Positions 1-64,000 of a stretch of 64,000 bases of DNA are shown piece after piece. How positions within the stretch are numbered: position 1 is the stretch's first letter; the number at the start of each line of letters is the position of its first letter. Location of the stretch: positions 1 to 64,000 of IMG/VR virus record IMGVR_UViG_3300032007_000023. One strand, written 5' to 3'. The notes under the pieces were generated by a model, which was given only the letters and a program-made list of their open reading frames with translations, did no database searches and was not told the origin of the DNA. The position numbers and the translations under genes were made by a program. The DNA comes from a virus. Taxonomy: Duplodnaviria; Caudoviricetes.

Positions 1-41
1 AGTTACATATCGCAAATAAATAACATAAGGAGGAATTCTAA

Positions 42-803
42 ATGAATATTTTAAGCATTGTTAGAATTACGACTGTTGTTGGTTTATCGGCGATAAAGCT
101 TATAAGTACTGCGTTGAAAGTTAAAGAAGCAAAACAGCAGGGTCTGATCAACCCAATCTTTGCTAATAACAACAACAGCACTCCTTATATGACTCAGCAG
201 CCTATGATGAATAACGGTTATAATTCACAATCCATGCAGGCTCCTCAACAGCCCACATGGTCAGAAAGCAGAAGATTTATGAACACAAACACACAGCCTG
301 TATATAATAATCAGGCACAGTATCAGCAGGCTCCTATGCTGTCTAATTATGATACACAGTCCAGAAGATACACTTCTCAGCCTACGTATAATCCTACAAC
401 TTATATACCGTCTAATTGGCAGAGTAATAATTATCGTCCTATAGGACCGACAGTTGCTCAGTATAATCATCCTGAGATGATGCCAATAAATAATTATGAC
501 TCATTGGCAGGATGGTGTAATAGGAATGTACAGAGGCCGATTCAGCAATCTGTTGATTGGAGATATCAATCACAGAATCAAGAATTGAAATGGTGTGACA
601 AATCATATGGTCAAATGATGGAAGAACGACGGATGCAATCTCAGCCACCGCCGGTAAGACATCGAGCGTCTCCAATGTTTAATTGGAACAGTCCATGGTT
701 GAAATATGATTATGCACAAGAGCAACAAAATTCTGGAGTTGTTGCAATGTTCTCTAAAGACGATGGTACCCCATTATATGGACCCGCATTAAGTGCGGTA
801 TAA
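42..803 (+). CDS. Q/N/Y/P-rich low-complexity (prion-like) protein with hydrophobic N-terminus
   Basis: AAGGAGG SD; 253 aa dominated by Q,N,Y,P,M,S; two SRR motifs (nt 267-275, 360-368). Confidence 0.8.
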   Translation: MNILSIVRITTVVGLSAIKLISTALKVKEAKQQGLINPIFANNNNSTPYMTQQPMMNNGYNSQSMQAPQQPTWSESRRFMNTNTQPVYNNQAQYQQAPMLSNYDTQSRRYTSQPTYNPTTYIPSNWQSNNYRPIGPTVAQYNHPEMMPINNYDSLAGWCNRNVQRPIQQSVDWRYQSQNQELKWCDKSYGQMMEERRMQSQPPPVRHRASPMFNWNSPWLKYDYAQEQQNSGVVAMFSKDDGTPLYGPALSAV

Positions 804-920
804 TAAAAAATAGGAGGTGAGAACCGATATGTACTCAAATCGTAGGGGTGTATCAAATGATCCTTAGAAAGGGACATATTGATATCAAGTAAACTCAATA
901 ACGAAAAGGAGGATTTTCAA

Positions 921-1313
921 ATGGAAGTAAAAGCAACAGATCTTGATGCTATCTTCAATGGTGCTGGTAGTCTTATTAATACTACTCAGAATGTCACCAA
1001 TGCAATAGCACAAGGAATTGGTGAGGTAAAGGGTATCATGGATAACTCAAGAAGATCCATGGGACCGATGCAGCCTCAGCAGTACCAGTATCAGCAGCCC
1101 ATAACATATGGATACGGATATGGTGATAATAGCTATAATGGTTATCCTGGTTTCTCAGGAATGTCTGGTTTCGGTAGCAGTTATCCACAGACCCAGATGA
1201 ATATGGGTTATCCAGGTTTCACAAATCAGGCTTATGGTAATATGGGTGGATATACTCCGAATAACAGTAATCCGTTTTCAACACCCGGCCCCCAGGGAGG
1301 TGCTTGGTACTAA
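921..1313 (+). CDS. G/Y/Q/N-rich low-complexity protein
   Basis: ATG at 921 after AAGGAGG (better than 879); amphipathic N-terminus, DNSRR, then GY/GF-rich tail. Confidence 0.8.
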   Translation: MEVKATDLDAIFNGAGSLINTTQNVTNAIAQGIGEVKGIMDNSRRSMGPMQPQQYQYQQPITYGYGYGDNSYNGYPGFSGMSGFGSSYPQTQMNMGYPGFTNQAYGNMGGYTPNNSNPFSTPGPQGGAWY

Positions 1314-1666
1314 TGAAATTTCAGGATTTCTGTTTAAAGGTTGCGACCGAAGGAGATTTCTCACAGATGCCTGCGATGCACTGTAAGGTACCGGAGAAAT
1401 ATGAGGTTGCAACAAATGTAATGGTTGATATGATGAAGAACAAACGTGACGGTTTTGATCGTATCAATGTACCATTCGTTGAGATGTGTTTCGATAATAA
1501 TGATTATGAAAAACTTCTCGAAGAGAAACTTCCTGATGGTGAGATTGATGACGCAATTATCATCAGACTCTCTGAAGGAATTTTCAATGAACAACCCGCT
1601 GCACTTGATGTAAACCAGGCTGCAATAATAAAAGTTCTGGCTACTTACATCTGTATACAAAATTAA
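1313..1666 (+). CDS. hypothetical protein
   Basis: ATG overlaps upstream TAA, GGGAGG SD. Confidence 0.7.
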   Translation: MKFQDFCLKVATEGDFSQMPAMHCKVPEKYEVATNVMVDMMKNKRDGFDRINVPFVEMCFDNNDYEKLLEEKLPDGEIDDAIIIRLSEGIFNEQPAALDVNQAAIIKVLATYICIQN

Positions 1667-1685
1667 TTAATAGGAGGAATTATCC

Positions 1686-2333
1686 ATGGCAACAACTACT
1701 ATCAACAACAAGGCTGGTATCCAGCCTATCCCCACAGACAGATACGTTATCACATCTTCTGATGTTGTAAAGTATCTCCAGGATCAGCTTACTTTCGGTG
1801 TAGCAGCTGACTTCACACGTTGGGTTGGTGTATCTCCCGACCTTTCATACGTAAGAATGAGAGTTGTTCTTGCTCCGAGTGATATCGTTGCTGATACCGG
1901 TTCTAAGGATTATGTCGACAGAGTCCTCGCTGCTAACGCTGCAGGTATCATGTTTAAGGACACAGCTATCAATGCTCTCAAGCCTTTCATGTATCCTGAG
2001 AATGTTGCAGAAGTTCGTAAAAACATCGAGGATGTCAACAGACTCTATCAGCTTGGTGTATTCGATGACCGTCTCAATGAGATCATTGCATTCTCTAAGC
2101 TCAACTACTGCAGAGAAGCAAACGTATTCAGAATCTTCCTCCGTCCTGAGAGAATCATTGCTGATATGCTTGCTGATCCTAATACCGGTAAGATCGATGG
2201 CGATATGAGCATCCTTGCTGTTCAGGGTACTGCTTCCGAGACAATTCGTTGGGAAGTAGCTGTAACAAGAAACAAGAATGCTTTCACAAACAATCAGCTT
2301 ATGTCTGTTGACGCAATCTTCAGTCGTACTTGA
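1686..2333 (+). CDS. hypothetical protein
   Basis: AGGAGG SD, 215 aa, followed by a hairpin. Confidence 0.8.
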   Translation: MATTTINNKAGIQPIPTDRYVITSSDVVKYLQDQLTFGVAADFTRWVGVSPDLSYVRMRVVLAPSDIVADTGSKDYVDRVLAANAAGIMFKDTAINALKPFMYPENVAEVRKNIEDVNRLYQLGVFDDRLNEIIAFSKLNYCREANVFRIFLRPERIIADMLADPNTGKIDGDMSILAVQGTASETIRWEVAVTRNKNAFTNNQLMSVDAIFSRT

Positions 2334-2355
2334 TAACATCGACCAAAGTGAATAC

Positions 2356-2377
2356 ATGCGGGGAATATTCCCCGCAT
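2356..2377. terminator. perfect 22-bp palindrome, terminator-like
   Basis: ATGCGGGGAATATTCCCCGCAT. Confidence 0.7.
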
Positions 2378-2403
2378 AACATCACTTTGTTCAGGAGGTA
2401 TTT

Positions 2404-3495
2404 ATGATTTACGAAATAAATCAAATGATAGATTATCTCGATGAGTTCTTTAAAGGAAGTCAGAAAGAAACTATCGTCGGTGGTATTGCGGGAACACAGA
2501 TTGAAAAGTTTGTCCTTGATTCAGCATTACAAACAACCACATTCAACAAGATACTCGTTGTGAATGGTTGTCAGGACTATATAGGTATCATGAAGAAACC
2601 TATGCAGAATGTTGTATTCTGGGGAGACTTATTTATGGAGGTCATTGTTGATCCATTGATACCGATCGATCCATGGAAACCCAGAATATTCAATCCACGG
2701 GAAGAGTATGTTAAACGTATTAATACACAAATGATAGCTGCATATGATATCATAGTTGTTCTTAATACACATCTCGTTCCATATGATATGTTGAAAGCAA
2801 TCTCAGAGAACTTCGGTGGAAAGATTGTTTACGTAACAGATCCTTTGGATGTAACTGGTTGTGATGGAATAATGCATATGGGTAGTATTAAAGAAATGCC
2901 TGTTGTCGTTGATCATCTTGAAAAAGTATCACCAATGATCGCATTAGCCAGATCTACTGTTGGATTTGAGTCTCGTGCTGTTGATTACAAGGTCAAAGGT
3001 ACATTAACAGAAACCAATAAAATAGGTAAACGTACTATCGGCAAAATAGACGATAAACAGTACATTACCAATGATTGGGGTTTATATAAAGAAGTCACAA
3101 AACGTCAGGAAGACACACCTTTCAGGAAAAACCAGAAGGTTATTGTTAATGAAGACATAGTTGATGTAATGTACGAGATGGGTCAACGTCGTGCGACACT
3201 TGTAAAGGGAAGCATGCTTACAATAGAGAATGCGACATCGAATCCGTTGATGAGATTAAGGTTATATAACTCGAAAACTATCTATGCTGCTGATGTGACT
3301 TATATGAGCGGAACCATGAAAACAAAAGGCTCTGTATCAGTTATCCCAGGAAACATCATGTACTTGGATGACGTCTTCCCATATCATAGGTATAATCATA
3401 CCGTTGCAGTGCTCGGTTATAAATTAGGAAAGAGATATATGTATTCTCTTCTTAAGAACTCAAATAATGTAACGATTGTGAATCGTTTTAAATAA
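2404..3495 (+). CDS. degenerate Dda/RecD-like (SF1B) helicase-fold protein
   Basis: IVGGIAGTQIE (Walker A position, no GKT), DIIVVLNTHLV (Walker B position, no DE), KIVYVTDP (motif III position). Confidence 0.45.
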   Translation: MIYEINQMIDYLDEFFKGSQKETIVGGIAGTQIEKFVLDSALQTTTFNKILVVNGCQDYIGIMKKPMQNVVFWGDLFMEVIVDPLIPIDPWKPRIFNPREEYVKRINTQMIAAYDIIVVLNTHLVPYDMLKAISENFGGKIVYVTDPLDVTGCDGIMHMGSIKEMPVVVDHLEKVSPMIALARSTVGFESRAVDYKVKGTLTETNKIGKRTIGKIDDKQYITNDWGLYKEVTKRQEDTPFRKNQKVIVNEDIVDVMYEMGQRRATLVKGSMLTIENATSNPLMRLRLYNSKTIYAADVTYMSGTMKTKGSVSVIPGNIMYLDDVFPYHRYNHTVAVLGYKLGKRYMYSLLKNSNNVTIVNRFK

Positions 3496-3497
3496 AT

Positions 3498-4163
3498 ATG
3501 AAAGAGGCGATGTTTACGTTTGGATATAAGATAAAACTGATCAAGAATGCGGATCTTAAAGAATATGAATTATTCGAAAAGGCAGTATTTGCAATCCATC
3601 GTCAGACAGATGATTTTGGTCAGTGGTTATTTGACGGATTTTCTCTGAACGAAAACACCGTTCATCAACTTGCGTTAGACATTGAGGGTCTTCATACATT
3701 TATAGATGTATACTTCAATAACAAATACTCATCACCATCAAGCACCATGATGATGTTTCAAAAGATCGATGTAATTCGGAAAACAGCAGGTCAATTAGTT
3801 GATATAGTATCAGAAGTTTCTAAGATGGACAAAGTCAAAGAACAAGCCGAATCAGCGGCTGAAGAGGAAAACGAATACTTTGATAAAGACGAATTCAAAA
3901 AGACCTATGATAAAGCTATGAATATGGCTATTGCACAAGCTCAAAGATTAACAATGCGACTGCTGGGTGCTTTAAAAAGTATACACCTTGTCATTGAGAG
4001 TGATTTAATCAAACTCATACTCGGTGTTGATATAATGGAAGAGTATAAGAAAAGATGCAAAAGACTTCCGAAGAATAAGGATCTTTCGACAGACTTTCAT
4101 GTACACTTCAAAGCGGTATCTAAGGATGACCGTAGATTCTTAGAAAAGGAGAAAAATAAATGA
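3498..4163 (+). CDS. hypothetical protein
   Basis: 221-aa ORF packed into the operon. Confidence 0.75.
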   Translation: MKEAMFTFGYKIKLIKNADLKEYELFEKAVFAIHRQTDDFGQWLFDGFSLNENTVHQLALDIEGLHTFIDVYFNNKYSSPSSTMMMFQKIDVIRKTAGQLVDIVSEVSKMDKVKEQAESAAEEENEYFDKDEFKKTYDKAMNMAIAQAQRLTMRLLGALKSIHLVIESDLIKLILGVDIMEEYKKRCKRLPKNKDLSTDFHVHFKAVSKDDRRFLEKEKNK

Positions 4164-5914
4164 ACGATGAAACAGAGCTCATGATGGCTGGGTATGAAAA
4201 AGTTTATGACTATACCCAGTACTCTCATCTGAATCATATCAATGTCATTCCTGAAGAGGACTTCAAGCGTCTTGTAAGAGATTCATTTAAGATTCTTGCT
4301 GATAACCTCAGAAGAACTTATGGTCCGTATGGTTCACAACTTATTCTCAGTCAGCAGTCTCAGACTATGACAACGAAAGATGGTTTCAATGCATTTGAAG
4401 CTATGGGATTCTCTCACACATATAAGAGAATAGTATATCTTGCTATCCAGAATATCATCAATCGTGTAAACCGCAATGTCGGAGATGGTACAACATCATG
4501 TATCTTACTCGCTGAGAAAATCTTTAATAATCTTAACGAGGTTATTAAAACACCTGATGACAAGAGACTCTTCCTCAAGGTCATAGATAGCATCGAGAGA
4601 AACTTCCAGGATCAGTCTATCATAGACAAGGATGTTGAATCTGGATATGTCAAGAAACTTGATAAAGTATCTATAGAAAACATCATTGCTATGGCTGCTA
4701 ACTATGACTACAATCTTACAAATGTAATTCTTACTGCTCTCGATCCTCAGTACGATGAAAACGGATATGTTGTAAGTGTAAGAAATGTTGTTCCTAAAGA
4801 AGACGTATCTTTATCAGCAGAATCAAATGCGATATATGAAACAACATTCCTTCCAGGTGATTATCGCGCACCGGTTCATATTCCAAATATTGAAGATCTT
4901 GTTGAACTTTCAAAGAGAAGAGATATGCAGGTTGTTATATATGATCACGCATTCAATTCAGTAGATTGGACAGGACTTCGTAAGAACTGGGATGGTACTG
5001 ATATACTTATCATTGCTCGTGCATTCTCAAACAAGTTCGTTCAAGAAGATCTCTATTCATACATGAAGGAGAGACACATGCTCAAGCAGCTTGGTAAAGC
5101 AGCTGATGAAAAGACTCATCTTTATCTTTGTGAGATGAAGGGTGACAGCGTTCAGAATGAACTCAAGGATCTTGCTGAGATTATCGGTACAAAGGTTCGT
5201 GGAATGTATGACGGTGATGTCAACTTCAATGATGTTCCCGTTGTAAATTTCCAAGTATTCCAACATGACTGTCTCTGTATCTTTGACGTAAAAGACAGAG
5301 ATCATTCAGAATACATTGAGCGACTCAATATTGAATATAAAGCAGATGGATCAAATTCATATGTTAAATTCAAGCAGCTTAATAAGCGTATTAAGAGTAT
5401 CAATCTTGGCAAGGATGCGCTTCTCACTGTTAAGTGTGGTACTGAACTTGAAGCAAAACTCATTACTGACAAGATCGTTGACTGTATCTCGATAGTTAAC
5501 TCTGCAATTGAGAGTGGTATTATTCCTAATATACTCAATTACGCATACTATCGTTTATGGCCTACAACACAGGAAGAAATCGAAAGTGATCTTGCGGTAA
5601 AGATATATGCGGCTATCAGAGACTCTGTTACGGAACTCTTCAAAGACATCTATGAATCTAAGTACGGTGAAAAGTATGATGTCAAGAAGTTTGAAGGAAC
5701 AAGAACTCATTTCTATTCACAGAATGATCAGTCATATGATGTTGTGGAAGACAAGTTCGTTGACATGATAAAAAGACCGACTTCAACACAGTATGATCTT
5801 GAAGTAGTTGTAGCAGCTCTGTCAATCGTTAAATATCTCCTTTCAGGCGGTGCTCTTATATTTGATGCTCATCTTCAGAAGAACGTAAATGATGAGGGTC
5901 GTTACATAAGATAA
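4160..5914 (+). CDS. groEL: phage chaperonin (GroEL/TCP-1 family)
   Basis: TYGPYG, TTKDG, VGDGTTS motifs; 584 aa. Confidence 0.9.
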   Translation: MNDETELMMAGYEKVYDYTQYSHLNHINVIPEEDFKRLVRDSFKILADNLRRTYGPYGSQLILSQQSQTMTTKDGFNAFEAMGFSHTYKRIVYLAIQNIINRVNRNVGDGTTSCILLAEKIFNNLNEVIKTPDDKRLFLKVIDSIERNFQDQSIIDKDVESGYVKKLDKVSIENIIAMAANYDYNLTNVILTALDPQYDENGYVVSVRNVVPKEDVSLSAESNAIYETTFLPGDYRAPVHIPNIEDLVELSKRRDMQVVIYDHAFNSVDWTGLRKNWDGTDILIIARAFSNKFVQEDLYSYMKERHMLKQLGKAADEKTHLYLCEMKGDSVQNELKDLAEIIGTKVRGMYDGDVNFNDVPVVNFQVFQHDCLCIFDVKDRDHSEYIERLNIEYKADGSNSYVKFKQLNKRIKSINLGKDALLTVKCGTELEAKLITDKIVDCISIVNSAIESGIIPNILNYAYYRLWPTTQEEIESDLAVKIYAAIRDSVTELFKDIYESKYGEKYDVKKFEGTRTHFYSQNDQSYDVVEDKFVDMIKRPTSTQYDLEVVVAALSIVKYLLSGGALIFDAHLQKNVNDEGRYIR

Positions 5915-5924
5915 GTGTTTATGG

Positions 5925-5946
5925 GTTGGGGCAATATTGCCCCAAC
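5925..5946. terminator. perfect 22-bp palindrome, terminator-like
   Basis: GTTGGGGCAATATTGCCCCAAC right after the chaperonin stop. Confidence 0.7.
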
Positions 5947-6011
5947 TCTAAAACAATTTTGTCTTACAACAATTTGGTACTGTTCAAAAATAATGAAAGG
6001 ACTGACGAGTT

Positions 6012-7508
6012 GTGAAGACCTTAAGAAACAATTTATACAAGGATATGGCTTCTGTGTTATGTTCATCAAAAGGCGAATTAAAATCCTCTCAAACAATCGT
6101 CTTATTTTCACGAGCAGTATCGGTTTATCCGTCAAAATCGATATACTGTCTCGTTGTACATAGAATATTGAGCTTTCTTGAAAAGAATGTCAATAACATT
6201 GATCTCATGGTTGAGGTTATGAAAGATGAAGGAGAAGATAACGAAATAATTGAAAGTATCTTATTCTTGAAAAATAATCCCACTATAACTACGCAAGCTG
6301 AATGTTTGAGACTCTGTAATCTGTTGGCAGATTATGTAAAGTGGGCAGGGGTATTAAAAGTAAAAGACTCTTTCATCAAAACTCTGGATATCATTGATGA
6401 TGACGATGAACCGGAGGATCTCAAATCACATGTTGATCATGTGTATAATGTTGCTCAGGAAATTGTTAAGGCATATGAGTCTGCAAATATAACAGCAGTA
6501 GCTCATACATTTGATTCTGCAGATGTGGATGCAATGAAAATTGTTGTAGCTGATGCTAAAGATGCTCGTGCTCCTGATAAGTGTATTATCACTGGTATCA
6601 GGGGTCTTAATAACCTTCTTTCTCCAGGATATCTGTCTGGATGTTTATACATCTACGCAGCTCTTCCTGGTAACTATAAATCTGGTATTCTGTTAAAGTC
6701 CCATGTAGATACGCTCAAGTATAATGAGCATATCAAGAATACTACAAATGGAAAGACACCAATATCTATGTATATCTCTATGGAGAATACTATGGCTCAA
6801 ACCATACGTAGATTATGGGGTATATTGTTCCCGACTGCAGATATGTCAATGTTCTCTGTTGATGAAATCACCGAGATGATTAACAACGAGCTTACTGCTA
6901 AGGGAATGAGATCTGTTATTCTTTATTACGGATATCGTGAAAAGTCCACTAAGGATCTTGAAACAATTATCCGTTCATATAATAATGACAACAATGAGGT
7001 TGTGGCTGTATTCCTCGATTACATCAAGCGTATTAGACCTGGTCGTACAGATTTAGCAGTAACATCTTCAGAGAAGTCAGAGCTTCATGCTATAATGAAT
7101 GAACTTAAGTCTATATGTGCAGAATTCAATATTCCGATCATCTCAGGACATCAGCTCAATAGAGAAGCAGCACGTCAGGTTGATGACGTTGTTAAGAATG
7201 GTGGTTATAACAAGACTGATCAAGCAATGGGTAGAAGTAATATATCTGTTGCATGGGAGGTTATGGAGGTTGCTGATTGGATGTGTTTAATGAATATTGA
7301 GAATAATGGCGAAACAAAATCACTTATGCTCAAAGCGGTAAAGCAACGTGATCTCGATCAGAACACAGATAATTCAATCACAGCTATCAGACACCCATTC
7401 TTATCACCTCAGTCGTTTGCTTTGAAAGATGACATCATGGAGAATGTATCTATATCTATCCCGATATACTTCGGCGTTCAGAAGTTGAATTATATGGCAT
7501 CCGTATAA
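6012..7508 (+). CDS. dnaB: DnaB-like (SF4) replicative helicase
   Basis: ALPGNYKS (H1), YISMEN (H1a), FLDYI (H2), HQLNRE (H3). Confidence 0.85.
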   Translation: MKTLRNNLYKDMASVLCSSKGELKSSQTIVLFSRAVSVYPSKSIYCLVVHRILSFLEKNVNNIDLMVEVMKDEGEDNEIIESILFLKNNPTITTQAECLRLCNLLADYVKWAGVLKVKDSFIKTLDIIDDDDEPEDLKSHVDHVYNVAQEIVKAYESANITAVAHTFDSADVDAMKIVVADAKDARAPDKCIITGIRGLNNLLSPGYLSGCLYIYAALPGNYKSGILLKSHVDTLKYNEHIKNTTNGKTPISMYISMENTMAQTIRRLWGILFPTADMSMFSVDEITEMINNELTAKGMRSVILYYGYREKSTKDLETIIRSYNNDNNEVVAVFLDYIKRIRPGRTDLAVTSSEKSELHAIMNELKSICAEFNIPIISGHQLNREAARQVDDVVKNGGYNKTDQAMGRSNISVAWEVMEVADWMCLMNIENNGETKSLMLKAVKQRDLDQNTDNSITAIRHPFLSPQSFALKDDIMENVSISIPIYFGVQKLNYMASV

Positions 7509-7520
7509 ATTATAATTATG

Positions 7521-7533
7521 GACATATATAATT
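7521..7533 (+). promoter_or_regulatory. class-1 (putative early) promoter motif
   Basis: GACATATATAATT, identical at 23085 and near-identical at 42374(-), 45626, 56062. Confidence 0.55.
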
Positions 7534-7597
7534 TTGGTGGAAAAGATACATCTATGTACTCTTCCAAAGAATCACATTTCGAAAAGGAGGAAATGCA

Positions 7598-8230
7598 ATG
7601 AACGTTCTTGTTCAGCAGTATCAGCAGAGAGTTCTCACTCCGGAAGAACCGGTTGATTACTCTAACATTGTAATGCAGAGTTATCCACCTCAGGCCTTAC
7701 AGCAGGAACCCTTCATAGGTTTCAAGGTTCTGTGTACAGATACTCAGGCATTCACTTACAATCCAGGTGATCGTATTCGTTATATCGATGCGAATCTTGG
7801 ATTCCTCAGAGGCAAGGGAGTTATAATCAGAGAAACCAATAAGAACAAACCTGATGGTTTCTGGGTTATCTCATTACCAGTACCTCGTTCACAGGTTAAC
7901 ACGGCTCTCAATAATCTCTTTGATGTACTTGCATCATTCGAGCAGTATTTCGGTATTGTAAGAGATGGATTATTTGAGATTAACGTATCAGGAAGATGTC
8001 ATGTAACAGAAGTTGAAAGATGCTTCTCGTCACTGTCAATTCCTCAGCGTTATATGAGTAATCTCATACCGTCAAACAACATGCTCTGTTCTATGGGTCA
8101 CATTCAGCGTATCAATGATAACTTCATGTGTCTCAGAACAAGATGGGATCTCTCAAGATCCAACACACCTCAGGCACACTTCGAAGATCTCACTGTGTTG
8201 TCTCAGTTGATAGCTTCGATGTATCATTAA
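7598..8230 (+). CDS. hypothetical protein with Q-rich N-terminus
   Basis: AAGGAGG SD; 210 aa. Confidence 0.8.
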   Translation: MNVLVQQYQQRVLTPEEPVDYSNIVMQSYPPQALQQEPFIGFKVLCTDTQAFTYNPGDRIRYIDANLGFLRGKGVIIRETNKNKPDGFWVISLPVPRSQVNTALNNLFDVLASFEQYFGIVRDGLFEINVSGRCHVTEVERCFSSLSIPQRYMSNLIPSNNMLCSMGHIQRINDNFMCLRTRWDLSRSNTPQAHFEDLTVLSQLIASMYH

Positions 8231-8256
8231 AATAATCATTTAAGGAGGAACTTAAA

Positions 8257-8994
8257 ATGAGTACTTACAATCCCGATGCACCAGTAGAAAACAGCGGCGG
8301 CTTCTTACAGCACACATACCAGGCTCAGGACAATAACATGTTCTATTGGAATGGTAATAATGTAGGAGGTTTCAATCCTGGTATGGGTTATAATGACGGA
8401 TCAAGAAGAAACGTTATGAACCCGGTAAATCCTAACTGTGGTGCACCCAATCCTTTCACACAGTTCGGTCAGGCACAGCCTCAGTCAATTCCTGAGTCTA
8501 TGGTTCAGCCGTTCGGTTCATATCCTCCTTCTACACCTTATACTGTTTCTACAAATAGTTTTGGTCTCAACTCAATGGTTGAAAGTAGAAGAAATACTCC
8601 TCCCACTCAGGCTGCTCCTCAGAACAATCCTTGGGCTCAGCCCCAGGCACAGCAGCCTCAGATGGCTCCTCAGCAGAATCCGTTCCAGTTCAACCAGCCT
8701 TGCTGTTATGATCCTAACATGACACCTGGTTTCAGAGTTGATATGAATACAGCTGCTCTCTATGGAAATAATCAGTTCGGTTTCGATAAGCATAATTCAT
8801 GGGATAACTATTATCACCAGAATCGTACTATCGATATGCCTGTTATCAATTGGCAGCAGCAGACTCAGGCAATGGCACCTCAGGGTTATGCAGCTTGGTC
8901 ACAGCCCCAGGCACAGTATCCTGTAAATCAGCTTAAGACATCCAATCAGAATTGGAAGGACATAGCTGAAAGAAACTGGTCTGCAAATTTATAA
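8257..8994 (+). CDS. Q/N/P-rich low-complexity (prion-like) protein
   Basis: AAGGAGG SD; two SRR motifs (8401-8409, 8584-8592); NPF/NPW motifs. Confidence 0.85.
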   Translation: MSTYNPDAPVENSGGFLQHTYQAQDNNMFYWNGNNVGGFNPGMGYNDGSRRNVMNPVNPNCGAPNPFTQFGQAQPQSIPESMVQPFGSYPPSTPYTVSTNSFGLNSMVESRRNTPPTQAAPQNNPWAQPQAQQPQMAPQQNPFQFNQPCCYDPNMTPGFRVDMNTAALYGNNQFGFDKHNSWDNYYHQNRTIDMPVINWQQQTQAMAPQGYAAWSQPQAQYPVNQLKTSNQNWKDIAERNWSANL

Positions 8995-9012
8995 TAATAA
9001 AAGGAGATCGCA

Positions 9013-9894
9013 ATGTCAGAATCGGTAATAACAAACGATGTCATTGACTATCGTCGTAATTTCCGTTCGAGATTGAATGCTCTTCCGTTGGAGTTCAAAT
9101 GTGAAATCGGTGAAATTCCTCTTCAAAAAGGAATGAGACCATCTTCTCGTAAAGAGAAGGCGATAGAACTCTTAAACAAATATCATATCGATTATACAGA
9201 AATCGGTACTGGAACAAATCGTTTCATTGTAAAGTATGACGGCTACGCTCTCAAGATCGCTCTTGATCATGAGGGCGTTGCTGATAATATGCAGGAATTC
9301 GCAATATGTGATTCGCTTATGCCGCATGTGGCGTATGCACATGAAATCAGTAAAGGAGGCCACCTGTTGGTGGCCTCTTACTGTCCTGCTTTTACTACTC
9401 ATTCAGAAATGTGGTCTCATAATGGATCCATACGTGAGATACTAACTGAATGGAGTAAAAGATTTCTGTTAGGAGATGTCGGTATAACACAACACAATTA
9501 TGCAAATTGGGGATTAGCTCCGGGTGGTCGACCTGTATGTATTGATTATGCATATATATTCCCGGCATCACTTGATATGTTTAAATGTATATGTGGAAAC
9601 CGATCTATGACATTTGCAAACAGTAGTTTCTCAACTTATAAGTGTACTAAATGTGGAAAGACTTATGAGGATAGAGAACTAAGAGCAAAGATATCTCATG
9701 AGGAAAGAATGAGATTGTTCAATAATGTAAAGGGTATCGAGATGAGAGAAGAATATGAATCACATCCCGTTGATCCGAAATATATCAAAGTAAATACCAA
9801 TCCTGATGCTCCGAATCCGTATGATGTTGCTATGAATGCACATGATCTTGCAAGCGGAAATCCAACATCGAATTGGTATGGAAATTTCTATTAA
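9013..9894 (+). CDS. protein-kinase-like protein with C-terminal Zn ribbon
   Basis: IGTGTNR G-loop, ALKIA lysine, NMQE glutamate, GDVGITQHNYANWG catalytic-loop-like, CIDYA (DFG-like), then CxC...CxxC. Confidence 0.7.
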   Translation: MSESVITNDVIDYRRNFRSRLNALPLEFKCEIGEIPLQKGMRPSSRKEKAIELLNKYHIDYTEIGTGTNRFIVKYDGYALKIALDHEGVADNMQEFAICDSLMPHVAYAHEISKGGHLLVASYCPAFTTHSEMWSHNGSIREILTEWSKRFLLGDVGITQHNYANWGLAPGGRPVCIDYAYIFPASLDMFKCICGNRSMTFANSSFSTYKCTKCGKTYEDRELRAKISHEERMRLFNNVKGIEMREEYESHPVDPKYIKVNTNPDAPNPYDVAMNAHDLASGNPTSNWYGNFY

Positions 9895-9907
9895 GGAGGA
9901 AATGTAA

Positions 9908-10756
9908 ATGAAATATTGGGAGTTGATACGAGTGGGTGGAAAGACGTCTGCACCCACTCCTGCTCCTAAAGAAGACGTTACGACATCTTTAAGAACGCTC
10001 ACTGATGAAGAAATTGCAGAGCGCAATGCAACTACTGAGAGTATTGTTAAAGACATTATAGAGGAGCAGAATCGTAAGAATGAAGAAACAAGTCAGAATG
10101 TTAAGACTATTCTTGCATTCATGGAAGAGCTCAAGAATAAAGACTGGACACCACCGGCTGAATTAGAGAATACATCTTTAAATCGGGAAGAGACCTGTGA
10201 CGTTCTTACAATGCTTCTTGACTTCCAGAAAAAGTATTTTTATACAACACCTCTTACAAGAGATCTTTCTCGTGCATTTGTATATAATATACCAAAGCCT
10301 GTATATGAAACTGCAAAGACCGCGGAAGTGAAAGGTTATCCCGATTGTCTCAATCCTCTTTACTGGTTCTTCATGACCCAACTTGGTGATCCAGAGTACA
10401 TGCTTCCGATGTTCCTTATTTCTGCAATCAATGCTATAAAAGATGATGACTATAATATCATTAAAAATCTTGCTTCTAAATACGCTGAAGAGTGTGGTAT
10501 AACAGCGCCTGTTATAGACGATGAGGCAGATGAAGAAGATTTAGAAGGTATTACTGAATATATGGAAGCCTCTACTAATCCGGATGATATCGATATCAGT
10601 TTATCTGATAACGATGAGATAATCGAAACAACCGATAATGGTTCATCTGCCACAGACATAGGATTATTTGATCCTGATGTAAATGATGAATCATTAAATA
10701 CTGAAAATGAAGAGGAGAATAATTATGAAACCGGAAATTCAGAAGAGAATGAATGA
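9908..10756 (+). CDS. hypothetical protein with acidic C-terminus
   Basis: AAGGAGG SD; 282 aa. Confidence 0.8.
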   Translation: MKYWELIRVGGKTSAPTPAPKEDVTTSLRTLTDEEIAERNATTESIVKDIIEEQNRKNEETSQNVKTILAFMEELKNKDWTPPAELENTSLNREETCDVLTMLLDFQKKYFYTTPLTRDLSRAFVYNIPKPVYETAKTAEVKGYPDCLNPLYWFFMTQLGDPEYMLPMFLISAINAIKDDDYNIIKNLASKYAEECGITAPVIDDEADEEDLEGITEYMEASTNPDDIDISLSDNDEIIETTDNGSSATDIGLFDPDVNDESLNTENEEENNYETGNSEENE

Positions 10757-11141
10757 TGCAATAGCAGCAACAACAATAATCAATCAGCTGTTTGATCTCA
10801 TTGTTGAAACATCTGAAACATCACTTGACAGAACCGCTACTTTCTCATACGGAAATCAGTGTTCTATAAATACTGATTTACTCGCCGTTAGGATCGTATG
10901 CAATGATAACATGTCCAATACGCTTTCAATAAATATCGATTATGCACCAAGCATGATCCATATTGCTGATTTCAATGTTGCTGCAACCGGAACATTCGAT
11001 GAATCATATCACAACATCCCTAAGGCATGCAGAAACACTGTCTTCAGTTATGCATCAGATATAAGTGATGCTCTTGAAGGCTTCATAAACGAGAATAATT
11101 TAAGTGATCTCAATGCAGAGGGGGATTCAATAAATGAATGA
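10725..11141 (+). CDS. hypothetical protein (paralog of next gene)
   Basis: GAGGAG SD before ATG 10725; IADFNVAATGTFDESYHNI motif. Confidence 0.7.
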   Translation: MKPEIQKRMNDAIAATTIINQLFDLIVETSETSLDRTATFSYGNQCSINTDLLAVRIVCNDNMSNTLSINIDYAPSMIHIADFNVAATGTFDESYHNIPKACRNTVFSYASDISDALEGFINENNLSDLNAEGDSINE

Positions 11142-11625
11142 TCTGATTAAAAATATTTCAGATATTTCTGTTGAAAATACAAAAAAGACACATCGACTTC
11201 TTGATGCTGTGTTATTCATTATTTCCAGCAATTTTAAAGATAGTGAAATAGCATTTAATCAGCAGAGAGCTACATTTGAAGTTGATGTTGATAATCTTCA
11301 TTGCGTCATTGTGAGAGATCTTAATAGATTCTTTGTTAATATCCGCTTCATTAATGAAGGAAATGTGATTGCTGAATGCACAACTGATATAGTTGGTGGA
11401 TTTGAGGAAACATATGGAAAGATAACAAACAAAGATATCAAGATCATGATTGCAAATCTTTTCTCTGATATTGCAAGCATTGATATTGATTATGTCATAA
11501 ACAATGAAGAATCAGAAGAAACTGTAGAAACAGTAGAATCTACCGATGATGTTATATCAATCGATACAGAGAATGTTTCAACAGAAGATACTACTGAAGA
11601 AGAAACTAATACTGAAGAAGTATAA
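11134..11625 (+). CDS. hypothetical protein with acidic tail (paralog of previous gene)
   Basis: IAECTTDIVGGFEETYGKI motif. Confidence 0.75.
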   Translation: MNDLIKNISDISVENTKKTHRLLDAVLFIISSNFKDSEIAFNQQRATFEVDVDNLHCVIVRDLNRFFVNIRFINEGNVIAECTTDIVGGFEETYGKITNKDIKIMIANLFSDIASIDIDYVINNEESEETVETVESTDDVISIDTENVSTEDTTEEETNTEEV

Positions 11626-11631
11626 TATATG

Positions 11632-11665
11632 CCGGGGCTTCACGCCCCGGTTATTATTTTTATTT
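11632..11665 (+). terminator. intrinsic terminator
   Basis: CCGGGGC-TTCAC-GCCCCGG plus T-rich tract. Confidence 0.75.
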
Positions 11666-11732
11666 TTATACACATATTATTTTATTGGATGATATATAAA
11701 TCATCAAAATATTTTTAAGGAGGAAATTAAAA

Positions 11733-12242
11733 ATGAATAACCAGAAAGGCGAAAAAATTGATGAGGTAATGAAACAGGCATCGAGTACTATTAATCTCAT
11801 TGATAAGGTGGTAAATGGAGATAAGGGTCGCTTCAATAGCGATATATCTGCACCAAAGGAAGAAGACTTTAAAGACAAACCCAAAGATATACCATTCGAA
11901 GAACCGTCATATTATTACGGTAACCCATGGAATCCTTCAACGAATGCATGGAATCCTTCAATGAGTGCTTGTTTTTCAGATCCATCAGCACCATATAATG
12001 CTATGTATCAGAAACCTCTCAGCGGTGCTTTTTGTCCTATTCCATCGGAAACATTTAAAGCAAGAGATGAAAGGTTACACAAGATCAAGGATATTCTCAC
12101 TGTAACTGAATTTGAGATGCTGGATATTCATCATATTCTTGATATGGATTATGATAAGTTTACCAGATATATTTCTATCTTGAATAAGCTTATTGAAAAT
12201 GGAGTAATTTCTAAAGACGATGAAACTAATCATATAGAATAA
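11733..12242 (+). CDS. hypothetical protein
   Basis: AAGGAGG SD; contains WNPS twice. Confidence 0.75.
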   Translation: MNNQKGEKIDEVMKQASSTINLIDKVVNGDKGRFNSDISAPKEEDFKDKPKDIPFEEPSYYYGNPWNPSTNAWNPSMSACFSDPSAPYNAMYQKPLSGAFCPIPSETFKARDERLHKIKDILTVTEFEMLDIHHILDMDYDKFTRYISILNKLIENGVISKDDETNHIE

Positions 12243-12263
12243 ACTTTATATGAGGTGATCATC

Positions 12264-12872
12264 ATGGATAACAACAACACAAACTATATCAAGATGGATG
12301 GCGAGGAAGCTGCTTTTGAAAGTGGTGCAATTCGTTATACTAAGACCGGTAAAGGACGTTATGATCTAATACCCGGTGACATTGTACAGGATGTTTTAAC
12401 TTATGCATTTAAAGAATACTATAAATCTCCGGATTATAAGATGGAAACATCTGATCTGGAAATTATTAAAAGTGCATATGCAGAGGATATTAGTAGATAT
12501 TTTAATGTCATAATCGGTATTGTTAACTCATCATTCGTCTTTCATGATATTTCTGATACTGAAATTTCGGATAACGGGGTATTATATGTGAAAACCGGTT
12601 GTTCACAATTCATCGATGGATTCAAAAAGATGCTCAAGGCTCTCGCTATTCACTATGAGAATGGTGCTGAAAAGTATGGAGTTGATAACTGGAAGAAAGG
12701 TATCCCGGTTATCGGTGGAGACCGTGGTGGTTCCTTTACTGATTCCATGCTTCGCCATCTTAATCAATATTTGATGTGCGAAGAGGACGAACCCCATAAT
12801 GTATCTGCTATATGGAATGCATTTGGTGCATTATGGACATTGAAACATAACAAGGGAGAAGAAAATAAATGA
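12264..12872 (+). CDS. dATP/dGTP diphosphohydrolase-like (DUF5664) protein
   Basis: FESGAIR..GKGRYDLIP; GAEKYGVDNWKKG; DSMLRHL; DEPH..AIWN. Confidence 0.75.
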   Translation: MDNNNTNYIKMDGEEAAFESGAIRYTKTGKGRYDLIPGDIVQDVLTYAFKEYYKSPDYKMETSDLEIIKSAYAEDISRYFNVIIGIVNSSFVFHDISDTEISDNGVLYVKTGCSQFIDGFKKMLKALAIHYENGAEKYGVDNWKKGIPVIGGDRGGSFTDSMLRHLNQYLMCEEDEPHNVSAIWNAFGALWTLKHNKGEENK

Positions 12873-13219
12873 AAGATATAATTTATTCAAAAATGGGAAA
12901 GATAGAAGAGACCAGTGCTACTACTGTTGGTATTGGTGGGTTAGCTTTTTCGGAATATAGGGATAAGTATGGTTGTCAGAAATCAACTGCTGCCGAAAAG
13001 AAGATATTTGGAGCTGTTATAGAAACTGACGATTCCATCAATTCTTTATATAATATAATTGATACAGCTATCGATGCAGGATCATCAGTTATCATGTTTG
13101 ATATTCAGGAAGCAACAGGAAAACAGATATACCATATTCGCACATATATGAGAAGCAAAGATAAGTTCGAAGAGATAAGCAGTCTTTATGAAACACGCGT
13201 TTGTTTCACACGTCCTTAA
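12869..13219 (+). CDS. hypothetical protein
   Basis: ATGA overlap with upstream gene, GGGAG SD. Confidence 0.7.
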   Translation: MKDIIYSKMGKIEETSATTVGIGGLAFSEYRDKYGCQKSTAAEKKIFGAVIETDDSINSLYNIIDTAIDAGSSVIMFDIQEATGKQIYHIRTYMRSKDKFEEISSLYETRVCFTRP

Positions 13220-13265
13220 AAATCCTTGAAGATATATACATTATATATTCGAAAGGAGTGATTCA

Positions 13266-14168
13266 ATGATCGTCACATCTAAAAGATGTTTCTTAAACAT
13301 CTTAACACAATTATGGAAAGCCGATCGATTATTGGCAGCAAACTATTATGTTGGTGATCAAACTGCAACAAATGGATTTGCGACATTCAATGATCAAATA
13401 GGATTAAACGAATATGGTCAGGTCATATCTAAATCTGATCCATCTTCTACGGCAGTACCATTCTCATCTCAATGGCATATCAAGATGAGTAAGTGCATTG
13501 ATCCAGAACCCTTTAGAGCACAACAGATGGTTTTCGGAGAAGACAATGAGTATAATTCACCAGAGGAGAGATATGTTGCTCATCTCAATAATCCAGACAC
13601 ATTCCTTAATGTGTATAACTTCCTCTTCAAAGATCAGCTCGAAGGAAACGGTCTCCAGATATTGATGTTTAATGATGATCCGAATATGTTACAATTTGGA
13701 CATATCATATGTCAGTATTTGAGTATGAACTTTGGTGTTGATATTGTTTATATTGATCCACAGTATCGTCCTGATTGTCGAGGTTATGCATCATATCAAG
13801 GAAATAAACAGCTTGGAATGAAAACGTTGAAGGATGTAAGAGATTATGATTTGTTATTTAACTTCAATCAAGCTGTATCTCAATCCTCATTCTACAATAC
13901 CGTGAATAATGTACGGCTGTTTCTTAGTGAAATGGATAAGGAGAGTACAATGCATCTGTATAAACTCCTATTTCCGAATGACCCGTTACCTCCGGGTAAC
14001 TATACCCTGGATCATGTCAGAGAAATCATAATCGGAAGATGTTCATCAGGTATTATAAATAATAAGATGCCAAACCTTATGCTCAATGATTGGCAATCAG
14101 TCATAGCAAGGGCTGAACAGGAATCCGAAGATTTCTATGGCGATGGTGAAGACAGCGGTTTGTATTAA
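13266..14168 (+). CDS. hypothetical protein
   Basis: AAGGAGTG SD; 300 aa. Confidence 0.8.
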   Translation: MIVTSKRCFLNILTQLWKADRLLAANYYVGDQTATNGFATFNDQIGLNEYGQVISKSDPSSTAVPFSSQWHIKMSKCIDPEPFRAQQMVFGEDNEYNSPEERYVAHLNNPDTFLNVYNFLFKDQLEGNGLQILMFNDDPNMLQFGHIICQYLSMNFGVDIVYIDPQYRPDCRGYASYQGNKQLGMKTLKDVRDYDLLFNFNQAVSQSSFYNTVNNVRLFLSEMDKESTMHLYKLLFPNDPLPPGNYTLDHVREIIIGRCSSGIINNKMPNLMLNDWQSVIARAEQESEDFYGDGEDSGLY

Positions 14169-14175
14169 TTAAAAT

Positions 14176-14211
14176 AAATAACGACCTATCTTGGGTCGTT
14201 ATTTTTTTTTT
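14176..14211 (+). terminator. intrinsic terminator
   Basis: AATAACGACC..GGTCGTTATT plus poly-T. Confidence 0.75.
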
Positions 14212-14228
14212 CTAAGGAGTGTGATAAA

Positions 14229-17210
14229 ATGGGTGCACAGATTGCAAATCCTATGGCTGAGTATTTATTGAAGCTCCAATTAATCATTACTAATGCAGAA
14301 TTCAAGAATGATGAAGAAGCTAAGAAATACGAAACATTGGAATCCAAATTAAACGGTGAAGCTTATGTGCGTGCTGTATTAAAAGAAGATCTGTTTGAAT
14401 CGTATCAATATGATGGAAGACATGTTTATGATTTATTGATGTCACGTGGTTATTCAGATGAAAGAGCACAAGTTCTTATGAACAACCCAATGATGATACC
14501 AAAGGATATTCGTGAAATACTTCTCGAAGAAGAACGTAGCTTGTTAATAGCCAACTATGTTGAACCGAATAAATACTATGTTACTCTGTCTGGAAAACCA
14601 TTCCAAGGTGATAAGTATACTCCGGCTGATGAAGTATTAAGAATACCAGATGAGTTTTATGAACGATACAGAGCTGATACGGTAATAACTCGATCTGAAC
14701 CAATACATGAACTTCCGTCAAAATATCAAGAGTTGTTCATGAATTCCGAATTCTATCCGGAATATATTAAGAAATATCCAGAATGTATTTATCTGAGATA
14801 TATCGGAAGTAATTCAATTCCGATAGAAGTATCTCGTAAAGCACGTGATGGAGATATTATGAGAATCAATGAACATAAGTTATCAACATATCATCCAATC
14901 TTTGGTAATGTTTCTGTTGATCCAACGATTGTTCATGCATTCAGTAATATCTATAGATCAACTCGTGATTATGTTTATCAAACATTACGAGGTGATTTCT
15001 CAAGCATCTATCCAAACTATAATGACCTTATTCGTTTCCTCACAATATACATGTCTATTGGTGCTGCAATGAATGAGTTTCAAAAGAAGTCTTCAAAACT
15101 CATATACATGAATAATGTTACTGCAAACAATCTATTCATGTTATATGGTCTTCCTTCTGTAATAATGGAAGGAGCTCCAATGATTGAGTTCTTGAAGAAA
15201 TTCCGTTTGTTATTAATGGATAAAGGAACGAATGTTGTTTATCGTGTAAAGGATCTTGTTGGATATCAAGACACAGATATCTATACACTCGTAATGGTAA
15301 AACAACAAGAGTTCAAAGAAGGTAAGCCTGTATATACATATGATGAAAAGGGCAACAGACAACCTGTATCAAGAATTGTATTCCGTCGTCTTGGAACAAC
15401 CGATGACAATACATCATATTTCAAATTCCGTGAAAGTAAAAAAGAATATGACTGGAGAGATATTGCCGATGGAGATCCTCGTTGGTGGAATGATCCTACT
15501 ACAGAAGCAATGTTACAGGATATGAATTATACTCTATCGAATTCAAAGTATATTCAATTATCAACTCATATGTCCCTCAGTGATATATGGTGGCAATGCG
15601 TAATCTTCTTACGTGGTTTACTTGACAGAAGGCAAGAAACCTCTACAACAACAATAGGAATCAATCGTGATATAAACGGTTCATCAACTATGACTGTATA
15701 TGACGCTGTATTATCATTAATCATAATGATGCAATGGCAACTCGTTGATTTCAATGGTAGAACATTGTCAGGTGATATGTACATTCCGATGGATGGGTAT
15801 AATCAATGTATAGATATGCTATTTAATGGACTTGATACCGATGGTTCTCCCTTACCACTTAAAGAAGGAAGACCATTCAAAATAGCATCTTTCAATTTTG
15901 ATGTTAGATCAACTGACATGGAAAGATATCAAGCCTTACAAGCATATGATTATCTTGATCCTGATTACTTTGTACCAATGGTAGATAAAGTATTGGATCT
16001 TTCTAATACTAATACCGGAGATATGTTGATGACGGATATAAAGCTTATATACAAATACTTGGAATCGAAGTTACGTTCATCAAGAACTATACAACAATTC
16101 CGTCAAGCATCTGAAGCATATAATCTCTTATTCCTCGTTGATCCGATAAGAGATTGGTTTGATAACTCTAATCTTGAAACAGATAAACTTATCTGTGAAA
16201 AGTATGGTATTCAACAGATAGAGTTTGAACAGCTCAAGTATTTCTTCCATGCTAGTGGCACACCTCTCGCTGATAAGACCGACTATGTTACGATCCATTA
16301 TAATGATACTGACTATAAAATATATCTTTATGATGTATTGAACGAGAATGTTTATCTATATGAAATAGATGGAGAATATCTGTTCAGAAACCATACATTC
16401 GTTGGACTGTTTGAAGCTGCTATCACAATCGGTAATTCGGACAGAGATAAACGTGTTCGTAGATCAACATTGTCTCAAATAGTAAAGGATAATTATCAGC
16501 GTATTATAATCGATAAAGTAAACATAGATCTTGGTAGTTCGATATATGGTCCTACTACATTTGAGAATCTCCTTATGATGGAGAATCCTACATTGTACGA
16601 ATACATGCTTCAACAGAAAGCAGATAGTAATGAGAATATCATAACAATGCTTCGTGCAATAATTAAAGCACTTGAACAATATTCAAATTCATCGCTTGCT
16701 GCATTGGAATGTAAAGCGTTAGGATCGGAAGAGTATTTCAGGATACTTAAAGAAGTTATAACATATTTCAAATCATATATGATTGAATTTACCAAGGATG
16801 AGTTTACCTATATAATGGGTGGCTTATTCGATAATGGTGGTAATTCAGATATGTTAAAACTGTTTGATGAAATCTCTCATGGTACAATGGAAATAGCACC
16901 TGGTGATTCATTAACATTGTATGATGTATCACATGCCACAACTCAATATACTTTTGGTGATGATAATACAGGTGTTATGTATGATGATGTCTTGTTTAGA
17001 CTTAAGGCAGCATACAAAGATATCAAGAATACCGGATATGATATCTGGTATGATGATGGTAAACGTATCACAAAGAAGGGCTTTTCTATTGATGATGATA
17101 CTGAGATTGTTGCAAACATTGTACATGACAAGAGTGGAGAAATAAAAATAATAATCCATGTAAATAATCTGGATGTAATTCCACCAAACTATTACGGCAA
17201 TACAAGGTAA
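14229..17210 (+). CDS. large protein, probably virion structural (baseplate-like)
   Basis: 993 aa; LYGLP...LLMDKGT resembles baseplate/tail-I-type segments; function tentative. Confidence 0.45.
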   Translation: MGAQIANPMAEYLLKLQLIITNAEFKNDEEAKKYETLESKLNGEAYVRAVLKEDLFESYQYDGRHVYDLLMSRGYSDERAQVLMNNPMMIPKDIREILLEEERSLLIANYVEPNKYYVTLSGKPFQGDKYTPADEVLRIPDEFYERYRADTVITRSEPIHELPSKYQELFMNSEFYPEYIKKYPECIYLRYIGSNSIPIEVSRKARDGDIMRINEHKLSTYHPIFGNVSVDPTIVHAFSNIYRSTRDYVYQTLRGDFSSIYPNYNDLIRFLTIYMSIGAAMNEFQKKSSKLIYMNNVTANNLFMLYGLPSVIMEGAPMIEFLKKFRLLLMDKGTNVVYRVKDLVGYQDTDIYTLVMVKQQEFKEGKPVYTYDEKGNRQPVSRIVFRRLGTTDDNTSYFKFRESKKEYDWRDIADGDPRWWNDPTTEAMLQDMNYTLSNSKYIQLSTHMSLSDIWWQCVIFLRGLLDRRQETSTTTIGINRDINGSSTMTVYDAVLSLIIMMQWQLVDFNGRTLSGDMYIPMDGYNQCIDMLFNGLDTDGSPLPLKEGRPFKIASFNFDVRSTDMERYQALQAYDYLDPDYFVPMVDKVLDLSNTNTGDMLMTDIKLIYKYLESKLRSSRTIQQFRQASEAYNLLFLVDPIRDWFDNSNLETDKLICEKYGIQQIEFEQLKYFFHASGTPLADKTDYVTIHYNDTDYKIYLYDVLNENVYLYEIDGEYLFRNHTFVGLFEAAITIGNSDRDKRVRRSTLSQIVKDNYQRIIIDKVNIDLGSSIYGPTTFENLLMMENPTLYEYMLQQKADSNENIITMLRAIIKALEQYSNSSLAALECKALGSEEYFRILKEVITYFKSYMIEFTKDEFTYIMGGLFDNGGNSDMLKLFDEISHGTMEIAPGDSLTLYDVSHATTQYTFGDDNTGVMYDDVLFRLKAAYKDIKNTGYDIWYDDGKRITKKGFSIDDDTEIVANIVHDKSGEIKIIIHVNNLDVIPPNYYGNTR

Positions 17211-17213
17211 AAA

Positions 17214-17237
17214 AAGAGCCCCGTAAAAGGGGCTCTT
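17214..17237. terminator. bidirectional terminator between convergent genes
   Basis: AAGAGCCCC-GTAAAA-GGGGCTCTT. Confidence 0.75.
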
Positions 17238-17240
17238 AAT

Positions 17241-17570
17241 TTAAAATCTTTCGCCATTAAATTCGACTTCCTGAGTCCAATAATCAATTGAAACATCAGT
17301 CCAATTTACATTATCGGCATAGCCGGTCATGATTGTGAATACGTACGCTGTTTCCTGGAGTGAAACTCCATCGGATACGAAGTCAAAGCCTGCGTCCTCA
17401 AGAAGCTTCTTAATCTTCTTACCAGGCTTTGCGGGTCTAGCCTCGTTCCAAGGAGCAAACTTCTGTCCTTCACCTTCAAAGAAGTATTCTTCTAAGGCCT
17501 TCTTAAGCTTCGCGAGATCCATTGGTGTTGTGTTTGTTGTTGCCTCTGCGATATTCTTTAATGTTGTCAT
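17241..17570 (-). CDS. small hypothetical protein (early-type cassette)
   Basis: GAAAGGAG SD; 109 aa. Confidence 0.8.
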   Translation of the reverse strand: MTTLKNIAEATTNTTPMDLAKLKKALEEYFFEGEGQKFAPWNEARPAKPGKKIKKLLEDAGFDFVSDGVSLQETAYVFTIMTGYADNVNWTDVSIDYWTQEVEFNGERF

Positions 17571-17576
17571 AATAGA

Positions 17577-17609
17577 CTCCTTTCAAAAATACCCGGGCAT
17601 AAAGCCCGG
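17577..17609 (-). repeat. hairpin+U-tract+SD unit, copy 1
   Basis: CTCCTTTCAAAAATACCCGGGCATAAAGCCCGG, repeated at 17960-17993. Confidence 0.9.
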
Positions 17610-17616
17610 CCACGGA

Positions 17617-17952
17617 TTAGATAATTACGTCGTAGTCGCCTGTTGTAATCATGTCGTTCAATGCCTCGATAACTTCACGATATTCATCTTGATCTACGTC
17701 GATCTCTCTGAATTCATTAATGTTATCGTTTTCGGAACATGGTTCCCAAGACTCATCGTCGTAAACGGGTTCTTCTTTTCGGAGTTTGTTCTCCTTTGGA
17801 TAGAACACGTATAGGAGCGGATACCAACCACTCCAGTCTTGGATTTCCTCGGCTTCAAGAATGACTTCGTCATTCCTTTCTAAAATATTTATTGTTATTC
17901 TGTCTTCTGTTGGTTTTTCACCAACACCAAATGAAATTCTGTATTTTGACAT
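17617..17952 (-). CDS. small acidic hypothetical protein
   Basis: GAAAGGAG SD; 111 aa. Confidence 0.8.
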   Translation of the reverse strand: MSKYRISFGVGEKPTEDRITINILERNDEVILEAEEIQDWSGWYPLLYVFYPKENKLRKEEPVYDDESWEPCSENDNINEFREIDVDQDEYREVIEALNDMITTGDYDVII

Positions 17953-17959
17953 ATTATTT

Positions 17960-17993
17960 CTCCTTTCAAAAAATACCCGGGCATAAAGCCCGG
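17960..17993 (-). repeat. hairpin+U-tract+SD unit, copy 2
   Basis: same as 17577-17609 with one extra A. Confidence 0.9.
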
Positions 17994-18001
17994 GCTTTCG
18001 T

Positions 18002-18493
18002 TTAGTTTCTGAGTTTTCTTACTGCTGATACTACGTCTTCCTCGGCCTCTGCAAGTTCCCTGCTATATGTATAGAATGGACTCTTAGCAGCGGGTTCTAC
18101 TTCCTTTCCAATGTAGACCCCATTCTGGATTTTGAAGATAGCCGATGTTCTTGAGAATATTTTTAATGTTACTGTGACTACGTCTCCCGTGTATGATATA
18201 TGAGTATCAAGATTTCCATAGCTGCTTTTGATCATTTTCTTAAGCTCAAAAGCATACTCAGCAGCACTCAGTGAGCCTTTGGATGTTGGTGTTGTTCTTG
18301 TTGATTTAGTGTAACCCAGATTAAAATCCTTGATTACTTCATCAAGTTCCTTAGCGGCATCTTCGCGTCCCTTGCGTCTCATCAGGTCACGAACCTGGAT
18401 TATCATTTCTTTCTCTTCGGGTGTGTATGAATTTGCTGAAGCTTCTGCGGCTGCCTCAATAATTGCACCGATAAATTTTCCGAAACCACTCAT
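18002..18493 (-). CDS. hypothetical protein
   Basis: start moved to ATG 18493 (MSGFGK) after AAGGAG. Confidence 0.75.
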   Translation of the reverse strand: MSGFGKFIGAIIEAAAEASANSYTPEEKEMIIQVRDLMRRKGREDAAKELDEVIKDFNLGYTKSTRTTPTSKGSLSAAEYAFELKKMIKSSYGNLDTHISYTGDVVTVTLKIFSRTSAIFKIQNGVYIGKEVEPAAKSPFYTYSRELAEAEEDVVSAVRKLRN

Positions 18494-18540
18494 ATAGTTC
18501 TCCTTACCCTTTTCCCCATTGGGCGCGAGGTGATAATGAC

Positions 18541-18612
18541 GAGAGTTGAAAGACGTATTTCTTTCTTTTCTCATAGTAATAATATATATATGAAGAATCA
18601 ATATAATCCTTC
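18541..18612 (-). repeat. 72-bp exact direct repeat containing a promoter-like motif, copy 1
   Basis: identical to 19135-19206; minus strand reads CTTCATATATATATTATTACTATGAG. Confidence 0.95.
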
Positions 18613-18700
18613 CGATAGTCGGTAGCATAGAAAAAATACAATGTAAAAAATACTTTTCAAAGAGGGGGACTCATGCGAGCCCCCATCCTTTTATTAATTC

Positions 18701-19084
18701 TTATTCGTTGCAGATGTAATCTGTGAGTTCGAGTATTGTATGGTTTATGATGTCAGACTTTACAGCAGGTGTGTATGCCAACTTCTGACATGTTGCAAGA
18801 AGCTCGAACATGTTGGTGAAATCCGCATTGTTGTGCCAGTAATCCTGATGATCATGAATCAGATTTATCAGCCAGCGTGATACATGGCTGAAGAAGTATT
18901 CTCTGCTGTTGCCGTCTGCGGAGAAAGTGTTATAACCTGTGGTTTTTCCCTCGTTGATTCTCTTCTGAATGATGTACACATATTTTGTGTATTCGGGATC
19001 ACAACCAATGTAGCCTTTATAGTTTTCCATTTCCTTGACGCAAGCCTCGAGAGCTGCTCTCTTATTTCTGTATGTGTATGTCAT
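18701..19084 (-). CDS. hypothetical protein
   Basis: GAAGGAG SD; 127 aa. Confidence 0.8.
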   Translation of the reverse strand: MTYTYRNKRAALEACVKEMENYKGYIGCDPEYTKYVYIIQKRINEGKTTGYNTFSADGNSREYFFSHVSRWLINLIHDHQDYWHNNADFTNMFELLATCQKLAYTPAVKSDIINHTILELTDYICNE

Positions 19085-19134
19085 AATGACTCCTTCTCGT
19101 GGGTTATATCAGGTTTTCCTTCCTGTATTTTTAT

Positions 19135-19206
19135 GAGAGTTGAAAGACGTATTTCTTTCTTTTCTCATAGTAATAATATATATATGAAGAATCAATATAA
19201 TCCTTC
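19135..19206 (-). repeat. 72-bp exact direct repeat containing a promoter-like motif, copy 2
   Basis: identical to 18541-18612. Confidence 0.95.
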
Positions 19207-19241
19207 TGCAGCATAGATTTCATGGTAGCATAGAAAAAATG

Positions 19242-19263
19242 AACGGGGGACATAGCCCCCGTT
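19242..19263 (-). terminator. intrinsic terminator of the sbcC/HNH unit
   Basis: AACGGGGG..CCCCCGTT; T-tract on the minus strand. Confidence 0.7.
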
Positions 19264-19265
19264 AA

Positions 19266-19412
19266 TTATTTTTTCGATAAATCAATAGTATGAACAATGT
19301 GATCATATTGACCGGGTTGAATTGAATGAGATATCAAGAATAATTGCTCCATCTTTAATGTAGCCATTGTTTCTTGTATCATCATTAAGAATGAATCATG
19401 CATGTATGAATC
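19266..19412 (-). pseudogene. sbcC: displaced original 3' end of sbcC (48 codons)
   Basis: DSYMHDSFLMMIQETMATLKMEQLFLISHSIQPGQYDHIVHTIDLSKK* is colinear with the SbcC C-terminus DIDMCSLYLAMLYELCSTLKIEQMFLISHH..VHKLDL. Confidence 0.85.
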
Positions 19413-20463
19413 AGAAATATTGATCAGTTATATCTCGTCTATATTTTTTCTTATGTATTCTATGTATTTTTGTAAGTGATATATTAGGAATTGTGTCTCT
19501 TAATTCATTATAAACAGCTATTTGTTTAAAATTATTATGTAACAAAGATCTACAAATAGTATGTATATCAGTTTCTGTTATTCTGTTACTAAAGAATCCT
19601 TTATTAAAATATTTATCAGAAATAAAACACCAGGCCTTTTTATTTCTTATACAGTAAACGATACTTTCACTGATTCTTTTATTTAATGATGAGATCACTT
19701 GCTTTACATTTCCATTATATTTTAATAATAAAGAACATATATCATGAACATCTTTTTCTGTGATTATTGCCCTTGAATTATTTTCACCTATATGTGATGG
19801 AAATAGCTTTGTATTTATCGAATGCAATACATTTTGCTTTTGTGAAACGATTTCCAAATTTTTCCAAGTATTTCTTATCTTTATACCGTTTATATGATTT
19901 ATTATTGCATATCTATTAAAAGAATCCCAATTTAGAAATTGATACGCTACAAGTCTGTGTAAAGAGAAACGATGTCTTTCATCATATGAACCAAGAGAAA
20001 CATTCAGATATCCTCCTGATTTTGGTTGTGGTTTGATAATATTCATATATTTTTTATTTCTTACTCTACCCCATGATGATACTTCATACATTCCCGGTTT
20101 AACACCGGGATATGTACAATCTCTCCATTCTTCAATATCTTCAATCCATTCTAAATTGGATAAATCAATATCACGTGTATCACCATTGATGTGTTTGATT
20201 GTGATTGGTTTATCCTTTAATTCTATTGGAATGGGAATAAATGTTATTCCCAATAATTCATCTATTGGGAATAACATAAACAATGAATTATTGATTCTAT
20301 ATTTTTCTTTCACAATTAACATTATGAAATCATATCCATTTGATGAATGATAATCTGGTATCAAATAATCTGATTCATCACAGTCTTTATTACGAATATA
20401 ACCTTTGTTTGATATTAAATAACCATCAACAATCATTGGATGTTTTAATGGTTTCCATATCAT
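19411..20463 (-). mobile_element. free-standing NUMOD4/HNH homing endonuclease
   Basis: EEWR..YEVSSWGRVR (NUMOD4), LHRLVA, INHINGIKIRNTWKNLE; degenerate first copy at the N-terminus; very AT-rich. Confidence 0.9.
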
Positions 20464-20465
20464 AT

Positions 20466-23003
20466 TTATTTCACCTTCTTATTTAATATTTCTTGTAAGT
20501 CAAGTTTATGAACAAATATAGAAGAATCCGCATCAACATGATGCGATATAAGAAACATCTGTTCTATTTTTAACGTTGAACATAATTCATATAACATTGC
20601 TAGATATAATGAACACATATCTATGTCTAATGCTGCATCGATCTCATCAACAAGACACACATTGTATTTTGTTAATGATGATGATAAAGCCATTTCTAAT
20701 GCTAATGATAATAATGTAGCTTCCGATTGAGAACCATAACGAATATCAGATGATGTATGCGAACCACATCTGAAAGGAAGTGTAAATGAAGTTTCATCAA
20801 TCGTTGGTTCTAACAATTCTATTTCACCATCATACATGATATCAAGCAATCTGTTTGTTAATGACAAAGCATCTTCAACAGTTTCACGTATTGCTATAAC
20901 AGGTTTACCCTTGGTGGATGATGTTGCTTCTGCTATTATCTTATATCTACCATTTAATGAATCATGTTTGTCAATTTCAGCAACGGTGCTTACATACTGA
21001 TTATATGCATCTGATATTGTTTTGAGTTCATTCGTTAATACATTAGCCTTATAGGTTAACTCATTATATGTTGATGATAATGATTCTAATTCTTGTTCTG
21101 ATTCAGATAATCTCTGTAACAATACACTGATCTTACCATGACGATTATTAAGCTCATCAATATTAAGATGTTTTACCTGGGATAATAACAAACGTTTTCT
21201 ATCATTTGTATCTAATAATGATGAACATGTATCTATATCAGTATTAAGAGTATTATCTTTAATTCTTAATGATTCAATCTCTTCGTTGATCTTATTGATA
21301 GCTTCATCCATGTTATCAGTAGGAAGTAATAATTTCTTCATATTCTCAATTGTTCTTTCTATATCAGATAATTGAGAAACAAACTGATTACGTTGTTCAC
21401 TCTTTGCAGCTTCTTCCATAAGATACTTGATATATGATACATCAATACCGACACGTTTCATTTGAACATTCATCATTATATTATTCAAATTGAATATGTC
21501 TTGTAATTCTAACGGTATATCCGTATTTAGTAACCGCTTGATAGTCAACACATTCTTGTGAGCATGTTCTATCTGTTCAAGATCGTATTGAGTGAATTGA
21601 GATGAAGTGGTTGATTGATAAGATTTGAAATATGTTTCCAACATCTTGTGTGTCTTAAGATATACACAATTCGAGAAAGCACATTCTTTATCAACCCAAT
21701 CACCTTGAACACCTTCAATCATTCTTTTAATTCTTGATACTGCAGACATCTCTTTTTCTGTGTCAAGAAGAACACTTCCCTCTTGCATGAGGAACGCAGC
21801 AACATCAACATCATTACATATCATATCAGTGAACATTTTCAAATGATGTTCATTGAGACATGATAATATCTCTGTACAGATATCATTGATTGCTTGTGCT
21901 GGTTGAATCATACTCCTATAATATGAAGATGAAGCTGTTGTTGTCATTTCAACATCAATAGCATCTATCTTAGAAACGAGATCATTCTTCATATTTATCA
22001 TATTATTATAATCATCAGCAGCACGTTTACTAGCCATCATTGTACTCTCGATATTATTTTTCTTTTCATAAAGAAGATCAATATCTTTTCTTAACATTAA
22101 TCTTTCATTCTTCAATGAAGATAATCGAGCATTAAGATCTATCTGTTCTTGGACAAGGGTGTCGTACATGTTTGGATCATATGAACCCATTTCATCAACG
22201 ACATTTTTGTATGCTACCAATTGATTATTGATTGTCATGAGTTCTTGTGATGGATTCTGATTACGTATGACCGTTATTTGACCTTGAAGAGTATCCATTC
22301 TTGATTTGGTTGTATTCATCATACGCTGTGTATTGTCGGATTCTTCTTGCTTTTGTTTCATCAAAACACATAAGGTTTCATATGAACCATATGTAGATAA
22401 GATGTATTCCTTCGTGTTGTTTAATGAGGTTATCAGTTTATTGGTATAACGATAATCATCCGTAGCCATCTTATGAATCTTATCGTATATATCAATACCC
22501 ATAGCTTTGTTTAATAATGTCTTTCTTTGTGTAGTAGACATATTTCCAAAAGATGTCAGCTGAGTTCCATTTATTATGAATTGGAACACATACTTATTGA
22601 TACCGAGGATTCGTTCAATAAGGGAATTGAATATTGTGACACCACCTGATGGATTTAATTCTTCACCATTATGAATTATTGATGATGATATAGTATGACC
22701 TGTTCTGGTTGGTGTATATGTGTGAGTGATATCATATACCTCACCATCTACTTCGTATACAATATTCTTTATTCCAACTTCTTTCGGTATTATTAAAGCT
22801 AAATCAGCTCGTTCATCACCATTCAGATTTATACTGCTGAATGGATGGAGTTGTTGAATAAGTACGGTTTTACCGCAACGGTTTTGTCCATATATCTGTA
22901 TGATTGGTTTGTCGATATTCTCAAACGAGAATTCTACTTCTTTCAAACCCATAGCAGCATGAACACCGATAAAGTTTGTAAGTTTGACATAGGTTATACG
23001 CAT
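20466..23003 (-). CDS. sbcC: SbcC/Rad50-like SMC ATPase
   Basis: GQNRCGKT Walker A, long coiled coil with central CxxxxC, GSQSE signature, CLVDEIDAALD Walker B/D-loop, LISH switch. Confidence 0.9.
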   Translation of the reverse strand: MRITYVKLTNFIGVHAAMGLKEVEFSFENIDKPIIQIYGQNRCGKTVLIQQLHPFSSINLNGDERADLALIIPKEVGIKNIVYEVDGEVYDITHTYTPTRTGHTISSSIIHNGEELNPSGGVTIFNSLIERILGINKYVFQFIINGTQLTSFGNMSTTQRKTLLNKAMGIDIYDKIHKMATDDYRYTNKLITSLNNTKEYILSTYGSYETLCVLMKQKQEESDNTQRMMNTTKSRMDTLQGQITVIRNQNPSQELMTINNQLVAYKNVVDEMGSYDPNMYDTLVQEQIDLNARLSSLKNERLMLRKDIDLLYEKKNNIESTMMASKRAADDYNNMINMKNDLVSKIDAIDVEMTTTASSSYYRSMIQPAQAINDICTEILSCLNEHHLKMFTDMICNDVDVAAFLMQEGSVLLDTEKEMSAVSRIKRMIEGVQGDWVDKECAFSNCVYLKTHKMLETYFKSYQSTTSSQFTQYDLEQIEHAHKNVLTIKRLLNTDIPLELQDIFNLNNIMMNVQMKRVGIDVSYIKYLMEEAAKSEQRNQFVSQLSDIERTIENMKKLLLPTDNMDEAINKINEEIESLRIKDNTLNTDIDTCSSLLDTNDRKRLLLSQVKHLNIDELNNRHGKISVLLQRLSESEQELESLSSTYNELTYKANVLTNELKTISDAYNQYVSTVAEIDKHDSLNGRYKIIAEATSSTKGKPVIAIRETVEDALSLTNRLLDIMYDGEIELLEPTIDETSFTLPFRCGSHTSSDIRYGSQSEATLLSLALEMALSSSLTKYNVCLVDEIDAALDIDMCSLYLAMLYELCSTLKIEQMFLISHHVDADSSIFVHKLDLQEILNKKVK

Positions 23004-23160
23004 TTCTATTTTTCTCCTTTTAAAGACTTATATCTTTATTGTGTATCATGGGAATAATGTGTGTTTAAAATTTTATATTTTAAAGACATATATAATTCAG
23101 ATGGTACTATATCACGATGTGGTATCCAAAATCACAAATTAAGAAAGGAATGATTTCACA

Positions 23161-23838
23161 ATGGAAAACAATGCACAGATGTGGAAGGAAAGACGAGAGA
23201 ATTTTATGGAGACATATAAGAATGATCCCATACTTTCTAAGAAACTTCCAGAGGTTGCAGCAGGACTCATGAAAGCAGAGTTCGGTGTTAACATCTTTGA
23301 TCATTCACACATTCCGATAGTATTTACAGTTGGATGGACTGAGATACTTAAGAAACTTGGTTCTGAGCAGGCAGAAGAGTGTAAGGTTGATGTATGTGGA
23401 GCACAGCTCGAATATATGACTGAAATCTCTGAATCTGATAAGAGCACGAACATCGTTCCCCAGATGTATCATGTAAAAGCTCCTCTGTTCCAGGCACGTG
23501 AACAGACACCTACAATTGGTGCATCATATACAGACAATCTCATGTCAATGTATAATGCATGGAGAAGTGTATATGCACTTGAGGCACTCACAGGAATAGA
23601 GAATAAAGTATTTGAAATTATTCTCAATGACTATGGTATCAATCTTATGGTACCGGCTGCAATCTATCCTATTATAGGTGCTACCTACGCTGCAGGTATT
23701 CAGATTGCTCGTGAATCAAAGCAAACAGTAAACATGTATAATATCTTTGAGATTGATGTTGTCGAAGGAGATAAGGTTATCCTCACTCCTCTTGCATTCA
23801 TTAAGCAGTGGCTCAAGGATGATTCCAAGAAACTTTAA
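23161..23838 (+). CDS. hypothetical protein, first gene of the tubulin operon
   Basis: GAAAGGA SD; class-1 promoter motif at 23085-23097. Confidence 0.8.
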   Translation: MENNAQMWKERRENFMETYKNDPILSKKLPEVAAGLMKAEFGVNIFDHSHIPIVFTVGWTEILKKLGSEQAEECKVDVCGAQLEYMTEISESDKSTNIVPQMYHVKAPLFQAREQTPTIGASYTDNLMSMYNAWRSVYALEALTGIENKVFEIILNDYGINLMVPAAIYPIIGATYAAGIQIARESKQTVNMYNIFEIDVVEGDKVILTPLAFIKQWLKDDSKKL

Positions 23839-23948
23839 TAATGTATGATGACCCGCTATTGCCAAGTAAAATAAAATAATAAAATGAAGAAATTCAGAAA
23901 TCTGTCTTGGTGTTAGCGGGTTTATTCATAACTAAAGGAGGTAATCCA

Positions 23949-25061
23949 ATGAACAATCTCATTATAGGACTCGGTAATACTGGAACGAATATCGTTAAAG
24001 CAGCAGCCGGTTCTGCACTTCTTGATCAGGTAACAATGTATTCTATTGATAGTGTTACATCATCTATTGATCTTTCAACTATTGACAAGATTAAGGTGAT
24101 ACCTATTATCTCTGATGAGAAGAGTGGTTCTGGACGTAACAGAGAACGTGGTAAAGCAATGTATGAATTCCATGAGTCTCAGGGCGCTTTCGAAGAGATG
24201 TATAAGACTGCAAAGAATTCAAAATCGCCTGTATTGGTAATAACATCGTCTGCAGGTGGTACTGGTTCTGGTGCAACTGTTCCGTTATGCAAGGCTCTTA
24301 TCGAAAAGGATATTCAGGTAATTCCGATTATCGTGTGTCCTAATAAGAAAGATCCGGCTGCATTCCATCTCAATACATCTGATTTGTTTATCGAACTCGG
24401 TGAACTTGGTGTTGAAACATATGCTGTATTTGAAAATAGACGTGGTGATGCAGACTATACACCTGTCAATCAGGAAATCGTAAATCTCATCGAAGTAATC
24501 TTTGGTAAGAAATACGATAGCACAGATCTCGATTCAATCGATGATTCTGACCTTGATGTTATTCTTAACACTCCTGGTAGACTTATCGTTGTTCAGGCAG
24601 AAGCAGGTTCTATTCCAGCACTTCAGAAAGAAATTACAAGAAAGGTGTTCTCTGGATTTCAGCCTGTATGGAAACCTGAAGATGTAGGAGCAAATACTCT
24701 CATGACTGCATTTGCATTGAAGTCAATGTTTGCTGATGAAGATTTCAGAACTGTGTTTGATGGTATTCGTGAAAGAATAGATCCTTCATCTTCTGAAGAC
24801 AGTACTGTATATGATGAGTATCGTAACATCGTTAAAGATGATAACAACGGTATGGCTACAGCATCTCTTATTATCGCAGGACTTCCTCGTTCTGAAATAA
24901 AAGAGATAGAAAGCAACTACAAAGAAGCAAGTGGTCTTGGAGAAGGTATTAAGAGATCTACAAGACCTTCATTCATGAACAGAAAGAAAGCCTCTGTAAT
25001 TACTGATACTACGGTATCTGGTGATAAGAGTGAGGTACTCAACAAATTCAAATGGCACTAA
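23949..25061 (+). CDS. phuZ: tubulin/FtsZ-family GTPase (PhuZ/TubZ-like)
   Basis: IIGLGNTGTNI, GSGRNRERG, SAGGTGSG signature; ATG 23949 after AAAGGAGGT. Confidence 0.9.
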   Translation: MNNLIIGLGNTGTNIVKAAAGSALLDQVTMYSIDSVTSSIDLSTIDKIKVIPIISDEKSGSGRNRERGKAMYEFHESQGAFEEMYKTAKNSKSPVLVITSSAGGTGSGATVPLCKALIEKDIQVIPIIVCPNKKDPAAFHLNTSDLFIELGELGVETYAVFENRRGDADYTPVNQEIVNLIEVIFGKKYDSTDLDSIDDSDLDVILNTPGRLIVVQAEAGSIPALQKEITRKVFSGFQPVWKPEDVGANTLMTAFALKSMFADEDFRTVFDGIRERIDPSSSEDSTVYDEYRNIVKDDNNGMATASLIIAGLPRSEIKEIESNYKEASGLGEGIKRSTRPSFMNRKKASVITDTTVSGDKSEVLNKFKWH

Positions 25062-25153
25062 CGTGATAAAATTTCTTGGTAAAGTATATACATAATTTTG
25101 TAGATACGACCAACCAAGGAGTATCAAAATAAATTTAAGGAGGAACATTCATT

Positions 25154-26059
25154 ATGATTCCAAACAGAATCACAGATTCAGACATGATCATACTTCAGAG
25201 TGTAGAATCATATCTGAAAGGCTTAGGTACACCGCTCAACAAATCTCCTCAGGAAACAATTATCCTTACTCAGCAGGCTAGGGATTATTTGTATTCTGAT
25301 ATTGTTCAGCGTGTACCGAGAGTAGCAGCATATCTTCTTCAGGCTGATATGGAGACTGATACTGTTGCACAGGGTCTCAACATCTCACTTTCAAAGCATG
25401 TAATGGATCCTATATTCGTAAACCTTCTCATGCAGTATCTTGCTAAGCATAATAATGCTGAAGAGAATTGCATCACTGGTGCATATCTTGCAAAGATCTT
25501 GAATAAGTGGATGGAGCAGAATGTTAAGAATGACAAGACTGCTAAGAAGGGTGAGAAAGAAGCTGCATCAACAGGAGATCCTCTCGAGCCCGTATCACAT
25601 ATTTCATGGGCTGTAAATCAGCTTCTCGGAAACATTGCTGGTCTTGTATCAACAAAGTGTGCTAACATCGATGAGTATCAGGCACTTGCTATTGCAGCTT
25701 GCCTTGCAATGAATAACAATGAAACTATCATGGAAATCATCAAATCAGATCTTCCGATCACTGCTGATGTTCTTGATATCATTGCTGATCCTAGCAATCT
25801 CATCAAGTCAGCTCTCCTTCTTGAGAAGGCAGATGTTCCTGCAAAGCTTTCTGCAAACCAGACTGCTTTCATGGATTCTCTTGTAAGATGGGTATATAAG
25901 AAGCTCAATATGATTCCTACCCAGTCATCATATCAGTTCATGGTTGCTGCATACGGCACAATCACAGTAGATGTGTCTACAAAGTATATCAATCCTAAGG
26001 ATTGTGGTACACAGTATTCAAATCTCTTAACTGTTGCTAAGCAGTTGATCAATAAGTAA
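25154..26059 (+). CDS. hypothetical protein
   Basis: AAGGAGG SD; 301 aa. Confidence 0.8.
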   Translation: MIPNRITDSDMIILQSVESYLKGLGTPLNKSPQETIILTQQARDYLYSDIVQRVPRVAAYLLQADMETDTVAQGLNISLSKHVMDPIFVNLLMQYLAKHNNAEENCITGAYLAKILNKWMEQNVKNDKTAKKGEKEAASTGDPLEPVSHISWAVNQLLGNIAGLVSTKCANIDEYQALAIAACLAMNNNETIMEIIKSDLPITADVLDIIADPSNLIKSALLLEKADVPAKLSANQTAFMDSLVRWVYKKLNMIPTQSSYQFMVAAYGTITVDVSTKYINPKDCGTQYSNLLTVAKQLINK

Positions 26060-26074
26060 TAGGAGGAAATAAAA

Positions 26075-26596
26075 ATGGCAACATCAAACCTTAAAATTCA
26101 TCCCAGTGTTGATGCGATCATTAAGCCTATCGTGTATGAAATGACACGCATCGACATCGCACAGAAGACTAATCCGATAATCGGTTCTCAGAATGAGCCT
26201 GATTATATCAAGGAGACAAAGAAGAAGTGCGTTCACATTATCTTCGAGAATGGTGAGTTCCGTCTTGCTACTCAGAAGAATGCAGAGGGTAAGCTCGTAT
26301 GCCGTGCTTGCGGAAGAGTTATCGGTACTAAGTTTGATCAGTCTTCTGTTGATACTATCAGCAGTGCTATCGAGGTTGTAAACCAGGTACTTCTCTTCGG
26401 TCTTCTCAACGGTCTCCGTGCAGAGGTTATCCAGACCCTCATTTCTATCAAGGCTGTTCTTCCTTCAGTAAATCAGCTTCTCAGCGAACTCAATGATTAT
26501 GTCAAGAGAGACAACGCTGCAGCTAATGATGCTTCTAACATTGGTACAGAATATGCTATTCCTAACCAGTATAGAAACATCACAACTCTTGGCTGA
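26075..26596 (+). CDS. hypothetical protein, possible Zn site
   Basis: CVH...CRAC; AGGAGG SD. Confidence 0.75.
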   Translation: MATSNLKIHPSVDAIIKPIVYEMTRIDIAQKTNPIIGSQNEPDYIKETKKKCVHIIFENGEFRLATQKNAEGKLVCRACGRVIGTKFDQSSVDTISSAIEVVNQVLLFGLLNGLRAEVIQTLISIKAVLPSVNQLLSELNDYVKRDNAAANDASNIGTEYAIPNQYRNITTLG

Positions 26597-26636
26597 TAAT
26601 ATGTGTTTGTGCACAAACACATGTATATGAAATATT

Positions 26637-26665
26637 ATGGCGGGGAATACCCCGCCATTTATTTT
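26637..26665 (+). terminator. intrinsic terminator
   Basis: ATGGCGGGG-AATA-CCCCGCCAT plus T-tract. Confidence 0.75.
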
Positions 26666-26695
26666 ATATTATTTTTATTTTAAGGAGGATTAAAC

Positions 26696-27397
26696 ATGTT
26701 CATTATAATCCAAAGACAGATACATGTCAATACTGATATTGATTTAAAAGTTAAAGAGTATGAGGATACACCCGACGATGATGCAGAGTACTTTAATACG
26801 TTCATTATAGAACACGAGGCTAACAGTAATGGTACATTCACTGTCTCCGTATCACCATATTCAACAGAACAGGAATCTATAATGTGTGAAGTTCCTTCTA
26901 AGTTCACAGTTGACTATGAAGGTCTTAAGGAAATCTATAAGGATCCTGCTAAATTCATACTCGACTACGTTGTCAAGTATGATGAAAGATATGAGGTATC
27001 TGATGACTGTGAGGAAGTTGTTGACGGAGACTTTGTGGAATTTGACCATGTGGATCTATCCAGAAACTCTACTCTCTATAAACTCCCACCAGGATTTACA
27101 GTTACACAGTTTACAAATAAAGACGGGAAAACAGAAGATATCATCGTATATAGTAATGATTGTAAAACCGCTACTAATGAAGATATAAAGTTACTTGATC
27201 TTGCTCTTGGTGAAGGTAATTATAGATTACTTCCAACAAAGCTTGCTAAAGCATATATCAAGAAAAAGGAGAGAGCTTTGGAAAAGGAAGAATTAGAAAA
27301 ACCTTCTCCTGATAAAAATGATAGGATGATCAGATCTATCAAGGATTTCTTAAACGAACTCAAAAAGAATCCAGATATAGAAGTTACAGAATTTTGA
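26696..27397 (+). CDS. acidic hypothetical protein
   Basis: AAGGAGG SD; 233 aa. Confidence 0.8.
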   Translation: MFIIIQRQIHVNTDIDLKVKEYEDTPDDDAEYFNTFIIEHEANSNGTFTVSVSPYSTEQESIMCEVPSKFTVDYEGLKEIYKDPAKFILDYVVKYDERYEVSDDCEEVVDGDFVEFDHVDLSRNSTLYKLPPGFTVTQFTNKDGKTEDIIVYSNDCKTATNEDIKLLDLALGEGNYRLLPTKLAKAYIKKKERALEKEELEKPSPDKNDRMIRSIKDFLNELKKNPDIEVTEF

Positions 27398-27400
27398 TAT

Positions 27401-27433
27401 ATGGGGGACTATGTCCCCCATTATCTTTTTTTT
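27401..27433. terminator. terminator between convergent genes
   Basis: ATGGGGGAC-TAT-GTCCCCCAT plus poly-T. Confidence 0.75.
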
Positions 27434-28696
27434 TTAATTTGAACACAATGTCATTGTTGTTTGAGCAATGAATAAGCCAGAGTCAAGGTTTGATATGACG
27501 TGATTAATAACACTCGTTCTGTATAGTTGATTCATACTCATTCCTCGTATAGGAGAATCAAATATAAGATTATATCGTGTCATTATATTCATCTTACCAA
27601 TATCAAATCCAACACCCGATAGATCAACTCTTGTTATACGTTCTGATATTCTGGCAACGTATGTTTTTGATGTATATTTAGAACGGGTCTTATGTAACAA
27701 ATCAGGAGTACTGATTCTTTCATATGCTTTTTTACCTGTTTCAAGTTCAGGGAACAGTTTAACCATTTCGGTTTTATCGACCGACATATCTTTTACATTT
27801 ATAGAAGTTACTTCTTCAGAGTTAAGAACTCTTTCGATATCTGTTTCAGATACAACAGAGACATTTTCAGCCTTTGTGTTCATATGATAATCTATGCCAC
27901 CGACTCTTCTCATACCACCCATATCAGATGAGTTCTTATAACTCTCTATATGAATTGGTAAAGGCTTCTCACCATTATTGACATCGGAATCACAGATATA
28001 CAGTTTATCCATATCACCATAAACTTGTGCACCTTTTTCATATAAACCATATTTATTATCAAAGAATGACAAAGTTTCATTAATACTTAAATTGGGTATT
28101 AATACTTGATCATATTTTTCTTGGTTCTTTGTAGGCTGTATACTGTATTTGACAATACCTTGTTTTCTAAACAATGTTTCGATTACTGTTGTAATTGACA
28201 TGTCTTTGAAAATAGATGAAGCTTTTCTTCTCATATAATGAATGAGTTCATTGTCATAACAGTATATTTCTATTGGAACCTTTCTGTCTATATTAAGATC
28301 TGATTTCTTTTTTATACCGTGATCATATTGATCCATTATAGATGTGGGAATATTCTTATTTTCAATATATCCCTTTAATGAAAAACTTAAACTCTTAGCA
28401 CCAGTAACAGGTGTAGGAGATTTATTGTCTTGATCAGCCATTCTATAAACCATACCGGTCATATATAGTCTAACAAATATTTGATCTGGATATTGGGTTA
28501 ACTTTTCCATTATACTTAAATCAGAATATAATCTGATTCGTATAATAGGAAATATGGCATTATCAAAATCATGTATTATTGTCATTGATACTATATCAGA
28601 TGGAGATATGTTTATTGTAGCACCATCAGTACCTTTTGTCTGTAATACCAGACTTGGTCTATATAGTACGGAGAACTTATCCGTTGATCCAGCCAT
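27434..28696 (-). CDS. probable virion structural protein (baseplate-hub-like)
   Basis: 420 aa, GGAGGTG SD; next to structural genes; function tentative. Confidence 0.45.
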   Translation of the reverse strand: MAGSTDKFSVLYRPSLVLQTKGTDGATINISPSDIVSMTIIHDFDNAIFPIIRIRLYSDLSIMEKLTQYPDQIFVRLYMTGMVYRMADQDNKSPTPVTGAKSLSFSLKGYIENKNIPTSIMDQYDHGIKKKSDLNIDRKVPIEIYCYDNELIHYMRRKASSIFKDMSITTVIETLFRKQGIVKYSIQPTKNQEKYDQVLIPNLSINETLSFFDNKYGLYEKGAQVYGDMDKLYICDSDVNNGEKPLPIHIESYKNSSDMGGMRRVGGIDYHMNTKAENVSVVSETDIERVLNSEEVTSINVKDMSVDKTEMVKLFPELETGKKAYERISTPDLLHKTRSKYTSKTYVARISERITRVDLSGVGFDIGKMNIMTRYNLIFDSPIRGMSMNQLYRTSVINHVISNLDSGLFIAQTTMTLCSN

Positions 28697-28777
28697 TCTA
28701 TTTCACCTCCTGAAGGACAGCTTAATAATCGTCAACAATAATATGTTGATTTATTTATTTATACTTTAGAAAGGCAA

Positions 28778-29728
28778 GTGATTTACATGTTAGAACTTTT
28801 TCAGGAAGCATCTATTCCAAAGCTTTCAGAGACGGCTTTGTATATGAAGTTTAATGAAACATCAGATATCACAAATTGTATCAAATCAGAAATAACTCAG
28901 TCTAAAGAGACTATCGTTGCTCCAGAAACAATCAAGGAGATTCTGTCTTTGATCAGACTTAATGGTGATGCTATCGCCAAGAAATCCGTTGATGCATATC
29001 TCAATGGTGAAATTGTGATAATATTCAACAAAGCTACGTCAAAAATACCAGCAAGTTTACCTTTTATCGTTATGGGTTACAAAGGAACCCCTACTGCTTT
29101 TGTATTTGCTGATAAGGTCGTTAATAACATTACATCCGCTTCAGAATACACAAGCCTTATGGCAGTTATGGAAGCGGCATATCTCGCCCTTAAGTTAAAC
29201 ACCAACATGGATTCGTTCTTAATGAACGCACAGTTGATGTTAACTTTGTGTAACATCTATACTTTAATGGTAGTAGCTCCATTAGAGCAACGTTTGTACA
29301 TGAAAGGTGATAATCTCAACAAGGCAATGATGTATGTTATCGTATATTTCTACAACATGTTCCGTGGTGATAACATGACTGTTGAAAATATACCATTTAA
29401 GAGACTCTTGAATGATAGAGTTGATCCTGGCATAGCAAACCAAATCATCGATGATGTTGTTTCTAATCCCGATAAATCATTTATGGGATTACTTAAACTC
29501 ATATCAAAAATAAATCCTATCAGATACAAAGATCTTGATGCAATGTATCTGTCATACTTTACATCGACATGTGGTGTTTCTCTTATATTTGCACTTGAGA
29601 ACATAGCATACTTATTCCTGCTTATTTCTTCAGCTTCATATAAGACCCAGATAACATCATATAGTCTCAATAAGACCGTAGCAATGCCATGTAAGAAAGC
29701 TGTGATGCTTCTTACAAGCGTGGGTTAA
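28778..29728 (+). CDS. hypothetical protein, probably late/structural operon
   Basis: 316 aa upstream of the portal gene. Confidence 0.7.
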   Translation: MIYMLELFQEASIPKLSETALYMKFNETSDITNCIKSEITQSKETIVAPETIKEILSLIRLNGDAIAKKSVDAYLNGEIVIIFNKATSKIPASLPFIVMGYKGTPTAFVFADKVVNNITSASEYTSLMAVMEAAYLALKLNTNMDSFLMNAQLMLTLCNIYTLMVVAPLEQRLYMKGDNLNKAMMYVIVYFYNMFRGDNMTVENIPFKRLLNDRVDPGIANQIIDDVVSNPDKSFMGLLKLISKINPIRYKDLDAMYLSYFTSTCGVSLIFALENIAYLFLLISSASYKTQITSYSLNKTVAMPCKKAVMLLTSVG

Positions 29729-29748
29729 TGAAGGGAGGCGTCTAAGAG

Positions 29749-31593
29749 ATGCCAGAATCAAAAGATAATCAATTCGTGGTAGGTAAGATGGAAAAGACCT
29801 TGTCATCTCTGGTAACGTCCCAAAAACAAGAAACCACTATTGATAGCGAACCTGCAACAGGTTACAAAAGAGAGAATGTATTTAATGATACTTCTTTCAA
29901 TAATAATACAATACATGAATATCCTCGACTGAATACACCCTATCAATCAAGACCAGTTCCTGGTGATGGTGGTCAAGCAATACAGCGTGCAAATAATACC
30001 ATAACCCGTGGTGGTAAAATCATAAGTGCTCAACAGATAACTCCAAAGGCTCATACTCTGAGACCTTTGGATGTTATCCCAGCTGAAGGACAACCTTTGA
30101 AGGATGCGGATTTCTTTGTACCAAAAGAAGCACACTTCATCAGAGATGTCTCTCAGGGATTATCCGGAGAGAACAATACAACTTATGTGAATGAAGATGA
30201 AGCTGTTGAACGAAGAGGATATATAAACAACACGAAAGATCCAAAACAGGTTGCTGTATTCTCTGGATCTACAACAAACATCAATCCACATAATGATCCT
30301 CTTACAAAAGAATTATCAATGAATGGTGGATTATCACATTACTTGGAAGAGAAAGGTAGAGAAAAAGAACTTGGTAGTTTCATCAGACCACCAATATCTC
30401 CAATACATCCTTTCACTCGTCTCAATAGTAAAGATAATCCTCATACTGCAGATGAGGCTATTCTTAAAACATACAACAGAACCAAATTACCTGTTGCTGA
30501 TATAGAATGGCGTAAAGGATTTCGTCATATATTCATCACAAGACCAGAATGCTATCTCATGTATAATGATGGTGGTACAATGGGATTATGTGATCAAGCA
30601 TTTTATGATGAAGACTTTGCATCTGCTGTAACAAGAATGCCTCATATAATAAGACTCTTGTCTCCCTGGTATGTATCTGGTTCTTTTACTGATGATATTC
30701 TTGATTCTAACTGGAATTTTTTATTGTCCAACAGAGTACAGGGTATGAGTACAACACAGATGTCATTATCTATAAATGAAAGCATTAGTAAGAGCTTAGA
30801 AGGATTTACAGTAACTCCTGCAATGCATCTTGAAGGTCGTCAAGGTTCAACACTGGATTTAACTTTCAGAGATACAAAGACCCTTGAAGTATTTGAAACC
30901 GCAAGATTATGGATGTTATATATGTATAAACGTAAGAAGGGTATATTTATTCCACCTTATAATGGATATCAGAAAACCAATGCGTTTATGACAAACATAC
31001 CTGAATCAGGAAGTCCCTTAACAGGCGTTCAGTATACAAGATATCATCCATATGATAGAGCTCTTGAATATTGTGCTTCATTGTATGATATCGTGACAAA
31101 TGAATCAGGTACAAAGATACTGTATTGGTGTAAATATTATGGTATCTATCCTATTTCAGTTAATCCAAATTTGACCAATGACAACAATGGACCTATAACT
31201 GAAATGACAACCAATATAACTTTCAAGTATCATTATAAATTAGAGAATACCAACAAAGTTCTTGTTGAATTTAATCATGATGCTGGAATCACAGATGATG
31301 TTGGTTCAGTAAAGGTTGACAAGATAACAAATTCATTGCCATTTTTATTACGAGACGAATACGACGATCCTGTAATGCCTAAATATATTGGAGCATCAAG
31401 TATGTTTACTGGATCTCCTTATATAGTAATGGCAATGTCTCAACCTGATCCATTGAATAAATCAACAATGATAACTGTACCTAATTTGAGATTCGTTAAT
31501 CTTAAAGATCTCGATCTTGATGGTAGAATCAATTTGGGTATTACGCATGTTGATATAGATCAACCGACAAAGAATGTCATTGGATATAAATAA
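29749..31593 (+). CDS. tail-tube-like / baseplate structural protein
   Basis: FITRP, LLSNR, LTFRDT..VF...W, YWCKYYGIYP pattern resembling tube-fold jumbo-phage virion proteins. Confidence 0.5.
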   Translation: MPESKDNQFVVGKMEKTLSSLVTSQKQETTIDSEPATGYKRENVFNDTSFNNNTIHEYPRLNTPYQSRPVPGDGGQAIQRANNTITRGGKIISAQQITPKAHTLRPLDVIPAEGQPLKDADFFVPKEAHFIRDVSQGLSGENNTTYVNEDEAVERRGYINNTKDPKQVAVFSGSTTNINPHNDPLTKELSMNGGLSHYLEEKGREKELGSFIRPPISPIHPFTRLNSKDNPHTADEAILKTYNRTKLPVADIEWRKGFRHIFITRPECYLMYNDGGTMGLCDQAFYDEDFASAVTRMPHIIRLLSPWYVSGSFTDDILDSNWNFLLSNRVQGMSTTQMSLSINESISKSLEGFTVTPAMHLEGRQGSTLDLTFRDTKTLEVFETARLWMLYMYKRKKGIFIPPYNGYQKTNAFMTNIPESGSPLTGVQYTRYHPYDRALEYCASLYDIVTNESGTKILYWCKYYGIYPISVNPNLTNDNNGPITEMTTNITFKYHYKLENTNKVLVEFNHDAGITDDVGSVKVDKITNSLPFLLRDEYDDPVMPKYIGASSMFTGSPYIVMAMSQPDPLNKSTMITVPNLRFVNLKDLDLDGRINLGITHVDIDQPTKNVIGYK

Positions 31594-31614
31594 TACAGAA
31601 AGGAGTTGATATGA

Positions 31615-34002
31615 ATGCCTATGAATAATGCCGTAGAAAAGGACATCACCGAAAATTTATATAAGGATGTCACTGGTACTGAATTAACCGTCACTAAAGA
31701 CGCAATCAGAAATACCATTTCTGATATCCTTCATGAATATAATCTTAGTACAGATCTTAGTTTTATTGAGAAGATGGCAATGCTTAAAATGCCAGATACA
31801 AAGAATGGTGATAAACTTGATTTGTCTGAATTGCCTTCAGAACTGAGAGATGCTGCTTTTCTGCCTGTTAATACAATAGCAGATATAGCATTACGTCAAG
31901 ACCTCGATCTGGTTATATCACAGATTCCTGAATGGTTTACTGCATTACAGATAACTCGTGATGCTATATGTGAATCTGATGTTGTTGACGGTAATATGGC
32001 TCGTGATATAAAGTTCAAGAGAACAAACTTATCCGAATCAGAACAAGAGACAATCGTATCAAAAATAGAAGAGGTTGAGGATAGATTGGAGTTGCATTCT
32101 ATAATCAAAAACCATATCGTGTTCAACACTCTTGAATATGGTGAAGGTTATATTTATGCAATCCCATATGCCAAAGTATTCCAGGATCTGTATAAGTACA
32201 GATTATCAGCAGGAGATAAACAGAATTCTTTAACCGGAATGGATATGTCAGATACATCATCTGTTCTTAATGGTTTTGGATATGGTGAATCAGCCGTTGA
32301 AATATCTTTGAATGATACTATTGTAAATGATGCTGTTGACAGTCGTAATCGTAAGAAAGGAAAGTCCGGTGTATTTACAGAAGCTGAGATTATTGAGATA
32401 GATCCTCAATATCGTACAAAGATATTCAATGAAGATGGCTCTGAAAACAAAAAAGCTTCTGCTGAGCAAGATGCATTGGTTGATGATGTTCTCGAATATG
32501 TTTGTCATAATATCAGATATATCGAAAAGGACATTGCACTTCCAGTAATCGAAGAATCAGCATGTGATCTTCGTGCTGTGTATAATACAAAATATCATGA
32601 TCATGATGGTTTTGTTCAAGAAGTTGATAACTTATTCAACAGAGTTATGAATGATTCTATCTATCAAGAAGATGGTGAGAATCCGGAGGAAAGTATCTCA
32701 CATAACTTTGAAGACATTAAGGGAATCTATCTTAAGATATTACCTGCTACAAAACTTATTCCTATTCGTGTTGATAGAAACATTATAGGATATTACTACA
32801 TATCAGATCTTACCCGTCCTGAGGAAACAGGTCAACGTCGTAACAGTGGTCTTACTGGTTATACACTTAGATCACCCTCAGTTGGATATGATACATTCTC
32901 ACCAGACAGAATGTTCTGTGAGAAACTTGCATCAAAGATTATCAATAACTTCAACATGAAGTTTATGAAGGATAATCTCGCACTGCATGCTCAGATAGTT
33001 TCTATCCTTCAGGCTCATAAATTTAATGACGCTATGATGCGTTTTATTTTTATTCCTGCAGAACATGTCATCCAATGTTCTATCAATAAAGATGGTATAG
33101 GTAAAGGACATTCTATGCTTGAACCAGGATTGGTAACTGCAAGAATGTATATGTTCCTCAAATTATATTCTATTTTATATCAGATCAATAATTCACAGGT
33201 TCGTGTATATAACCTTAGAATGTCTGGTCTTGATACAGACTATCAGAAAATGGTTAATGACACCATTCGTAAGTTTGCTGCACGTAGAGTTACTGTAAAT
33301 GATATCTTCAATTACAGATCATCTATGACAAAAGTCAGTGGTGGCTCTGAATTGATTATGCCGATGGGTGCTGGCGATATAGCTCCTATTACATTTGATA
33401 CAATACCTGCGGCCGAAGCTCCAATAAACAATGATTTACTGGAGCAACTCAAGAATGAATCTATCAATTCAACTCCTGTTCCTTCATTGATGGTTCAAGG
33501 AGGAAATGAATCTCAGATAGAGTTTGCCAAGGAAACTGAATTGGCTAACACTCGTTTCAATACAATGATATCTTCATTCAAGATGGACTTCAATCATGAT
33601 ATAACCAAGCTTTATCGTAAGATACTCAGATGGGAAACAGATATTGATCCTGAAATAATAAGAGATCTTAAGTATGTATTAAGAATGCCAACTGCTAAAA
33701 CATTGAATGTTACAGTTGATATGATTAATAACTATAATTCTCTTCTTGAGGTTCTTATGGATACATTCCTTAAGGATGATGAAAAAGAACAAGATGACAA
33801 ACCAACAGAAACAGCTCGTCAGTTCAAGAAGCTTGTACTTCATGAATATATTCCACAAATCGATATTGATCACTTTGAACAGCTTGCTGCTGATGCTCGT
33901 ACTAAAGCAAATGAAATCAGAATGGAGCAGACTGGTAGAGGCGAAAATATTATTGATTCTGGTCTTGAGGAAGGTATGGAAGAAGAAGGAGGCGAATTTT
34001 AA
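31615..34002 (+). CDS. portal protein
   Basis: TLEYGEGYIY, IPAEHV, GKGHSMLEP, RVYNL portal-like segments; 795 aa. Confidence 0.65.
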   Translation: MPMNNAVEKDITENLYKDVTGTELTVTKDAIRNTISDILHEYNLSTDLSFIEKMAMLKMPDTKNGDKLDLSELPSELRDAAFLPVNTIADIALRQDLDLVISQIPEWFTALQITRDAICESDVVDGNMARDIKFKRTNLSESEQETIVSKIEEVEDRLELHSIIKNHIVFNTLEYGEGYIYAIPYAKVFQDLYKYRLSAGDKQNSLTGMDMSDTSSVLNGFGYGESAVEISLNDTIVNDAVDSRNRKKGKSGVFTEAEIIEIDPQYRTKIFNEDGSENKKASAEQDALVDDVLEYVCHNIRYIEKDIALPVIEESACDLRAVYNTKYHDHDGFVQEVDNLFNRVMNDSIYQEDGENPEESISHNFEDIKGIYLKILPATKLIPIRVDRNIIGYYYISDLTRPEETGQRRNSGLTGYTLRSPSVGYDTFSPDRMFCEKLASKIINNFNMKFMKDNLALHAQIVSILQAHKFNDAMMRFIFIPAEHVIQCSINKDGIGKGHSMLEPGLVTARMYMFLKLYSILYQINNSQVRVYNLRMSGLDTDYQKMVNDTIRKFAARRVTVNDIFNYRSSMTKVSGGSELIMPMGAGDIAPITFDTIPAAEAPINNDLLEQLKNESINSTPVPSLMVQGGNESQIEFAKETELANTRFNTMISSFKMDFNHDITKLYRKILRWETDIDPEIIRDLKYVLRMPTAKTLNVTVDMINNYNSLLEVLMDTFLKDDEKEQDDKPTETARQFKKLVLHEYIPQIDIDHFEQLAADARTKANEIRMEQTGRGENIIDSGLEEGMEEEGGEF

Positions 34003-34145
34003 TGGCATATAATGACGACAGAGATCCATATGATGTTGAATATGATGCAAGACTCAATCCGTCTGAAAGATACGAGATGGAAAGTGATTACTCATATATG
34101 GGATCATTAGATCATTTTAGATATGGAACATCAGATGATGATTAA
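34002..34145 (+). CDS. 47-aa acidic D/Y-rich protein (not in ORF track)
   Basis: GAAGGAGG SD, ATG overlaps portal TAA; MAYNDDRDPYDVEYDARLNPSERYEMESDYSYMGSLDHFRYGTSDDD. Confidence 0.65.
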   Translation: MAYNDDRDPYDVEYDARLNPSERYEMESDYSYMGSLDHFRYGTSDDD

Positions 34146-34156
34146 GGAGTGATATA

Positions 34157-35608
34157 ATGAAACTTGAAAAAACTACAACGGGTCTCATTATACATAATCC
34201 AGATGATATAACCAAGAGAAAGATACTTCAATATTTTTCTCTTGTTAATCCAGTAAGAGAATTTTTTATCTATTCTGGTAATGATACATCCAAACGACCT
34301 ATATTCGGAAGAGAACATGATGTCGTTTACATATCATCTGGATTTCTTAATCTGAATGATCAATATATTCAAAGACTGCCTCGTCCATCAGTTATACAAC
34401 CAATAACTCCTAAGAGAATAACTCTCACTATGAACAGACAACCTCGTTCAAAGTTACAGGAAGACTGTATAAATATGATGATCGATCCATCTCGTAAAAC
34501 GAATAAAATCACTATTGAACTAAAACCCGGCGTAGGCAAAACGTTCATTGCAACATATGCGATCTCAAAATTGCAATTGAAACCATTAATTGTTGCACCA
34601 ACAACTCTTTTGAAGAATCAGTGGTGTGATGAATTCAGAGATGTTGGTATTCCAAGATCTAATATAGCTACCGACATATACGATGCTCCAAATAAGGATG
34701 TATGTGTTGTTACTATATCTTCTATTGAGAATGCTTTACGTGATGACTGGGAAGGATTGATGGATGTTGTTCGTAGAGCAGCATTTGGTATCAAGGTAGT
34801 TGACGAAGCACATCTTCATCTAAAGGGAAATCTTAAGTTTGATGCAATATGTAATATACCAAACAACTGGTATCTTTCAGCAACTCTTGGTCGTTCTGAT
34901 TATCAAGAAGACAATATTCTCAATAGGGCATTGTCCGATGCATCAAGATTCATAGGCAATCCTAAATATGAAGAATATCAAAAGCAATATGTAAATGTCT
35001 TCTTCCAGGATATATACTATTATCCATCGACTAAGTTATGCATGGAACATTTCCGTTATGGTAGTAAGGGTCTCATTAAAGCTACCTACTACCGAATGTT
35101 AATGGAATACAAACAAGGTATACCATTCTTAAACAATCTCATTTATATGATGAAAGTTGCAAAGAAGACTACGACATATGATGGAAAGATACTTCTTCTT
35201 GTACCATTGATATCCATAATAGAAAGAGTTATGGAAATGATGAAACGAGATCCTTTCTTCTCACAATATTCTTTTGCTGGTGTTGATGGTAGTATGCCAT
35301 TGGCTGTACGTAAACAAGCAATGGAATCAGATTTCATATTATCAACATCATTGTCAATGGGTACTGGTGTAGATGTTAAGAATCTTGCAGCTGTTATAAA
35401 CTTTGATCAATATTCATCTCCTATAATAGGTGAACAGATATTCGGACGTTTACGTGATAGAGGTAAAGAGACCTGGTATTTTGATATAACCGATCACGTA
35501 CGTCAAGCAAGAATGTTTGAATCATGGGGACGTAAAAGACATTCACTTATTCCATATTATCCGGGAGCTCATGATAATATCAAACAGCTTCCAAATATAA
35601 AGTGCTAA
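34157..35608 (+). CDS. SF2 DExH helicase (UvsW-like)
   Basis: KPGVGKT, VVDEAH, LSAT, GTGVD, QIFGRLR. Confidence 0.9.
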   Translation: MKLEKTTTGLIIHNPDDITKRKILQYFSLVNPVREFFIYSGNDTSKRPIFGREHDVVYISSGFLNLNDQYIQRLPRPSVIQPITPKRITLTMNRQPRSKLQEDCINMMIDPSRKTNKITIELKPGVGKTFIATYAISKLQLKPLIVAPTTLLKNQWCDEFRDVGIPRSNIATDIYDAPNKDVCVVTISSIENALRDDWEGLMDVVRRAAFGIKVVDEAHLHLKGNLKFDAICNIPNNWYLSATLGRSDYQEDNILNRALSDASRFIGNPKYEEYQKQYVNVFFQDIYYYPSTKLCMEHFRYGSKGLIKATYYRMLMEYKQGIPFLNNLIYMMKVAKKTTTYDGKILLLVPLISIIERVMEMMKRDPFFSQYSFAGVDGSMPLAVRKQAMESDFILSTSLSMGTGVDVKNLAAVINFDQYSSPIIGEQIFGRLRDRGKETWYFDITDHVRQARMFESWGRKRHSLIPYYPGAHDNIKQLPNIKC

Positions 35609-35645
35609 TTCTTTCTTTCTATTTTAAATTCCTCCTTATAACTGC

Positions 35646-35667
35646 GAGTGGGCCAAACGGCCCACTC
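35646..35667. terminator. hairpin, terminator-like
   Basis: GAGTGGGCC-AAAC-GGCCCACTC. Confidence 0.65.
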
Positions 35668-35783
35668 AATGTTATATCTATTATTTTGATGCTTCATATA
35701 AATATTATTAATATGAATAAAGAATAGAAACGAAATCTTTATCAACGTTTCACATCACATCTTTATTCGGAAAGGAACAAATT

Positions 35784-36872
35784 ATGCGACAGTTTATTGA
35801 GTTCGCTGAGTCTGTTAAGGCTCTGGCAGCAACAACCACAAACCTCACACCCGAACAGGTCAATGCACTCTCTGTGCTCGACCCCGAGTTCAAAGAGAAC
35901 GCGGAGAAACTGTATAATGTTTTCTCGGTTCTGTTCACAACACCTATTGTCGAGGAAACAGAAACAGCTGAAATATTTGCTGAGACAGAATCAGGCCCTG
36001 AACCAACCAAGAAGACAGCTAAGAAGAAGACATCCAAAAAGAAGAGAACTCCCAAGCAGAAAGAATATGAGATCCCCGAGGGATTCTATAGACATCCTGT
36101 CTATGAAGAAATCTCGGCCAATAAAGAGGGGACTGTATTGGCATCTGGAAAACCGGTTTCCCTATGTTATTCAACCGGATACCCACAATTTAACAGTCGA
36201 GGAAAAAGACTCATGGTCTCTAGGATGGTATATGAATGCTGCACAGGGGCTGTAATTCCTAAGGGACTGTTTGTCAATTACAAGAATAACGTCAAATCTG
36301 ATGTTAGATTTGAAAATTTGACGATTTCGAAGAAACACGTAAATGGTGCTAGACTCGAAGAATATACCGTTGTTGAGGTTTCTGAGAAAATAGTTGAATA
36401 CACCCAGGCTGGACTTCCCATGTATAAAATACCTGGCAAGATCGCGAGCGAAGTCAACGTATCAGTACACGGAGTTCAATCGATCTTATCCGGAAACTAT
36501 TCCGCAATATCCGGAAAATACTTTTATGTAGGACCGGAAAAGAAAATAGTTGTAGTAAAACAGCAGCCGGAAACAAACCAGAAGCCTATCGTAGATCCTT
36601 GTCAGGCTGTACTGGAAAAGGGTCTTAAAGAAGGAATCGAAGCATTCGATACAAAATTCCTCTCGGGAGAGAAGATAACAAACGGAGACCTCATTGTACC
36701 GATCGTAAGATTTATGTATAACGACGACGGTTCTATGACTTCCTCTGCCACTATAAAGGATAAAATCCGTTCCGAATACGGTTCGGATATAATGCCGTCA
36801 GATAAATTGATCAATGATGTTAAAGAGAAACGTCTCGGCAAGGCAGTTATAGAAGCTGCTCTTAAGAAGTAA
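35784..36872 (+). CDS. degenerate HNH-derived DNA-binding protein
   Basis: GYPQ..RLMVSRMVY..VNYKNNVKSDVRFENL (catalytic His replaced by Tyr); ISGKYF resembles ISDKYF in the 19411 HNH. Confidence 0.6.
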   Translation: MRQFIEFAESVKALAATTTNLTPEQVNALSVLDPEFKENAEKLYNVFSVLFTTPIVEETETAEIFAETESGPEPTKKTAKKKTSKKKRTPKQKEYEIPEGFYRHPVYEEISANKEGTVLASGKPVSLCYSTGYPQFNSRGKRLMVSRMVYECCTGAVIPKGLFVNYKNNVKSDVRFENLTISKKHVNGARLEEYTVVEVSEKIVEYTQAGLPMYKIPGKIASEVNVSVHGVQSILSGNYSAISGKYFYVGPEKKIVVVKQQPETNQKPIVDPCQAVLEKGLKEGIEAFDTKFLSGEKITNGDLIVPIVRFMYNDDGSMTSSATIKDKIRSEYGSDIMPSDKLINDVKEKRLGKAVIEAALKK

Positions 36873-36884
36873 TCATCTATATAC

Positions 36885-36913
36885 ACGGCCCCGTAATGGG
36901 GCCGTAATTTTTT
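36885..36913 (+). terminator. intrinsic terminator
   Basis: ACGGCCCC-GTAAT-GGGGCCGT plus T-tract; near-identical copy at 37736-37756. Confidence 0.75.
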
Positions 36914-36932
36914 GATAAGAGGTGTTTATTAT

Positions 36933-37730
36933 ATGGAAGATATAATTAGAATAAAGCAAAGAGCTTTTGAAGAAATGATACTCTATAAATATATTCTGGA
37001 AGATACACAGGATACTATGAACGTGTTAGGTATTACTAAGATGGAATCACCTAAAGAGTATCCATGGAATCTTTTAGGAGAAATAGTATATTTACCCGAT
37101 ATGATAAAGGAATATGGATCGTATTCTTTATTATCAAATAAAAAACTCATAGAGGTTTTCCTTGATAAATGGATCAGTATGCTTTTTGGAGAACTTCCTT
37201 GTGACTTCGATCCATCAAACTATATCTACAAACATAATAGAGACATATATATTTTGCTACAGAGATATCATAACAATGAAAAACTTACTGTTATTGGTAA
37301 CCAGGTGAATTTATCAAAAGAGAGAACTCGACAGATAATTTCAAAGCTTCTTCGTGAAATGCGTCGGGTTAGAGCATTTAACCAACATGGTATGATAATA
37401 TCATCAAGGACAATTATTAAAAGAATACTACCATTATTCTTTCAACAACGTATTGATCAATTAAATTTTCTTGCAAATCCAATTCCTCAAGAATATATGC
37501 CATATCATAAATACAATGGTAACTTTTGCTTTTTCTGTATATGCTTATTAGATAAAAAATTCAGAGACTTCTACTTTGGAGATATACCTGATTATGATAT
37601 CCACAGGATTACTGCACAGGAGTCGCATGTTCCGGGAGATGATCCACGAGATGAGTATGGCTTTTATGAAGAAACGGCTGTAGTCGACATTGAACATAAC
37701 GCAATAAGAATATCAATAAATCATGATTAA
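36933..37730 (+). CDS. protein with a sigma70 region-4-like HTH
   Basis: LQRYHNNEKLTVIGNQVNLSKERTRQIISKLLREMR; ATG 36933 after GAGGTG. Confidence 0.6.
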   Translation: MEDIIRIKQRAFEEMILYKYILEDTQDTMNVLGITKMESPKEYPWNLLGEIVYLPDMIKEYGSYSLLSNKKLIEVFLDKWISMLFGELPCDFDPSNYIYKHNRDIYILLQRYHNNEKLTVIGNQVNLSKERTRQIISKLLREMRRVRAFNQHGMIISSRTIIKRILPLFFQQRIDQLNFLANPIPQEYMPYHKYNGNFCFFCICLLDKKFRDFYFGDIPDYDIHRITAQESHVPGDDPRDEYGFYEETAVVDIEHNAIRISINHD

Positions 37731-37735
37731 TTGTA

Positions 37736-37765
37736 ACGGCCCCTTGATGGGGCCGTATTTTTTTT
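37736..37765. terminator. terminator between convergent genes
   Basis: ACGGCCCC-TTGAT-GGGGCCGT plus T-tract. Confidence 0.75.
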
Positions 37766-39980
37766 AATATAAACCGAAGAATCCTCCACCACCGATACCA
37801 TTATTACCATACGTATCAAAACCATTGGCAACATTATTTACTTCTCGGAAGAAGGATAAATTAGCAGCGGTAGCATGTGCTACAGGAGCTTGTTGTAATT
37901 GACCATACTGTTGATACTGATTGTGTTTGTAACCATAATCATCATATCCACCGGGATTAGAATATTCATCTCTCAATTGAGATGTTATATCCGATAACAG
38001 TTGTGCTTCATAAGAGTCAGTTAATAATCCAGCAGTATTATCAACACGATCTTCTATTACAGATTGAACATAATCATGCATTATCTCAGGAGCTTTTGAG
38101 TAGCTGCATAGATTTTTGTCAACGCCAAATCTGCCAAGATCAAAACCATACTTGAGAATATACAATGTATGCAAATAAGCCATAACCATATCATCGTGTT
38201 CACCAGAAGCAGCAGCCATCTTACCATTCTTCTGTTGTACAAGGTTACATATATCCTTTACCAAGAATTTGGTATTTATCAGATGACGATATTCATGAGT
38301 AGTTTCTCTCAGGATATTGAACATCATTCTTCTAACCTTATCACCAACAGTTGTTCCATAATAACGTTTAGCATGTGCTCTTTGTTTCATCTTTATTTCT
38401 GTTGGTGTATTTGGATTAGTAACATTCTTTGTTATTTCAGTAGCACGAGGATCATGATAGAATCTGTTTTCGAGCTGAGATTCTTGAACAAAGTCAATTA
38501 TATCAACACCTGTCATATTAGACTCAATACAGAACAATGCTTTCGGTAACATCTTAGCCAACATTGTTACGACTCTCATCAAATCTAATCCACCCATTAA
38601 TGGTGATAATAATTCACCAACAACTTCAAGTGTATATGGATTTAAAATACATATTGCAGTATTATCCCCATCCTTACCAGTTGCACAGTCTATACCAATG
38701 AAGTACGGAATGGTCATATCAAAGTAAGGTGTTGATGAGTTCAGATCAGGTACCTTTATATTATGCTTATAAACATACAGATGATATTTGTTCATTAAGA
38801 ATATATCATAGTCAGGTTCTCTAATATTATTCTGAATGAAGTCAAGATCTTCTTGTCTGAAGAATGCTCCTTCTCCACCACGGAATCTTTGTAACAACAC
38901 ACCACGACGATATTCTCCGAGTGTTCCTTTTTTAAGAGCTTCAGTATATTGCTCTCTAAGATACTGTCCATCCTTACGTAATTGAACGTGGTTGAACTCA
39001 ATGTAGAGCATAGTTACGGCAACTCTATCTTGATCCGGATCATCTGGTTTAGGAACGGACTTCATATGAGCAATTTGTTCAGGTGTATAGTCATAGAACT
39101 CTTCTTTGAACACAGGCATGTTATCCAAAATAGCTTGCCATTCTTTTCCTTCATTTGTTTCCAAATCTCCAGGAGTTGAAGCATACATCATACAAGCACG
39201 TATACCCATTTCACGAGCAGTAATTCTAGCTTGAACGATTGTAGGGTTAGCACCATCGAGAACGGCTTTCATGAAAGGTATGAACTCACACTCATCAGCA
39301 AACCATGTAAACAGAGAGTATCCACGAGTTTTATCAGGAGCATCTACTTCTGACTTGGCTGCTGAAAGAACTGCAATATTTACCTTGTGTGCGTCATACT
39401 TGAGTGATTGCAATCCTGGTGGTTTCTTATCCTTAGCCCAAGGATTCATATACTTAGGAAGTGCCATGACATAATCACGAAGAATACCAACGTTATCGGT
39501 ACAACGTGATTCCTTTGTATGCATGTATGGAATATCACAATTTCGATATTCGAATAACAAAGCATATGCCATTATACCAGTAATGACAGTTGTCTTATAT
39601 GTTTGACGAGGTTGTACTAACTCAAAATCAATACTATTCAACCAACACCAGATAGCAGCACATCCAGCTCGATGTAAATAAAGAGGTAACGTACCAGCAC
39701 CACGAACAGGAACTCGTAATACTTCTCTAAAAAAGAACCATGGATTCTGTTTACATTCACCAAGAATCTTTCCTATGTCCTCAGCGGATATATTTGGATT
39801 ATATGGATCTATATCTTGAACTTTTAAATCAGGTCTTCGTACTTCCAACATGAAATACCAATTCTTTATTCCAAGTTCTTTTAATTCTTTTGCTGTTAAC
39901 AAAAAAGATTTATTCTTCGTTCCAAAATCGTAATATCTTGGTCGTCCTCTATAGTCATCTATTCGGACAATATTAGACAT
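37764..39980 (-). CDS. terL: terminase large subunit
   Basis: QPRQTYKT Walker A, FADECEF Walker B, ASTPG, IGIDCATG and HDDMVMA nuclease motifs. Confidence 0.9.
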   Translation of the reverse strand: MSNIVRIDDYRGRPRYYDFGTKNKSFLLTAKELKELGIKNWYFMLEVRRPDLKVQDIDPYNPNISAEDIGKILGECKQNPWFFFREVLRVPVRGAGTLPLYLHRAGCAAIWCWLNSIDFELVQPRQTYKTTVITGIMAYALLFEYRNCDIPYMHTKESRCTDNVGILRDYVMALPKYMNPWAKDKKPPGLQSLKYDAHKVNIAVLSAAKSEVDAPDKTRGYSLFTWFADECEFIPFMKAVLDGANPTIVQARITAREMGIRACMMYASTPGDLETNEGKEWQAILDNMPVFKEEFYDYTPEQIAHMKSVPKPDDPDQDRVAVTMLYIEFNHVQLRKDGQYLREQYTEALKKGTLGEYRRGVLLQRFRGGEGAFFRQEDLDFIQNNIREPDYDIFLMNKYHLYVYKHNIKVPDLNSSTPYFDMTIPYFIGIDCATGKDGDNTAICILNPYTLEVVGELLSPLMGGLDLMRVVTMLAKMLPKALFCIESNMTGVDIIDFVQESQLENRFYHDPRATEITKNVTNPNTPTEIKMKQRAHAKRYYGTTVGDKVRRMMFNILRETTHEYRHLINTKFLVKDICNLVQQKNGKMAAASGEHDDMVMAYLHTLYILKYGFDLGRFGVDKNLCSYSKAPEIMHDYVQSVIEDRVDNTAGLLTDSYEAQLLSDITSQLRDEYSNPGGYDDYGYKHNQYQQYGQLQQAPVAHATAANLSFFREVNNVANGFDTYGNNGIGGGGFFGLY

Positions 39981-40059
39981 TAAAATATCTCCTTTCTAAA
40001 AAATAATAAGAGTATACCGGGGCATATAGCCCCGGAACACCCTATACAGTTTCGTTACA

Positions 40060-42321
40060 TTAGTTATACTGTTTTCTCTGCTGTAATACGGGCAGAAGTT
40101 CTGTGAACTTAGTGAAGAGATAGTTAATATACTCTTGACCTAAACCCATAAAGGTATTGGTTTTACTCATCTGATCAAGGAAGTCTACCATGTCGATCGA
40201 TCCTTGCTTATAAGCAGCATACTGTAAATAGTATGAATGCATAATAAGCATATAGTGGAGATCCGGTATAGATATCGTAACATCCACATTTCCAATCTTA
40301 ACGTCATGAAGTTCATCGATATTACCGATGGTATCATACCAATAAACATCAGTCTTGAGTTTAGTACCTAACAACTTCAGAATGTTCTTCAGATTATCAA
40401 GTTGTGGGAATTGATTGTATTTTGTCGTATCAATTCCGATACCATTCAACTGGCTCATGAGCATTGAGTTATCCTCATACTGTGAACCACGATAGTATGT
40501 TGAAATCTTAGCAAATGCTTTAACTCCCATTCCCGCAAGGAAGTTATAAGTATCATATTCACCGTACTTGATGGGGTTATCTGAATACGGTATAAGATTC
40601 TTATTGTAACGACGTGTTTTAACAGGCTGATCGTAGAGAGTTGTTCTACCTGTTGCAACAGTTGACATAGCCTTTGATGGTTCCTGTTTGAGTACCCATG
40701 TGTACTGGTAACCTACCGGATACTCACCATCAAGTTCTACCCATCTGTGACGAAGTTTTGCTTCGATCTTATAATACTTCATAATGTCAGGCCATTTCTC
40801 ATAGCTTTCAATTAATGAATCACGAACACACTTTTCATTCAGAGGTTGGATCTGAATATAGAATCCGTTTCTAATAAGATCAGCGTATGTTTCTTCAGGA
40901 GCTTCATTATAGACACGCTTTAATTCTTCACCCTGTTCGGGATTGAATGTTGATACAAATTCAATTGCAAGATTCATAATAGATTCATGTGATTCTTTGT
41001 TCTTATCCATTTCAAGGATATGATCCCACATTCTTTCCATCATGAAAGTCATTGATGATTCATATGTTGCAAATGCAATGATTCTATTAGGAACCGCAAG
41101 AGCATTGCATAACATATCAATCGGTCTGCCATCCTTAGTACGAGGCATCAGCTGCCACGGAATTATCTGTGCTATAACAGACTTGTTTCCATAACGTCCA
41201 ACAACCTTCTGTCCTACATGAATATCCTTAGGCTGAAGTATTGTGAACTTTATTACCGTATCAACAATATCTTCCTTGGTTACCCATTTAGATGTATTAA
41301 GGTACTTCTCTGCCTGATGGTATATATCAAGTAATGATGTATCATCCTGATATGGATCAACAACAATAGTTGAGATGAATGCATATATATCAGAATACCA
41401 GTCACGTATCTGACCAAGATAATAGTTGTACTGATCATTATCAACATCGACATTTGAATATATGTCCATATCAACAACGATACCATGTGAGCAGTAATTT
41501 GTATCGTTTATGTGAGGTATTAAAGCCTCGGATGCAGAAGATAGATAAGAATTTTCTCTGATAGAACAGAGTATATCATTCTGAATTTCTTCTCCAACAT
41601 TTGGGAATGGTTTATACAGCTGATCATTACCATACTTATTCAACAAGAATGAACTCTGTTTGATGTTAACAGTAACGATATCAACCATGTCATATGCCAA
41701 AGCTTCAGCTGCTCTGTCTGAGATAACAAGAGCATCTTCTGTAAGCTCAGGCTTAACAGTATATACCATACGAAGATTTCTTCCTGCACAGTAATTATCA
41801 TTTACATATGAGGATGATTGTGCTATCGTTGTTCCTTTTGGTAAAATGTCTCCATCATTAAACTTACCATGAATAGCATTATTCATACGGAAACCATACT
41901 TCTCAACAAGGTGATGTGCAGGTTTAACGATCTCACAAGAATATTTTCCTGTACGGAGATTCTTGAAGATGTAAGCGACTGGAGACACAGCCGAATCCTT
42001 GAACTTTCTGAATGTCTTTACCAGCTTATAGTCATCCTTGGCTTTTATATTCCAAGATGATCTATCACCGAACTCATTCTCAGCACCTGTGAATACACGT
42101 GCGAATTCAGGATTACGAAGAACAACTCTTTGTGATGTATGACGCGTGCCCATAACACCACGAACTGTAGATATCTTGTCTGGGAACACCATTGCTGATG
42201 CACCAAACAAAGACATTGGTGATACTTCTTTAGCTCTTTTTTCGATTTCAGAAGCATTGTTCATCGTACCACGACGACGACGTATTTTGTTGTTTACAGT
42301 GTTAATCTCTTTCTGTTCCAT
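40060..42321 (-). CDS. rpoB: phage multisubunit RNA polymerase, beta C-terminal subunit
   Basis: EDALVIS, GQKVVGRYGNKSVI, GRPIDMLCNALAVPNR, IKYGEYD. Confidence 0.9.
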   Translation of the reverse strand: MEQKEINTVNNKIRRRRGTMNNASEIEKRAKEVSPMSLFGASAMVFPDKISTVRGVMGTRHTSQRVVLRNPEFARVFTGAENEFGDRSSWNIKAKDDYKLVKTFRKFKDSAVSPVAYIFKNLRTGKYSCEIVKPAHHLVEKYGFRMNNAIHGKFNDGDILPKGTTIAQSSSYVNDNYCAGRNLRMVYTVKPELTEDALVISDRAAEALAYDMVDIVTVNIKQSSFLLNKYGNDQLYKPFPNVGEEIQNDILCSIRENSYLSSASEALIPHINDTNYCSHGIVVDMDIYSNVDVDNDQYNYYLGQIRDWYSDIYAFISTIVVDPYQDDTSLLDIYHQAEKYLNTSKWVTKEDIVDTVIKFTILQPKDIHVGQKVVGRYGNKSVIAQIIPWQLMPRTKDGRPIDMLCNALAVPNRIIAFATYESSMTFMMERMWDHILEMDKNKESHESIMNLAIEFVSTFNPEQGEELKRVYNEAPEETYADLIRNGFYIQIQPLNEKCVRDSLIESYEKWPDIMKYYKIEAKLRHRWVELDGEYPVGYQYTWVLKQEPSKAMSTVATGRTTLYDQPVKTRRYNKNLIPYSDNPIKYGEYDTYNFLAGMGVKAFAKISTYYRGSQYEDNSMLMSQLNGIGIDTTKYNQFPQLDNLKNILKLLGTKLKTDVYWYDTIGNIDELHDVKIGNVDVTISIPDLHYMLIMHSYYLQYAAYKQGSIDMVDFLDQMSKTNTFMGLGQEYINYLFTKFTELLPVLQQRKQYN

Positions 42322-42385
42322 GCCTTATCACTCCTATGTTTTAGATTTTAACAAGATTTCCTCCTTTCGGAAGAATTATATATGT

Positions 42386-43210
42386 TCATATTTTAGATAA
42401 AACCTCTCTCACATATTTTGCACATGGAGAGTCTTCTGCTTTCTTATTGTTAAAATCAGACATAGCAAATGATATGATAAGATACACACCGAGTATCAGT
42501 ATGATATCATTCTTGAGAACCATGTTGTTTACAAGTCTCATCATAAGATTTACAACATCCAACTTAGGAGCATCCTCGGATGTATTATAGTATTTATAAA
42601 CAGCGGATATATCCGGATTGAATAATACATCCTCACACTTTGAAGCATACTTCTCGGGATTTGTTTTATTCGTTTTGATATAATCTTTCCAATCCTTAAG
42701 AGTTATATTTTCAACAATATACTCAATGATTGGTGTGTAGTTAGAAAATATATTCAAACGAATAATGTCTATCTGGTCAAGATACTTGAATAACATGAAA
42801 TACAAGAAAAGATCGTCATGAAACTTTTCAACATTTTTGGGATCTTGCTTAAGAAGGATCACCAATGCGTTTGCCGGGCCATAAGTCTCTTCAATGAGAG
42901 ATAATGGCATTCTTTTTGTAATCTCTATATATTCCGCAGCCAACTGATTGATCATGAACAGTTCTTTCGTTTCTTTCATTTCGTTTGAATCATTGGGAAC
43001 GAAAGCATCAGTTGGTGATGTTACGAGCTCAATATCACTGAGAGCATTTCGGAATTCCTGGTCAAACATTTCTCTTGTAATAATATCACTCTTTTTATGA
43101 TTAAGCATAATCATTGTGTGGTAAAATATATTACAAGCAGCTATGTTAGCCTTATGAGTATTAAATCTTCCTACGAACTCTTCAAGCATTTTATTTGGGA
43201 TAGTTATCAT
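42386..43210 (-). CDS. hypothetical protein
   Basis: AGGAGG SD; 274 aa. Confidence 0.75.
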   Translation of the reverse strand: MITIPNKMLEEFVGRFNTHKANIAACNIFYHTMIMLNHKKSDIITREMFDQEFRNALSDIELVTSPTDAFVPNDSNEMKETKELFMINQLAAEYIEITKRMPLSLIEETYGPANALVILLKQDPKNVEKFHDDLFLYFMLFKYLDQIDIIRLNIFSNYTPIIEYIVENITLKDWKDYIKTNKTNPEKYASKCEDVLFNPDISAVYKYYNTSEDAPKLDVVNLMMRLVNNMVLKNDIILILGVYLIISFAMSDFNNKKAEDSPCAKYVREVLSKI

Positions 43211-43236
43211 CCTATAAACCTCCTACATATGGAAGC

Positions 43237-43368
43237 CTATGTTGTTCTCAAATAATATTGGTCTCGTAAGGCACAATAGTTATCAATAACATAGGGCCAT
43301 CCATTATTTTGTATATACCAGCAAATGTATTCATTTAACTGGGAAAAACCTGACATATTATCATTCAT
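43237..43368 (-). CDS. possible 43-aa protein (not in ORF track)
   Basis: GAGGTG SD then MNDNMSGFSQLNEYICWYIQNNGWPYVIDNYCALRDQYYLRTT*; fills the gap. Confidence 0.4.
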   Translation of the reverse strand: MNDNMSGFSQLNEYICWYIQNNGWPYVIDNYCALRDQYYLRTT

Positions 43369-43394
43369 TCAACTCACCTCACATTTTAGATGTA

Positions 43395-43676
43395 TTAGGT
43401 AAGTTCATCTATGATATCTTCGAACGGTGTTCCGGCGTACATCGCAGGATCTCCAGCATATCCACCCATATTATTTGTCTGAGGTGGTGGCTGCTGATTT
43501 GCATAACGTTGCATTGCATTATTACGACGAGCCTCAGCTTGACGCATCTGCAATTCCTGTTGTCTGTTTGCTTCTTCAATCTGCTTAATTCGAATGTCTC
43601 GAAGGCGATGCACGAATGGAAGCGGCATTCGTGCAAGCATCTCCATAGGGATTAGTTTGTTAAACATTAATCCCAT
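43395..43676 (-). CDS. small protein with Q-rich C-terminus
   Basis: 93 aa directly after the baseplate-assembly-like gene. Confidence 0.6.
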   Translation of the reverse strand: MGLMFNKLIPMEMLARMPLPFVHRLRDIRIKQIEEANRQQELQMRQAEARRNNAMQRYANQQPPPQTNNMGGYAGDPAMYAGTPFEDIIDELT

Positions 43677-43687
43677 CTCAACGATTT

Positions 43688-45553
43688 CTAATCCATCTCG
43701 ATTAAGTTTATCTGAGTATTGCTGAGCCTTCGAGATACCTGGAAAAGCAACGATGTTCCTATATCAGTGATCGGTATAAAGTCCTCATGTCTACCGCATG
43801 AAGGGCAGTTTATATTCTCAACACGGAATGAAATAGGAGAAACTGTTTCTCTTGTTTTCTCGATCAGCTTGAGAAGTATACCGGAATCATATGAATCAAG
43901 AGACTTTGTGATTATCTCTTCGATCTGTTCCCAGTTAGTGAAACGATATTCCTTGTTCTTTCCTGTCTTAGGATCAGGACGAACGATTGTCATTGCAGAA
44001 ACGAACAATGCGTTTGCAGAAAGATAATCGAACTGAGCCATTGATACATCATTCGGATCAAGTTCTGTCATGTTTCCGTCAGGACGGAATCTCTTATAAA
44101 GGTCATTGATAAGAGGAAGCTTCTTTGTAACGAAATCGTATGCAGAAGGTTCATTAAGCTCTGCAATGATTCCAGTGTGAGGAAGCTTGAAACGTCTTCT
44201 ACGACCATTTACCTTTTCCCAGATCTTAACCGCATCAGGACCGACAGATGCGTCATAAGAAGGAACATACCAGTCAGGTACATGCTCTTCATCAATATGA
44301 AGAATGCTGCGAGGATGATAATTGATCTTGATCTGCTTCTTACAGTTAGGATTTCCACATGTGATAGAGAGTGTCTCTTCATCATCAGCTGTAGCAACGA
44401 GAAGACCCCACATAAGAAGTTCACGATCCTGATACTTTGTCTTCTTCATGAAGTCTTCAAGATCCTTGAATTCTCCGATAGAAGGACTCTTAAGGTGTTC
44501 ATAGATTACAGACCACTTCTTGAGTTCGTTATCAGAACCATTCTGTGATGCAGGTGCTGTGAGCTTGATAAAGTCAAACCAGTTGATGGATCTCATTACA
44601 CAACGATATCCTGACAGAGGAAGTGTTATAGGCGTATCATTTATACCAGAATCATAGACACTGATGATACCTTCCTGATCTGAGTTCTCAACGATAGTTG
44701 TTGAAAGCAGCTCATCTTCAGTGACTTCCTTAACGAAGATATTTACTTCATTGGATTCAACTGTTTCAGGAATAATAGATTCGTCAACCTTAACAGTTAC
44801 ATTTGCACCCTTCTCAACATTAATATTGATCTTAGGTGTTTCCTGTTTCACATTGTTTGTTATAGTGGTTTCGGGAACAGTATTTGTGTTGTTTGCTGCA
44901 GGAGCCTCTGTATCAACAACAACACCATTCTGAATATTATGAATAGCCAGAGTTCCGTTAGGCATTACCCAGTTCCTAAGAATTGTTTCTTCGAACTCCC
45001 TGGTGATCTTTTCACCATTCTTGTGATAGATATCAATGAGTTCACCCATGACAGCCATCTTTCCAAGAGTACCAAGCTTAGGATCAGGTAATTCATTGAT
45101 ACCACCGGAGATAAGCTTATACTTAGCAACAACTCTGTTTACCATAGCTGATACAATATTGAGTTTATCAGACTGATATGATACAGCTGTATCATTATAC
45201 TTCATATCATGTTCATCGGGTGGCATGAAAGGTGTTGCAGCTTTCTTGATCTCCTTCTGTCTACGTAATTCTTCACCAGCAGCAATACGAGCATCCTTAT
45301 CATGTGCTTCCTCAGCAGCGATCTCATCATCAAGATCGTTATCACCATAGATATCCTCATCAGGAATCATAGGAGGAGCAACTTCAACAGGTTCTATAGG
45401 TGCCGGTTCATCAGACGATTCATTGAAAGTAATAGGCTCAACTTCTTCTTCGATTACACTGGGCTTGTCTTCAGGAATGGGAGTTCCATCCTTAGCAGCC
45501 TTAGTACGATTCAGAAGTCTTTCCAATGCATCATCATTTTTATTATTGGCCAT
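43688..45553 (-). CDS. baseplate hub assembly-like protein (T4 gp26/gp51-like C-half) with acidic N-extension
   Basis: PITLPLSG, ITCGNPNC, FKLPHTG, NCPSCG. Confidence 0.5.
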   Translation of the reverse strand: MANNKNDDALERLLNRTKAAKDGTPIPEDKPSVIEEEVEPITFNESSDEPAPIEPVEVAPPMIPDEDIYGDNDLDDEIAAEEAHDKDARIAAGEELRRQKEIKKAATPFMPPDEHDMKYNDTAVSYQSDKLNIVSAMVNRVVAKYKLISGGINELPDPKLGTLGKMAVMGELIDIYHKNGEKITREFEETILRNWVMPNGTLAIHNIQNGVVVDTEAPAANNTNTVPETTITNNVKQETPKININVEKGANVTVKVDESIIPETVESNEVNIFVKEVTEDELLSTTIVENSDQEGIISVYDSGINDTPITLPLSGYRCVMRSINWFDFIKLTAPASQNGSDNELKKWSVIYEHLKSPSIGEFKDLEDFMKKTKYQDRELLMWGLLVATADDEETLSITCGNPNCKKQIKINYHPRSILHIDEEHVPDWYVPSYDASVGPDAVKIWEKVNGRRRRFKLPHTGIIAELNEPSAYDFVTKKLPLINDLYKRFRPDGNMTELDPNDVSMAQFDYLSANALFVSAMTIVRPDPKTGKNKEYRFTNWEQIEEIITKSLDSYDSGILLKLIEKTRETVSPISFRVENINCPSCGRHEDFIPITDIGTSLLFQVSRRLSNTQINLIEMD

Positions 45554-45689
45554 AGTATTTCTCCTTTACTAAGATTTTATATTTGCAATATGCAAATAAA
45601 TCATACATGTAAAATTTAAAAATTATACATATATCATTTATATGCATATGACAGAATTATACTAATTTAAAAAAAAGGTTGGTGATATA

Positions 45690-46385
45690 ATGAATGAAAA
45701 ACTTATGTGGTTTAACCAAGACATCCAATTTATGTTTCATTCAAATATCGTTGAATATGATATGAGAGCAATGTCAGTATCTATATCAGAAAAATATGGA
45801 TTACTTGATGAAGAAACAATAAGGGTGTTAAAGTTATTACCAAAAGAACAAAGAACGAAAAGAGTGGGTCTATTACAGAAAGACGATAAAAACTACTCAG
45901 AGCGTCTAATACAATGTGAGCTTGAAACCAGAAGAAAATTCCTGGAAACAAATGGTTTAGACAAAACCAATGTTATATCTCTCCATTCAGATGCATGCAT
46001 ATTCAATTCTAAAAAGAAAGTAATTAACAATATTGAAGGTATTGAATTTAAACATGCTAACACATGGACTGCATATATGATATATAAAGGAATCGAAATG
46101 TTCTATGCAGATGGAGTTATTACATACAAAGGCATACCAAAAGAGATGTTAAATAAACATACTCTTGGTATTCATAAGTACCTGTGTACTGTATTTGATA
46201 AAGTCGAAAACTATGATCCTGAGATTCTGGATTTCTTATCAAAGTTCCAACGTAGATATCTTCAGGATAAGTTACAAGATTTCTTTTACATTCCATTCGG
46301 TAGAATGGGTGATTATAAAATGAGCAATCTTGGACTACTGTCATTTGTGGCGAAAGTTGTATTAGAAGAAATGAAGGGATGGTAA
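45690..46385 (+). CDS. minimal family-B DNA polymerase palm-like protein
   Basis: VEYDMRAMSVSI (motif A-like), SLHSDACIF (motif C-like), TYKGI; only 231 aa. Confidence 0.55.
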   Translation: MNEKLMWFNQDIQFMFHSNIVEYDMRAMSVSISEKYGLLDEETIRVLKLLPKEQRTKRVGLLQKDDKNYSERLIQCELETRRKFLETNGLDKTNVISLHSDACIFNSKKKVINNIEGIEFKHANTWTAYMIYKGIEMFYADGVITYKGIPKEMLNKHTLGIHKYLCTVFDKVENYDPEILDFLSKFQRRYLQDKLQDFFYIPFGRMGDYKMSNLGLLSFVAKVVLEEMKGW

Positions 46386-46386
46386 C

Positions 46387-47028
46387 ATGGAAGAATATTA
46401 TTTCAAGTTTGAATTCTCTTCTGTACATTGCAAATCAAAAAGTATAAATTATTATGTACTGGCTAAAAATATGGATGACTTGAAATTATTCTTATCACAG
46501 CACGGATTCAATAATGTACCGCCTGAAGCAATCAAGTTAATTCCTAGGAATAAAACCGGTAAGTATGATGAAAATTGTGTGCTCGAACCTTATAGGTTTA
46601 AATCAAATTCATCATCAGAAATATTTACAGTGATGACATGCTGGCGATACATAGACGAAGCTGTATCAAAAGTAGCATCTGATCTATCACAGTATATGTT
46701 ATTTGGTGAAGCAATTGTACGAAGAGATATCGAAATATTCAAAACAATCGGAGATCTTATACAAAATTTGGGTGTAGCACATGTTATAGATTTCTCATTG
46801 TGTGATGTCGATGATACGAATGACTCAATCTTGAGTAGTAGAGAAATTCGTGATATGCATAAAAAATATTGTCAACGTGTAGGAGCACCAACAGAAGATA
46901 CAGATGTTGTTCTTACATATGAACGATTATTTGAATCAGTTGATAATGAGTATGATGACGTACTACCTATAACAATTGAATGTTACATCAGTAACTTTAC
47001 AGAAATGATGATGGACGTATTCGAATAG
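46387..47028 (+). CDS. hypothetical protein
   Basis: 213 aa, coupled to the upstream gene. Confidence 0.75.
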   Translation: MEEYYFKFEFSSVHCKSKSINYYVLAKNMDDLKLFLSQHGFNNVPPEAIKLIPRNKTGKYDENCVLEPYRFKSNSSSEIFTVMTCWRYIDEAVSKVASDLSQYMLFGEAIVRRDIEIFKTIGDLIQNLGVAHVIDFSLCDVDDTNDSILSSREIRDMHKKYCQRVGAPTEDTDVVLTYERLFESVDNEYDDVLPITIECYISNFTEMMMDVFE

Positions 47029-47041
47029 GAGGTTATATAAA

Positions 47042-47434
47042 ATGGCGAAAAAAGAAGTGACACCAGTAGAACTTGTTGAATCTCATAAACCCAAAAACTT
47101 CAAGTTCAAGTATATCTTTACGGATGAATCATTATTAAAAGAATTGATGGAGAGCGATTTCGATATAGGAACACTTGACACAATATGTGATGATGCTCTT
47201 GTTGAAGCAGCACTTGGTGCTGAGTTTACAATGTATGAAAGAGATATCGTCGGTAAAGCAAAGAATCCGACAATAATGGATGATGGAATAATCATCTCAA
47301 AGAAAATGGTTACGAAAGCCGATAAGAAATTATTGGGTGTCTATATAGGATTCTTTGATTATAATACAAAACATGTCGCAATCAAATTACATTATGAGAG
47401 ATTCGACATAATAGAAATATTCAATTTAATATAA
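47042..47434 (+). CDS. hypothetical protein
   Basis: AGGAGG SD; 130 aa. Confidence 0.75.
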   Translation: MAKKEVTPVELVESHKPKNFKFKYIFTDESLLKELMESDFDIGTLDTICDDALVEAALGAEFTMYERDIVGKAKNPTIMDDGIIISKKMVTKADKKLLGVYIGFFDYNTKHVAIKLHYERFDIIEIFNLI

Positions 47435-47444
47435 AATAAGATGC

Positions 47445-47479
47445 GGGGGCTAAATGCCCCCACACCTTTATTTTTTTTT
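47445..47479. terminator. terminator between convergent genes
   Basis: GGGGGC-TAAAT-GCCCCC plus T-tract. Confidence 0.65.
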
Positions 47480-48608
47480 ATAATGGGTTAGCACCTGTAG
47501 CATACGGATTTCCAATATCTGTGTAGTTATTGAAAGTCTCGTCGTTATAGATCTTAGAGTGATCCTCAGGTGTAACTGCATGAGGAGTCGGTGAATTACG
47601 AACAACAGCGTCAGTATTTGCATACATAACAGGAGCATTACCAAGACCTGTCTGAACAGAGTCGAGGTTAGGTCTCTTACCACCGTTGAAGATAGCAGTG
47701 TTGATGTCACCGTAAGGAGCTTCCTGAGCAAGATCGAAGAATGCATCACCAGCACCAGGATTGTAGTTAAGTGAGTTACCGAATACAGCGAACTGCTTAA
47801 CGTATCTGGTAGCGATATCGTTTACATATGCAGACTGTACGTACTGACAGTTGTATGTAAGCTGGAGGTTCTGGATCTGTGACTGACCTGTGTTGTTTGA
47901 ATTGAATATGTCATTACCAACCTTTGCAGAAGGTACACAGCCGAGTGCCATTGTAGCAGCTTCAACACGAGCACCTGATCTGTCAAGAGCGATGATAAGG
48001 AACTCAGCAACTTCCCAAGCCGGAGAAGGATCAAGAGCTACACCTGAAGCAGATGCAAGAGCATTACCGCCAGTAACAGGTGAGAAGATTCTCTGAGGTG
48101 TCTGGTCTTCAGCAACTGAACCAGCTACGAGACCATGGTAAGTTGTAAGGCCTGTGATAGGATCTGCAATACCGTCGATCCACATATTATGGAAGTTTGC
48201 AACAGGACGACCTACCATTTCAGGAACCTGGATGGTGAGAGTCTGACCAGACTGTGCATTCTGAGTTGTAGGGATAGAAATGCTTCTACCCGCAAAACCA
48301 CCCTGGAGAGTAGCAGGAGCGAGAGAAGCATCTCCAATGTTACAAGTGATGCCAGTATTGTAATACTCAACGATCTTCTTGTAAGTACCGAACTCATTCT
48401 TCGGATCATATGCGTTATTCTCATCACCACCGAAGTAGTGCATGAGGAAGTAAGGACCACGATACATTACGCAGAGTACGCGGTTGGTAGTGAGAGGATT
48501 AAGACTTCTGAGGGTATGCACGTCAGGTGTGAGACCACCATACATACCTGTGTACTGTGAAAGGTCACCGTTGTATTCACGGATGCCTGTCTGTAAACTG
48601 ATAGCCAT
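47478..48608 (-). CDS. tail tube protein
   Basis: immediately downstream of the sheath gene; LTIQVPE..G.PV...WIDGIADP tube-like pattern. Confidence 0.65.
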   Translation of the reverse strand: MAISLQTGIREYNGDLSQYTGMYGGLTPDVHTLRSLNPLTTNRVLCVMYRGPYFLMHYFGGDENNAYDPKNEFGTYKKIVEYYNTGITCNIGDASLAPATLQGGFAGRSISIPTTQNAQSGQTLTIQVPEMVGRPVANFHNMWIDGIADPITGLTTYHGLVAGSVAEDQTPQRIFSPVTGGNALASASGVALDPSPAWEVAEFLIIALDRSGARVEAATMALGCVPSAKVGNDIFNSNNTGQSQIQNLQLTYNCQYVQSAYVNDIATRYVKQFAVFGNSLNYNPGAGDAFFDLAQEAPYGDINTAIFNGGKRPNLDSVQTGLGNAPVMYANTDAVVRNSPTPHAVTPEDHSKIYNDETFNNYTDIGNPYATGANPL

Positions 48609-48631
48609 AAATTATATCTCCTTTCCTACCA

Positions 48632-51600
48632 TTATTCAGAGTCTGTACGTCTCTGTACGTTTACGATGATCGGAACTCTGAGTATGAGACCACGGAATGT
48701 AACGTTGCAGTAGCAAACTACGATCTCACCACCATCGAGAGGATTGATGTCTCTCTGGAATGTGATATCAAGAGCCTGTACAAGATTACCTACCCAGTTT
48801 GTGAACAGGTTATCAACGTCATCCTTAAGAGTCTTGAGAACGCCGTCATCATTATACTCAAGCAGATAAGAATCGATCTTGTTCTGGAGGAGATATACGA
48901 GCTGAGAAAGTGTTCTCATGTTGTTCTCCTGGATCAGATCTGAAGTATCGCCTTCTCTGTAGAGTGTGCGCTGTGACTTTCTCTGGAGGTTTCCATTAAC
49001 ATCCATGATCCAAGCGTTACCACCTGAATTGTAGAGAAGTTCTCTCTCTTCCCAGTCAGTAGTATCGATATCCGGGAAGAATGAGATATACTGATCAGGA
49101 GCGATGTTAGTGTACTTACCTGTGAAAGGCTTATTGACTGTAAAGCGCTTCATGTGTCCGATCATGTTATCGACGAGCGCCTTAGTATATGTGTATGCAA
49201 TGCCATCAGCAGATGATACATAACCACCGATATCCCAAGAAGCATTCGGGTTAGAGAACTTCTTAGAGAATGTCTGGTTAATAAGCATAGCTGTATTAGC
49301 ATCAGTAACACCAGAGTCAAGATGGAGTGAGAGACCAGAACCAGGTCCGATAGGTCTCTTATCCTCAGGAATACCCTGATAGCAACGACGGATCATGAGA
49401 TCATACATTGCCTGCTTAACGTCTATATCAGTAAAGTCCTTGATATTTGAAATCAAGTCATTGTTAAGAAGGATTGCCTCCTTCTCATCGTCTGTATAGA
49501 TTGTTGAAGCATTTATGATATCGATTGGCTTGTAAACCATGTAAGGAAGAATGGTCTGACCAACGATAGTATTCGTACCACCGTCGAAGAGGTACTTAGC
49601 AGGACATCTTGTGGTTGAGTTGATACGAGGATCTTTCTCACCCTTATATGCCTGAACGAGGAGTTCGGAATAACGCCACTTGAATTCGATATCAGAGATA
49701 TCATCATCGAAGAAGCCAGCATAACCGTTCTCGATCGGAATACCACCCATCTCAGTATTCGGGTTTACACCGTAATTCTGTGAGTAGTAGTTAGCAGGAA
49801 TCTCAGTAGGATCCATACCATAACGGTAGATAGAACCCTGAGTACCAGCGATAGTATAACGCTTGATCATTGTAGGATCAGCATTAGCAGGATTGATCTC
49901 AACAGCTATATCTGATTCAGTGATCTTGATTGTAAGACCAGATGCAGTACCATTGGTATATACATCAGTAACTGTAGTACCCCAACCATCAGCACTTGTG
50001 ATGAGATTATATTCATATCCGTTTTCAGTATAAACTGTTTTGATAGTGTCACCCCAACCGGTTGCTGATTTAACGAGAGTGTATACATAAGGATCGCCTG
50101 CAGTATCAGTACCAGTTCTTGTGTAATACCTGTTCTCTTCGAAAGGAGGTACATAAACAGGTTCTGTCTGAGTACCAGTATTCTCAATTGTTATACCTTC
50201 GCTGTATGCCTTGGAACGAGAATAGAATGTATTCACAGCAAATTCCGGTTCATAGTGAGGAGCAGCTTCAGGATCTGTCTCAGTGTTTACGATCTCAACA
50301 TGAATATACTTATCATATGGAGTTGTTGCATATTCACCGGGAACGATCTTAGTTGATGAAGCATCTGAAGATTCGAAAGCAACTTCAACATTCTTCATAT
50401 CCTTCTTATCCCCTGTATCCGGAATAGGAGTTACAGCAGTAACTTTGAATGAAGTTTCGGGATAAGCAGCAAGAGTAACGATATCATTTACTGCATAAGG
50501 ACCTGTACTCTTAGGAGCTGCAGCAGTATCAGTAGAAGCACCGCCGTTTATCTTCCATGTCACATCGAAACCTGTTTCACTAGAGCTGTCATCAGAATCC
50601 TGATAGAGCATGAGATCGTATGAAGTTCCAACGATTGGCTTAGTAACAGCGAATGATGTAGGACAGATACCTACATAGAATGGTGTATTAGTCTGAGTAA
50701 CTACCTCTGTTCTATCTTCAACACCCTTGTAGCCGTTTACATATACCTTACCACAATTTGTGGTGTCTGTTGTGTCGATATTGATATATGTTGTACCAGG
50801 AGTCTTGTAGAACTCATCAGTTTCAGATGTAGCAAAAGAAGTGATCTTAGATGAAGGATATGCAAGCATTGGATAGATTTCTTTCTTGGTTGTATATACA
50901 ACAGAATTATCAGAATCTATTGTTGGAGTACCAGTAGTTGAAGCATCCTTATCAGCATAAGCAATCTTCGCAATGAAGAAATTGTTGAGCTTATTAACAG
51001 GATCAACTGATACCTTATTTTCAACAAGAATGAAATCAGGCTGGTATTCAATGTATGTCACATCTCCATCTTTCCTTGTGGACTTCTTACGAGGAGCAAG
51101 TTTACCACGATTGATGAGATCTGAAACCTGAGCAGTTACCTTTTCCAGAGTCTTTCCTTCAGTAGAAATATATGCACGGAACATATCCAGAATAGGCTTA
51201 GTTCCATCTGTTCCACCAGTCTTAATCTGAGAAATCGGTATAGAAGTGATAGCACCAGTATACTGATTGATGGTTGTAATGAGAGTAAGTGCCATTGTTG
51301 CTGTGTTAGTAACAAAGAGGTCACCTACGTGATACGGGTTATCAGGATTTGAAACACCGTATGTCTTTGAATCGAGATAAGCATTCAATGCGTCCGGCTT
51401 TTCGATGTATTCAGCAGCTGATTCATCAGTACCGAGGAATACCTTGATTCTGTTTGCAGTATCAAGCTGAGGAATATCAAGATCGAACATGTCAACCTGG
51501 AAGTATGGGAGCTTAACATCAGAGTCACCATTGTAAATATAACGACCATAAATAGGATCGAAGATATTAACATTCATGGTTACATATACATCCTTAACCC

Positions 51601-52504
51601 ACTTCATTGAATCTGAGTTTGAAGGAAGGATATCAGCATCCATCATTTCCTTAACCTTAGCCATGTACTCGTTGTAGAGTTCCTGTACAGCTTCCTCATT
51701 GATATAAGGCTTGATGATAGAAGAACCCTTTTCACGCTGACCAACCTGAACGTTAGCAGTCTCGATCGCATCAGGACGATTACCGTTGTTCTGATTTACA
51801 AGTGAAGCGTAGAAACGCTCAACTGTCTGATCAGTACGAGTATCGAGTGTAGCGAACATATACTTTACATTCGGAGGTCTACGACTCTGAGATGTAGGAT
51901 TGATAGCATAGTTGAAGTTATCGTATATCTTACCACGACCAGCACCGATTGCAGTCATGAATACACGCTGCTTCCAAACACCATCTGCCTCTTCCTTATT
52001 ATCATCAGCAAAGCCGCGTACAAGTGCAGAGTTAAGACGATCTGTATTCTTGAAGCTTGAGTGAACAATACCAAGAGGAAGTCCGTTATTACCGTTTCCA
52101 GAAGTTGTCTTGAAACGAACATGCATTGTAGAACCGTCCCATCTCCACTGGATGAGGAGACAAGAGAAAGCATAAGTACTTCCATCAGGAGTTACACGCA
52201 TGAACTTTATAGGAGCATCCTGAGAGAGTATAGCATTCGGATATGTAACCGACTGACCATACTTCTTAATATCGCCAGATGAAAGTGATGCCATACCATA
52301 TGCAACATTAAGAATGTCGCTTCTGTTGATAGGAATCATTTCATTATCAGCACCCATAGGAGCACCAGAAACAACAATAGTTGCATACAATGAAGGATCA
52401 TCAGTTACGATAGTAGGTAACTGTCCTGTATACATTGAATTATCAACAATATGGACAACGCTGTGAGGCATTGAATACTTCATACCATATTTTGTTTCAA
52501 GCAT
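48632..52504 (-). CDS. tail sheath protein with large T-rich insertion
   Basis: start moved to ATG 52504 after AAGGAG; C-terminal ENNMRTL...VTFRGLILRVPIIVNV is sheath-like; precedes the tube gene. Confidence 0.75.
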   Translation of the reverse strand: MLETKYGMKYSMPHSVVHIVDNSMYTGQLPTIVTDDPSLYATIVVSGAPMGADNEMIPINRSDILNVAYGMASLSSGDIKKYGQSVTYPNAILSQDAPIKFMRVTPDGSTYAFSCLLIQWRWDGSTMHVRFKTTSGNGNNGLPLGIVHSSFKNTDRLNSALVRGFADDNKEEADGVWKQRVFMTAIGAGRGKIYDNFNYAINPTSQSRRPPNVKYMFATLDTRTDQTVERFYASLVNQNNGNRPDAIETANVQVGQREKGSSIIKPYINEEAVQELYNEYMAKVKEMMDADILPSNSDSMKWVKDVYVTMNVNIFDPIYGRYIYNGDSDVKLPYFQVDMFDLDIPQLDTANRIKVFLGTDESAAEYIEKPDALNAYLDSKTYGVSNPDNPYHVGDLFVTNTATMALTLITTINQYTGAITSIPISQIKTGGTDGTKPILDMFRAYISTEGKTLEKVTAQVSDLINRGKLAPRKKSTRKDGDVTYIEYQPDFILVENKVSVDPVNKLNNFFIAKIAYADKDASTTGTPTIDSDNSVVYTTKKEIYPMLAYPSSKITSFATSETDEFYKTPGTTYINIDTTDTTNCGKVYVNGYKGVEDRTEVVTQTNTPFYVGICPTSFAVTKPIVGTSYDLMLYQDSDDSSSETGFDVTWKINGGASTDTAAAPKSTGPYAVNDIVTLAAYPETSFKVTAVTPIPDTGDKKDMKNVEVAFESSDASSTKIVPGEYATTPYDKYIHVEIVNTETDPEAAPHYEPEFAVNTFYSRSKAYSEGITIENTGTQTEPVYVPPFEENRYYTRTGTDTAGDPYVYTLVKSATGWGDTIKTVYTENGYEYNLITSADGWGTTVTDVYTNGTASGLTIKITESDIAVEINPANADPTMIKRYTIAGTQGSIYRYGMDPTEIPANYYSQNYGVNPNTEMGGIPIENGYAGFFDDDISDIEFKWRYSELLVQAYKGEKDPRINSTTRCPAKYLFDGGTNTIVGQTILPYMVYKPIDIINASTIYTDDEKEAILLNNDLISNIKDFTDIDVKQAMYDLMIRRCYQGIPEDKRPIGPGSGLSLHLDSGVTDANTAMLINQTFSKKFSNPNASWDIGGYVSSADGIAYTYTKALVDNMIGHMKRFTVNKPFTGKYTNIAPDQYISFFPDIDTTDWEERELLYNSGGNAWIMDVNGNLQRKSQRTLYREGDTSDLIQENNMRTLSQLVYLLQNKIDSYLLEYNDDGVLKTLKDDVDNLFTNWVGNLVQALDITFQRDINPLDGGEIVVCYCNVTFRGLILRVPIIVNVQRRTDSE

Positions 52505-52619
52505 ATTAGTCTTCTCCTTTTCTGTAGAATTTAATTGCAATTGAGGGGAATTCTTAGCATGGAGAATCGCGATCCATAATCGGAATCCCGCAATTATTGT
52601 TGTGTTGAAAATAAATGTA

Positions 52620-52642
52620 TTTGGGGGCACAAGGCCCCCAAA
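52620..52642 (-). terminator. hairpin, terminator-like
   Basis: TTTGGGGGC-ACAAG-GCCCCCAAA. Confidence 0.65.
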
Positions 52643-52645
52643 ATA

Positions 52646-53632
52646 TCATCTTTCTTTCAAAGGATAAGACACGAGTAATGTATCTGTTGCAGTGTGAGAC
52701 TCACGATCGATCTTCGCAATCGGAGTATTAGGTTTCGGATAATCAGGAATGATGTCACCGTCAGAAGAGTAAGTAACATACTCAACATCATCATCAGTAT
52801 CACCAACAACGACATATGTTGTGGGTTCCCGATTTTCAAACTTAAGGCTATCATTTACATCAGTAACAAGTGCGTCAACAATTGATGCAGCAGCATCAAC
52901 ATTAGCAGCAGTATACTCAACAGATGTTACAGGAATATCAGATTGTACAGAACCAGAGCTACTACCACCAGGAATATCAAAGATATTATCCATGATAGAT
53001 CTACCTACATCAAATGATGAAACACTACTTCCAGTAGAACCAGTACCAGTACCATTTCCAGAACTATTACCATTCTGAGCCTGTTTGATTTTGATGTCAG
53101 CAATGTTCTTCTTAATGTTAACCTTCTCACGTTCAATACCAGCAAGAGTACTACGTGCAGAATTTATAGCAGCCATTGCATTGATATCTTCTTCAGTCAA
53201 GCCAACCTTTCCTTTCTCAGTAAGAGATTCAACAAGTTTTCTTTCAAACATCTTAAGCATCTTAGCCTGGTCGGCTTCAATAGCTCTAAGGCCATTAACT
53301 TCAGAAGAAAAAATCTTATTTGGATCGATCTTAGCTTCATTACCAGGAACACGATATGATTCATCGATATACTGAAGAATGTTTGATGTACCACCCCAGT
53401 TGTTACAAGAATATGGAGAAATGAAACCATCCATATTATATAATACAGGTCTGGTTTTAAATCCATTAAATGCTTCTTCCCAACTCAGTGGTCTTGGATT
53501 CTCTTGAAATGTGGGTTGATATTGAGATGATATAGGACCGGAAAATGATTCCGAAGGAATAGACTGTTCATCATAAGGATTAGATCTAGATCCTAACATA
53601 CTGAACATTGAACTATAATCCATACTCAACAT
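52646..53632 (-). CDS. hypothetical protein with coiled coil and S/G-rich linker
   Basis: 328 aa; AAAGGAG SD. Confidence 0.75.
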   Translation of the reverse strand: MLSMDYSSMFSMLGSRSNPYDEQSIPSESFSGPISSQYQPTFQENPRPLSWEEAFNGFKTRPVLYNMDGFISPYSCNNWGGTSNILQYIDESYRVPGNEAKIDPNKIFSSEVNGLRAIEADQAKMLKMFERKLVESLTEKGKVGLTEEDINAMAAINSARSTLAGIEREKVNIKKNIADIKIKQAQNGNSSGNGTGTGSTGSSVSSFDVGRSIMDNIFDIPGGSSSGSVQSDIPVTSVEYTAANVDAAASIVDALVTDVNDSLKFENREPTTYVVVGDTDDDVEYVTYSSDGDIIPDYPKPNTPIAKIDRESHTATDTLLVSYPLKER

Positions 53633-53745
53633 ATCTCCTTTCTAATTATAATAGTACTAATCGGTTCTTGATTTTCCTTATTATTTATTATCATATAATA
53701 AACAGACTCCCGTCTGTTTAAAGACATATATTTCAAGATTAAAAA

Positions 53746-54282
53746 TTACCATATATCAGAATTCATCCATTTCTGTATACATTCTTCACATTTGATCATC
53801 TGTAACTTACTTGGATGAAATTGATGAATATATATATGACATAATCTATCATGCCACTCTTTATCTGTTTCATCACGATAACCAAATTCAGTTTCTGATA
53901 TACGATAGCTTACCCGTGCTCTTGGATGTGTTTCTTTGAAATCATCAGGCATATACTTTTCAGCAAACTGACGAATCCTTCTTGTAATGGTTTCATTATT
54001 ATTGATGCACTTATGATCTTCATTAGTAATCATTTCAAGAATACATCTACCATTGAGAGAAAGTGTTTGCTGGATATGTATAAGTAAATCATAATCATTG
54101 ATATTGTTGATACGATGTCCATTTGTAGTACCAACAATATGTTTTAACTTTTCAACATCAGTATGTCTTTTTCTTCTCAAGATATATGGTACTTCTTCTT
54201 TACTTTGATCAAGCATAAGTTGTGTCATAAATGCATCTCCTGAGATACTGTCTTTACCATCCTCGGTAACAAATTTTGCCAC
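53746..54282 (-). CDS. hypothetical protein
   Basis: GTG start after AGGAG; 178 aa. Confidence 0.7.
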   Translation of the reverse strand: MAKFVTEDGKDSISGDAFMTQLMLDQSKEEVPYILRRKRHTDVEKLKHIVGTTNGHRINNINDYDLLIHIQQTLSLNGRCILEMITNEDHKCINNNETITRRIRQFAEKYMPDDFKETHPRARVSYRISETEFGYRDETDKEWHDRLCHIYIHQFHPSKLQMIKCEECIQKWMNSDIW

Positions 54283-54318
54283 TGGAAATCATCTCCTAAC
54301 TAATCGACTAAATTAAAC

Positions 54319-55827
54319 TCATTCATTCCTTTTAGTCAGTGCATAAAGACCATTCAAGCATTCAATCTCGATAACATAAACAGAGTCACATTCAGCCTTA
54401 ATATTGTATATCTTTGAATACATGAGTTCTTCGGCACGTTTATTTGCTTCATCACTCCACAGACCGATACTCTTAACAGTATCACCATCATAGTCTGCTC
54501 CGAGTGCTTTAAGACGAGAGTTACTCATGTTTATAGTTTCAATAAATGAAGTAGCTACTCTGTTATGAGGTCTTTCGATATCTATGACTGGATAATATTC
54601 CATGGTCTCACCACGGAATTGAATTGCTGTTGTTTCCAGTGTAGAAAGGATATGTACTTTGGTGAAGAAGTTACCAAGGTAATCACCTATAGGATATCGA
54701 ACAGTATAAACCATTCTACCAGCATCCTCAATTGCCACCTTGCAGCATAGATAAATTACATCGGTTAATGTAACAGGTCTTGTTACGGTTTGATTCTTCT
54801 TGATATCAAGATACTCCATTTGCATTGGTATTGTATTCTCGGCATCAAGATACATAATACGGAAACGAGATCCAGGGTTTTCCATATAGATATTACAAAG
54901 ATCCTCGATCATCTTGTTATCGTAGATATTATTCAATACACCTGGTTTTACTTCTTCCTTATTAGGATGAATATCCTGAATATTTGAATAAGAGAAGAAC
55001 TGTTTCATTTGGAATAAAACCAAAGGTCTAAATAATGTTGCACATGTATGAAGAGGATAACCTGTTCTAAAGATACCAACCGCAGGATGTTCGTTATTAT
55101 AACGAGGAGCCGAGATAACATTTCTCGCAGTGAAGGTTGTTGTTTTAGCAAGAAGATTCTTTTGGAAGAATCCGTTCTTTGATCCAACATAGTCATGAAT
55201 ATAAGTATAGATATTCATCACAGCATCTTGGAACTTTGCGTATATTTGATATACGTTTGATGTTGTGTGAGCAGTAACACTCTTAAGACCGATGATATGG
55301 GTATAAAGAGAATTCAACTCATTTTTTGTTCTACGACCATTACGCATACCGATTGGTCTGAAGGCAGGTGGTAATACAAGAACCTTATCATTGAATATAA
55401 GTCTCTTTGGTGATTTTGTGAGGATGTCGATATTATCATTTGATCGAGTAGATAAAGTTTTTCTTATATCGATCTGATCCCAGATATTATACAAATCCTT
55501 GAGACCACAATATTGTCCCTCTTTATCTGCTACAAGAACACCATCCTTGAGATTACACTTTGTTTCACCATAAGCCATCTTACGGATGATACCACCAGAT
55601 CTGGCGATTATTGTTTTTGCTACTGATGGATTGAATACATGTACAGGAAGTCTTATGTAGCCACATCTATACTTTTGCTCTTCTGCTGTTTGTCCAAATA
55701 TCTCTTCTGAGAATAAACCTTCTGGATTAAACATGTTCTGAGTTCTGTATATATGCTGGGATTTAACTTCCATCAATTGATTGACCTGGATATATCTATC
55801 GATATCAAACAACTCTTGAATTTTCAT
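54319..55827 (-). CDS. rpoC: phage multisubunit RNA polymerase, beta' N-terminal (catalytic) subunit
   Basis: GLFSEEIFG, GYIRLP, VLPPAFRP, ARNVI, RYP, catalytic ADYDGD. Confidence 0.9.
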   Translation of the reverse strand: MKIQELFDIDRYIQVNQLMEVKSQHIYRTQNMFNPEGLFSEEIFGQTAEEQKYRCGYIRLPVHVFNPSVAKTIIARSGGIIRKMAYGETKCNLKDGVLVADKEGQYCGLKDLYNIWDQIDIRKTLSTRSNDNIDILTKSPKRLIFNDKVLVLPPAFRPIGMRNGRRTKNELNSLYTHIIGLKSVTAHTTSNVYQIYAKFQDAVMNIYTYIHDYVGSKNGFFQKNLLAKTTTFTARNVISAPRYNNEHPAVGIFRTGYPLHTCATLFRPLVLFQMKQFFSYSNIQDIHPNKEEVKPGVLNNIYDNKMIEDLCNIYMENPGSRFRIMYLDAENTIPMQMEYLDIKKNQTVTRPVTLTDVIYLCCKVAIEDAGRMVYTVRYPIGDYLGNFFTKVHILSTLETTAIQFRGETMEYYPVIDIERPHNRVATSFIETINMSNSRLKALGADYDGDTVKSIGLWSDEANKRAEELMYSKIYNIKAECDSVYVIEIECLNGLYALTKRNE

Positions 55828-55896
55828 TATATCATTCCTTTCTGAATAATAAAGATTACCTGGTCGTTTGTAAATGCGAACAAATCAAAAATAATA

Positions 55897-56043
55897 AAAG
55901 AAGTGTGGGGGTATTAACCCCCACAAATAAATACAAACAGTTGGGTCGACGCACTAAAATCGACCCATTCGGAGGATACATTCCATGTCAGTAGAATGCA
56001 TAAAAAATATCACCGGCGAGTGATAAGGTTCATAGATGAACTT
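55897..56043 (-). ncRNA. candidate structured small RNA or leader RNA
   Basis: four hairpins (three with G-U pairs only on the minus strand), then a GC terminator with U-tract; AACA-N6-TA at 56043-56054. Confidence 0.5.
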
Positions 56044-56132
56044 ACGAATTTGTTTTCAAAAGACATATATTATTTTCGTGCTACGGAAGATAACTATCAA
56101 AATAGCAAATAAAACGAAGGAGGAAACTTTTC

Positions 56133-57854
56133 ATGCCAAAGATTAAAGATGATAAATATAATATCATCAAGAATGATGTTGAGAAGATCCAGGCCCGCCC
56201 AACAATGTACATTGCCAATCTTGGAGACTTAGGTGTATTCCATCTTTGTAAAGAATTAGTTGATAATTGCAAAGATGAATGTAGTAATGTTGAATCACCA
56301 GGTGACAAGATTGAAATCACGATGACTGATAAACAGATAACAGTTCGTGATAACGGTAGAGGTATTCCAACAAATATAATCCGAGAGGTATATGAAACAA
56401 TTCAGGCCGGTACAAAAATGACAAGAGCTCATGGTGAAAGTACTGGTGAAAATGGTGTAGGTGGATCAACCTGTGTTCTTGCATTATCATCATATCTCGA
56501 AGTGGTGACAATACGTCCAACCGAAAAATGTAAGATGACTCTTATCTATAAGAACGGCGTTCTATTCGATGAGAAGAAGGAAACTTACACAGGAAATGAA
56601 CATGGTCTCATTGTAACATTCAAGCCTTCAAGAAAGTTACTTGGTGTTGATACAATCCCCACTGAACTCATGAGAACATGGCTTGCTGATGCAGATTATA
56701 CATTACCTAGATCAACTAACATGGTTTATACAATCAATGGTGAGACAACAACAGTTCGTCATAAAGAACTCTTCCAGTTCTTTGAACAGTTCATTCCATT
56801 GGATGCAAGATTATGTAATGATCTCGTGTTCGAATGTTCTGGTCAGCTGAAAGAAGAGTTTGATGAAGAAGTATTCGATAGACATTTCGAAGTATCTGTT
56901 GCAATCACATATTCTGATCCGGATAAATATAAAGGCGATGATGTCCGTCATTCTTGGATGAATATGATTCATACTCCTCAGAATGGTGCTCATGTTGATG
57001 GAATCATCAGAGGTTTCAGTAAAGCGATAACAGAACGAGTTATTCGCAAACAGAAGAAACTTGAGGGTGTTGATATCAAGAGAGATATTCTTGCACACAT
57101 GAATATCGTTGTAAAAGCAGGAACAAACTGTGCACATATGTTTACATCACAAAGCAAACATTCTGTTGACAACAGGGTACTTGGTAAAGCAATTGAAGAA
57201 GCTGCTTATAACGTATTATCAAAGTCCAATGATTCGGTACTGAATGAAATGGCTGAAGTTGTTATCGGTAACCATCGAGCTCGTATCGAAGGTGAAAAGA
57301 TGAGAAACGTTGCATCATCTACAAAGGCTTTGAAGACATGGCAGAAACCTGATTCATATTATCCTTGTGCAACAATCAAAACACCTGAACCAAAAGAGTT
57401 GTTCCTTGTTGAAGGTACCTCTGCTGGTGGTGGTCTTAAAGGTGCGAGAAATGCAAAGTACCAGGCTATCTTGACATTCAGAGGTAAGTCACTTAATGTA
57501 TGGGATCTGTCACTTGATAGAGCTTTACAATCAACACCATGGTTGAATCTCGTAAAGGTTCTTGGATGTGGTATTGGACCAACATTCGATATCAAGAAAC
57601 TCAATTTTGATAAAATCATTATAGCAACTGATGCTGATATTGATGGATATCATATTCGTGTTGGTATATGTGCATTCTTTGTTAAGTTCTTACCCGATAT
57701 TATTAAGGCTGGTAAATTGTATATTGCAGAACCTCCGCTTTATAAACTTGCAAAGGATAAAGACATTTATTATGTTGCATCACAGACAGAATATCTCCAG
57801 ACATGTGTTAATTCTATCGGTGGTATGACACTTGAATTTCCTACAGCAAAATGA
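56133..57854 (+). CDS. gyrB: type IIA topoisomerase B subunit, N-terminal part (GHKL ATPase + Toprim)
   Basis: RPTMYI, ELVDN, DNGRGIP, GENGVG, LVEGTSA, RGK, TDADIDGYHI, PPLY. Confidence 0.92.
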   Translation: MPKIKDDKYNIIKNDVEKIQARPTMYIANLGDLGVFHLCKELVDNCKDECSNVESPGDKIEITMTDKQITVRDNGRGIPTNIIREVYETIQAGTKMTRAHGESTGENGVGGSTCVLALSSYLEVVTIRPTEKCKMTLIYKNGVLFDEKKETYTGNEHGLIVTFKPSRKLLGVDTIPTELMRTWLADADYTLPRSTNMVYTINGETTTVRHKELFQFFEQFIPLDARLCNDLVFECSGQLKEEFDEEVFDRHFEVSVAITYSDPDKYKGDDVRHSWMNMIHTPQNGAHVDGIIRGFSKAITERVIRKQKKLEGVDIKRDILAHMNIVVKAGTNCAHMFTSQSKHSVDNRVLGKAIEEAAYNVLSKSNDSVLNEMAEVVIGNHRARIEGEKMRNVASSTKALKTWQKPDSYYPCATIKTPEPKELFLVEGTSAGGGLKGARNAKYQAILTFRGKSLNVWDLSLDRALQSTPWLNLVKVLGCGIGPTFDIKKLNFDKIIIATDADIDGYHIRVGICAFFVKFLPDIIKAGKLYIAEPPLYKLAKDKDIYYVASQTEYLQTCVNSIGGMTLEFPTAK

Positions 57855-57858
57855 TATA

Positions 57859-57878
57859 TGGGGAGCATATGCTCCCCA
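57859..57878. terminator. perfect palindrome between the two gyrB halves
   Basis: TGGGGAGCATATGCTCCCCA. Confidence 0.65.
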
Positions 57879-57943
57879 ACATATTTATATCGTTTAAATT
57901 TGATACTACTCATTACTATTAATATTGAACGGAGGAATATGAC

Positions 57944-58585
57944 ATGGGTAAAAAAGAAGATGCTAAGGACTTCGTGACAAAAGCATTTGACTATCGTAAC
58001 ATCTTAACCGAGGTAAGTATAAACCGTTCTACCAACGTTTATCTCCTCGAGTACATTGCTTATGGCTTTGCAAAGTACGGCGATACTGTGGAAAGCTTTG
58101 AAGACAATGCTGATGATTGGGTAAGAATGCTTTGTAAAACTTATCCGGAGTTAACCTATAGCAGAAAGTCACATCAGATCAAAGCTGTTATTGATCTCAT
58201 TGATCAACTCGTAGTTGTTGATAATGATTTGATAGAACAGCTTAGATACATTATCGATATTCAGAAGGAATATGGCTTGCTTGTCAAATATGTTGATAAG
58301 AACAAACAGCCTGTACAGACAACTATTCTGAGATACTTCGAATATATTGAAAGATTATATCCTTCTATAAAGGCTCGTTATAAAGGTCTTGGTTCTTCAG
58401 CGGCATCTGTATCAAGAGAAGTTCTTATGGACCCAAAGACAAGAAGACTTCTCCGTGTTACAATGGATGATGCAGAAATAATGAAGACAATGGGTATGCT
58501 TGTTGGTGATGGTAAGGAAAACAAGAATGCTCGTAAAGAAATGCTCATGGGATTCAAGTTTGACATGAGCATGATTGATAACTAA
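57944..58585 (+). CDS. gyrB: type IIA topoisomerase B subunit, C-terminal part
   Basis: RYKGLG, LMDPKTRRLLRV, ARKE; own GGAGG SD. Confidence 0.85.
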   Translation: MGKKEDAKDFVTKAFDYRNILTEVSINRSTNVYLLEYIAYGFAKYGDTVESFEDNADDWVRMLCKTYPELTYSRKSHQIKAVIDLIDQLVVVDNDLIEQLRYIIDIQKEYGLLVKYVDKNKQPVQTTILRYFEYIERLYPSIKARYKGLGSSAASVSREVLMDPKTRRLLRVTMDDAEIMKTMGMLVGDGKENKNARKEMLMGFKFDMSMIDN

Positions 58586-58603
58586 TGTTGGGAGGGATAT
58601 ATC

Positions 58604-60646
58604 ATGATAAACTATAATATCGATACAACCGTGAACGAATCACAATTCCCTGATCTTGCACAGTTAGAAGAAATCACCACCAAGGACCAGATTTTCGAAT
58701 TCCTTGGTGATACGGTTCTCATTAAGAGATATCTTCATGACTATGATTATCTGTATAATCGCGTTGTTGATGTTGCTGCATTGTGTTGGAACAACAGAGA
58801 TGAGAATGGTGAAAAGCTTCAGCACACATTTATCAAGTTCAAGAAAGATATTGATGATAAGATCACATACGAACTTCCTCTCAACAGATTCATGATAAGT
58901 CTTGTGTTCTTAAGAACCGTTGTTGAATACATTGACTATATCGATATCAATGATTATGTCCTTCAAGATTTCCTCTCTAAAAAGGGAAGAGTTAAGATTC
59001 AGGATAAGATCGTTGAAACTCTGACTTCGTATGGTAAAACAATCAGAGAAATTCAGGTTATCATGGCAAGAATGTCTCTCGATCTTAAGGAGCTTCTCTT
59101 AGTATTCTCTGCATCAGATATGCAGATCTTTACTGCTGAGAACTTATTCCTTGATCATTATCGTGATTCTGAAATCATTCGTGATATCAACAATACTGAA
59201 TATCCACCTGATATGCAGACATCCGATATCGTTGAAGCAAACGCCGAGAAGTATAAGATACTCGAAGCTGAGATGCTTAAACGTGGTAATCCATTCTTTG
59301 TTGACAATAAATATACGCCTATCATCAAAGCAAAGCAGATGGAAGAATTGTACATCAACTTCTCTCAGATTCCTGATGGTAAGAATATCGTTCCTGTAAT
59401 CATGAATGGTAATGGATTCCGTGCAGGTTATCACGATATGCCTGTAATGTATGCAGGTGCTATTGCTGCACGTGTTCCTGATATCATGAATGAAGAGTAC
59501 ATGGGATCTGCAGGTTACTTTGCAAGAAACCTTTGGATTCTCACATATGGTACTTTGTCAAAGACTGTATGGGATTGTGGTTCTGTTAATCCGATTGAGA
59601 TCGAGATTGATGAAACAATGCTTGATATGATGGATGGACGTTATTATCAGAATCAGAAGAACGTTGGTTCATATAAGATATTCTCTAAGAATGATAAACA
59701 TCTTCTCGGTAAGAAGTTATGGTTTAGATCTCCTTGTACATGTAATCTTGGTGAGGATTGTTGTCATGTTTGCTATGGTACAAAGGCTCTCAAGGTTGGT
59801 GAACTTGAAGGAGGATTTATCTATACAACTGAACTTCTCACAAAGGATGTTGGACAAAAGATTCTGTCTGCAAAGCATCTTCTTAAGACAAATGCAGAGA
59901 AGGTTGAATTCTCTGATGGATATGAGAAATGGTTCGTTATGGAGAACTCAACACTCATTCCTACTGATGAGAAGAAGTTTGATATTTACCTCAAAGAAGA
60001 TTACCTCGATAATATATCCGAATCTCTTACTGTATATATCGGAAAGGATCTTATTCCTGTAACGATATCAAAGTATGCATCAATACATATTCCCGATTCT
60101 GTTACAGATGCATTCAAAGAGGTTCTTATTGATGATCAAACATATTACAAGGTATCATCTCATAAGGCTCTTGAGGCAGGAATGTTCTGTGACATTATTC
60201 CTGTAAATATTATGATGACTGCTAAGTACATGAATATCATGAAGCTTCTTGAGAATGAGATATCCAAGTTCACAAGAATCGAGGATGCCGTATCAGAGCT
60301 CACACATCTTATTCATGGAATCATCCCGATCCTCTCTGTACATGGTGAGATCATCATTGGTCACCTTGTTCGTTCTGTGGAAAATCGTTTACTTCGTCCT
60401 GATTGGACAAAACCTGATCCGGAATATCAGCTCATGCGTCTTAAGACTGCATTGGCAAATCATGAGTCTGTTACAGTTGCTCTCGCATTTGAGCAGACAC
60501 GTCATCATATCCTTCATCAGATCTTTGATGAGAGAAACGAGATCAATCGTGTTGGTCCTCGTTCATTTGAAGACTATATATTCGGACTTCGTGAAGGTGA
60601 TCAGAAGAGAATAATAAATAACATTGTTCAGAAAGAAGGATGTTAA
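58604..60646 (+). CDS. rpoC: phage multisubunit RNA polymerase, beta' C-terminal subunit
   Basis: SAGYFARNL (bridge helix), DCGS, RSPCTC..CCHVCYG Zn site, QKILSAKH (trigger loop). Confidence 0.85.
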   Translation: MINYNIDTTVNESQFPDLAQLEEITTKDQIFEFLGDTVLIKRYLHDYDYLYNRVVDVAALCWNNRDENGEKLQHTFIKFKKDIDDKITYELPLNRFMISLVFLRTVVEYIDYIDINDYVLQDFLSKKGRVKIQDKIVETLTSYGKTIREIQVIMARMSLDLKELLLVFSASDMQIFTAENLFLDHYRDSEIIRDINNTEYPPDMQTSDIVEANAEKYKILEAEMLKRGNPFFVDNKYTPIIKAKQMEELYINFSQIPDGKNIVPVIMNGNGFRAGYHDMPVMYAGAIAARVPDIMNEEYMGSAGYFARNLWILTYGTLSKTVWDCGSVNPIEIEIDETMLDMMDGRYYQNQKNVGSYKIFSKNDKHLLGKKLWFRSPCTCNLGEDCCHVCYGTKALKVGELEGGFIYTTELLTKDVGQKILSAKHLLKTNAEKVEFSDGYEKWFVMENSTLIPTDEKKFDIYLKEDYLDNISESLTVYIGKDLIPVTISKYASIHIPDSVTDAFKEVLIDDQTYYKVSSHKALEAGMFCDIIPVNIMMTAKYMNIMKLLENEISKFTRIEDAVSELTHLIHGIIPILSVHGEIIIGHLVRSVENRLLRPDWTKPDPEYQLMRLKTALANHESVTVALAFEQTRHHILHQIFDERNEINRVGPRSFEDYIFGLREGDQKRIINNIVQKEGC

Positions 60647-60649
60647 ACA

Positions 60650-61693
60650 ATGAAAGAATATAGCATTGGACCAATAGCAGGTAAAGCTCTTAAATTGAGA
60701 TATGCTGCTATTAGTACTTTCCTCGGTGGAGATACATTCGATCCTATAAACGGATTTGATATATTCATCGATCTTAATGTGCTGGTGTCGAGTTTATCGA
60801 CATCAGCCAAATTCTTAAACTCATTACCATTCTCCGATGGTGATGCGGTTGAAAGAGATCTGATATCAAATGTATTGTCTGTTGTGAAACATTGGAAAGG
60901 TTTCACAAGTAAATATAATGATACCAGAATCTTCCTTATGGTAAATGATTTTGAGATGGCTGGTTTACCTGAACAAAACATCATCAAATCATATATGATG
61001 CCGTATATAAATAAATTCGAGCAGGAAAGATTTGCACAGTTCAATTACTTCTGGACTGAAGCAATGAAACGTGTAGAAATAATTCTTAAGTATGTACCTA
61101 AGTCATATCTCATCAGATGTAATCGTGTTGATAATTATATCATTCCTAACATCGTAGATGATTATTCAAAGAATGGTCGTTTTAGATTAATTATATCTGG
61201 TGCACCTATAATGACAACATACATGCTCGAACCAAACACAAAGGTTATCCTTTCAAAGTTCAATCATCAATTATCTGACCCAACAATGATTTGTCAGTCG
61301 GTATCATCAATCAGTGATGAGATAATGAATACATTTGTTCAGAACAAAGTATTCTATTCATTATTGAACTCTGTTATCGGTGACTTCGATAGAGGCATCA
61401 TAGGTATCACACAGCTTGGTATATCATCATTTGCGAATGATTTGTTAAGAGCAGTTGAACGTGGTGAGATTCCATCAGATCCTAAGTCAATAGAAAGTGT
61501 CCTTCCTATAATAAATACAGGATATCATGATTATATTAAGAAGGCATATCAGCTTATAGACATATCTTCTCACACACAACTCATACCTCCATCTATAATT
61601 GAAAAGATTAAGAGTAACATGATTGATCTTTACGATATTGATGGTCTTCAGAGTTTATCTGTAGATGGTATGAATCTGATAGAATTGTTATGA
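60650..61693 (+). CDS. possible degenerate PIN/5'-3' exonuclease-fold protein
   Basis: IFIDLN, LIISG, IGDFDRGIIGI weakly resemble FEN/RNase H(T4) motifs. Confidence 0.35.
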   Translation: MKEYSIGPIAGKALKLRYAAISTFLGGDTFDPINGFDIFIDLNVLVSSLSTSAKFLNSLPFSDGDAVERDLISNVLSVVKHWKGFTSKYNDTRIFLMVNDFEMAGLPEQNIIKSYMMPYINKFEQERFAQFNYFWTEAMKRVEIILKYVPKSYLIRCNRVDNYIIPNIVDDYSKNGRFRLIISGAPIMTTYMLEPNTKVILSKFNHQLSDPTMICQSVSSISDEIMNTFVQNKVFYSLLNSVIGDFDRGIIGITQLGISSFANDLLRAVERGEIPSDPKSIESVLPIINTGYHDYIKKAYQLIDISSHTQLIPPSIIEKIKSNMIDLYDIDGLQSLSVDGMNLIELL

Positions 61694-61702
61694 GGTGATT
61701 AA

Positions 61703-62167
61703 ATGGATAATGTTAAAAATGATGAATACTATTTGAAGAAAGACCGAGAAAATAAGTATCGTGAACACTTCAAGCATATGTGTGAATCTGGGTATGATCC
61801 GTTGTTATGTTTAAACAGAAAAACACAGGTCATATCATACTCCGGAAATCATGGAGGAATGGATGCACAATCTGCAAAGATGCATATTGACACAATAGAT
61901 ATGACTCAGTTCATAGATAGGATAATAACAGAAGAAAGATATGCGGATCTTCTTGAACAGGCTAAAACGCCTTCGTCGAAGCTGGATGACATAATATCAA
62001 TTCCATTAAATCTTGTATGTGTTTCTGGTCCGACAACTCCATATATTGGTGGATCGGCAGCAATATTCTGGTTGTACCCTTCTGGATGCAGAAACCTTGG
62101 TGATCTTTATAAGAAATATGAAAAGAAAATCAAGGATGAATTGAGATCAATGATCATCACATATTAA
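61703..62167 (+). CDS. hypothetical protein
   Basis: GAGGTG SD; 154 aa. Confidence 0.75.
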   Translation: MDNVKNDEYYLKKDRENKYREHFKHMCESGYDPLLCLNRKTQVISYSGNHGGMDAQSAKMHIDTIDMTQFIDRIITEERYADLLEQAKTPSSKLDDIISIPLNLVCVSGPTTPYIGGSAAIFWLYPSGCRNLGDLYKKYEKKIKDELRSMIITY

Positions 62168-62171
62168 AATA

Positions 62172-62199
62172 CCGGGGCGTAATGCCCCGGTTTATTATT
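62172..62199 (+). terminator. intrinsic terminator
   Basis: CCGGGGC-GTAAT-GCCCCGG plus T-rich tract. Confidence 0.75.
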
Positions 62200-62252
62200 C
62201 TTATTTTTTATATACATATTATTTATATGAAGAAAAATTAAGGAGGCTATTT

Positions 62253-63440
62253 ATGAAAAAACTCATAAATCCAATCATCAACAAAGCAGTTGGTAAACTT
62301 GGTCAGTTTATCAACAATCAAAACATGTACATCATCAATGTTGATGACATCATGTTCAAAGCACAACCGATTCTCAACAAATGTTTCTGGAATATTCCAG
62401 AAAATATAACAGCAACACAATCGTCACAAATCAAAGGAACTCTCGATTTCAGATATGAGACACTTGTGAATGAGGAACTCATGATGACATGCATTACCAT
62501 GTATCATGGAACGCCGATTTGGCTGTGGAGTATCACAAAGAAATCTGGAAGACACTCATATCCTTGTCATTTCATGAAAACAATTCGAACAAAACGTAAT
62601 GTCAAGAATCTTCATGAGTTTCTTGAGAAGATCACTGTCAAAGGTGTCAAAGCTCAGGAAAAGAACTGGGGTAAAAATATAATGATTCATAAGAACAATG
62701 AAACATTTGTTTCTTATTGTACTCCAAAGCTGAGATCTTTTGATGATGTATTCTTAACATCAGAACAGAAGACTCAGATAATTGATTCTCTTGATAAGTT
62801 TATCAGCAGAAGAGATTGGTATCTTGAAAACGGAATACCGTATCACTTCGGAATTCTGCTTTATGGTCCTGCTGGTACTGGCAAATCATCTATTGCGCAA
62901 GCGATCGCAAGATACACTAAATCTACTGCTGATTTCATATATGGAGATGACGTCTTCGATCTTCCTAGAATGCTGGGTAGAGATATTCCTACCGACACAA
63001 TGACAGAACATTCTTACAGAACAATCGTTATTGAAGATATTGATTGTGGCTTCAAGGATGCGAGATCCTTATTTCTGAATAAGGATATCTCACCAGAGAA
63101 TCAAAAGGAAGAATTAAAACGTGGCTCAGGATTTGCTTCACTGCTTAATTCACTGGATGGTATCAATGCACCGACGAATACGATCTATGTGTTCACCACA
63201 AATCACATAGAGAAGCTTGACCCGGCTCTTGTTAGACCTGGACGTATTGATCTCAAGCTTGAGATTGGAGACGTTTGTAGGGAGACATTTGATATGTTCT
63301 GTCTCCGTCATTATGGTAAAACATATGATGGTGATATAAACTTTAAATCCGGCATAACATTTGCTAAACTGCAAAATGAAGTTATGGTGGGTAAATCATT
63401 AGACGAACTTGTGAAAGGGGTTTCGGATGATAATAACTGA
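62253..63440 (+). CDS. BCS1-like AAA+ ATPase
   Basis: YLENGIPYHFGILLYGPAGTGKSS, IEDIDC, LLNSLDG, TTNHIEKLDPALVRPGRID. Confidence 0.85.
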   Translation: MKKLINPIINKAVGKLGQFINNQNMYIINVDDIMFKAQPILNKCFWNIPENITATQSSQIKGTLDFRYETLVNEELMMTCITMYHGTPIWLWSITKKSGRHSYPCHFMKTIRTKRNVKNLHEFLEKITVKGVKAQEKNWGKNIMIHKNNETFVSYCTPKLRSFDDVFLTSEQKTQIIDSLDKFISRRDWYLENGIPYHFGILLYGPAGTGKSSIAQAIARYTKSTADFIYGDDVFDLPRMLGRDIPTDTMTEHSYRTIVIEDIDCGFKDARSLFLNKDISPENQKEELKRGSGFASLLNSLDGINAPTNTIYVFTTNHIEKLDPALVRPGRIDLKLEIGDVCRETFDMFCLRHYGKTYDGDINFKSGITFAKLQNEVMVGKSLDELVKGVSDDNN

Positions 63441-63693
63441 TATAGTTCATACACGTATGAACGACTATTCTGAATTAGAAAATCTCATTGAACAGGAAGA
63501 CGGTAAAGGTGTAGTAACCTACAATGCATGCTACGGCTTAACGTATAAAATAATTCTTGAAAACCCCAGCGAGATATTATGGGTAAGAAGTATTATCAAT
63601 GACAAACCGGTTCCTGGTGAGTTTTTAAACAAGTTCGGCAAGGCGTTAAGTCTCGCACTTGGTGAATTTGTTAAGAAGACATTATTAGATTAA
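63427..63693 (+). CDS. hypothetical protein
   Basis: 88 aa overlapping the upstream stop. Confidence 0.6.
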   Translation: MIITDIVHTRMNDYSELENLIEQEDGKGVVTYNACYGLTYKIILENPSEILWVRSIINDKPVPGEFLNKFGKALSLALGEFVKKTLLD

Positions 63694-63714
63694 TAAAAGA
63701 GGAGGTAACACGTG

Positions 63715-63870
63715 ATGAAAAAAGTTTTAATGCTTTTAGCTGGCATAGTATCATTAGCTACAGTCGCTTCGATTGCTGTAATAAGCTTGTCATGCGATAA
63801 GGTTGTTGACGCAGATGATGACGATGATGATTACAATGACGATGATTGCATCTACGTCAATTGTGATTAA
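63715..63870 (+). CDS. 51-aa membrane/lipoprotein-like peptide with poly-Asp tail (not in ORF track)
   Basis: GAGGAGGT SD; MKKVLMLLAGIVSLATVASIAVISLSCDKVVDADDDDDDYNDDDCIYVNCD. Confidence 0.7.
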   Translation: MKKVLMLLAGIVSLATVASIAVISLSCDKVVDADDDDDDYNDDDCIYVNCD

Positions 63871-63882
63871 GATGGATATGAA

Positions 63883-63918
63883 GGGGTGGTTTAAACCACC
63901 CCTACTATTCATTTTTTT
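63883..63918 (+). terminator. intrinsic terminator
   Basis: GGGGTGG-TTTAAA-CCACCCC plus T-tract. Confidence 0.7.
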
Positions 63919-64000
63919 CATATATATATTATTATAATGCAAGAACAGAAAATATTCAACTCTTGCAAAATATAAATAAAGGAGGTCATCTATTATGATG

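Follow-up and report, generated by a model that had tools for sequence, protein, structure and literature searches.

A conserved S-R-R motif changes in step in three low-complexity proteins of a jumbo-phage clade: a candidate docking motif for a shared partner

Disordered proteins held together by short linear motifs (SLiMs) are central to the organisation of eukaryotic cells and are almost undescribed in phages. Phage proteins with disordered parts do exist: ChmC of nucleus-forming phages is proposed to concentrate machinery during infection (10.1101/2023.09.22.559000), and the same is proposed for Gp27 of phage SPO1 (PMC13401047). We consider here a window of 64,000 nucleotides (positions 1 to 64,000 of the IMG/VR record IMGVR_UViG_3300032007_000023, Caudoviricetes), in which a first-pass annotation had pointed out three low-complexity proteins, P1, P2 and P3, that share an S-R-R motif, and had proposed that the motif serves a kinase-like protein encoded next to P3.

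The features of the locus are collected in Table 1. P1, P2 and P3 belong to a block of conserved, non-structural genes in the order P1-P2-A-B-C-D-chaperonin-DnaB-G-P3-kinase, and the synteny of this block is maintained in 23 of 23 phage lineages. These phages form a clade of uncultivated jumbo phages of about 230-280 kb (231-263 kb for those relatives whose estimated completeness is 96% or more) with split, AR9/PBS1-like RNA polymerases; the clade is PhuZ-encoding, is found in gut and rumen, and is widespread. The early assignment of a PhuZ gene to this phage is borne out by the product of 23949-25061, which carries a Tubulin/FtsZ GTPase domain (Pfam Tubulin, 36.7 bits against a cut-off of 33) and matches phrog_4733, "tubulin PhuZ" (E 2.2e-7). 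This protein has no change tied to motif state across the relatives. For this phage, a chimallin shell could not be identified. Nothing in Pfam, PHROG or NCBIfam models the families of P1, P2 and P3. Each of the three genes is preceded by a strong AAGGAGG ribosome-binding site; the stop codon of P2 overlaps the start of gene A (TAATG), a translational coupling found in most lineages, and the hairpin downstream of B may close a transcription unit that comprises P1, P2, A and B.

Table 1. Features of the locus, with positions in the window; P1, P2 and P3 denote the open reading frames given.
Feature	Position	Strand	Remarks
P1, 253 aa, Q/N/P/aromatic-rich	42..803	+	predicted N-terminal hydrophobic anchor aa 3-25 (nt 48-116)
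P1 element P-M-F-N-W-N	672-689	+	
P1 conserved C-terminal G-V-V-x-M-F..D-G-T-P-L	735-785	+	
P2, 130 aa	921..1313	+	N-terminal helix-like segment nt 939-1040
P2 element G-Y-P-G-F-T-N..Y-G, in a G/Y-rich tail that also has T-Y-G-Y-G-Y	1206-1238	+	
A, acidic protein, 117 aa	1313..1666	+	
B, 215 aa	1686..2333	+	
GC-rich palindromic hairpin	2355..2378	.	between B and C
C, 363 aa	2404..3495	+	
G, 210 aa	7598..8230	+	directly upstream of P3
P3, 245 aa, predicted disordered	8257..8994	+	two [DE]-S-R-R-N motifs
P3 element N-N-P-W-A	8623-8637	+	
P3 element M-P-V-I-N-W	8836-8853	+	
P3 C-terminal amphipathic helix	about 8950-8982	+	
Kinase-like protein, 293 aa	9013..9894	+	RIO-like/phage mini-kinase fold and C-terminal four-Cys zinc ribbon
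PhuZ-like tubulin/FtsZ-family GTPase	23949..25061	+	context; 55-60% identical across relatives, one of them motif-less

The five S-R-R copies lie at nucleotides 267-275 and 360-368 (P1), 1047-1055 (P2), and 8401-8409 and 8584-8592 (P3). Their Ser codons are, as first listed, AGC, TCC, TCA, TCA and AGT, and AGA is their only Arg codon. AGA is the favoured Arg codon of this genome. In a greedy set of 152 open reading frames (52,164 aa) over the whole 165-kb record, S-R-R is observed 8 times against 5.0 expected, and five of the eight copies fall within the 628 aa of P1, P2 and P3, 1.2% of the proteome. Composition-matched shuffles give P = 1.5e-3 (P1), 1.2e-3 (P2) and 5e-5 (P3), and two related genomes repeat this concentration. 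The three are also the compositional outliers of the genome, with a Q+N+G+Y+P content of 0.41-0.53 against about 0.23 typically, 8-14% charged and 10-14% aromatic residues, and a Q+N content of 0.19-0.27 overall (0.38, 0.23 and 0.33 in the best 60-aa windows). The scarcity of Arg noted at the outset in two of them is confirmed: P2 has two Arg, both within the motif, and P3 has seven, four of them within motifs. That the proteins cannot otherwise be aligned holds for P1 and P3, whose best profile-profile match, at a second mini-motif P-x-x-N-W-N, is not significant (E 0.45), and has to be qualified for P3 and P2, whose alignment is confined to the motif (16 columns, E 0.018).

The P3 family comprises at least 60 previously unannotated clusters, and the AF2 model of P3 made from a 52-sequence alignment (mean pLDDT 52.8, pTM 0.19) predicts a disordered protein, with both motifs in 10-residue blocks of mean pLDDT 46-50. 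Among the 52 representatives, which share 28-59% identity, S49, R50, R51, R111 and R112 are at least 90% conserved, and the two motifs are almost unchanged down to about 30% overall identity; with a mean column identity of 25%, the motif is a conserved island amid divergent sequence. One might still suppose that the recurrence of S-R-R is an artefact of chance or composition, since the motif was chosen after inspection and its Arg codons are uniformly the favoured one. The shuffle probabilities, however, multiply over three proteins, the pattern recurs in two further genomes, and the motif is nearly invariant in some 50 distant homologues, so that we give this supposition practically no weight. 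The conservation data refute a chance origin.

The next question is how the motif behaves across the clade. Profiles built from 114 P3, 24 P2 and 38 P1 instances give the consensus [DE]-S-R-R-N for P3, D-[NI]-S-R-R-[NS] for P2 and [QE]-S-R-R-[FY]-M for P1, with one to three motifs per protein (12 further members of the P1 family carry at least two x-S-R-R-[FYN] apiece). Conservation of the motif Ser reaches 100% in most lineages; in P3, Ser precedes the Arg pair in 114 of 130 instances, and Thr takes its place in three sequences. In the clade of L018, L027, L028 and L029, the motif reads [AP]-R-R-x-D in P1, P2 and P3 alike, with Ala, Pro or Val at the Ser position of every copy, and in P0053 both P3 copies read G-L-R-N. 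The motif is absent from all three proteins in L020/L021 and, by an independent loss, from P2 and P3 in L035, whose sister L031 retains it. P2 and P3 of L035 have a new segment in common, P-P-T-x-E-x-F-N-x-M-S-x-G (z 4.6), which looks like the substitution of one motif by another. The motif is real and under strong purifying selection at the protein level, in sequence that otherwise drifts fast, and the copies in different proteins change or vanish together, as seen in the two losses and one switch that are the only independent events available. Conservation and change in step suggest that a single shared partner binds the motif, in preference to a Ser site phosphorylated by the neighbouring kinase.

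We turn our attention to the kinase-like neighbour, whose gene begins 18 nucleotides past P3 in the same orientation and adjoins P3, co-oriented, in all 23 lineages. It has 296 clusters of homologues. Its AF2 model (pLDDT 85.9) has a bilobal kinase fold according to Foldseek, with RIO2 as the top match in the PDB (E 6.3e-6, probability 1.0) followed by many eukaryotic-type protein kinases, and with phage protein kinases, as well as two longer proteins of Myoviridae (TMq 0.58-0.60), in BFVD. Across 28 homologues the residues G65-x-G67-x-x-R70, K81, E95, D155, N165 and D178 never vary; by sequence pattern they are putatively assigned to the Gly-rich loop, the beta3 Lys, the alphaC Glu, the catalytic Asp and Asn, and the metal-binding Asp; C192, C194, C211 and C214 of the zinc ribbon are invariant in the family as well. 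The catalytic loop, G-D-V-G-x-x-x-x-N-x-x-N, is longer than the canonical H-R-D-x-x-x-x-N spacing, and the kinase models of Pfam and NCBIfam (Pkinase, RIO1, ABC1) leave the protein unmatched.

With such a fold and such invariant residues beside P3 in every lineage, and with Ser before the Arg pair in most P3 instances and Thr in three of the exceptions, it is tempting to suppose that the neighbour phosphorylates the motif Ser and so turns assembly by the low-complexity proteins on or off. Arg at positions +1 and +2 from the acceptor is an uncommon pattern for basophilic kinases. The [AP]-R-R clade, the G-L-R lineage and the motif-less lineages all still have the kinase-like gene, invariant residues included; its rate does not shift with motif state (the ratios are 0.84 and 1.01), and only one of 96 columns changes with it. 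The idea that the Ser is a kinase target is weakened because the kinase persists, at an unchanged rate, where the Ser or the whole motif is gone, and we consider it improbable. The strict synteny argues for a functional link between the kinase-like protein and P3, though probably not by way of the motif Ser.

We favour instead, with a probability of roughly 0.5, a reading in which [DE]-S-R-R-N is a docking motif for one shared partner and P1, P2 and P3 form a membrane-anchored multivalent scaffold. The three proteins would be intrinsically disordered, rich in Q/N/G/P and aromatic residues; the [DE]-S-R-R-N/aromatic element would be a short linear docking motif with the Arg pair as its core; and one common partner would read the one to three copies in each protein. 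The conservation of the Ser and its replacement by Thr also fit a modification site, a counterpoint to docking. The P1 anchor is hydrophobic and rich in small residues, follows an N-terminus without positive charge and is followed by Arg/Lys in most lineages, a polarity by which the motif-bearing disordered part is predicted to face the cytoplasm. The anchor would hold P1 at the membrane, and P1, P2 and P3 together would thus make a membrane-anchored scaffold. We infer that the motif binds a partner, that this partner is phage-encoded and that the assembly acts as a scaffold or a condensate.

Other uses of an Arg pair have to be weighed against docking. In P2, D-N-S-R-R-S directly follows the helix-like segment and precedes the G/Y-rich tail. 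A dibasic proteolytic site placed exactly at this junction could free the helix from the tail; the Arg pair is moreover the invariant core behind a variable residue, and the two sites of P3 set three groups of conserved mini-motifs apart. Near the module, however, there was no sign of a trypsin-like or dibasic-specific protease, and the conserved acidic residue at -1 and Asn at +1 suit a binding epitope at least as well, which leaves cleavage of P1, P2 and P3 a rather unlikely use of the motif.

Phase separation in the FUS family is governed by Arg-Tyr contacts. In proteins with so many aromatic and so few charged residues, and with the Arg of P2 confined to the motif, the pair might simply be the sole cationic sticker, acting in self-association through Arg-aromatic contacts or in nucleic acid binding, with no specific receptor. 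SPO1 Gp27, which drives condensates, is a precedent among phage proteins (PMC13401047). With generic stickers, nevertheless, neither the constancy of [DE] at -1 and of N at +1 nor the joint switch of the flanks to x-D in one clade would be called for, and such stickers would tolerate Lys or dispersed Arg, whereas the motif is position-specific and nearly invariant; we judge this account unlikely.

The sequences S-R-R-N-[MIVF] and S-R-R-F-M also recall the n-region of twin-arginine (Tat) export signals, whose consensus is S/T-R-R-x-F-L-K, and could mimic it, either to bring about export or to act as a decoy of the host Tat receptor. The motifs, though, are internal (aa 43-130), occur one to three times per protein behind an acidic residue and precede Q/N/P-rich rather than hydrophobic sequence, and the polarity of P1 puts them in the cytoplasm, so mimicry of Tat signals seems highly improbable.

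If the motif docks, its partner may be among B, C and G, to judge from their rates and column changes. Among full-length proteins, B diverges fastest in both motif-less lineages and is therefore a candidate partner, as a lead only; across the divide between lineages with and without S-R-R, its divergence is 1.67 times faster (0.84 for the kinase). Between L035 and L031, over 109 orthogroups genome-wide, acceleration of full-length proteins is greatest in B, G and C, with G evolving faster in the motif-less L035. All three are encoded inside the block from P1 to the kinase. The leads disagree, because convergent changes at conserved columns in both motif-less lineages are found in C (4 of 39) and G (3 of 44) and in none of the 26 columns of B. 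A host protein is just as plausible a partner. A more elaborate version, which we put forward tentatively and consider doubtful, has P1, P2 and P3 form a multivalent network of motifs and receptor, anchored at the membrane (a condensate or gel), that would organise replication or assembly through an exchangeable motif code, with variants D-S-R-R-N, [AP]-R-R-x-D or the different motif of L035, and with a co-evolving receptor among B, C and G.

Three unannotated protein families are thus defined in a large clade of uncultivated jumbo phages. A five-residue element fixed by selection and shifting in step in three proteins is an exact handle for a partner search, for which the natural motif-swap lineages are useful. 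The results correct the tempting view of the motif as simply a phosphorylation site of the neighbouring kinase, and could bear on whether membrane scaffolds based on SLiMs are used by phages.

How does this locus compare with known systems? Tat signal peptides share the S-R-R-x-hydrophobic core, but the phage motif is internal and repeated, with an acidic residue ahead and no hydrophobic h-region behind. The product of 9013-9894 resembles RIO-type atypical and small phage kinases in fold and in its invariant Gly loop, Lys, Glu, Asp, Asn and Asp, and differs from them in the missing Pkinase/RIO1 match, the longer catalytic loop and a four-Cys zinc ribbon that replaces the C-lobe. P1 is like bitopic division proteins of the ZipA/FtsN type in having a short N-terminal anchor, basic residues and a long P/Q/N-rich segment, and unlike them has no similarity to SPOR (no Pfam match) or to the C-terminal FtsZ-binding domain of ZipA, which was not found in Pfam, PHROG or NCBIfam searches. 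ChmC and SPO1 Gp27 are likewise phage-encoded with disordered parts, but they have folded nucleic-acid- or RNAP-binding modules and sequences unrelated to P1, P2 and P3. With prion-like or FUS-like domains and cohesive FG-nucleoporins, the three proteins may share a Q/N/G/S/P-rich, charge-poor composition, and they have regularly spaced aromatics in common (G-Y-G, F-G, N-P-W); they differ in a Q+N content of only 19-27% (at most 0.38 per 60-aa window) and in being strings of distinct conserved mini-motifs, not repeats. With a receptor that is putative here, P1, P2 and P3 resemble SLiM-receptor networks, of the sort that builds condensates or gels, in their conserved islands of 5-6 residues in drifting disordered sequence, in several motif copies per chain and across chains, and in coordinated, lineage-specific change.

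Among the 52,164 residues encoded by the genome, the S-R-R tripeptide occurs eight times, and five of these occurrences lie in three low-complexity proteins, here called P1, P2 and P3, that together make up 1.2% of the proteome. The three reading frames, the five motifs and the serine codons of these motifs are all found exactly as the first-pass annotation had listed them. P1, P2 and P3 are compositional outliers of the genome, and each contains the tripeptide more often than composition-matched shuffles do (P = 1.5e-3 for P1, 1.2e-3 for P2 and 5e-5 for P3). Two of the other occurrences seem to have nothing to do with the motif of P1-P3. In a 621-aa protein, V-S-R-R-L close to the C-terminus is found in every relative checked, one of them a genome that has no P1-P3 motif, which sets it apart; in a 1290-aa protein encoded beside the tail tube gene, Q-S-R-R is found in some relatives only. 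Considered as a nucleus-shell candidate, the 621-aa protein has a sole match, a weak and uninformative one, to Listeria phage LPJP1.

The record, whose opening 64 kb make up the window, is 165,419 bp long, with a completeness of 61% estimated by CheckV, and the GC content of the window is about 36%. For related records at an estimated 96% completeness or more, lengths are 231-263 kb, and two of these records have terminal repeats. A megablast search of nt 1-10000 against 50,697 GenBank phage records gives no match, and neither does a tblastn search of these records with P3 and the kinase-like protein encoded next to it; the phage is therefore a member of an uncultivated jumbo-phage clade. Products encoded in the window are split RNA-polymerase beta and beta' subunits (27% identity to the nearest, those of Bacillus phages PBS1/AR9), a large terminase, a tail tube protein, a topoisomerase II, a Cpn60-like chaperonin, a divergent DnaB and a tubulin/FtsZ-family protein that scores above the Pfam Tubulin cut-off and matches the PHROG "tubulin PhuZ". 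In the databases, a protein closely homologous to the kinase-like one is assigned to a Parabacteroides MAG (MBR5296985.1). Nearly every gene has a strong AAGGAGG ribosome-binding site in front of it, which points to a Firmicutes host as the better fit, so that the Parabacteroides assignment is probably a binning artefact.

Several neighbouring genes deserve a comment of their own. Gene D (221 aa) overlaps the start of the chaperonin gene by 4 nt (ATGA), as it also does in L018, L020, L022 and L024 (L-numbers denote syntenic loci of related phages), and its product may act with the phage chaperonin, as a dedicated co-chaperonin or partner. DnaB is intact in the window; in the relative G001 an HNH/NUMOD-like endonuclease reading frame of 258 aa splits it at about codon 420, and short DnaB calls or HNH genes nearby are found in L019 and L020/L021. 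In four relatives, a gene with PF18909 (dGTP/dATP diphosphohydrolase N-terminal domain, MazZ-like) lies 1-3 kb downstream of the kinase-like gene, which hints at modified-base DNA metabolism in the clade.

Table. Positions of the features discussed, in window nucleotides unless a locus of a relative is named
Feature	Position	Strand	Remark
P1	42-803		S-R-R protein
P2	921-1313		S-R-R protein
P3	8257-8994		S-R-R protein
A	1313-1666		module protein
B	1686-2333		module protein
Hairpin	2355-2378		perfect, GC-rich, palindromic; between B and C
C	2404-3495		module protein
D	3498-4163		
Cpn60-like chaperonin	4160-5914		
DnaB	6012-7508		
G	7598-8230		module protein
Kinase-like protein	9013-9894		18 nt after P3
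Last gene of putative second unit	11134-11625		
Bidirectional terminator	11631-11651		strong
169-aa protein	11733-12242		
PhuZ-like tubulin	23949-25061		
621-aa protein	43688-45553	-	V-S-R-R-L
1290-aa protein	48632-52504	-	Q-S-R-R
Mini-motif in P1	672-689		P-[MI]-[FVI]-N-W-[NQ]
Mini-motif in P3	8836-8853		P-[MI]-[FVI]-N-W-[NQ]
New P2/P3 segment, first carrier	L035:1749-2222		
New P2/P3 segment, second carrier	L035:9238-9912		
PF18909 gene	L018:12583-13770		
PF18909 gene	L020:12752-14506		
PF18909 gene	L021:12207-13910		
PF18909 gene	L022:11364-11918		
Interrupted DnaB	L003:5864-8020		relative G001

A profile of three P3 orthologues, searched against 1.84 billion proteins, recovers 67 representative clusters whose members are nearly all full length (210-265 aa). 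The motif is conserved in these homologues: in an alignment of 52 family members, with 28-59% identity to the window protein, S49, R50 and R51 together with R111 and R112 are among the few columns conserved to at least 90%. The first P3 motif reads D-S-R-R-N and the second [LF]-N-[SA]-[LM]-[VI]-[DE]-S-R-R-N, followed by N-P-W-A. The homologues of P2 form two clades, with and without D-[NI]-S-R-R-[NS] right after the N-terminal helix, and each of 12 further P1 homologues has at least two x-S-R-R-[FYN]; the motif position profiles are built on 114 (P3), 24 (P2) and 38 (P1) instances. The arginine pair could also be read as a dibasic processing site, which we consider quite unlikely. P3 is predicted to be essentially disordered: its AlphaFold2 model, made from the 52-sequence alignment, has a mean pLDDT of 52.8, a pTM of 0.19 and two short helices only.

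Profile-profile comparison aligns P3 with P2 at the motif only, and between P3 and P1 the best match is a P-x-x-N-W-N mini-motif that is non-significant (E 0.45). This second mini-motif is common to P1 and P3, and its Trp, retained even in the motif-less lineages, occupies the one column of the P3 family that never varies. A partly low-complexity protein of 169 aa, without S-R-R, contains Y-Y-Y-G-N-P-W-N-P-S-T-N-A-W-N-P-S, and its N-P-W elements are reminiscent of N-N-P-W-A in P3. P1, P2, P3, A, B, C, D and G have no match in Pfam, PHROGs or NCBIfam, and the 52 P3 family members have none in these libraries either; there is no usable ESM Atlas match for P3 or B, and PDB profile searches with the kinase-like protein, B, G and C give nothing below E 0.09.

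We turn to 23 syntenic lineages collected for a comparison of motif states. The gene orders G-P3-kinase and P2-A-B-C are retained wherever the locus reaches them, so that the expected synteny of P3 with the kinase-like gene holds. Sixteen lineages have the D-S-R-R-N type, in P2 and P3 in nearly all of them and in P1 only in the window's subclade and L034. One clade (L018, L027, L028, L029) has the Ser replaced and the flanks altered too, giving [AP]-R-R-x-D in P1, P2 and P3 alike, and one P3-family member (P0053) has G-L-R-N in both copies. The motif is missing from P1, P2 and P3 of L020/L021, with one degenerate E-S-R-A-N left in P3, and from P2 and P3 of L035; since L031, the sister of L035, keeps the motif, the two losses are independent. 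P2 and P3 of L035 have a new common segment, P-P-T-x-E-x-F-N-x-M-S-x-G (local alignment z 4.6, a score reached by one of 300 shuffles), which may be a replacement for the lost motif. A common N-terminal segment of P2 and P3 in L020/L021 is not significant (z 1.5-2.2). The evolutionary signal of the motif is unusually clear: coordinated change in P1, P2 and P3 is expected from a common reader of the motif and is hard to explain by chance or composition, and we find an accidental origin scarcely credible.

Is this reader the neighbouring kinase? The model of the kinase-like protein has a high-confidence fold (pLDDT 85.9), and its Foldseek neighbours are RIO2 kinases (E 6e-6), many eukaryotic-type protein kinases and small phage protein kinases. 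Across 28 homologues there is no variation in the Gly loop, K81, E95, D155, N165, D178 or the four Cys that form a zinc ribbon at the C-terminus. Because this kinase fold and these residues go together with a non-canonical spacing of the catalytic loop and no match to a curated kinase HMM, an atypical kinase is a plausible reading of the model. The strict adjacency of the two genes suggests that P3 and the kinase-like protein work together, and it favours the phospho-switch of the first-pass annotation, in which the kinase phosphorylates the Ser of S-R-R. However, the Ser-less clade, the G-L-R lineage and both motif-less lineages all have the gene, and in each of them it has kept every invariant residue. 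Its rate is independent of the motif state, with a distance ratio of 0.84 across the SRR/no-SRR divide and a relative rate of 1.01 in L035 versus L031, and 1 of 96 conserved columns is changed in both motif-less lineages. This speaks against the Ser as phospho-acceptor, and such a switch is unlikely. For the kinase-like protein paired with residues 30-135 of P3, complex prediction scores 0.29 (mark 0.32), which counts neither for nor against their binding.

Other partners can be sought in the rates of the remaining genes. Across the L020/L021 divide, the distance of B is 1.67 times the expectation from housekeeping genes; A stands at 1.21 and G at 1.15, and the remaining proteins are near 1. 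When relative rates in L035 and L031 are compared over the whole genome (three outgroups, 109 orthogroups), the top three accelerated full-length proteins of L035 are B, G and C, all in the module. Conserved columns replaced convergently in the two motif-less lineages are commonest in C (4/39) and G (3/44), with 0/26 in B, and a column-level search for a receptor gives results for B, C and G that are inconsistent with one another. These data weakly suggest that the motif is tracked by the module proteins without a family match and not by the kinase, DnaB or chaperonin, and they single out no one partner. The PhuZ-like tubulins of L035 and L031 are each 57% identical to that of the window, so nothing ties this protein to the motif. 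Nor do lost genes offer a lead: in the motif-less genome, all four apparent losses rechecked, namely those with matches in at least two other genomes, are ORF-calling gaps, each gene being found by tblastn.

The anatomy of the three proteins leads to a model. The N-terminus of P1 has a hydrophobic segment of about 22 residues, rich in small residues, with no positive charge before it and usually Arg/Lys after it; by the positive-inside rule, P1 is a predicted N-out/C-in anchor whose long Q/N/P-rich part would lie in the cytoplasm. That the motif imitates a Tat signal is very improbable. P2 has an N-terminal helix-like segment, the motif and a G/Y-rich tail; in most lineages a TAATG overlap couples its translation to that of the acidic protein A. 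P3 is a string of conserved mini-motifs with a C-terminal amphipathic helix. The hairpin after B and the terminator are probably the boundaries of the module's transcription units, and their positions suggest two units, P1-P2-A-B and a second one ending in G-P3-kinase plus three more genes. We therefore favour a membrane-anchored multivalent scaffold, at a probability of about 0.5: the P1 anchor would hold the scaffold at the membrane, and the [DE]-S-R-R-N element would dock one partner common to P1, P2 and P3. A generic role of the motif, as an Arg-aromatic sticker or a nucleic-acid contact, seems to us doubtful.

Finally, we compare the proposed docking scaffold with known systems. The composition of P1-P3 resembles that of prion-like, FUS-like and FG-type low-complexity domains; their Q+N content, however, is only moderate, and they are chains of distinct conserved motifs instead of repeats. 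The layout of P1 recalls ZipA or FtsN, but without the C-terminal domains of these proteins. Condensates driven by phage proteins have been described, with ChmC (10.1101/2023.09.22.559000) and SPO1 Gp27 (PMC13401047) as examples, but P1-P3 are unrelated to both in sequence and architecture. No description of the P1-P3 families or of their motif was found. The reading that we favour is that P1-P3 would be SLiM-bearing disordered scaffolds, of a kind that is known.

Follow-up and report, generated by a model that had tools for sequence, protein, structure and literature searches.

A probable mobile cassette of a replacement gene end and an HNH endonuclease gene in the SbcC/Rad50-like gene of an uncultured jumbo phage

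The window analyzed here is a stretch of 64,000 nt from a 165-kb IMG/VR record (IMGVR_UViG_3300032007_000023) of an uncultured jumbo phage, which carries an SbcC/Rad50-like repair gene interrupted by an HNH gene. On the minus strand, an 845-aa SbcC-like ORF (23003-20466) is followed after only 3 nt by the start of the HNH ORF. The features of the region, some of them delimited by comparison with a near-isogenic contig (L008), are as follows:

20635..23003, minus strand: native body of the SbcC/Rad50-like ATPase gene, with Walker A, coiled coil, signature motif and Walker B up to ...DEIDA
20466..20634, minus strand: replacement (type A1) sbcC 3' end, in frame and with its own stop, forming the left part of the cassette (alignment)
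20471..20477, minus strand: Shine-Dalgarno-like AAGGTGA for the HNH gene, inside the last codons of the replacement C-terminus (read from the sequence)
19411..20463, minus strand: free-standing I-HmuI-like HNH gene, 350 aa (NUMOD4 and HNH_3 domains)
19413..20634, minus strand: whole inserted cassette of about 1,222 bp, replacement 3' end plus HNH gene (blastn and alignment against L008)
19266..19412, minus strand: displaced native (type B) sbcC 3' end, from the D-loop Asp to the native stop, 147 nt (match to L008)
19242..19263, minus strand: native sbcC intrinsic terminator, an 8-bp GC-rich stem plus T run directly after the stop of the displaced end (terminator scan)

The upstream ORF belongs to the SbcC/Rad50 type, as it combines a long coiled coil and a profile match with Walker A (GQNRCGKT), signature (GSQSE), Walker B/D-loop (VDEIDAALD) and H-loop (FLISHH) motifs. 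Its residues 1-824 match phrog_77, an "SbcC-like subunit", with an E-value of 1.6e-34, while the Pfam SMC_N score of 28.1 bits stays below the cut-off of 40; homologs in phages AR9 and PBS1 are annotated as SbcC or double-strand break-repair ATPase. The region had no megablast match among 50,697 phage records, and tblastn against phage records returned only distant SbcC homologs (AR9, PBS1 and Staphylococcus jumbo phages; 28-34% identity). All close comparisons therefore rest on metagenome and IMG/VR contigs.

The HNH protein consists of a NUMOD4 and truncated HNH-like module, a NUMOD4 and HNH_3 catalytic module and two C-terminal repeat modules, the latter varying between one and three copies among HNH homologs. 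Both Pfam domains pass their cut-offs (NUMOD4, 45.1 versus 23.4 bits; HNH_3, 31.8 versus 24.8 bits), and the protein matches phrog_59 with an E-value of 1.9e-37. Residues 112-216 match the structure of I-HmuI (PDB 1u3e; E 1.3e-6), the intron-encoded HNH nicking endonuclease of phage SPO1, with which it shares a NUMOD4-then-HNH_3 core. In this alignment, which covers I-HmuI residues 2-101, H190, N202 and N211 lie opposite His75, Asn87 and Asn96, and these three residues, together with N189, are invariant in six HNH homologs of 35-94% identity. Unlike I-HmuI, the phage protein is not intron-encoded, bears the additional N-terminal NUMOD4/HNH-like module and other C-terminal repeats, and has an Asn (Asn189) in place of Asp74, as does the whole family. 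Based on its domains, the predicted catalytic residues and a presence/absence polymorphism (see below), we classify the product as a predicted I-HmuI-like homing endonuclease. It is the only family copy in the 165-kb record.

The replacement 3' end encodes ..ALDIDMCSLY...HKLDLQEILNKKVK, followed by the sbcC stop codon, and its C-terminus clusters with the A1 C-termini of P0001, P0003, P0005-9 and P0012. GAGGT/AGGTGA motifs occur at the position equivalent to the AAGGTGA element in the related loci L009, L007 and L040. A terminator scan revealed nothing comparable to the intrinsic terminator at 19242..19263 between sbcC, the HNH gene and the displaced end; this terminator, the sole strong one, is conserved in L008 and L009. 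The HNH gene would thus probably be expressed from the sbcC transcript, using a putative ribosome-binding site within the last codons of the substitute gene end.

The earlier note on this DNA had described a stop-free fossil of the sbcC C-terminus behind the HNH gene. Our ORF map reproduces this layout: the remnant directly adjoins the HNH stop codon TGA and overlaps it (0-nt spacer), lies in a different frame from the HNH gene and is open to a TAA at 19268-19266, encoding ...DSYMHDSF...HTIDLSKK. In a single BLASTP comparison, 17/40 residues were identical to the in-frame C-terminus (E 1e-8). Its match to the functional C-terminus of P0002, the SbcC of L008, is 100% over 47 aligned residues (tblastn E ~1e-28), excluding a chance resemblance, and the two differ by two substitutions and one indel in 147 nt (98.6% nt identity). 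Compared with the remnant of L009 (94.6% nt and 98% aa identity), there are eight nucleotide differences but only one amino acid difference. No ribosome-binding site is visible before the remnant or before its internal ATG at 19403, and annotation should not list it as a gene.

L008 lacks an HNH gene and represents the empty allele. The sbcC bodies of the window and L008 are 98.3% identical in nucleotide and 99.5% in amino acid sequence, with 98.3% nt identity over 4.5 kb upstream of the insert, ending exactly at 20635, and 97.3% downstream. In blastn and alignment, homology breaks at 20635 (...GATGAGATCGATGC) and restarts at 19412 (GATTCATACATG...), the break falling, at the DNA level, on the Asp codon of the D-loop, the residue from which similarity had originally been noticed. 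The cassette takes the place of 7 nt (TTATCTG) of the empty allele at the D-loop codons. Since the TTATCTGG bases are missing from the junction, no simple, precise deletion could turn the window allele into that of L008; insertion is thus the favored direction. No co-conversion tract was detectable on either flank, the mismatches between window and L008 carrying the L009 state in 3/6 cases near the junction versus about 15/35 elsewhere.

It had further been predicted that relatives without the HNH gene end in ...HTIDLSKK. Indeed, P0010, P0011 and P0013 do so, and L008 ends in ...HTIDLSKNN owing to a 1-nt indel. The closest relative thus ends like the remnant, as expected, but the more distant L010, L016, L002 and L014 carry the upstream-type C-terminus with neither HNH gene nor remnant, which is in part the outcome that the note had named as speaking against its interpretation. 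This type of C-terminus therefore functions by itself as an allele, too, and L010 and L016, which lack the homing endonuclease gene (HEG), possess no C-terminus other than the A1 end. The suggestion that the insertion is recent is supported by the remnant differing from the empty allele by no more than background divergence, whereas nothing supports the accompanying idea that alternative C-termini remain usable.

The same architecture recurs in other genomes. L009 has the same cassette, remnant and right junction, although its sbcC body is only 84% identical in nucleotide sequence to that of the window and the cassette is about 93.5% identical. The replacement end taken separately is about 58% identical to the corresponding end of L008 versus 93-97% to that of L009. 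This supports, from the alignments, the view that replacement 3' end and HNH gene behave as one cassette, and agrees with the splicing-free unit of new gene end plus HNH proposed before. As the two cassettes differ by 6.5%, the actual donor lies outside the sampled set. L019/L020 display the same arrangement with a 66%-identical HNH and a remnant. In the far more diverged L040 (SbcC about 52% and HNH 32% identical), a foreign C-terminus, an HNH gene and a remnant adjoining the HNH stop codon are again present; here the site lies about seven codons further upstream than in the window, and the remnant shares 82-86% identity with the C-termini found in the body clade of L040 itself. L007 has an HNH gene and no remnant. 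In paralogs of the HNH family at other loci (L011, L046-L053), no duplicated tail of the upstream gene was found, showing that, in this sample, the arrangement is specific to the sbcC-linked copies. The related contigs L001, L013 and L018 end or show gaps at the insertion spot.

Among 28 readable sbcC loci (about 120 homologs are known), an HNH gene lies beside sbcC at 5/11 loci with non-B (non-ancestral) C-termini versus 0/17 loci with type B (hypergeometric p ~0.005, the loci not being phylogenetically independent). In a tree of the SbcC bodies (FastTree with SH-like supports; 81 rows, the A2 clade being represented by 6 of its 40), the outgroup clade is occupied by type B and the non-B C-termini are scattered, requiring at least 14 changes; the polarity of B versus non-B is that of the midpoint-rooted tree. 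The C-terminus of Bacillus phage Goe21, tried as a polarizing outgroup, was too divergent. Nearly identical bodies can bear different ends, as in the window and P0002 or in P0049 and P0083. Six non-B loci (L002, L010, L014, L016, L034 and the P0012 contig) contain neither HNH gene nor remnant. Non-B ends therefore also spread or persist without a HEG, and part of the C-terminus mosaic could be due to ordinary recombination.

Based on these results, we consider it highly probable that a mobile cassette, composed of a replacement sbcC end and an HNH gene, was copied into sbcC by HNH-driven homing and displaced the native end. The cassette would enter in frame at the Walker-B/D-loop codons of the sbcC/rad50-like gene and supply a divergent but presumably functional substitute for its last 55 codons, followed by the free-standing I-HmuI-like HNH gene. 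Since the imported 3' end completes SbcC, no splicing would be needed. The original 3' end has come to lie behind the HNH stop codon, as a probably untranslated leftover that ends at the native terminator. The comparisons establish the insertion polymorphism and its junctions, the foreign source of the in-frame end and the native source of the remnant, the recurrence in diverged genomes and the conserved catalytic residues of the HNH. From the position of the junction, we infer that the HNH enzyme attacks the type-B sequence, the ancestral one, in a co-infecting phage, nicking or cutting it around GATGC/TTATCTG/GATTCATAC. Immunity of the carrier would follow from the replacement end, which differs at about 40% of bases, and from the insertion, which splits the site. 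Repair of the break would then copy the cassette, with homology supplied on the left by the sbcC body and on the right by the remnant, immediately next to the break.

The remnant may, in addition, be under selection itself, as a right homology arm, as a reservoir for reversion or diversification of sbcC, or as a translated 45-aa peptide. Such a function would add to homing rather than replace it, and we regard it as possible but rather unlikely. All remnants (window, L009, L019/L020 and L040) are free of stop codons up to the native stop in spite of an AT-rich genome and of linked HNHs that have diverged to 32-66%, the changes between the window and L009 remnants are almost all synonymous (see above), and a homology role has been proposed for gene fragments in phage HEG islands (Barth et al., bioRxiv 10.1101/2023.03.23.533998). 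However, intactness and synonymous bias are equally expected if the remnants are young and were inherited from a functional gene at each homing event. Indeed, the window remnant is closer to its own empty allele than to the L009 remnant, and L007 dispenses with a remnant altogether. A peptide is further disfavored by the missing ribosome-binding site at the internal ATG, and a 45-aa piece holding only D-loop and H-loop is unlikely to work alone.

Alternatively, the HNH gene could be a passenger or a domesticated nuclease, used for example in interference competition, and the mosaic could stem from ordinary homologous or illegitimate recombination between co-infecting phages. The six loci with non-B C-termini but no HNH gene and the lack of a co-conversion gradient would fit this explanation, and a report on a jumbo phage ascribes to an intron HNH a role in the competition of phages that co-infect a cell (PMC11620839). 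Yet the HNH gene never accompanies a B-type end, the remnant always adjoins the HNH stop codon, and the recurrence in L040, with a 32%-identical HNH and a shifted junction, is hard to explain without a nuclease-made break. We therefore deem this explanation improbable; interference and homing are, in any case, not mutually exclusive.

Classically, I-HmuI-type HNH genes of phages reside in introns, and the intact downstream copy could in principle be a genuine last exon behind a self-splicing intron or a similar element. However, the upstream frame continues through a complete, conserved C-terminus to its stop, a C-terminus that serves on its own in L010 and L016, and the spacers of 3 nt (sbcC stop to HNH start) and 0 nt (HNH stop to remnant) in an entirely coding insert leave no room for a ribozyme. 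A Rfam scan of 18500-23500 (E<=1) yielded no group I or II intron, only two chance sRNA matches, and the HNH gene is a separate cistron in which Pfam detects no Hint domain, as would mark an intein; we give splicing hardly any credence. It is equally far-fetched that the colinear, homologous copies arose by tandem duplication of the 3' end in situ, with later divergence and insertion of the HNH gene between them, given that they share no more than about 58% (nt) and 43% (aa) identity while the phage and its empty-allele relative differ by less than 2%, and that alleles in other lineages match the upstream copy at 93-97% identity, so that both L008 and L009 contradict it.

The homing of a cassette with its own gene end belongs to a mechanism class that has precedents: fungal mitochondria contain mobile-ORF (mORF) gene hybrids, and remnants of gene fragments occur in HEG islands of phages. 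The mORF hybrids comprise atp6 of Allomyces macrogynus, atp6, atp9, cox2 and nad3 of Glomus sp., atp9 of Rhizopus and cox2 of Mortierella (PMC3630166). Like them, the phage locus consists of a core, an in-frame foreign C-terminus, an endonuclease ORF and a native C-terminus displaced downstream, without an intron. In both, the native copy is nearly identical to that of an element-free close relative, and the inserted copy is strongly divergent; in the phage, it resembles the ends of other lineages, and L040 conforms likewise. The mORF hybrids, however, involve LAGLIDADG or GIY-YIG enzymes in organelles rather than an I-HmuI-like HNH/NUMOD4 protein in a dsDNA jumbo phage with an SbcC/Rad50-like target, and the phage HNH gene is a separate cistron with its own Shine-Dalgarno element instead of being fused in phase. 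For Allomyces, biochemical evidence of endonuclease-driven element mobility has been reported (PMC3630166), whereas the phage element is known from its sequence.

The cassette also resembles the Seg and Mob genes of T4-like phages, which practice intronless homing (PMC2988022): a free-standing HEG lies beside a conserved gene, is present or absent among close relatives and is inherited, in our case presumably, by break repair together with flanking sequence. Seg and Mob genes lie between genes and cut at a distance, such that resection must reach homology beyond the HEG. In contrast, the phage cassette sits within a coding sequence, supplies a gene end of its own and retains the displaced one, which would provide homology adjoining the presumed break and thereby afford the precision of an intron where there is none. 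Barth, Dunham & Seed (bioRxiv 10.1101/2023.03.23.533998) recognized small ORFs beside HEGs as fragments of neighboring essential genes, found HEGs to mark boundaries of genetic exchange and suggested the remnants as recombination substrates. Their work concerned ICP1 and other cultured phages, mainly with T5orf172 and HNH islands; unlike there, an empty allele allows both junctions to be placed here with a precision of a few bases, at one target (the sbcC D-loop) and with independent recurrences.

The locus points to a way in which a free-standing HEG may colonize the inside of an essential-type coding sequence without intron or intein, by means of a recoded gene end, a design documented until now mainly in fungal mitochondria. 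It offers a concrete phage mechanism for mosaic gene ends and for orphan gene fragments beside HEGs, and may explain the two discordant C-terminus allele classes of the SbcC family. Engineered "recoded rescue" homing drives use the same design. Tentatively, we propose that, throughout a large clade of uncultured jumbo phages, a lineage of sbcC-linked HNHs acts as a "home-and-rescue" gene drive of natural origin, a reading that has a reasonable chance of holding with all its parts together but may well fail in one of them. The region from Walker-B/D-loop to stop of a break-repair ATPase would have been repeatedly overwritten by a recoded, cleavage-immune version; the drive would have made and kept two deeply diverged classes, sensitive B versus immune "SHH" A1/A2/A3/C; the displaced end would be actively kept as a homology arm, giving the intron-like precision noted above; and phages with a non-B end but no HEG would have come through earlier invasions owing to their immunity. 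T4 gp46/gp47, counterparts of the Rad50/SbcC-like break-processing ATPase, have been listed as possibly involved in homing (PMC2988022), which raises the possibility that the element sits in a gene needed for its own spread.

A protein-database search for small ORFs resembling the remnant gave four matches. P0121 and P0124 were discarded as contig-edge fragments of full-length sbcC, and the small ORF P0123 (L018) was set aside because it sits behind a scaffold gap. P0122, from L019/L020, is the only true remnant among the four.

The sbcC-like gene of the window, the HNH gene behind it and the open frame that trails both are laid out as follows.

23003–20466, minus strand: sbcC-like ORF, 845 aa (ORF reading)
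20463–19411, minus strand: HNH ORF, 350 aa (ORF reading)
to the TAA at 19268–19266, minus strand: trailing open frame (the remnant), ...DSYMHDSF...HTIDLSKK (reading of the sequence)

The two ORFs are spaced by 3 nt (TAA-A-ATG), and the trailing frame has its first base pairs in the HNH stop codon, TGA. By sequence, the 845-aa ORF is assigned as an SbcC/Rad50-like ATPase: it matched phrog_77, "SbcC-like subunit" (E 1.6e-34, residues 1–824), and its Walker A, signature, Walker B/D-loop (VDEIDAALD) and H-loop (FLISHH) motifs are readable; a match to Pfam SMC_N stayed under the cut-off. The closest cultured phages with an SbcC homolog, AR9/PBS1-like and Staphylococcus jumbo phages, reach only 28–34% identity, and the window's parent IMG/VR record comprises 165 kb at an estimated completeness of 61%. 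Midway along the predicted coiled coil, C441 and C446 (window about 21666–21683) form a C-x4-C pair, invariant in 39 homologs, that may represent a variant Rad50 zinc hook, whose usual form is CxxC. Two genes away from sbcC, a tubulin-like (PhuZ/TubZ-like) gene with a GGTGSG motif (23907–25061, plus strand), of a kind typical of some jumbo phages, has orthologs with Pfam Tubulin matches in the related contigs L008, L009 and L010; in relatives, a dGTP_diPhyd_N-domain protein is encoded nearby.

The 350-aa ORF is identified by its similarities as an I-HmuI-like homing endonuclease, with NUMOD4 and HNH_3 matches both over threshold, hits to phrog_59 (E 1.9e-37) and PDB 1u3e (E 1.3e-6), and equivalents of I-HmuI His75, Asn87 and Asn96 that are invariant across six homologs of 35–94% identity. 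Its Shine-Dalgarno-like AAGGTGA is contained in the final codons of the replacement sbcC end, with equivalents in the related loci L009, L007 and L040. An HNH paralog at an unrelated locus (L011:4001–5098, from the same phage as L001) is nearly identical to the sbcC-linked HNH (window 19411–20463) over the N-terminal ~115 aa, comprising NUMOD4 and a truncated HNH-like module, but only about 50% identical overall, suggestive of module shuffling among endonuclease paralogs. The number of C-terminal repeat modules varies from 1 to 3 among HNH homologs.

An earlier note had read the trailing frame as a colinear copy of the SbcC C-terminus, and the likeness proved real rather than due to chance: 17 of 40 residues are identical to the in-frame C-terminus (E 1e-8), and the match to the functional C-terminus of the homolog P0002 is 100% over 47 aligned residues. 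P0002 is encoded on contig L008 (ENA ERZ27291655), from almost the same phage as the window (98.3% nt identity over 4.5 kb ending at window 20635, 97.3% over 3.6 kb further downstream, 99.5% aa identity in the SbcC body). L008 lacks the HNH gene, and its sbcC, the empty allele, runs continuously through ...DEIDAYLDSYMHDSF... to ...HTIDLSKNN, where NN stands against K in the window because of a 1-nt indel. In the alignment, the break points of the empty allele fall on either side of TTATCTG, between ...GATGAGATCGATGC and GATTCATACATGCATG...; in the window, the shared left sequence passes into AGCATTAGACATAGATATG..., the new C-terminus, and the HNH end, ...CAATATTTCTGA, precedes the shared right sequence, its final GA also beginning GATTCATAC. 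The 7 nt are thus replaced by an insert of about 1,222 bp (20634–19413).

Up to gene position 2369, the window is 95–100% identical per 100 nt to L008 and about 84% to L009 (Logan SRR16020861), whereas from position 2370 on it is 96–97% identical to L009 and only 58% to L008. Against the functional L008 end, the remnant shows two substitutions and one indel in 147 nt, which matches how far the two phages have diverged overall; it differs from the L009 remnant at 8 positions. It follows that the remnant was once the 3' end of this phage's own sbcC and that the in-frame end was imported. The imported end, of type A1, probably functions alone, since it is the sole C-terminus in the relatives L010 and L016, which lack the endonuclease gene. 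A single strong terminator directly 3' of the remnant, kept in L008 and L009, suggests by its position a common transcript for sbcC, HNH gene and remnant.

The same three-part structure and right junction recur in L009, with a cassette (replacement 3' end plus HNH gene) about 93.5% identical to the window's next to an sbcC body of only 84% nt (90% aa) identity. In the relatives L019 and L020, a 66%-identical HNH is followed by a remnant at a slightly drifted junction. A much more distant phage, on the 202-kb IMG/VR contig L040 (found again as L054), has the window's layout with an SbcC about 52% and an HNH 32% identical to those of the window. Its remnant begins right behind the HNH stop, at LVDELDAY, a point in sbcC about 7 codons upstream of the window's, and is 82–86% identical to the C-termini of its closest body relatives L029, L043 and L037 (bodies 67–74%); its in-frame end is like that of a different clade. 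With L040, the cassette/remnant solution has arisen independently at least once. Remnants may be kept by selection, as homology arm or reservoir, as their intactness in 5/5 cases would favor, or each may merely be young, in line with its resemblance to functional ends of its own lineage.

The last ~50 residues of 120 SbcC homologs fall into two groups, a majority class B (SH[SN].QPGQYDH...) and an "SHH" set (A1, A2, A3, C). In a body-only tree, the deepest clade is all B and non-B ends are scattered, requiring at least 14 changes, with several near-identical bodies bearing different ends. The 3' flank could be read at 28 loci, where an adjacent HNH gene was found at 0/17 B-type and 5/11 non-B loci (window, L009, L001, L007, L040; hypergeometric p about 0.005, for loci that are not phylogenetically independent). 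L007 has the HNH without a remnant, and the other six non-B loci (L002, L010, L014, L016, L034 and the P0012 contig) have neither. Non-B ends look like endonuclease-associated alleles able to outlive the endonuclease, or else could be source lineages of the cassette's gene end. A passenger HNH, or one with a role in competition only, is a less likely reading that explains poorly the strict geometry of HNH, non-B end and remnant. An intron is very unlikely, as the insert leaves no room for non-coding sequence, Rfam found nothing and the upstream sbcC frame is complete. L008 and L009 rule out that the sbcC 3' end was duplicated in situ and then diverged.

We envisage that the HNH would nick or cut the junction-spanning B-type sequence in a co-infecting phage lacking the endonuclease, the carrier being presumably immune because its site is split and its replacement end recoded. 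Repair in which sbcC body and remnant serve as homology arms on either side of the break would yield an intron-like, precise insertion. Classical intronless homing differs in that resection has to extend past the endonuclease gene before it meets homology (PMC2988022). The window's flanks look native, which implies very short conversion tracts; these agree with homology-arm repair but do not prove it.

Fungal mitochondrial mORF gene hybrids (Allomyces atp6; Glomus atp6, atp9, cox2 and nad3) have this same architecture: in them, an inserted foreign C-terminus plus endonuclease ORF displaces a native C-terminus, which is still the same as in an element-free relative (PMC3630166). In phages, essential-gene fragments are on record next to homing endonuclease genes, and a role as recombination substrates has been suggested for them (Barth et al., bioRxiv 10.1101/2023.03.23.533998). 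A limited full-text search, which is not proof of absence, found no description of the arrangement for phage sbcC or an I-HmuI-like HNH. The present case is of a known kind, here unusually well resolved.

Past the sbcC terminator of L016, where sbcC is A1-type and lacks the HNH, lies a gene for a different, 353-aa NUMOD/HNH-like protein (L016:6460–7521, motif YIDGNRANCALTNLRW), so that the sbcC 3' flank looks like a hotspot of endonuclease-type genes. Several metagenome contigs also break or have gaps exactly there: L001 ends inside the HNH, L013 ends 72 nt past sbcC and L018 has an N-gap in its scaffold close to the D-loop codons, a pattern that a mixture of filled and empty alleles in one sample would produce by confusing assembly. 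Further downstream, about 1.55 kb of the window (17583–19128; three small ORFs, 18701–19084, 18002–18628 and 17617–17952) is absent in L008 and partly absent in L009, and a perfect 72-nt direct repeat of an intergenic leader (18541–18612, 19135–19206) flanks ORF 18701–19084 on both sides, suggestive of another recent event, a cassette insertion or a duplication, immediately past the sbcC terminator.

Follow-up and report, generated by a model that had tools for sequence, protein, structure and literature searches.

The gap between two divergent genes of an uncultured jumbo phage very probably contains a real and conserved gene for a structured small RNA, about 150 nucleotides long, in which an anti-Shine-Dalgarno sequence, CCUCC, is left open between two hairpins. 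At the level of sequence comparison, the homologues of this element show that its fold is under selection, and that it is the minus strand on which the selection acts. That the RNA is transcribed, when this happens, that it pairs with ribosome-binding sites and which messages would be affected is what we infer from these data.

The small RNAs of virulent and giant phages have barely been explored. The few that have been mapped come from Pseudomonas jumbo phages, and their function is not known. The present element represents a new RNA family, for which the comparative support is unusually clean. Its genomic address is fixed, beside a neighbour's early promoter (usually that of topoisomerase II), its motif suggests a mechanism, and it is a well-defined candidate for Rfam. 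If the anti-Shine-Dalgarno reading of the motif is true, phages that do not depend on the host for transcription also control translation by RNA, globally and in a class-selective way. If, furthermore, this control switches translation from early to late messages, it would do with RNA what T4 does with proteins in its RegA/RegB shut-off.

Genomic Setting

The DNA analysed here, called the window, consists of positions 1-64,000 of an IMG/VR record of 165,419 bases, for which a completeness of 61% has been estimated (CheckV). The window encodes split RNA-polymerase (RNAP) beta/beta'-like proteins and a type II topoisomerase, and the nearest cultured relatives of the phage are the AR9/PBS1-like jumbo phages of Bacillus, Staphylococcus and Listeria, with a protein identity of only ~25-30%. 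There was no DNA match among GenBank phages (blastn, 50,697 records), and in the cultured relatives BpSp and LPJP1 neither the topoisomerase-RNAP synteny nor a homologous RNA was seen. The stretch is found in bovine, sheep and goat gut metagenome contigs from 17 studies, and from the occurrence in ruminant-gut metagenomes of so many studies follows that the RNA family belongs to a common group of uncultured phages. Contigs from one run labelled metatranscriptomic (X20), which is probably DNA, cover only the topoisomerase gene and leave the element uncovered, and among the data sets listed for the stretch none is of RNA. No tRNA or tmRNA was found in the window (ARAGORN).

The element sits in a gap of 305 nt (55828-56132), and its parts and surroundings are collected in Table 1. 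The large subunit of topoisomerase II, which begins on one side of this gap, is split in the window (56133-58585) into ORFs of 573 and 213 amino acids, and relatives have a fused ORF of 773-781 amino acids (L084:5702-8032, L080:8573-10906, L093:3461-5788, L116 and L129). Between the two ORFs lie 89 nt, in which a GC-rich hairpin is found together with a new ribosome-binding site. The arrangement recalls the split between topoisomerase genes 39 and 60 of T4, and the spacer may come from the splitting of the gene alone or be a remnant of an insertion.

Table 1. Positions in the window of the RNA element, its parts and the flanking features
Feature	Position	Strand	Description
RNAP beta'-N-like gene	54319-55827	-	One flank of the 305-nt gap
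RNAP beta'-N promoter-like AACG-N6-TA	55868..55857	-	Downstream of the terminator; outside the RNA
Minus-strand RNA element	56043 to about 55895, ~150 nt	-	Four hairpins and terminator
Intrinsic terminator	55925..55893 (hairpin 55925..55904)	-	9-bp GC-rich stem, 4-nt loop, U-rich tail
Second single-stranded linker	55941..55926	-	U-rich in the subgroup of the window, CU-rich in others
P4 hairpin	55967..55942	-	Fold and compensatory changes
CCUCC (anti-Shine-Dalgarno)	55975..55971	-	Unpaired linker between P3 and P4; partition function
P3 hairpin	56001..55976	-	Fold and compensatory changes
P2 hairpin	56025..56008	-	Loop contains GCC; fold and comparison
P1 hairpin GUUCA/UGAAC	56041..56028	-	5'-proximal; begins 3 nt past the predicted start
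Promoter-like AACA-N6-TA	56054..56043	-	Exact match to the AR9 late-promoter consensus; last A (56043) is the predicted start
Topoisomerase II early promoter, AR9-type (ATATATTAT-N6-G)	56065..56080	+	Consensus match; outside the RNA
Topoisomerase II large-subunit gene	56133-57854	+	Other flank of the 305-nt gap

Structure of the Element

When the sequence is read and folded, the AACA-N6-TA motif, the hairpins, the unpaired CCUCC and the terminator with its U-tract all appear where the original prediction had placed them, and the four G-U pairs that it had counted are found among the 40 pairs of the minimum free energy (MFE) structure. The MFE of the minus strand is -53.4 kcal/mol, compared with -31.1 +/- 3.4 kcal/mol for dinucleotide shuffles (z = -6.65), and 0 of 200 shuffles were as stable. 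Structure is likewise seen on the plus strand (z = -4.57), as is expected for hairpins. The partition function assigns to CCUCC a probability of ~0.9 of being unpaired, and the open linker past P3 is made up of CCUCC and four further bases.

Six of the nine base pairs in the terminator stem are G-C. An independent scan found terminator-like sites on the minus strand only, two in number where 0.5 +/- 0.7 were expected. The unit ends in the manner of a bacterial-type small RNA gene: its GC-rich hairpin is followed by a U tract, and this holds for the minus strand alone.

The absence of any sizeable ORF, also part of the original prediction, was borne out: the overlapping ORFs are short and unconserved (41 amino acids on the minus strand; 38, 36 and 12 on the plus strand), and across the homologues compared there was no ORF conserved in frame or length on either strand. 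The shortest of them, a plus-strand micro-ORF of 12 amino acids at 55985, is preceded by GGAGG and a 9-nt spacer before its ATG, and this GGAGG-N9-ATG is kept in the 8-member subgroup to which the window belongs (L003 and L004 were read by eye). That the micro-ORF is the functional product is nevertheless extremely improbable. The length of the peptide varies between 7 and 43 amino acids and only the first five residues, which overlie the loop and one arm of P3, are alike. Outside the subgroup its frame relative to P1 differs, and a U-G pair that is invariant in P3 would on the plus strand be an A-C mismatch. The early promoter, moreover, lies downstream of the ORF start, so that there is no plus-strand promoter upstream of it.

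Selection on the Fold and Assignment of the Strand

The selection on the fold was quantified with alignment A5, in which eight sequences are fitted to a covariance model. In A5, 91.8% of the cells are paired, and the fraction falls to 33-46% when the pairing partners are slid by 1-3 columns. Double changes occur at 18 pairs, and not one of 500 shuffles attains the observed value for any of the five measures. The check for covariation revealed compensatory changes in P2, P3 and P4: seven of ten pairs in P3 and eight of nine in P4 have them in A5, where one P3 pair, U-G, is invariant, while in P2, compared across 14 members of the family, each of the six aligned pairs occurs as at least two canonical pair types, with a single unpaired cell. 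Since the alignments were fitted to structure and the sequences are related, these figures lean towards structure; the control with slid partners and the many independent double changes make chance an unlikely explanation. A MAFFT alignment of 19 sequences misaligned the variable hairpins, and was replaced by the model-fitted alignments together with folds of the individual sequences.

The strand was called from the numbers of G-U and A-C cells and from the polarity of the terminator instead of from the MFE, which favours the minus strand for 15 of 21 homologues with a mean difference of 1.7 kcal/mol and does not separate the strands. In A5 there are 34 G-U cells and 5 A-C cells, and the corresponding numbers for the whole family are 45 and 7. 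The stem of P1 is nearly invariant, and its sole changes, from U-A to U-G and from A-U to G-U, keep the pairing only on the minus strand. From the excess of G-U over A-C, from the changes in P1 and from the U tract of the terminator, which is present on the minus strand only, follows that the structured strand is the minus strand. The loop of P1 varies in length from 3 to 8 nt across the homologues, which argues against P1 being a dimeric DNA operator.

These data also bear on the case where the element works as DNA. Divergent promoters and terminator hairpins would then insulate early from late transcription, or the hairpins would form an origin-like cluster, and the RNA product would lack function. 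Such a boundary element would account for the fixed position back to back with an early promoter and for the strong structure of both strands. An insulator, however, would need the terminator only, whereas four separate hairpins are kept by compensatory changes, and the tolerance of G-U but not of A-C means that one RNA strand, and not duplex DNA, is selected. We therefore consider a DNA-level role improbable, and retain an RNA gene as the reading of the element.

A Family of Homologues in Ruminant-Gut Phages

The family comprises 21 distinct homologues and three divergent forms, all from ruminant-gut jumbo-phage contigs and with a common architecture. The 21 sequences were collected by exact-pattern scans of viral and metagenome collections and with the covariance model R1, made from six close sequences; two of them, L003 and L004, were missed by the pattern scan. 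The divergent forms (in L131, L138 and L128) came from a scan with a topoisomerase profile, and they have kept hairpins, open CU-rich or CCUCC linkers and the terminator. A search with the RNAP protein gave 11 related loci, 6 of which have a like element upstream. The element is absent where the identity of the topoisomerase is 31-34%, and also in some loci where it is 52-56%. In the 165-kb genome model R1 finds a single copy, the other matches having at most 19 bits, and in a scan of the long gaps of the genome no other unit came up that combines a late motif with CCUCC and a terminator.

The folds of all homologues have P1, a P3 that varies, a P4 that is strong and the terminator, and P2 is usually there as well; the stems often cannot be aligned. 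P2 is missing in L031, L003 and L004, and most members keep the GCC in its loop. Across the wider family the sequence of P4 is unalignable, and yet a strong hairpin is always present. The CCUCC lies between hairpins in 16 of the 21 homologues, in three others UCUCC or CCUCU takes its place, and CU-rich tracts are found in the most distant ones. The second linker is nearly invariant within a subgroup of eight sequences, while the stems of P4 vary there. The terminator is present in all homologues.

In a search of Rfam 15 with a permissive E-value no family reached its gathering threshold or came near it; the best match, Yfr1, had 23.6 bits against a gathering threshold of 38, and involved the terminator hairpin only.

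Two loci without the RNA, L125 and L127 (topoisomerase identity 51-53%), have another small unit ~150-330 nt upstream of the topoisomerase gene. It has the same direction as this gene, and consists of one long hairpin with a conserved GUCGGG in the loop, followed by a terminator.

Promoters and Autonomy of the Unit

The late-promoter consensus of phage AR9 is AACA-N6-TA/G, the last base of which is the transcription start site, and the motif of its early promoter is ATATATTAT-N6-G, where G is the start (PMC5312081). The element shares with the late units of AR9 the exact AACA-N6-TA, with the last A as start, and it has the early motif ATATATTAT-N6-G at the divergent neighbour (PMC5312081). From the late consensus follows that the RNA would begin at 56043, three nt before P1. 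From the position of the early promoter, with G as start, follows that the topoisomerase mRNA would begin beyond the element and run away from it.

The distance from the early promoter to the RNA start motif is fixed at 21 nt in all homologues. The start motif itself takes the form (A/G/T)ACA-N6-TA in the family, where the first A varies among the relatives, and ACAAA-N4-TAAGTTCA is kept in 19 homologues, with TAAGTTCG in L003 and L004. The neighbour behind the early promoter is in most loci the gene of the topoisomerase; L087, L090 and L095 have another, small gene in first place.

To take AACA-N6-TA for a late promoter is only partly sound. It is an analogy to AR9, a cultured Bacillus phage with an RNAP subunit only ~30% identical to that of the window. 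In AR9 the late units are read by a non-virion RNAP, and from template DNA that contains uracil. As a general late promoter AACA-N6-T[AG] was rejected, its enrichment in the intergenic DNA of the window being only ~1.6-fold. The variant AAC[AG]-N5-GTA has 5 intergenic sites in the genome where 1.6 are expected, and three of these lie 41-45 nt before a start codon.

On the other side of the element, the RNAP gene lies 70-100 nt past the terminator and on the same strand, in the window as well as in about half of the homologues. This arrangement would suit a cis-acting leader, or attenuator, that sets the read-through into the RNAP beta'-N gene, a role which the original prediction had offered as an option. 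Against this option speaks that both the terminator and the link to the early promoter are kept where another gene lies downstream. The element is intact in six sets of loci with another gene or sequence past the terminator (L094/L110, L031/L114, L083/L116, L088/L129, L003 and L004). The RNAP gene has a promoter-like site of its own, as had been predicted, and this AACG-N6-TA is kept by relatives, including L002, L005 and L007, whose RNAP gene does not have the RNA gene next to it. No alternative antiterminator pairing was present in the folds. Because the downstream gene differs and the RNAP gene has its own motif past the terminator, a leader role is disfavoured, and we regard it as quite improbable.

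The comparison instead shows the RNA unit to be autonomous. Breakpoints of rearrangement in the relatives fall just past the terminator, and one metagenome contig diverges from the window at 55893. The topoisomerase operon on the plus strand, which includes an RNAP beta-like gene, stands behind the early promoter, and the RNAP beta'-N gene on the minus strand has a late-type motif only. By analogy this is what would be seen for a virion polymerase gene, and the picture is self-consistent. Overlapping the AACG-N6-TA of the RNAP gene there is a sigma-70-like sequence, TTTACA-17-TATTAT (10 of 12 matches; 55874-55846, minus strand), and the host polymerase might also read the RNAP beta'-N gene.

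A repeated cassette, in which an early-promoter motif is followed by a similar leader beginning with TATGAGAAAAGAA, occurs in several places in the genome and in relatives: at 19180 and 18586 (minus strand) in the window, near 94378-94500 and 135946-136030 in the genome, and past the terminator of the RNA in L110 and L094. Some of the copies end with ACAGGAAGGAA..CCCACGAGA before the ribosome-binding site, and two copies in the window have an identical stretch of 52 nt.

Relation to Known Small RNAs

Small RNAs that act through an open C-rich seed are well known in Bacillota. RsaE/RoxS and others use such motifs to pair with G-rich ribosome-binding sites, and long complementarity is not strictly needed. 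The seeds of RsaE/RoxS are CCCC or UCCC, often repeated, and these RNAs are host genes with known regulons. The element has no similarity to RsaE/RoxS in sequence or model, as judged by the Rfam search, and it is without CCCC outside the terminator stem.

Phage RNAs, too, can repress translation by covering the Shine-Dalgarno region, as do sar of P22 and c4 of P1/P7. Both belong to temperate phages and act on one defined message, ant, by long or cis-encoded complementarity. The element, in contrast, has a generic anti-Shine-Dalgarno seed and no evident cognate message. The c4 antisense RNA of P1/P7 is named in PMC12197685.

Of the systems described, the csRNAs of streptococci (cia-dependent small RNAs, CcnA-E) come closest; according to the available passages of their description they have an open anti-Shine-Dalgarno sequence between stem-loops and a terminator hairpin, and are thought to block the initiation of translation (PMC3091779). 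The likeness, within the same passages, extends to size, to the low-GC Gram-positive setting, to the position of the anti-Shine-Dalgarno sequence between stem-loops and to the terminator (PMC3091779), and the element has the feature typical of csRNAs in its CCUCC, unpaired between P3 and P4. As described there, however, most csRNAs are built of two stem-loops and show a conserved nonamer, and also an anti-AUG (CAU), in the open region (PMC3091779), whereas the element is phage-borne and has four hairpins and a terminator. CAU is absent from its open linker, the nearest one straddling the loop of P3 and the first pair of the 3' arm. The same passages describe csRNAs as chromosomal and as transcribed from promoters of the CiaRH regulon, driven by CiaR (PMC3091779); in the 40 nt before the RNA start of the element lie the AACA motif and, in reverse, the early promoter.

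In giant phages, ONT-cappable-seq has mapped small RNAs of the Pseudomonas jumbo phages 201phi2-1 and phiKZ, each from a transcription start site to a nearby terminator, and one of them, which derives from a tail gene's 5'UTR and has no known function, shows conservation across genera, as stated in the passages available (PMC11512511). Compared by these descriptions only, they are likewise short units in giant phages with RNA polymerases of their own, and the passages hold no anti-Shine-Dalgarno motif or covariation analysis for them (PMC11512511). The element is not a csRNA, not RsaE/RoxS and not a member of any Rfam family, and its anti-Shine-Dalgarno layout is one known from small RNAs of low-GC Gram-positive bacteria that cover ribosome-binding sites by base pairing.

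A Possible Mode of Action

The mechanism proposed is as follows. An independent non-coding RNA gene of ~150 nt on the minus strand, from 56043 to about 55895, would be transcribed from what is probably an AR9-like late promoter, probably by the non-virion RNA polymerase of the phage itself, and transcription would end at the terminator of the gene itself. In the RNA turnover of Bacillota, a 5'-proximal hairpin shields an RNA from decay that depends on the 5' end, and the 5' hairpin of the element likely stabilises the RNA. The three further hairpins would hold two linkers open, with CCUCC in the first of them, and CCUCC would pair in trans with GGAGG Shine-Dalgarno sequences and in this way block ribosome binding. 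The mRNAs mainly affected would be those that have GGAGG in full, chiefly those of genes behind early promoters. That the RNA acts by masking Shine-Dalgarno sequences we hold to be an even bet.

To see which messages would be affected, consider the genes that are first in their transcription unit and have a Shine-Dalgarno-like sequence. GGAGG occurs in nine of ten such genes behind an early-promoter motif, and in 14 of the remaining 43 (Fisher p = 0.0013). When all genes are counted, it occurs in 10 of 12 behind early promoters compared with 35 of 123 others. Genes that are not behind early promoters mostly have sites of GAAAGGA type, and 29 of the 43 that are first in their unit are without GGAGG. 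The leader at 56081-56135 is an example of the early GGAGG class, and that at 55828-55857 of the GAAAGGA type. From this usage of GGAGG by the early-promoter genes we infer that a CCUCC RNA made late would bind early messages best. One may carry the argument further, and let the late RNA selectively mask early GGAGG messages while the weaker GAAAGGA-type late sites escape, which would give a switch from early to late translation; we judge this extension to be unlikely.

A specific target did not emerge. Among 135 translation start regions there was no outlier in duplex scans with the CCUCC linker, the second linker or the whole RNA, and the starts of the topoisomerase and RNAP genes ranked 26th and 70th. 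A seed of 5 nt is weak and unspecific. Co-variation of the linker with the ribosome-binding site of the adjacent gene, evaluated for cognate versus non-cognate combinations, gave p = 0.06, which is not significant. The core of the original prediction, a discrete gene on the minus strand for a structured RNA that is non-coding and exposes CCUCC, is strongly supported by conservation, compensatory changes, G-U asymmetry and modular context. The start of the second topoisomerase gene was among the best 4-25% for four of seven seeds (those of the window, L110, L111 and L113) in a post hoc comparison where some start codons were mis-picked; as a general target this gene was rejected, for phages with a fused topoisomerase keep the RNA.

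The lack of a specific mRNA target would be natural if the structured RNA instead bound or titrated a protein of phage or host by its invariant parts, i.e., the P1 stem, the GCC loop of P2 and the U-rich or CU-rich linkers, with CCUCC as a protein contact or a by-product. The stem of P1 and the loop of P2 keep their sequences while the other stems drift freely, and the scaffold of several hairpins is more elaborate than most small RNAs that consist of a seed and a terminator. On the other hand, the overlap of P1 with the start site can account for its invariance, the three homologues that lack P2 do without it, and the sole motif that is open almost everywhere is the exact anti-Shine-Dalgarno pentamer. 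Protein binding is in our view a possible reading, though somewhat doubtful.

Elsewhere in the window, at 35609-35690 on the plus strand, a CU-rich tract with CCUCC follows the 3' end of the gene at 34157-35608, just before a strong terminator hairpin. This tract is a second exposed anti-Shine-Dalgarno motif, and it could be the sign of an RNA derived from a 3'UTR.
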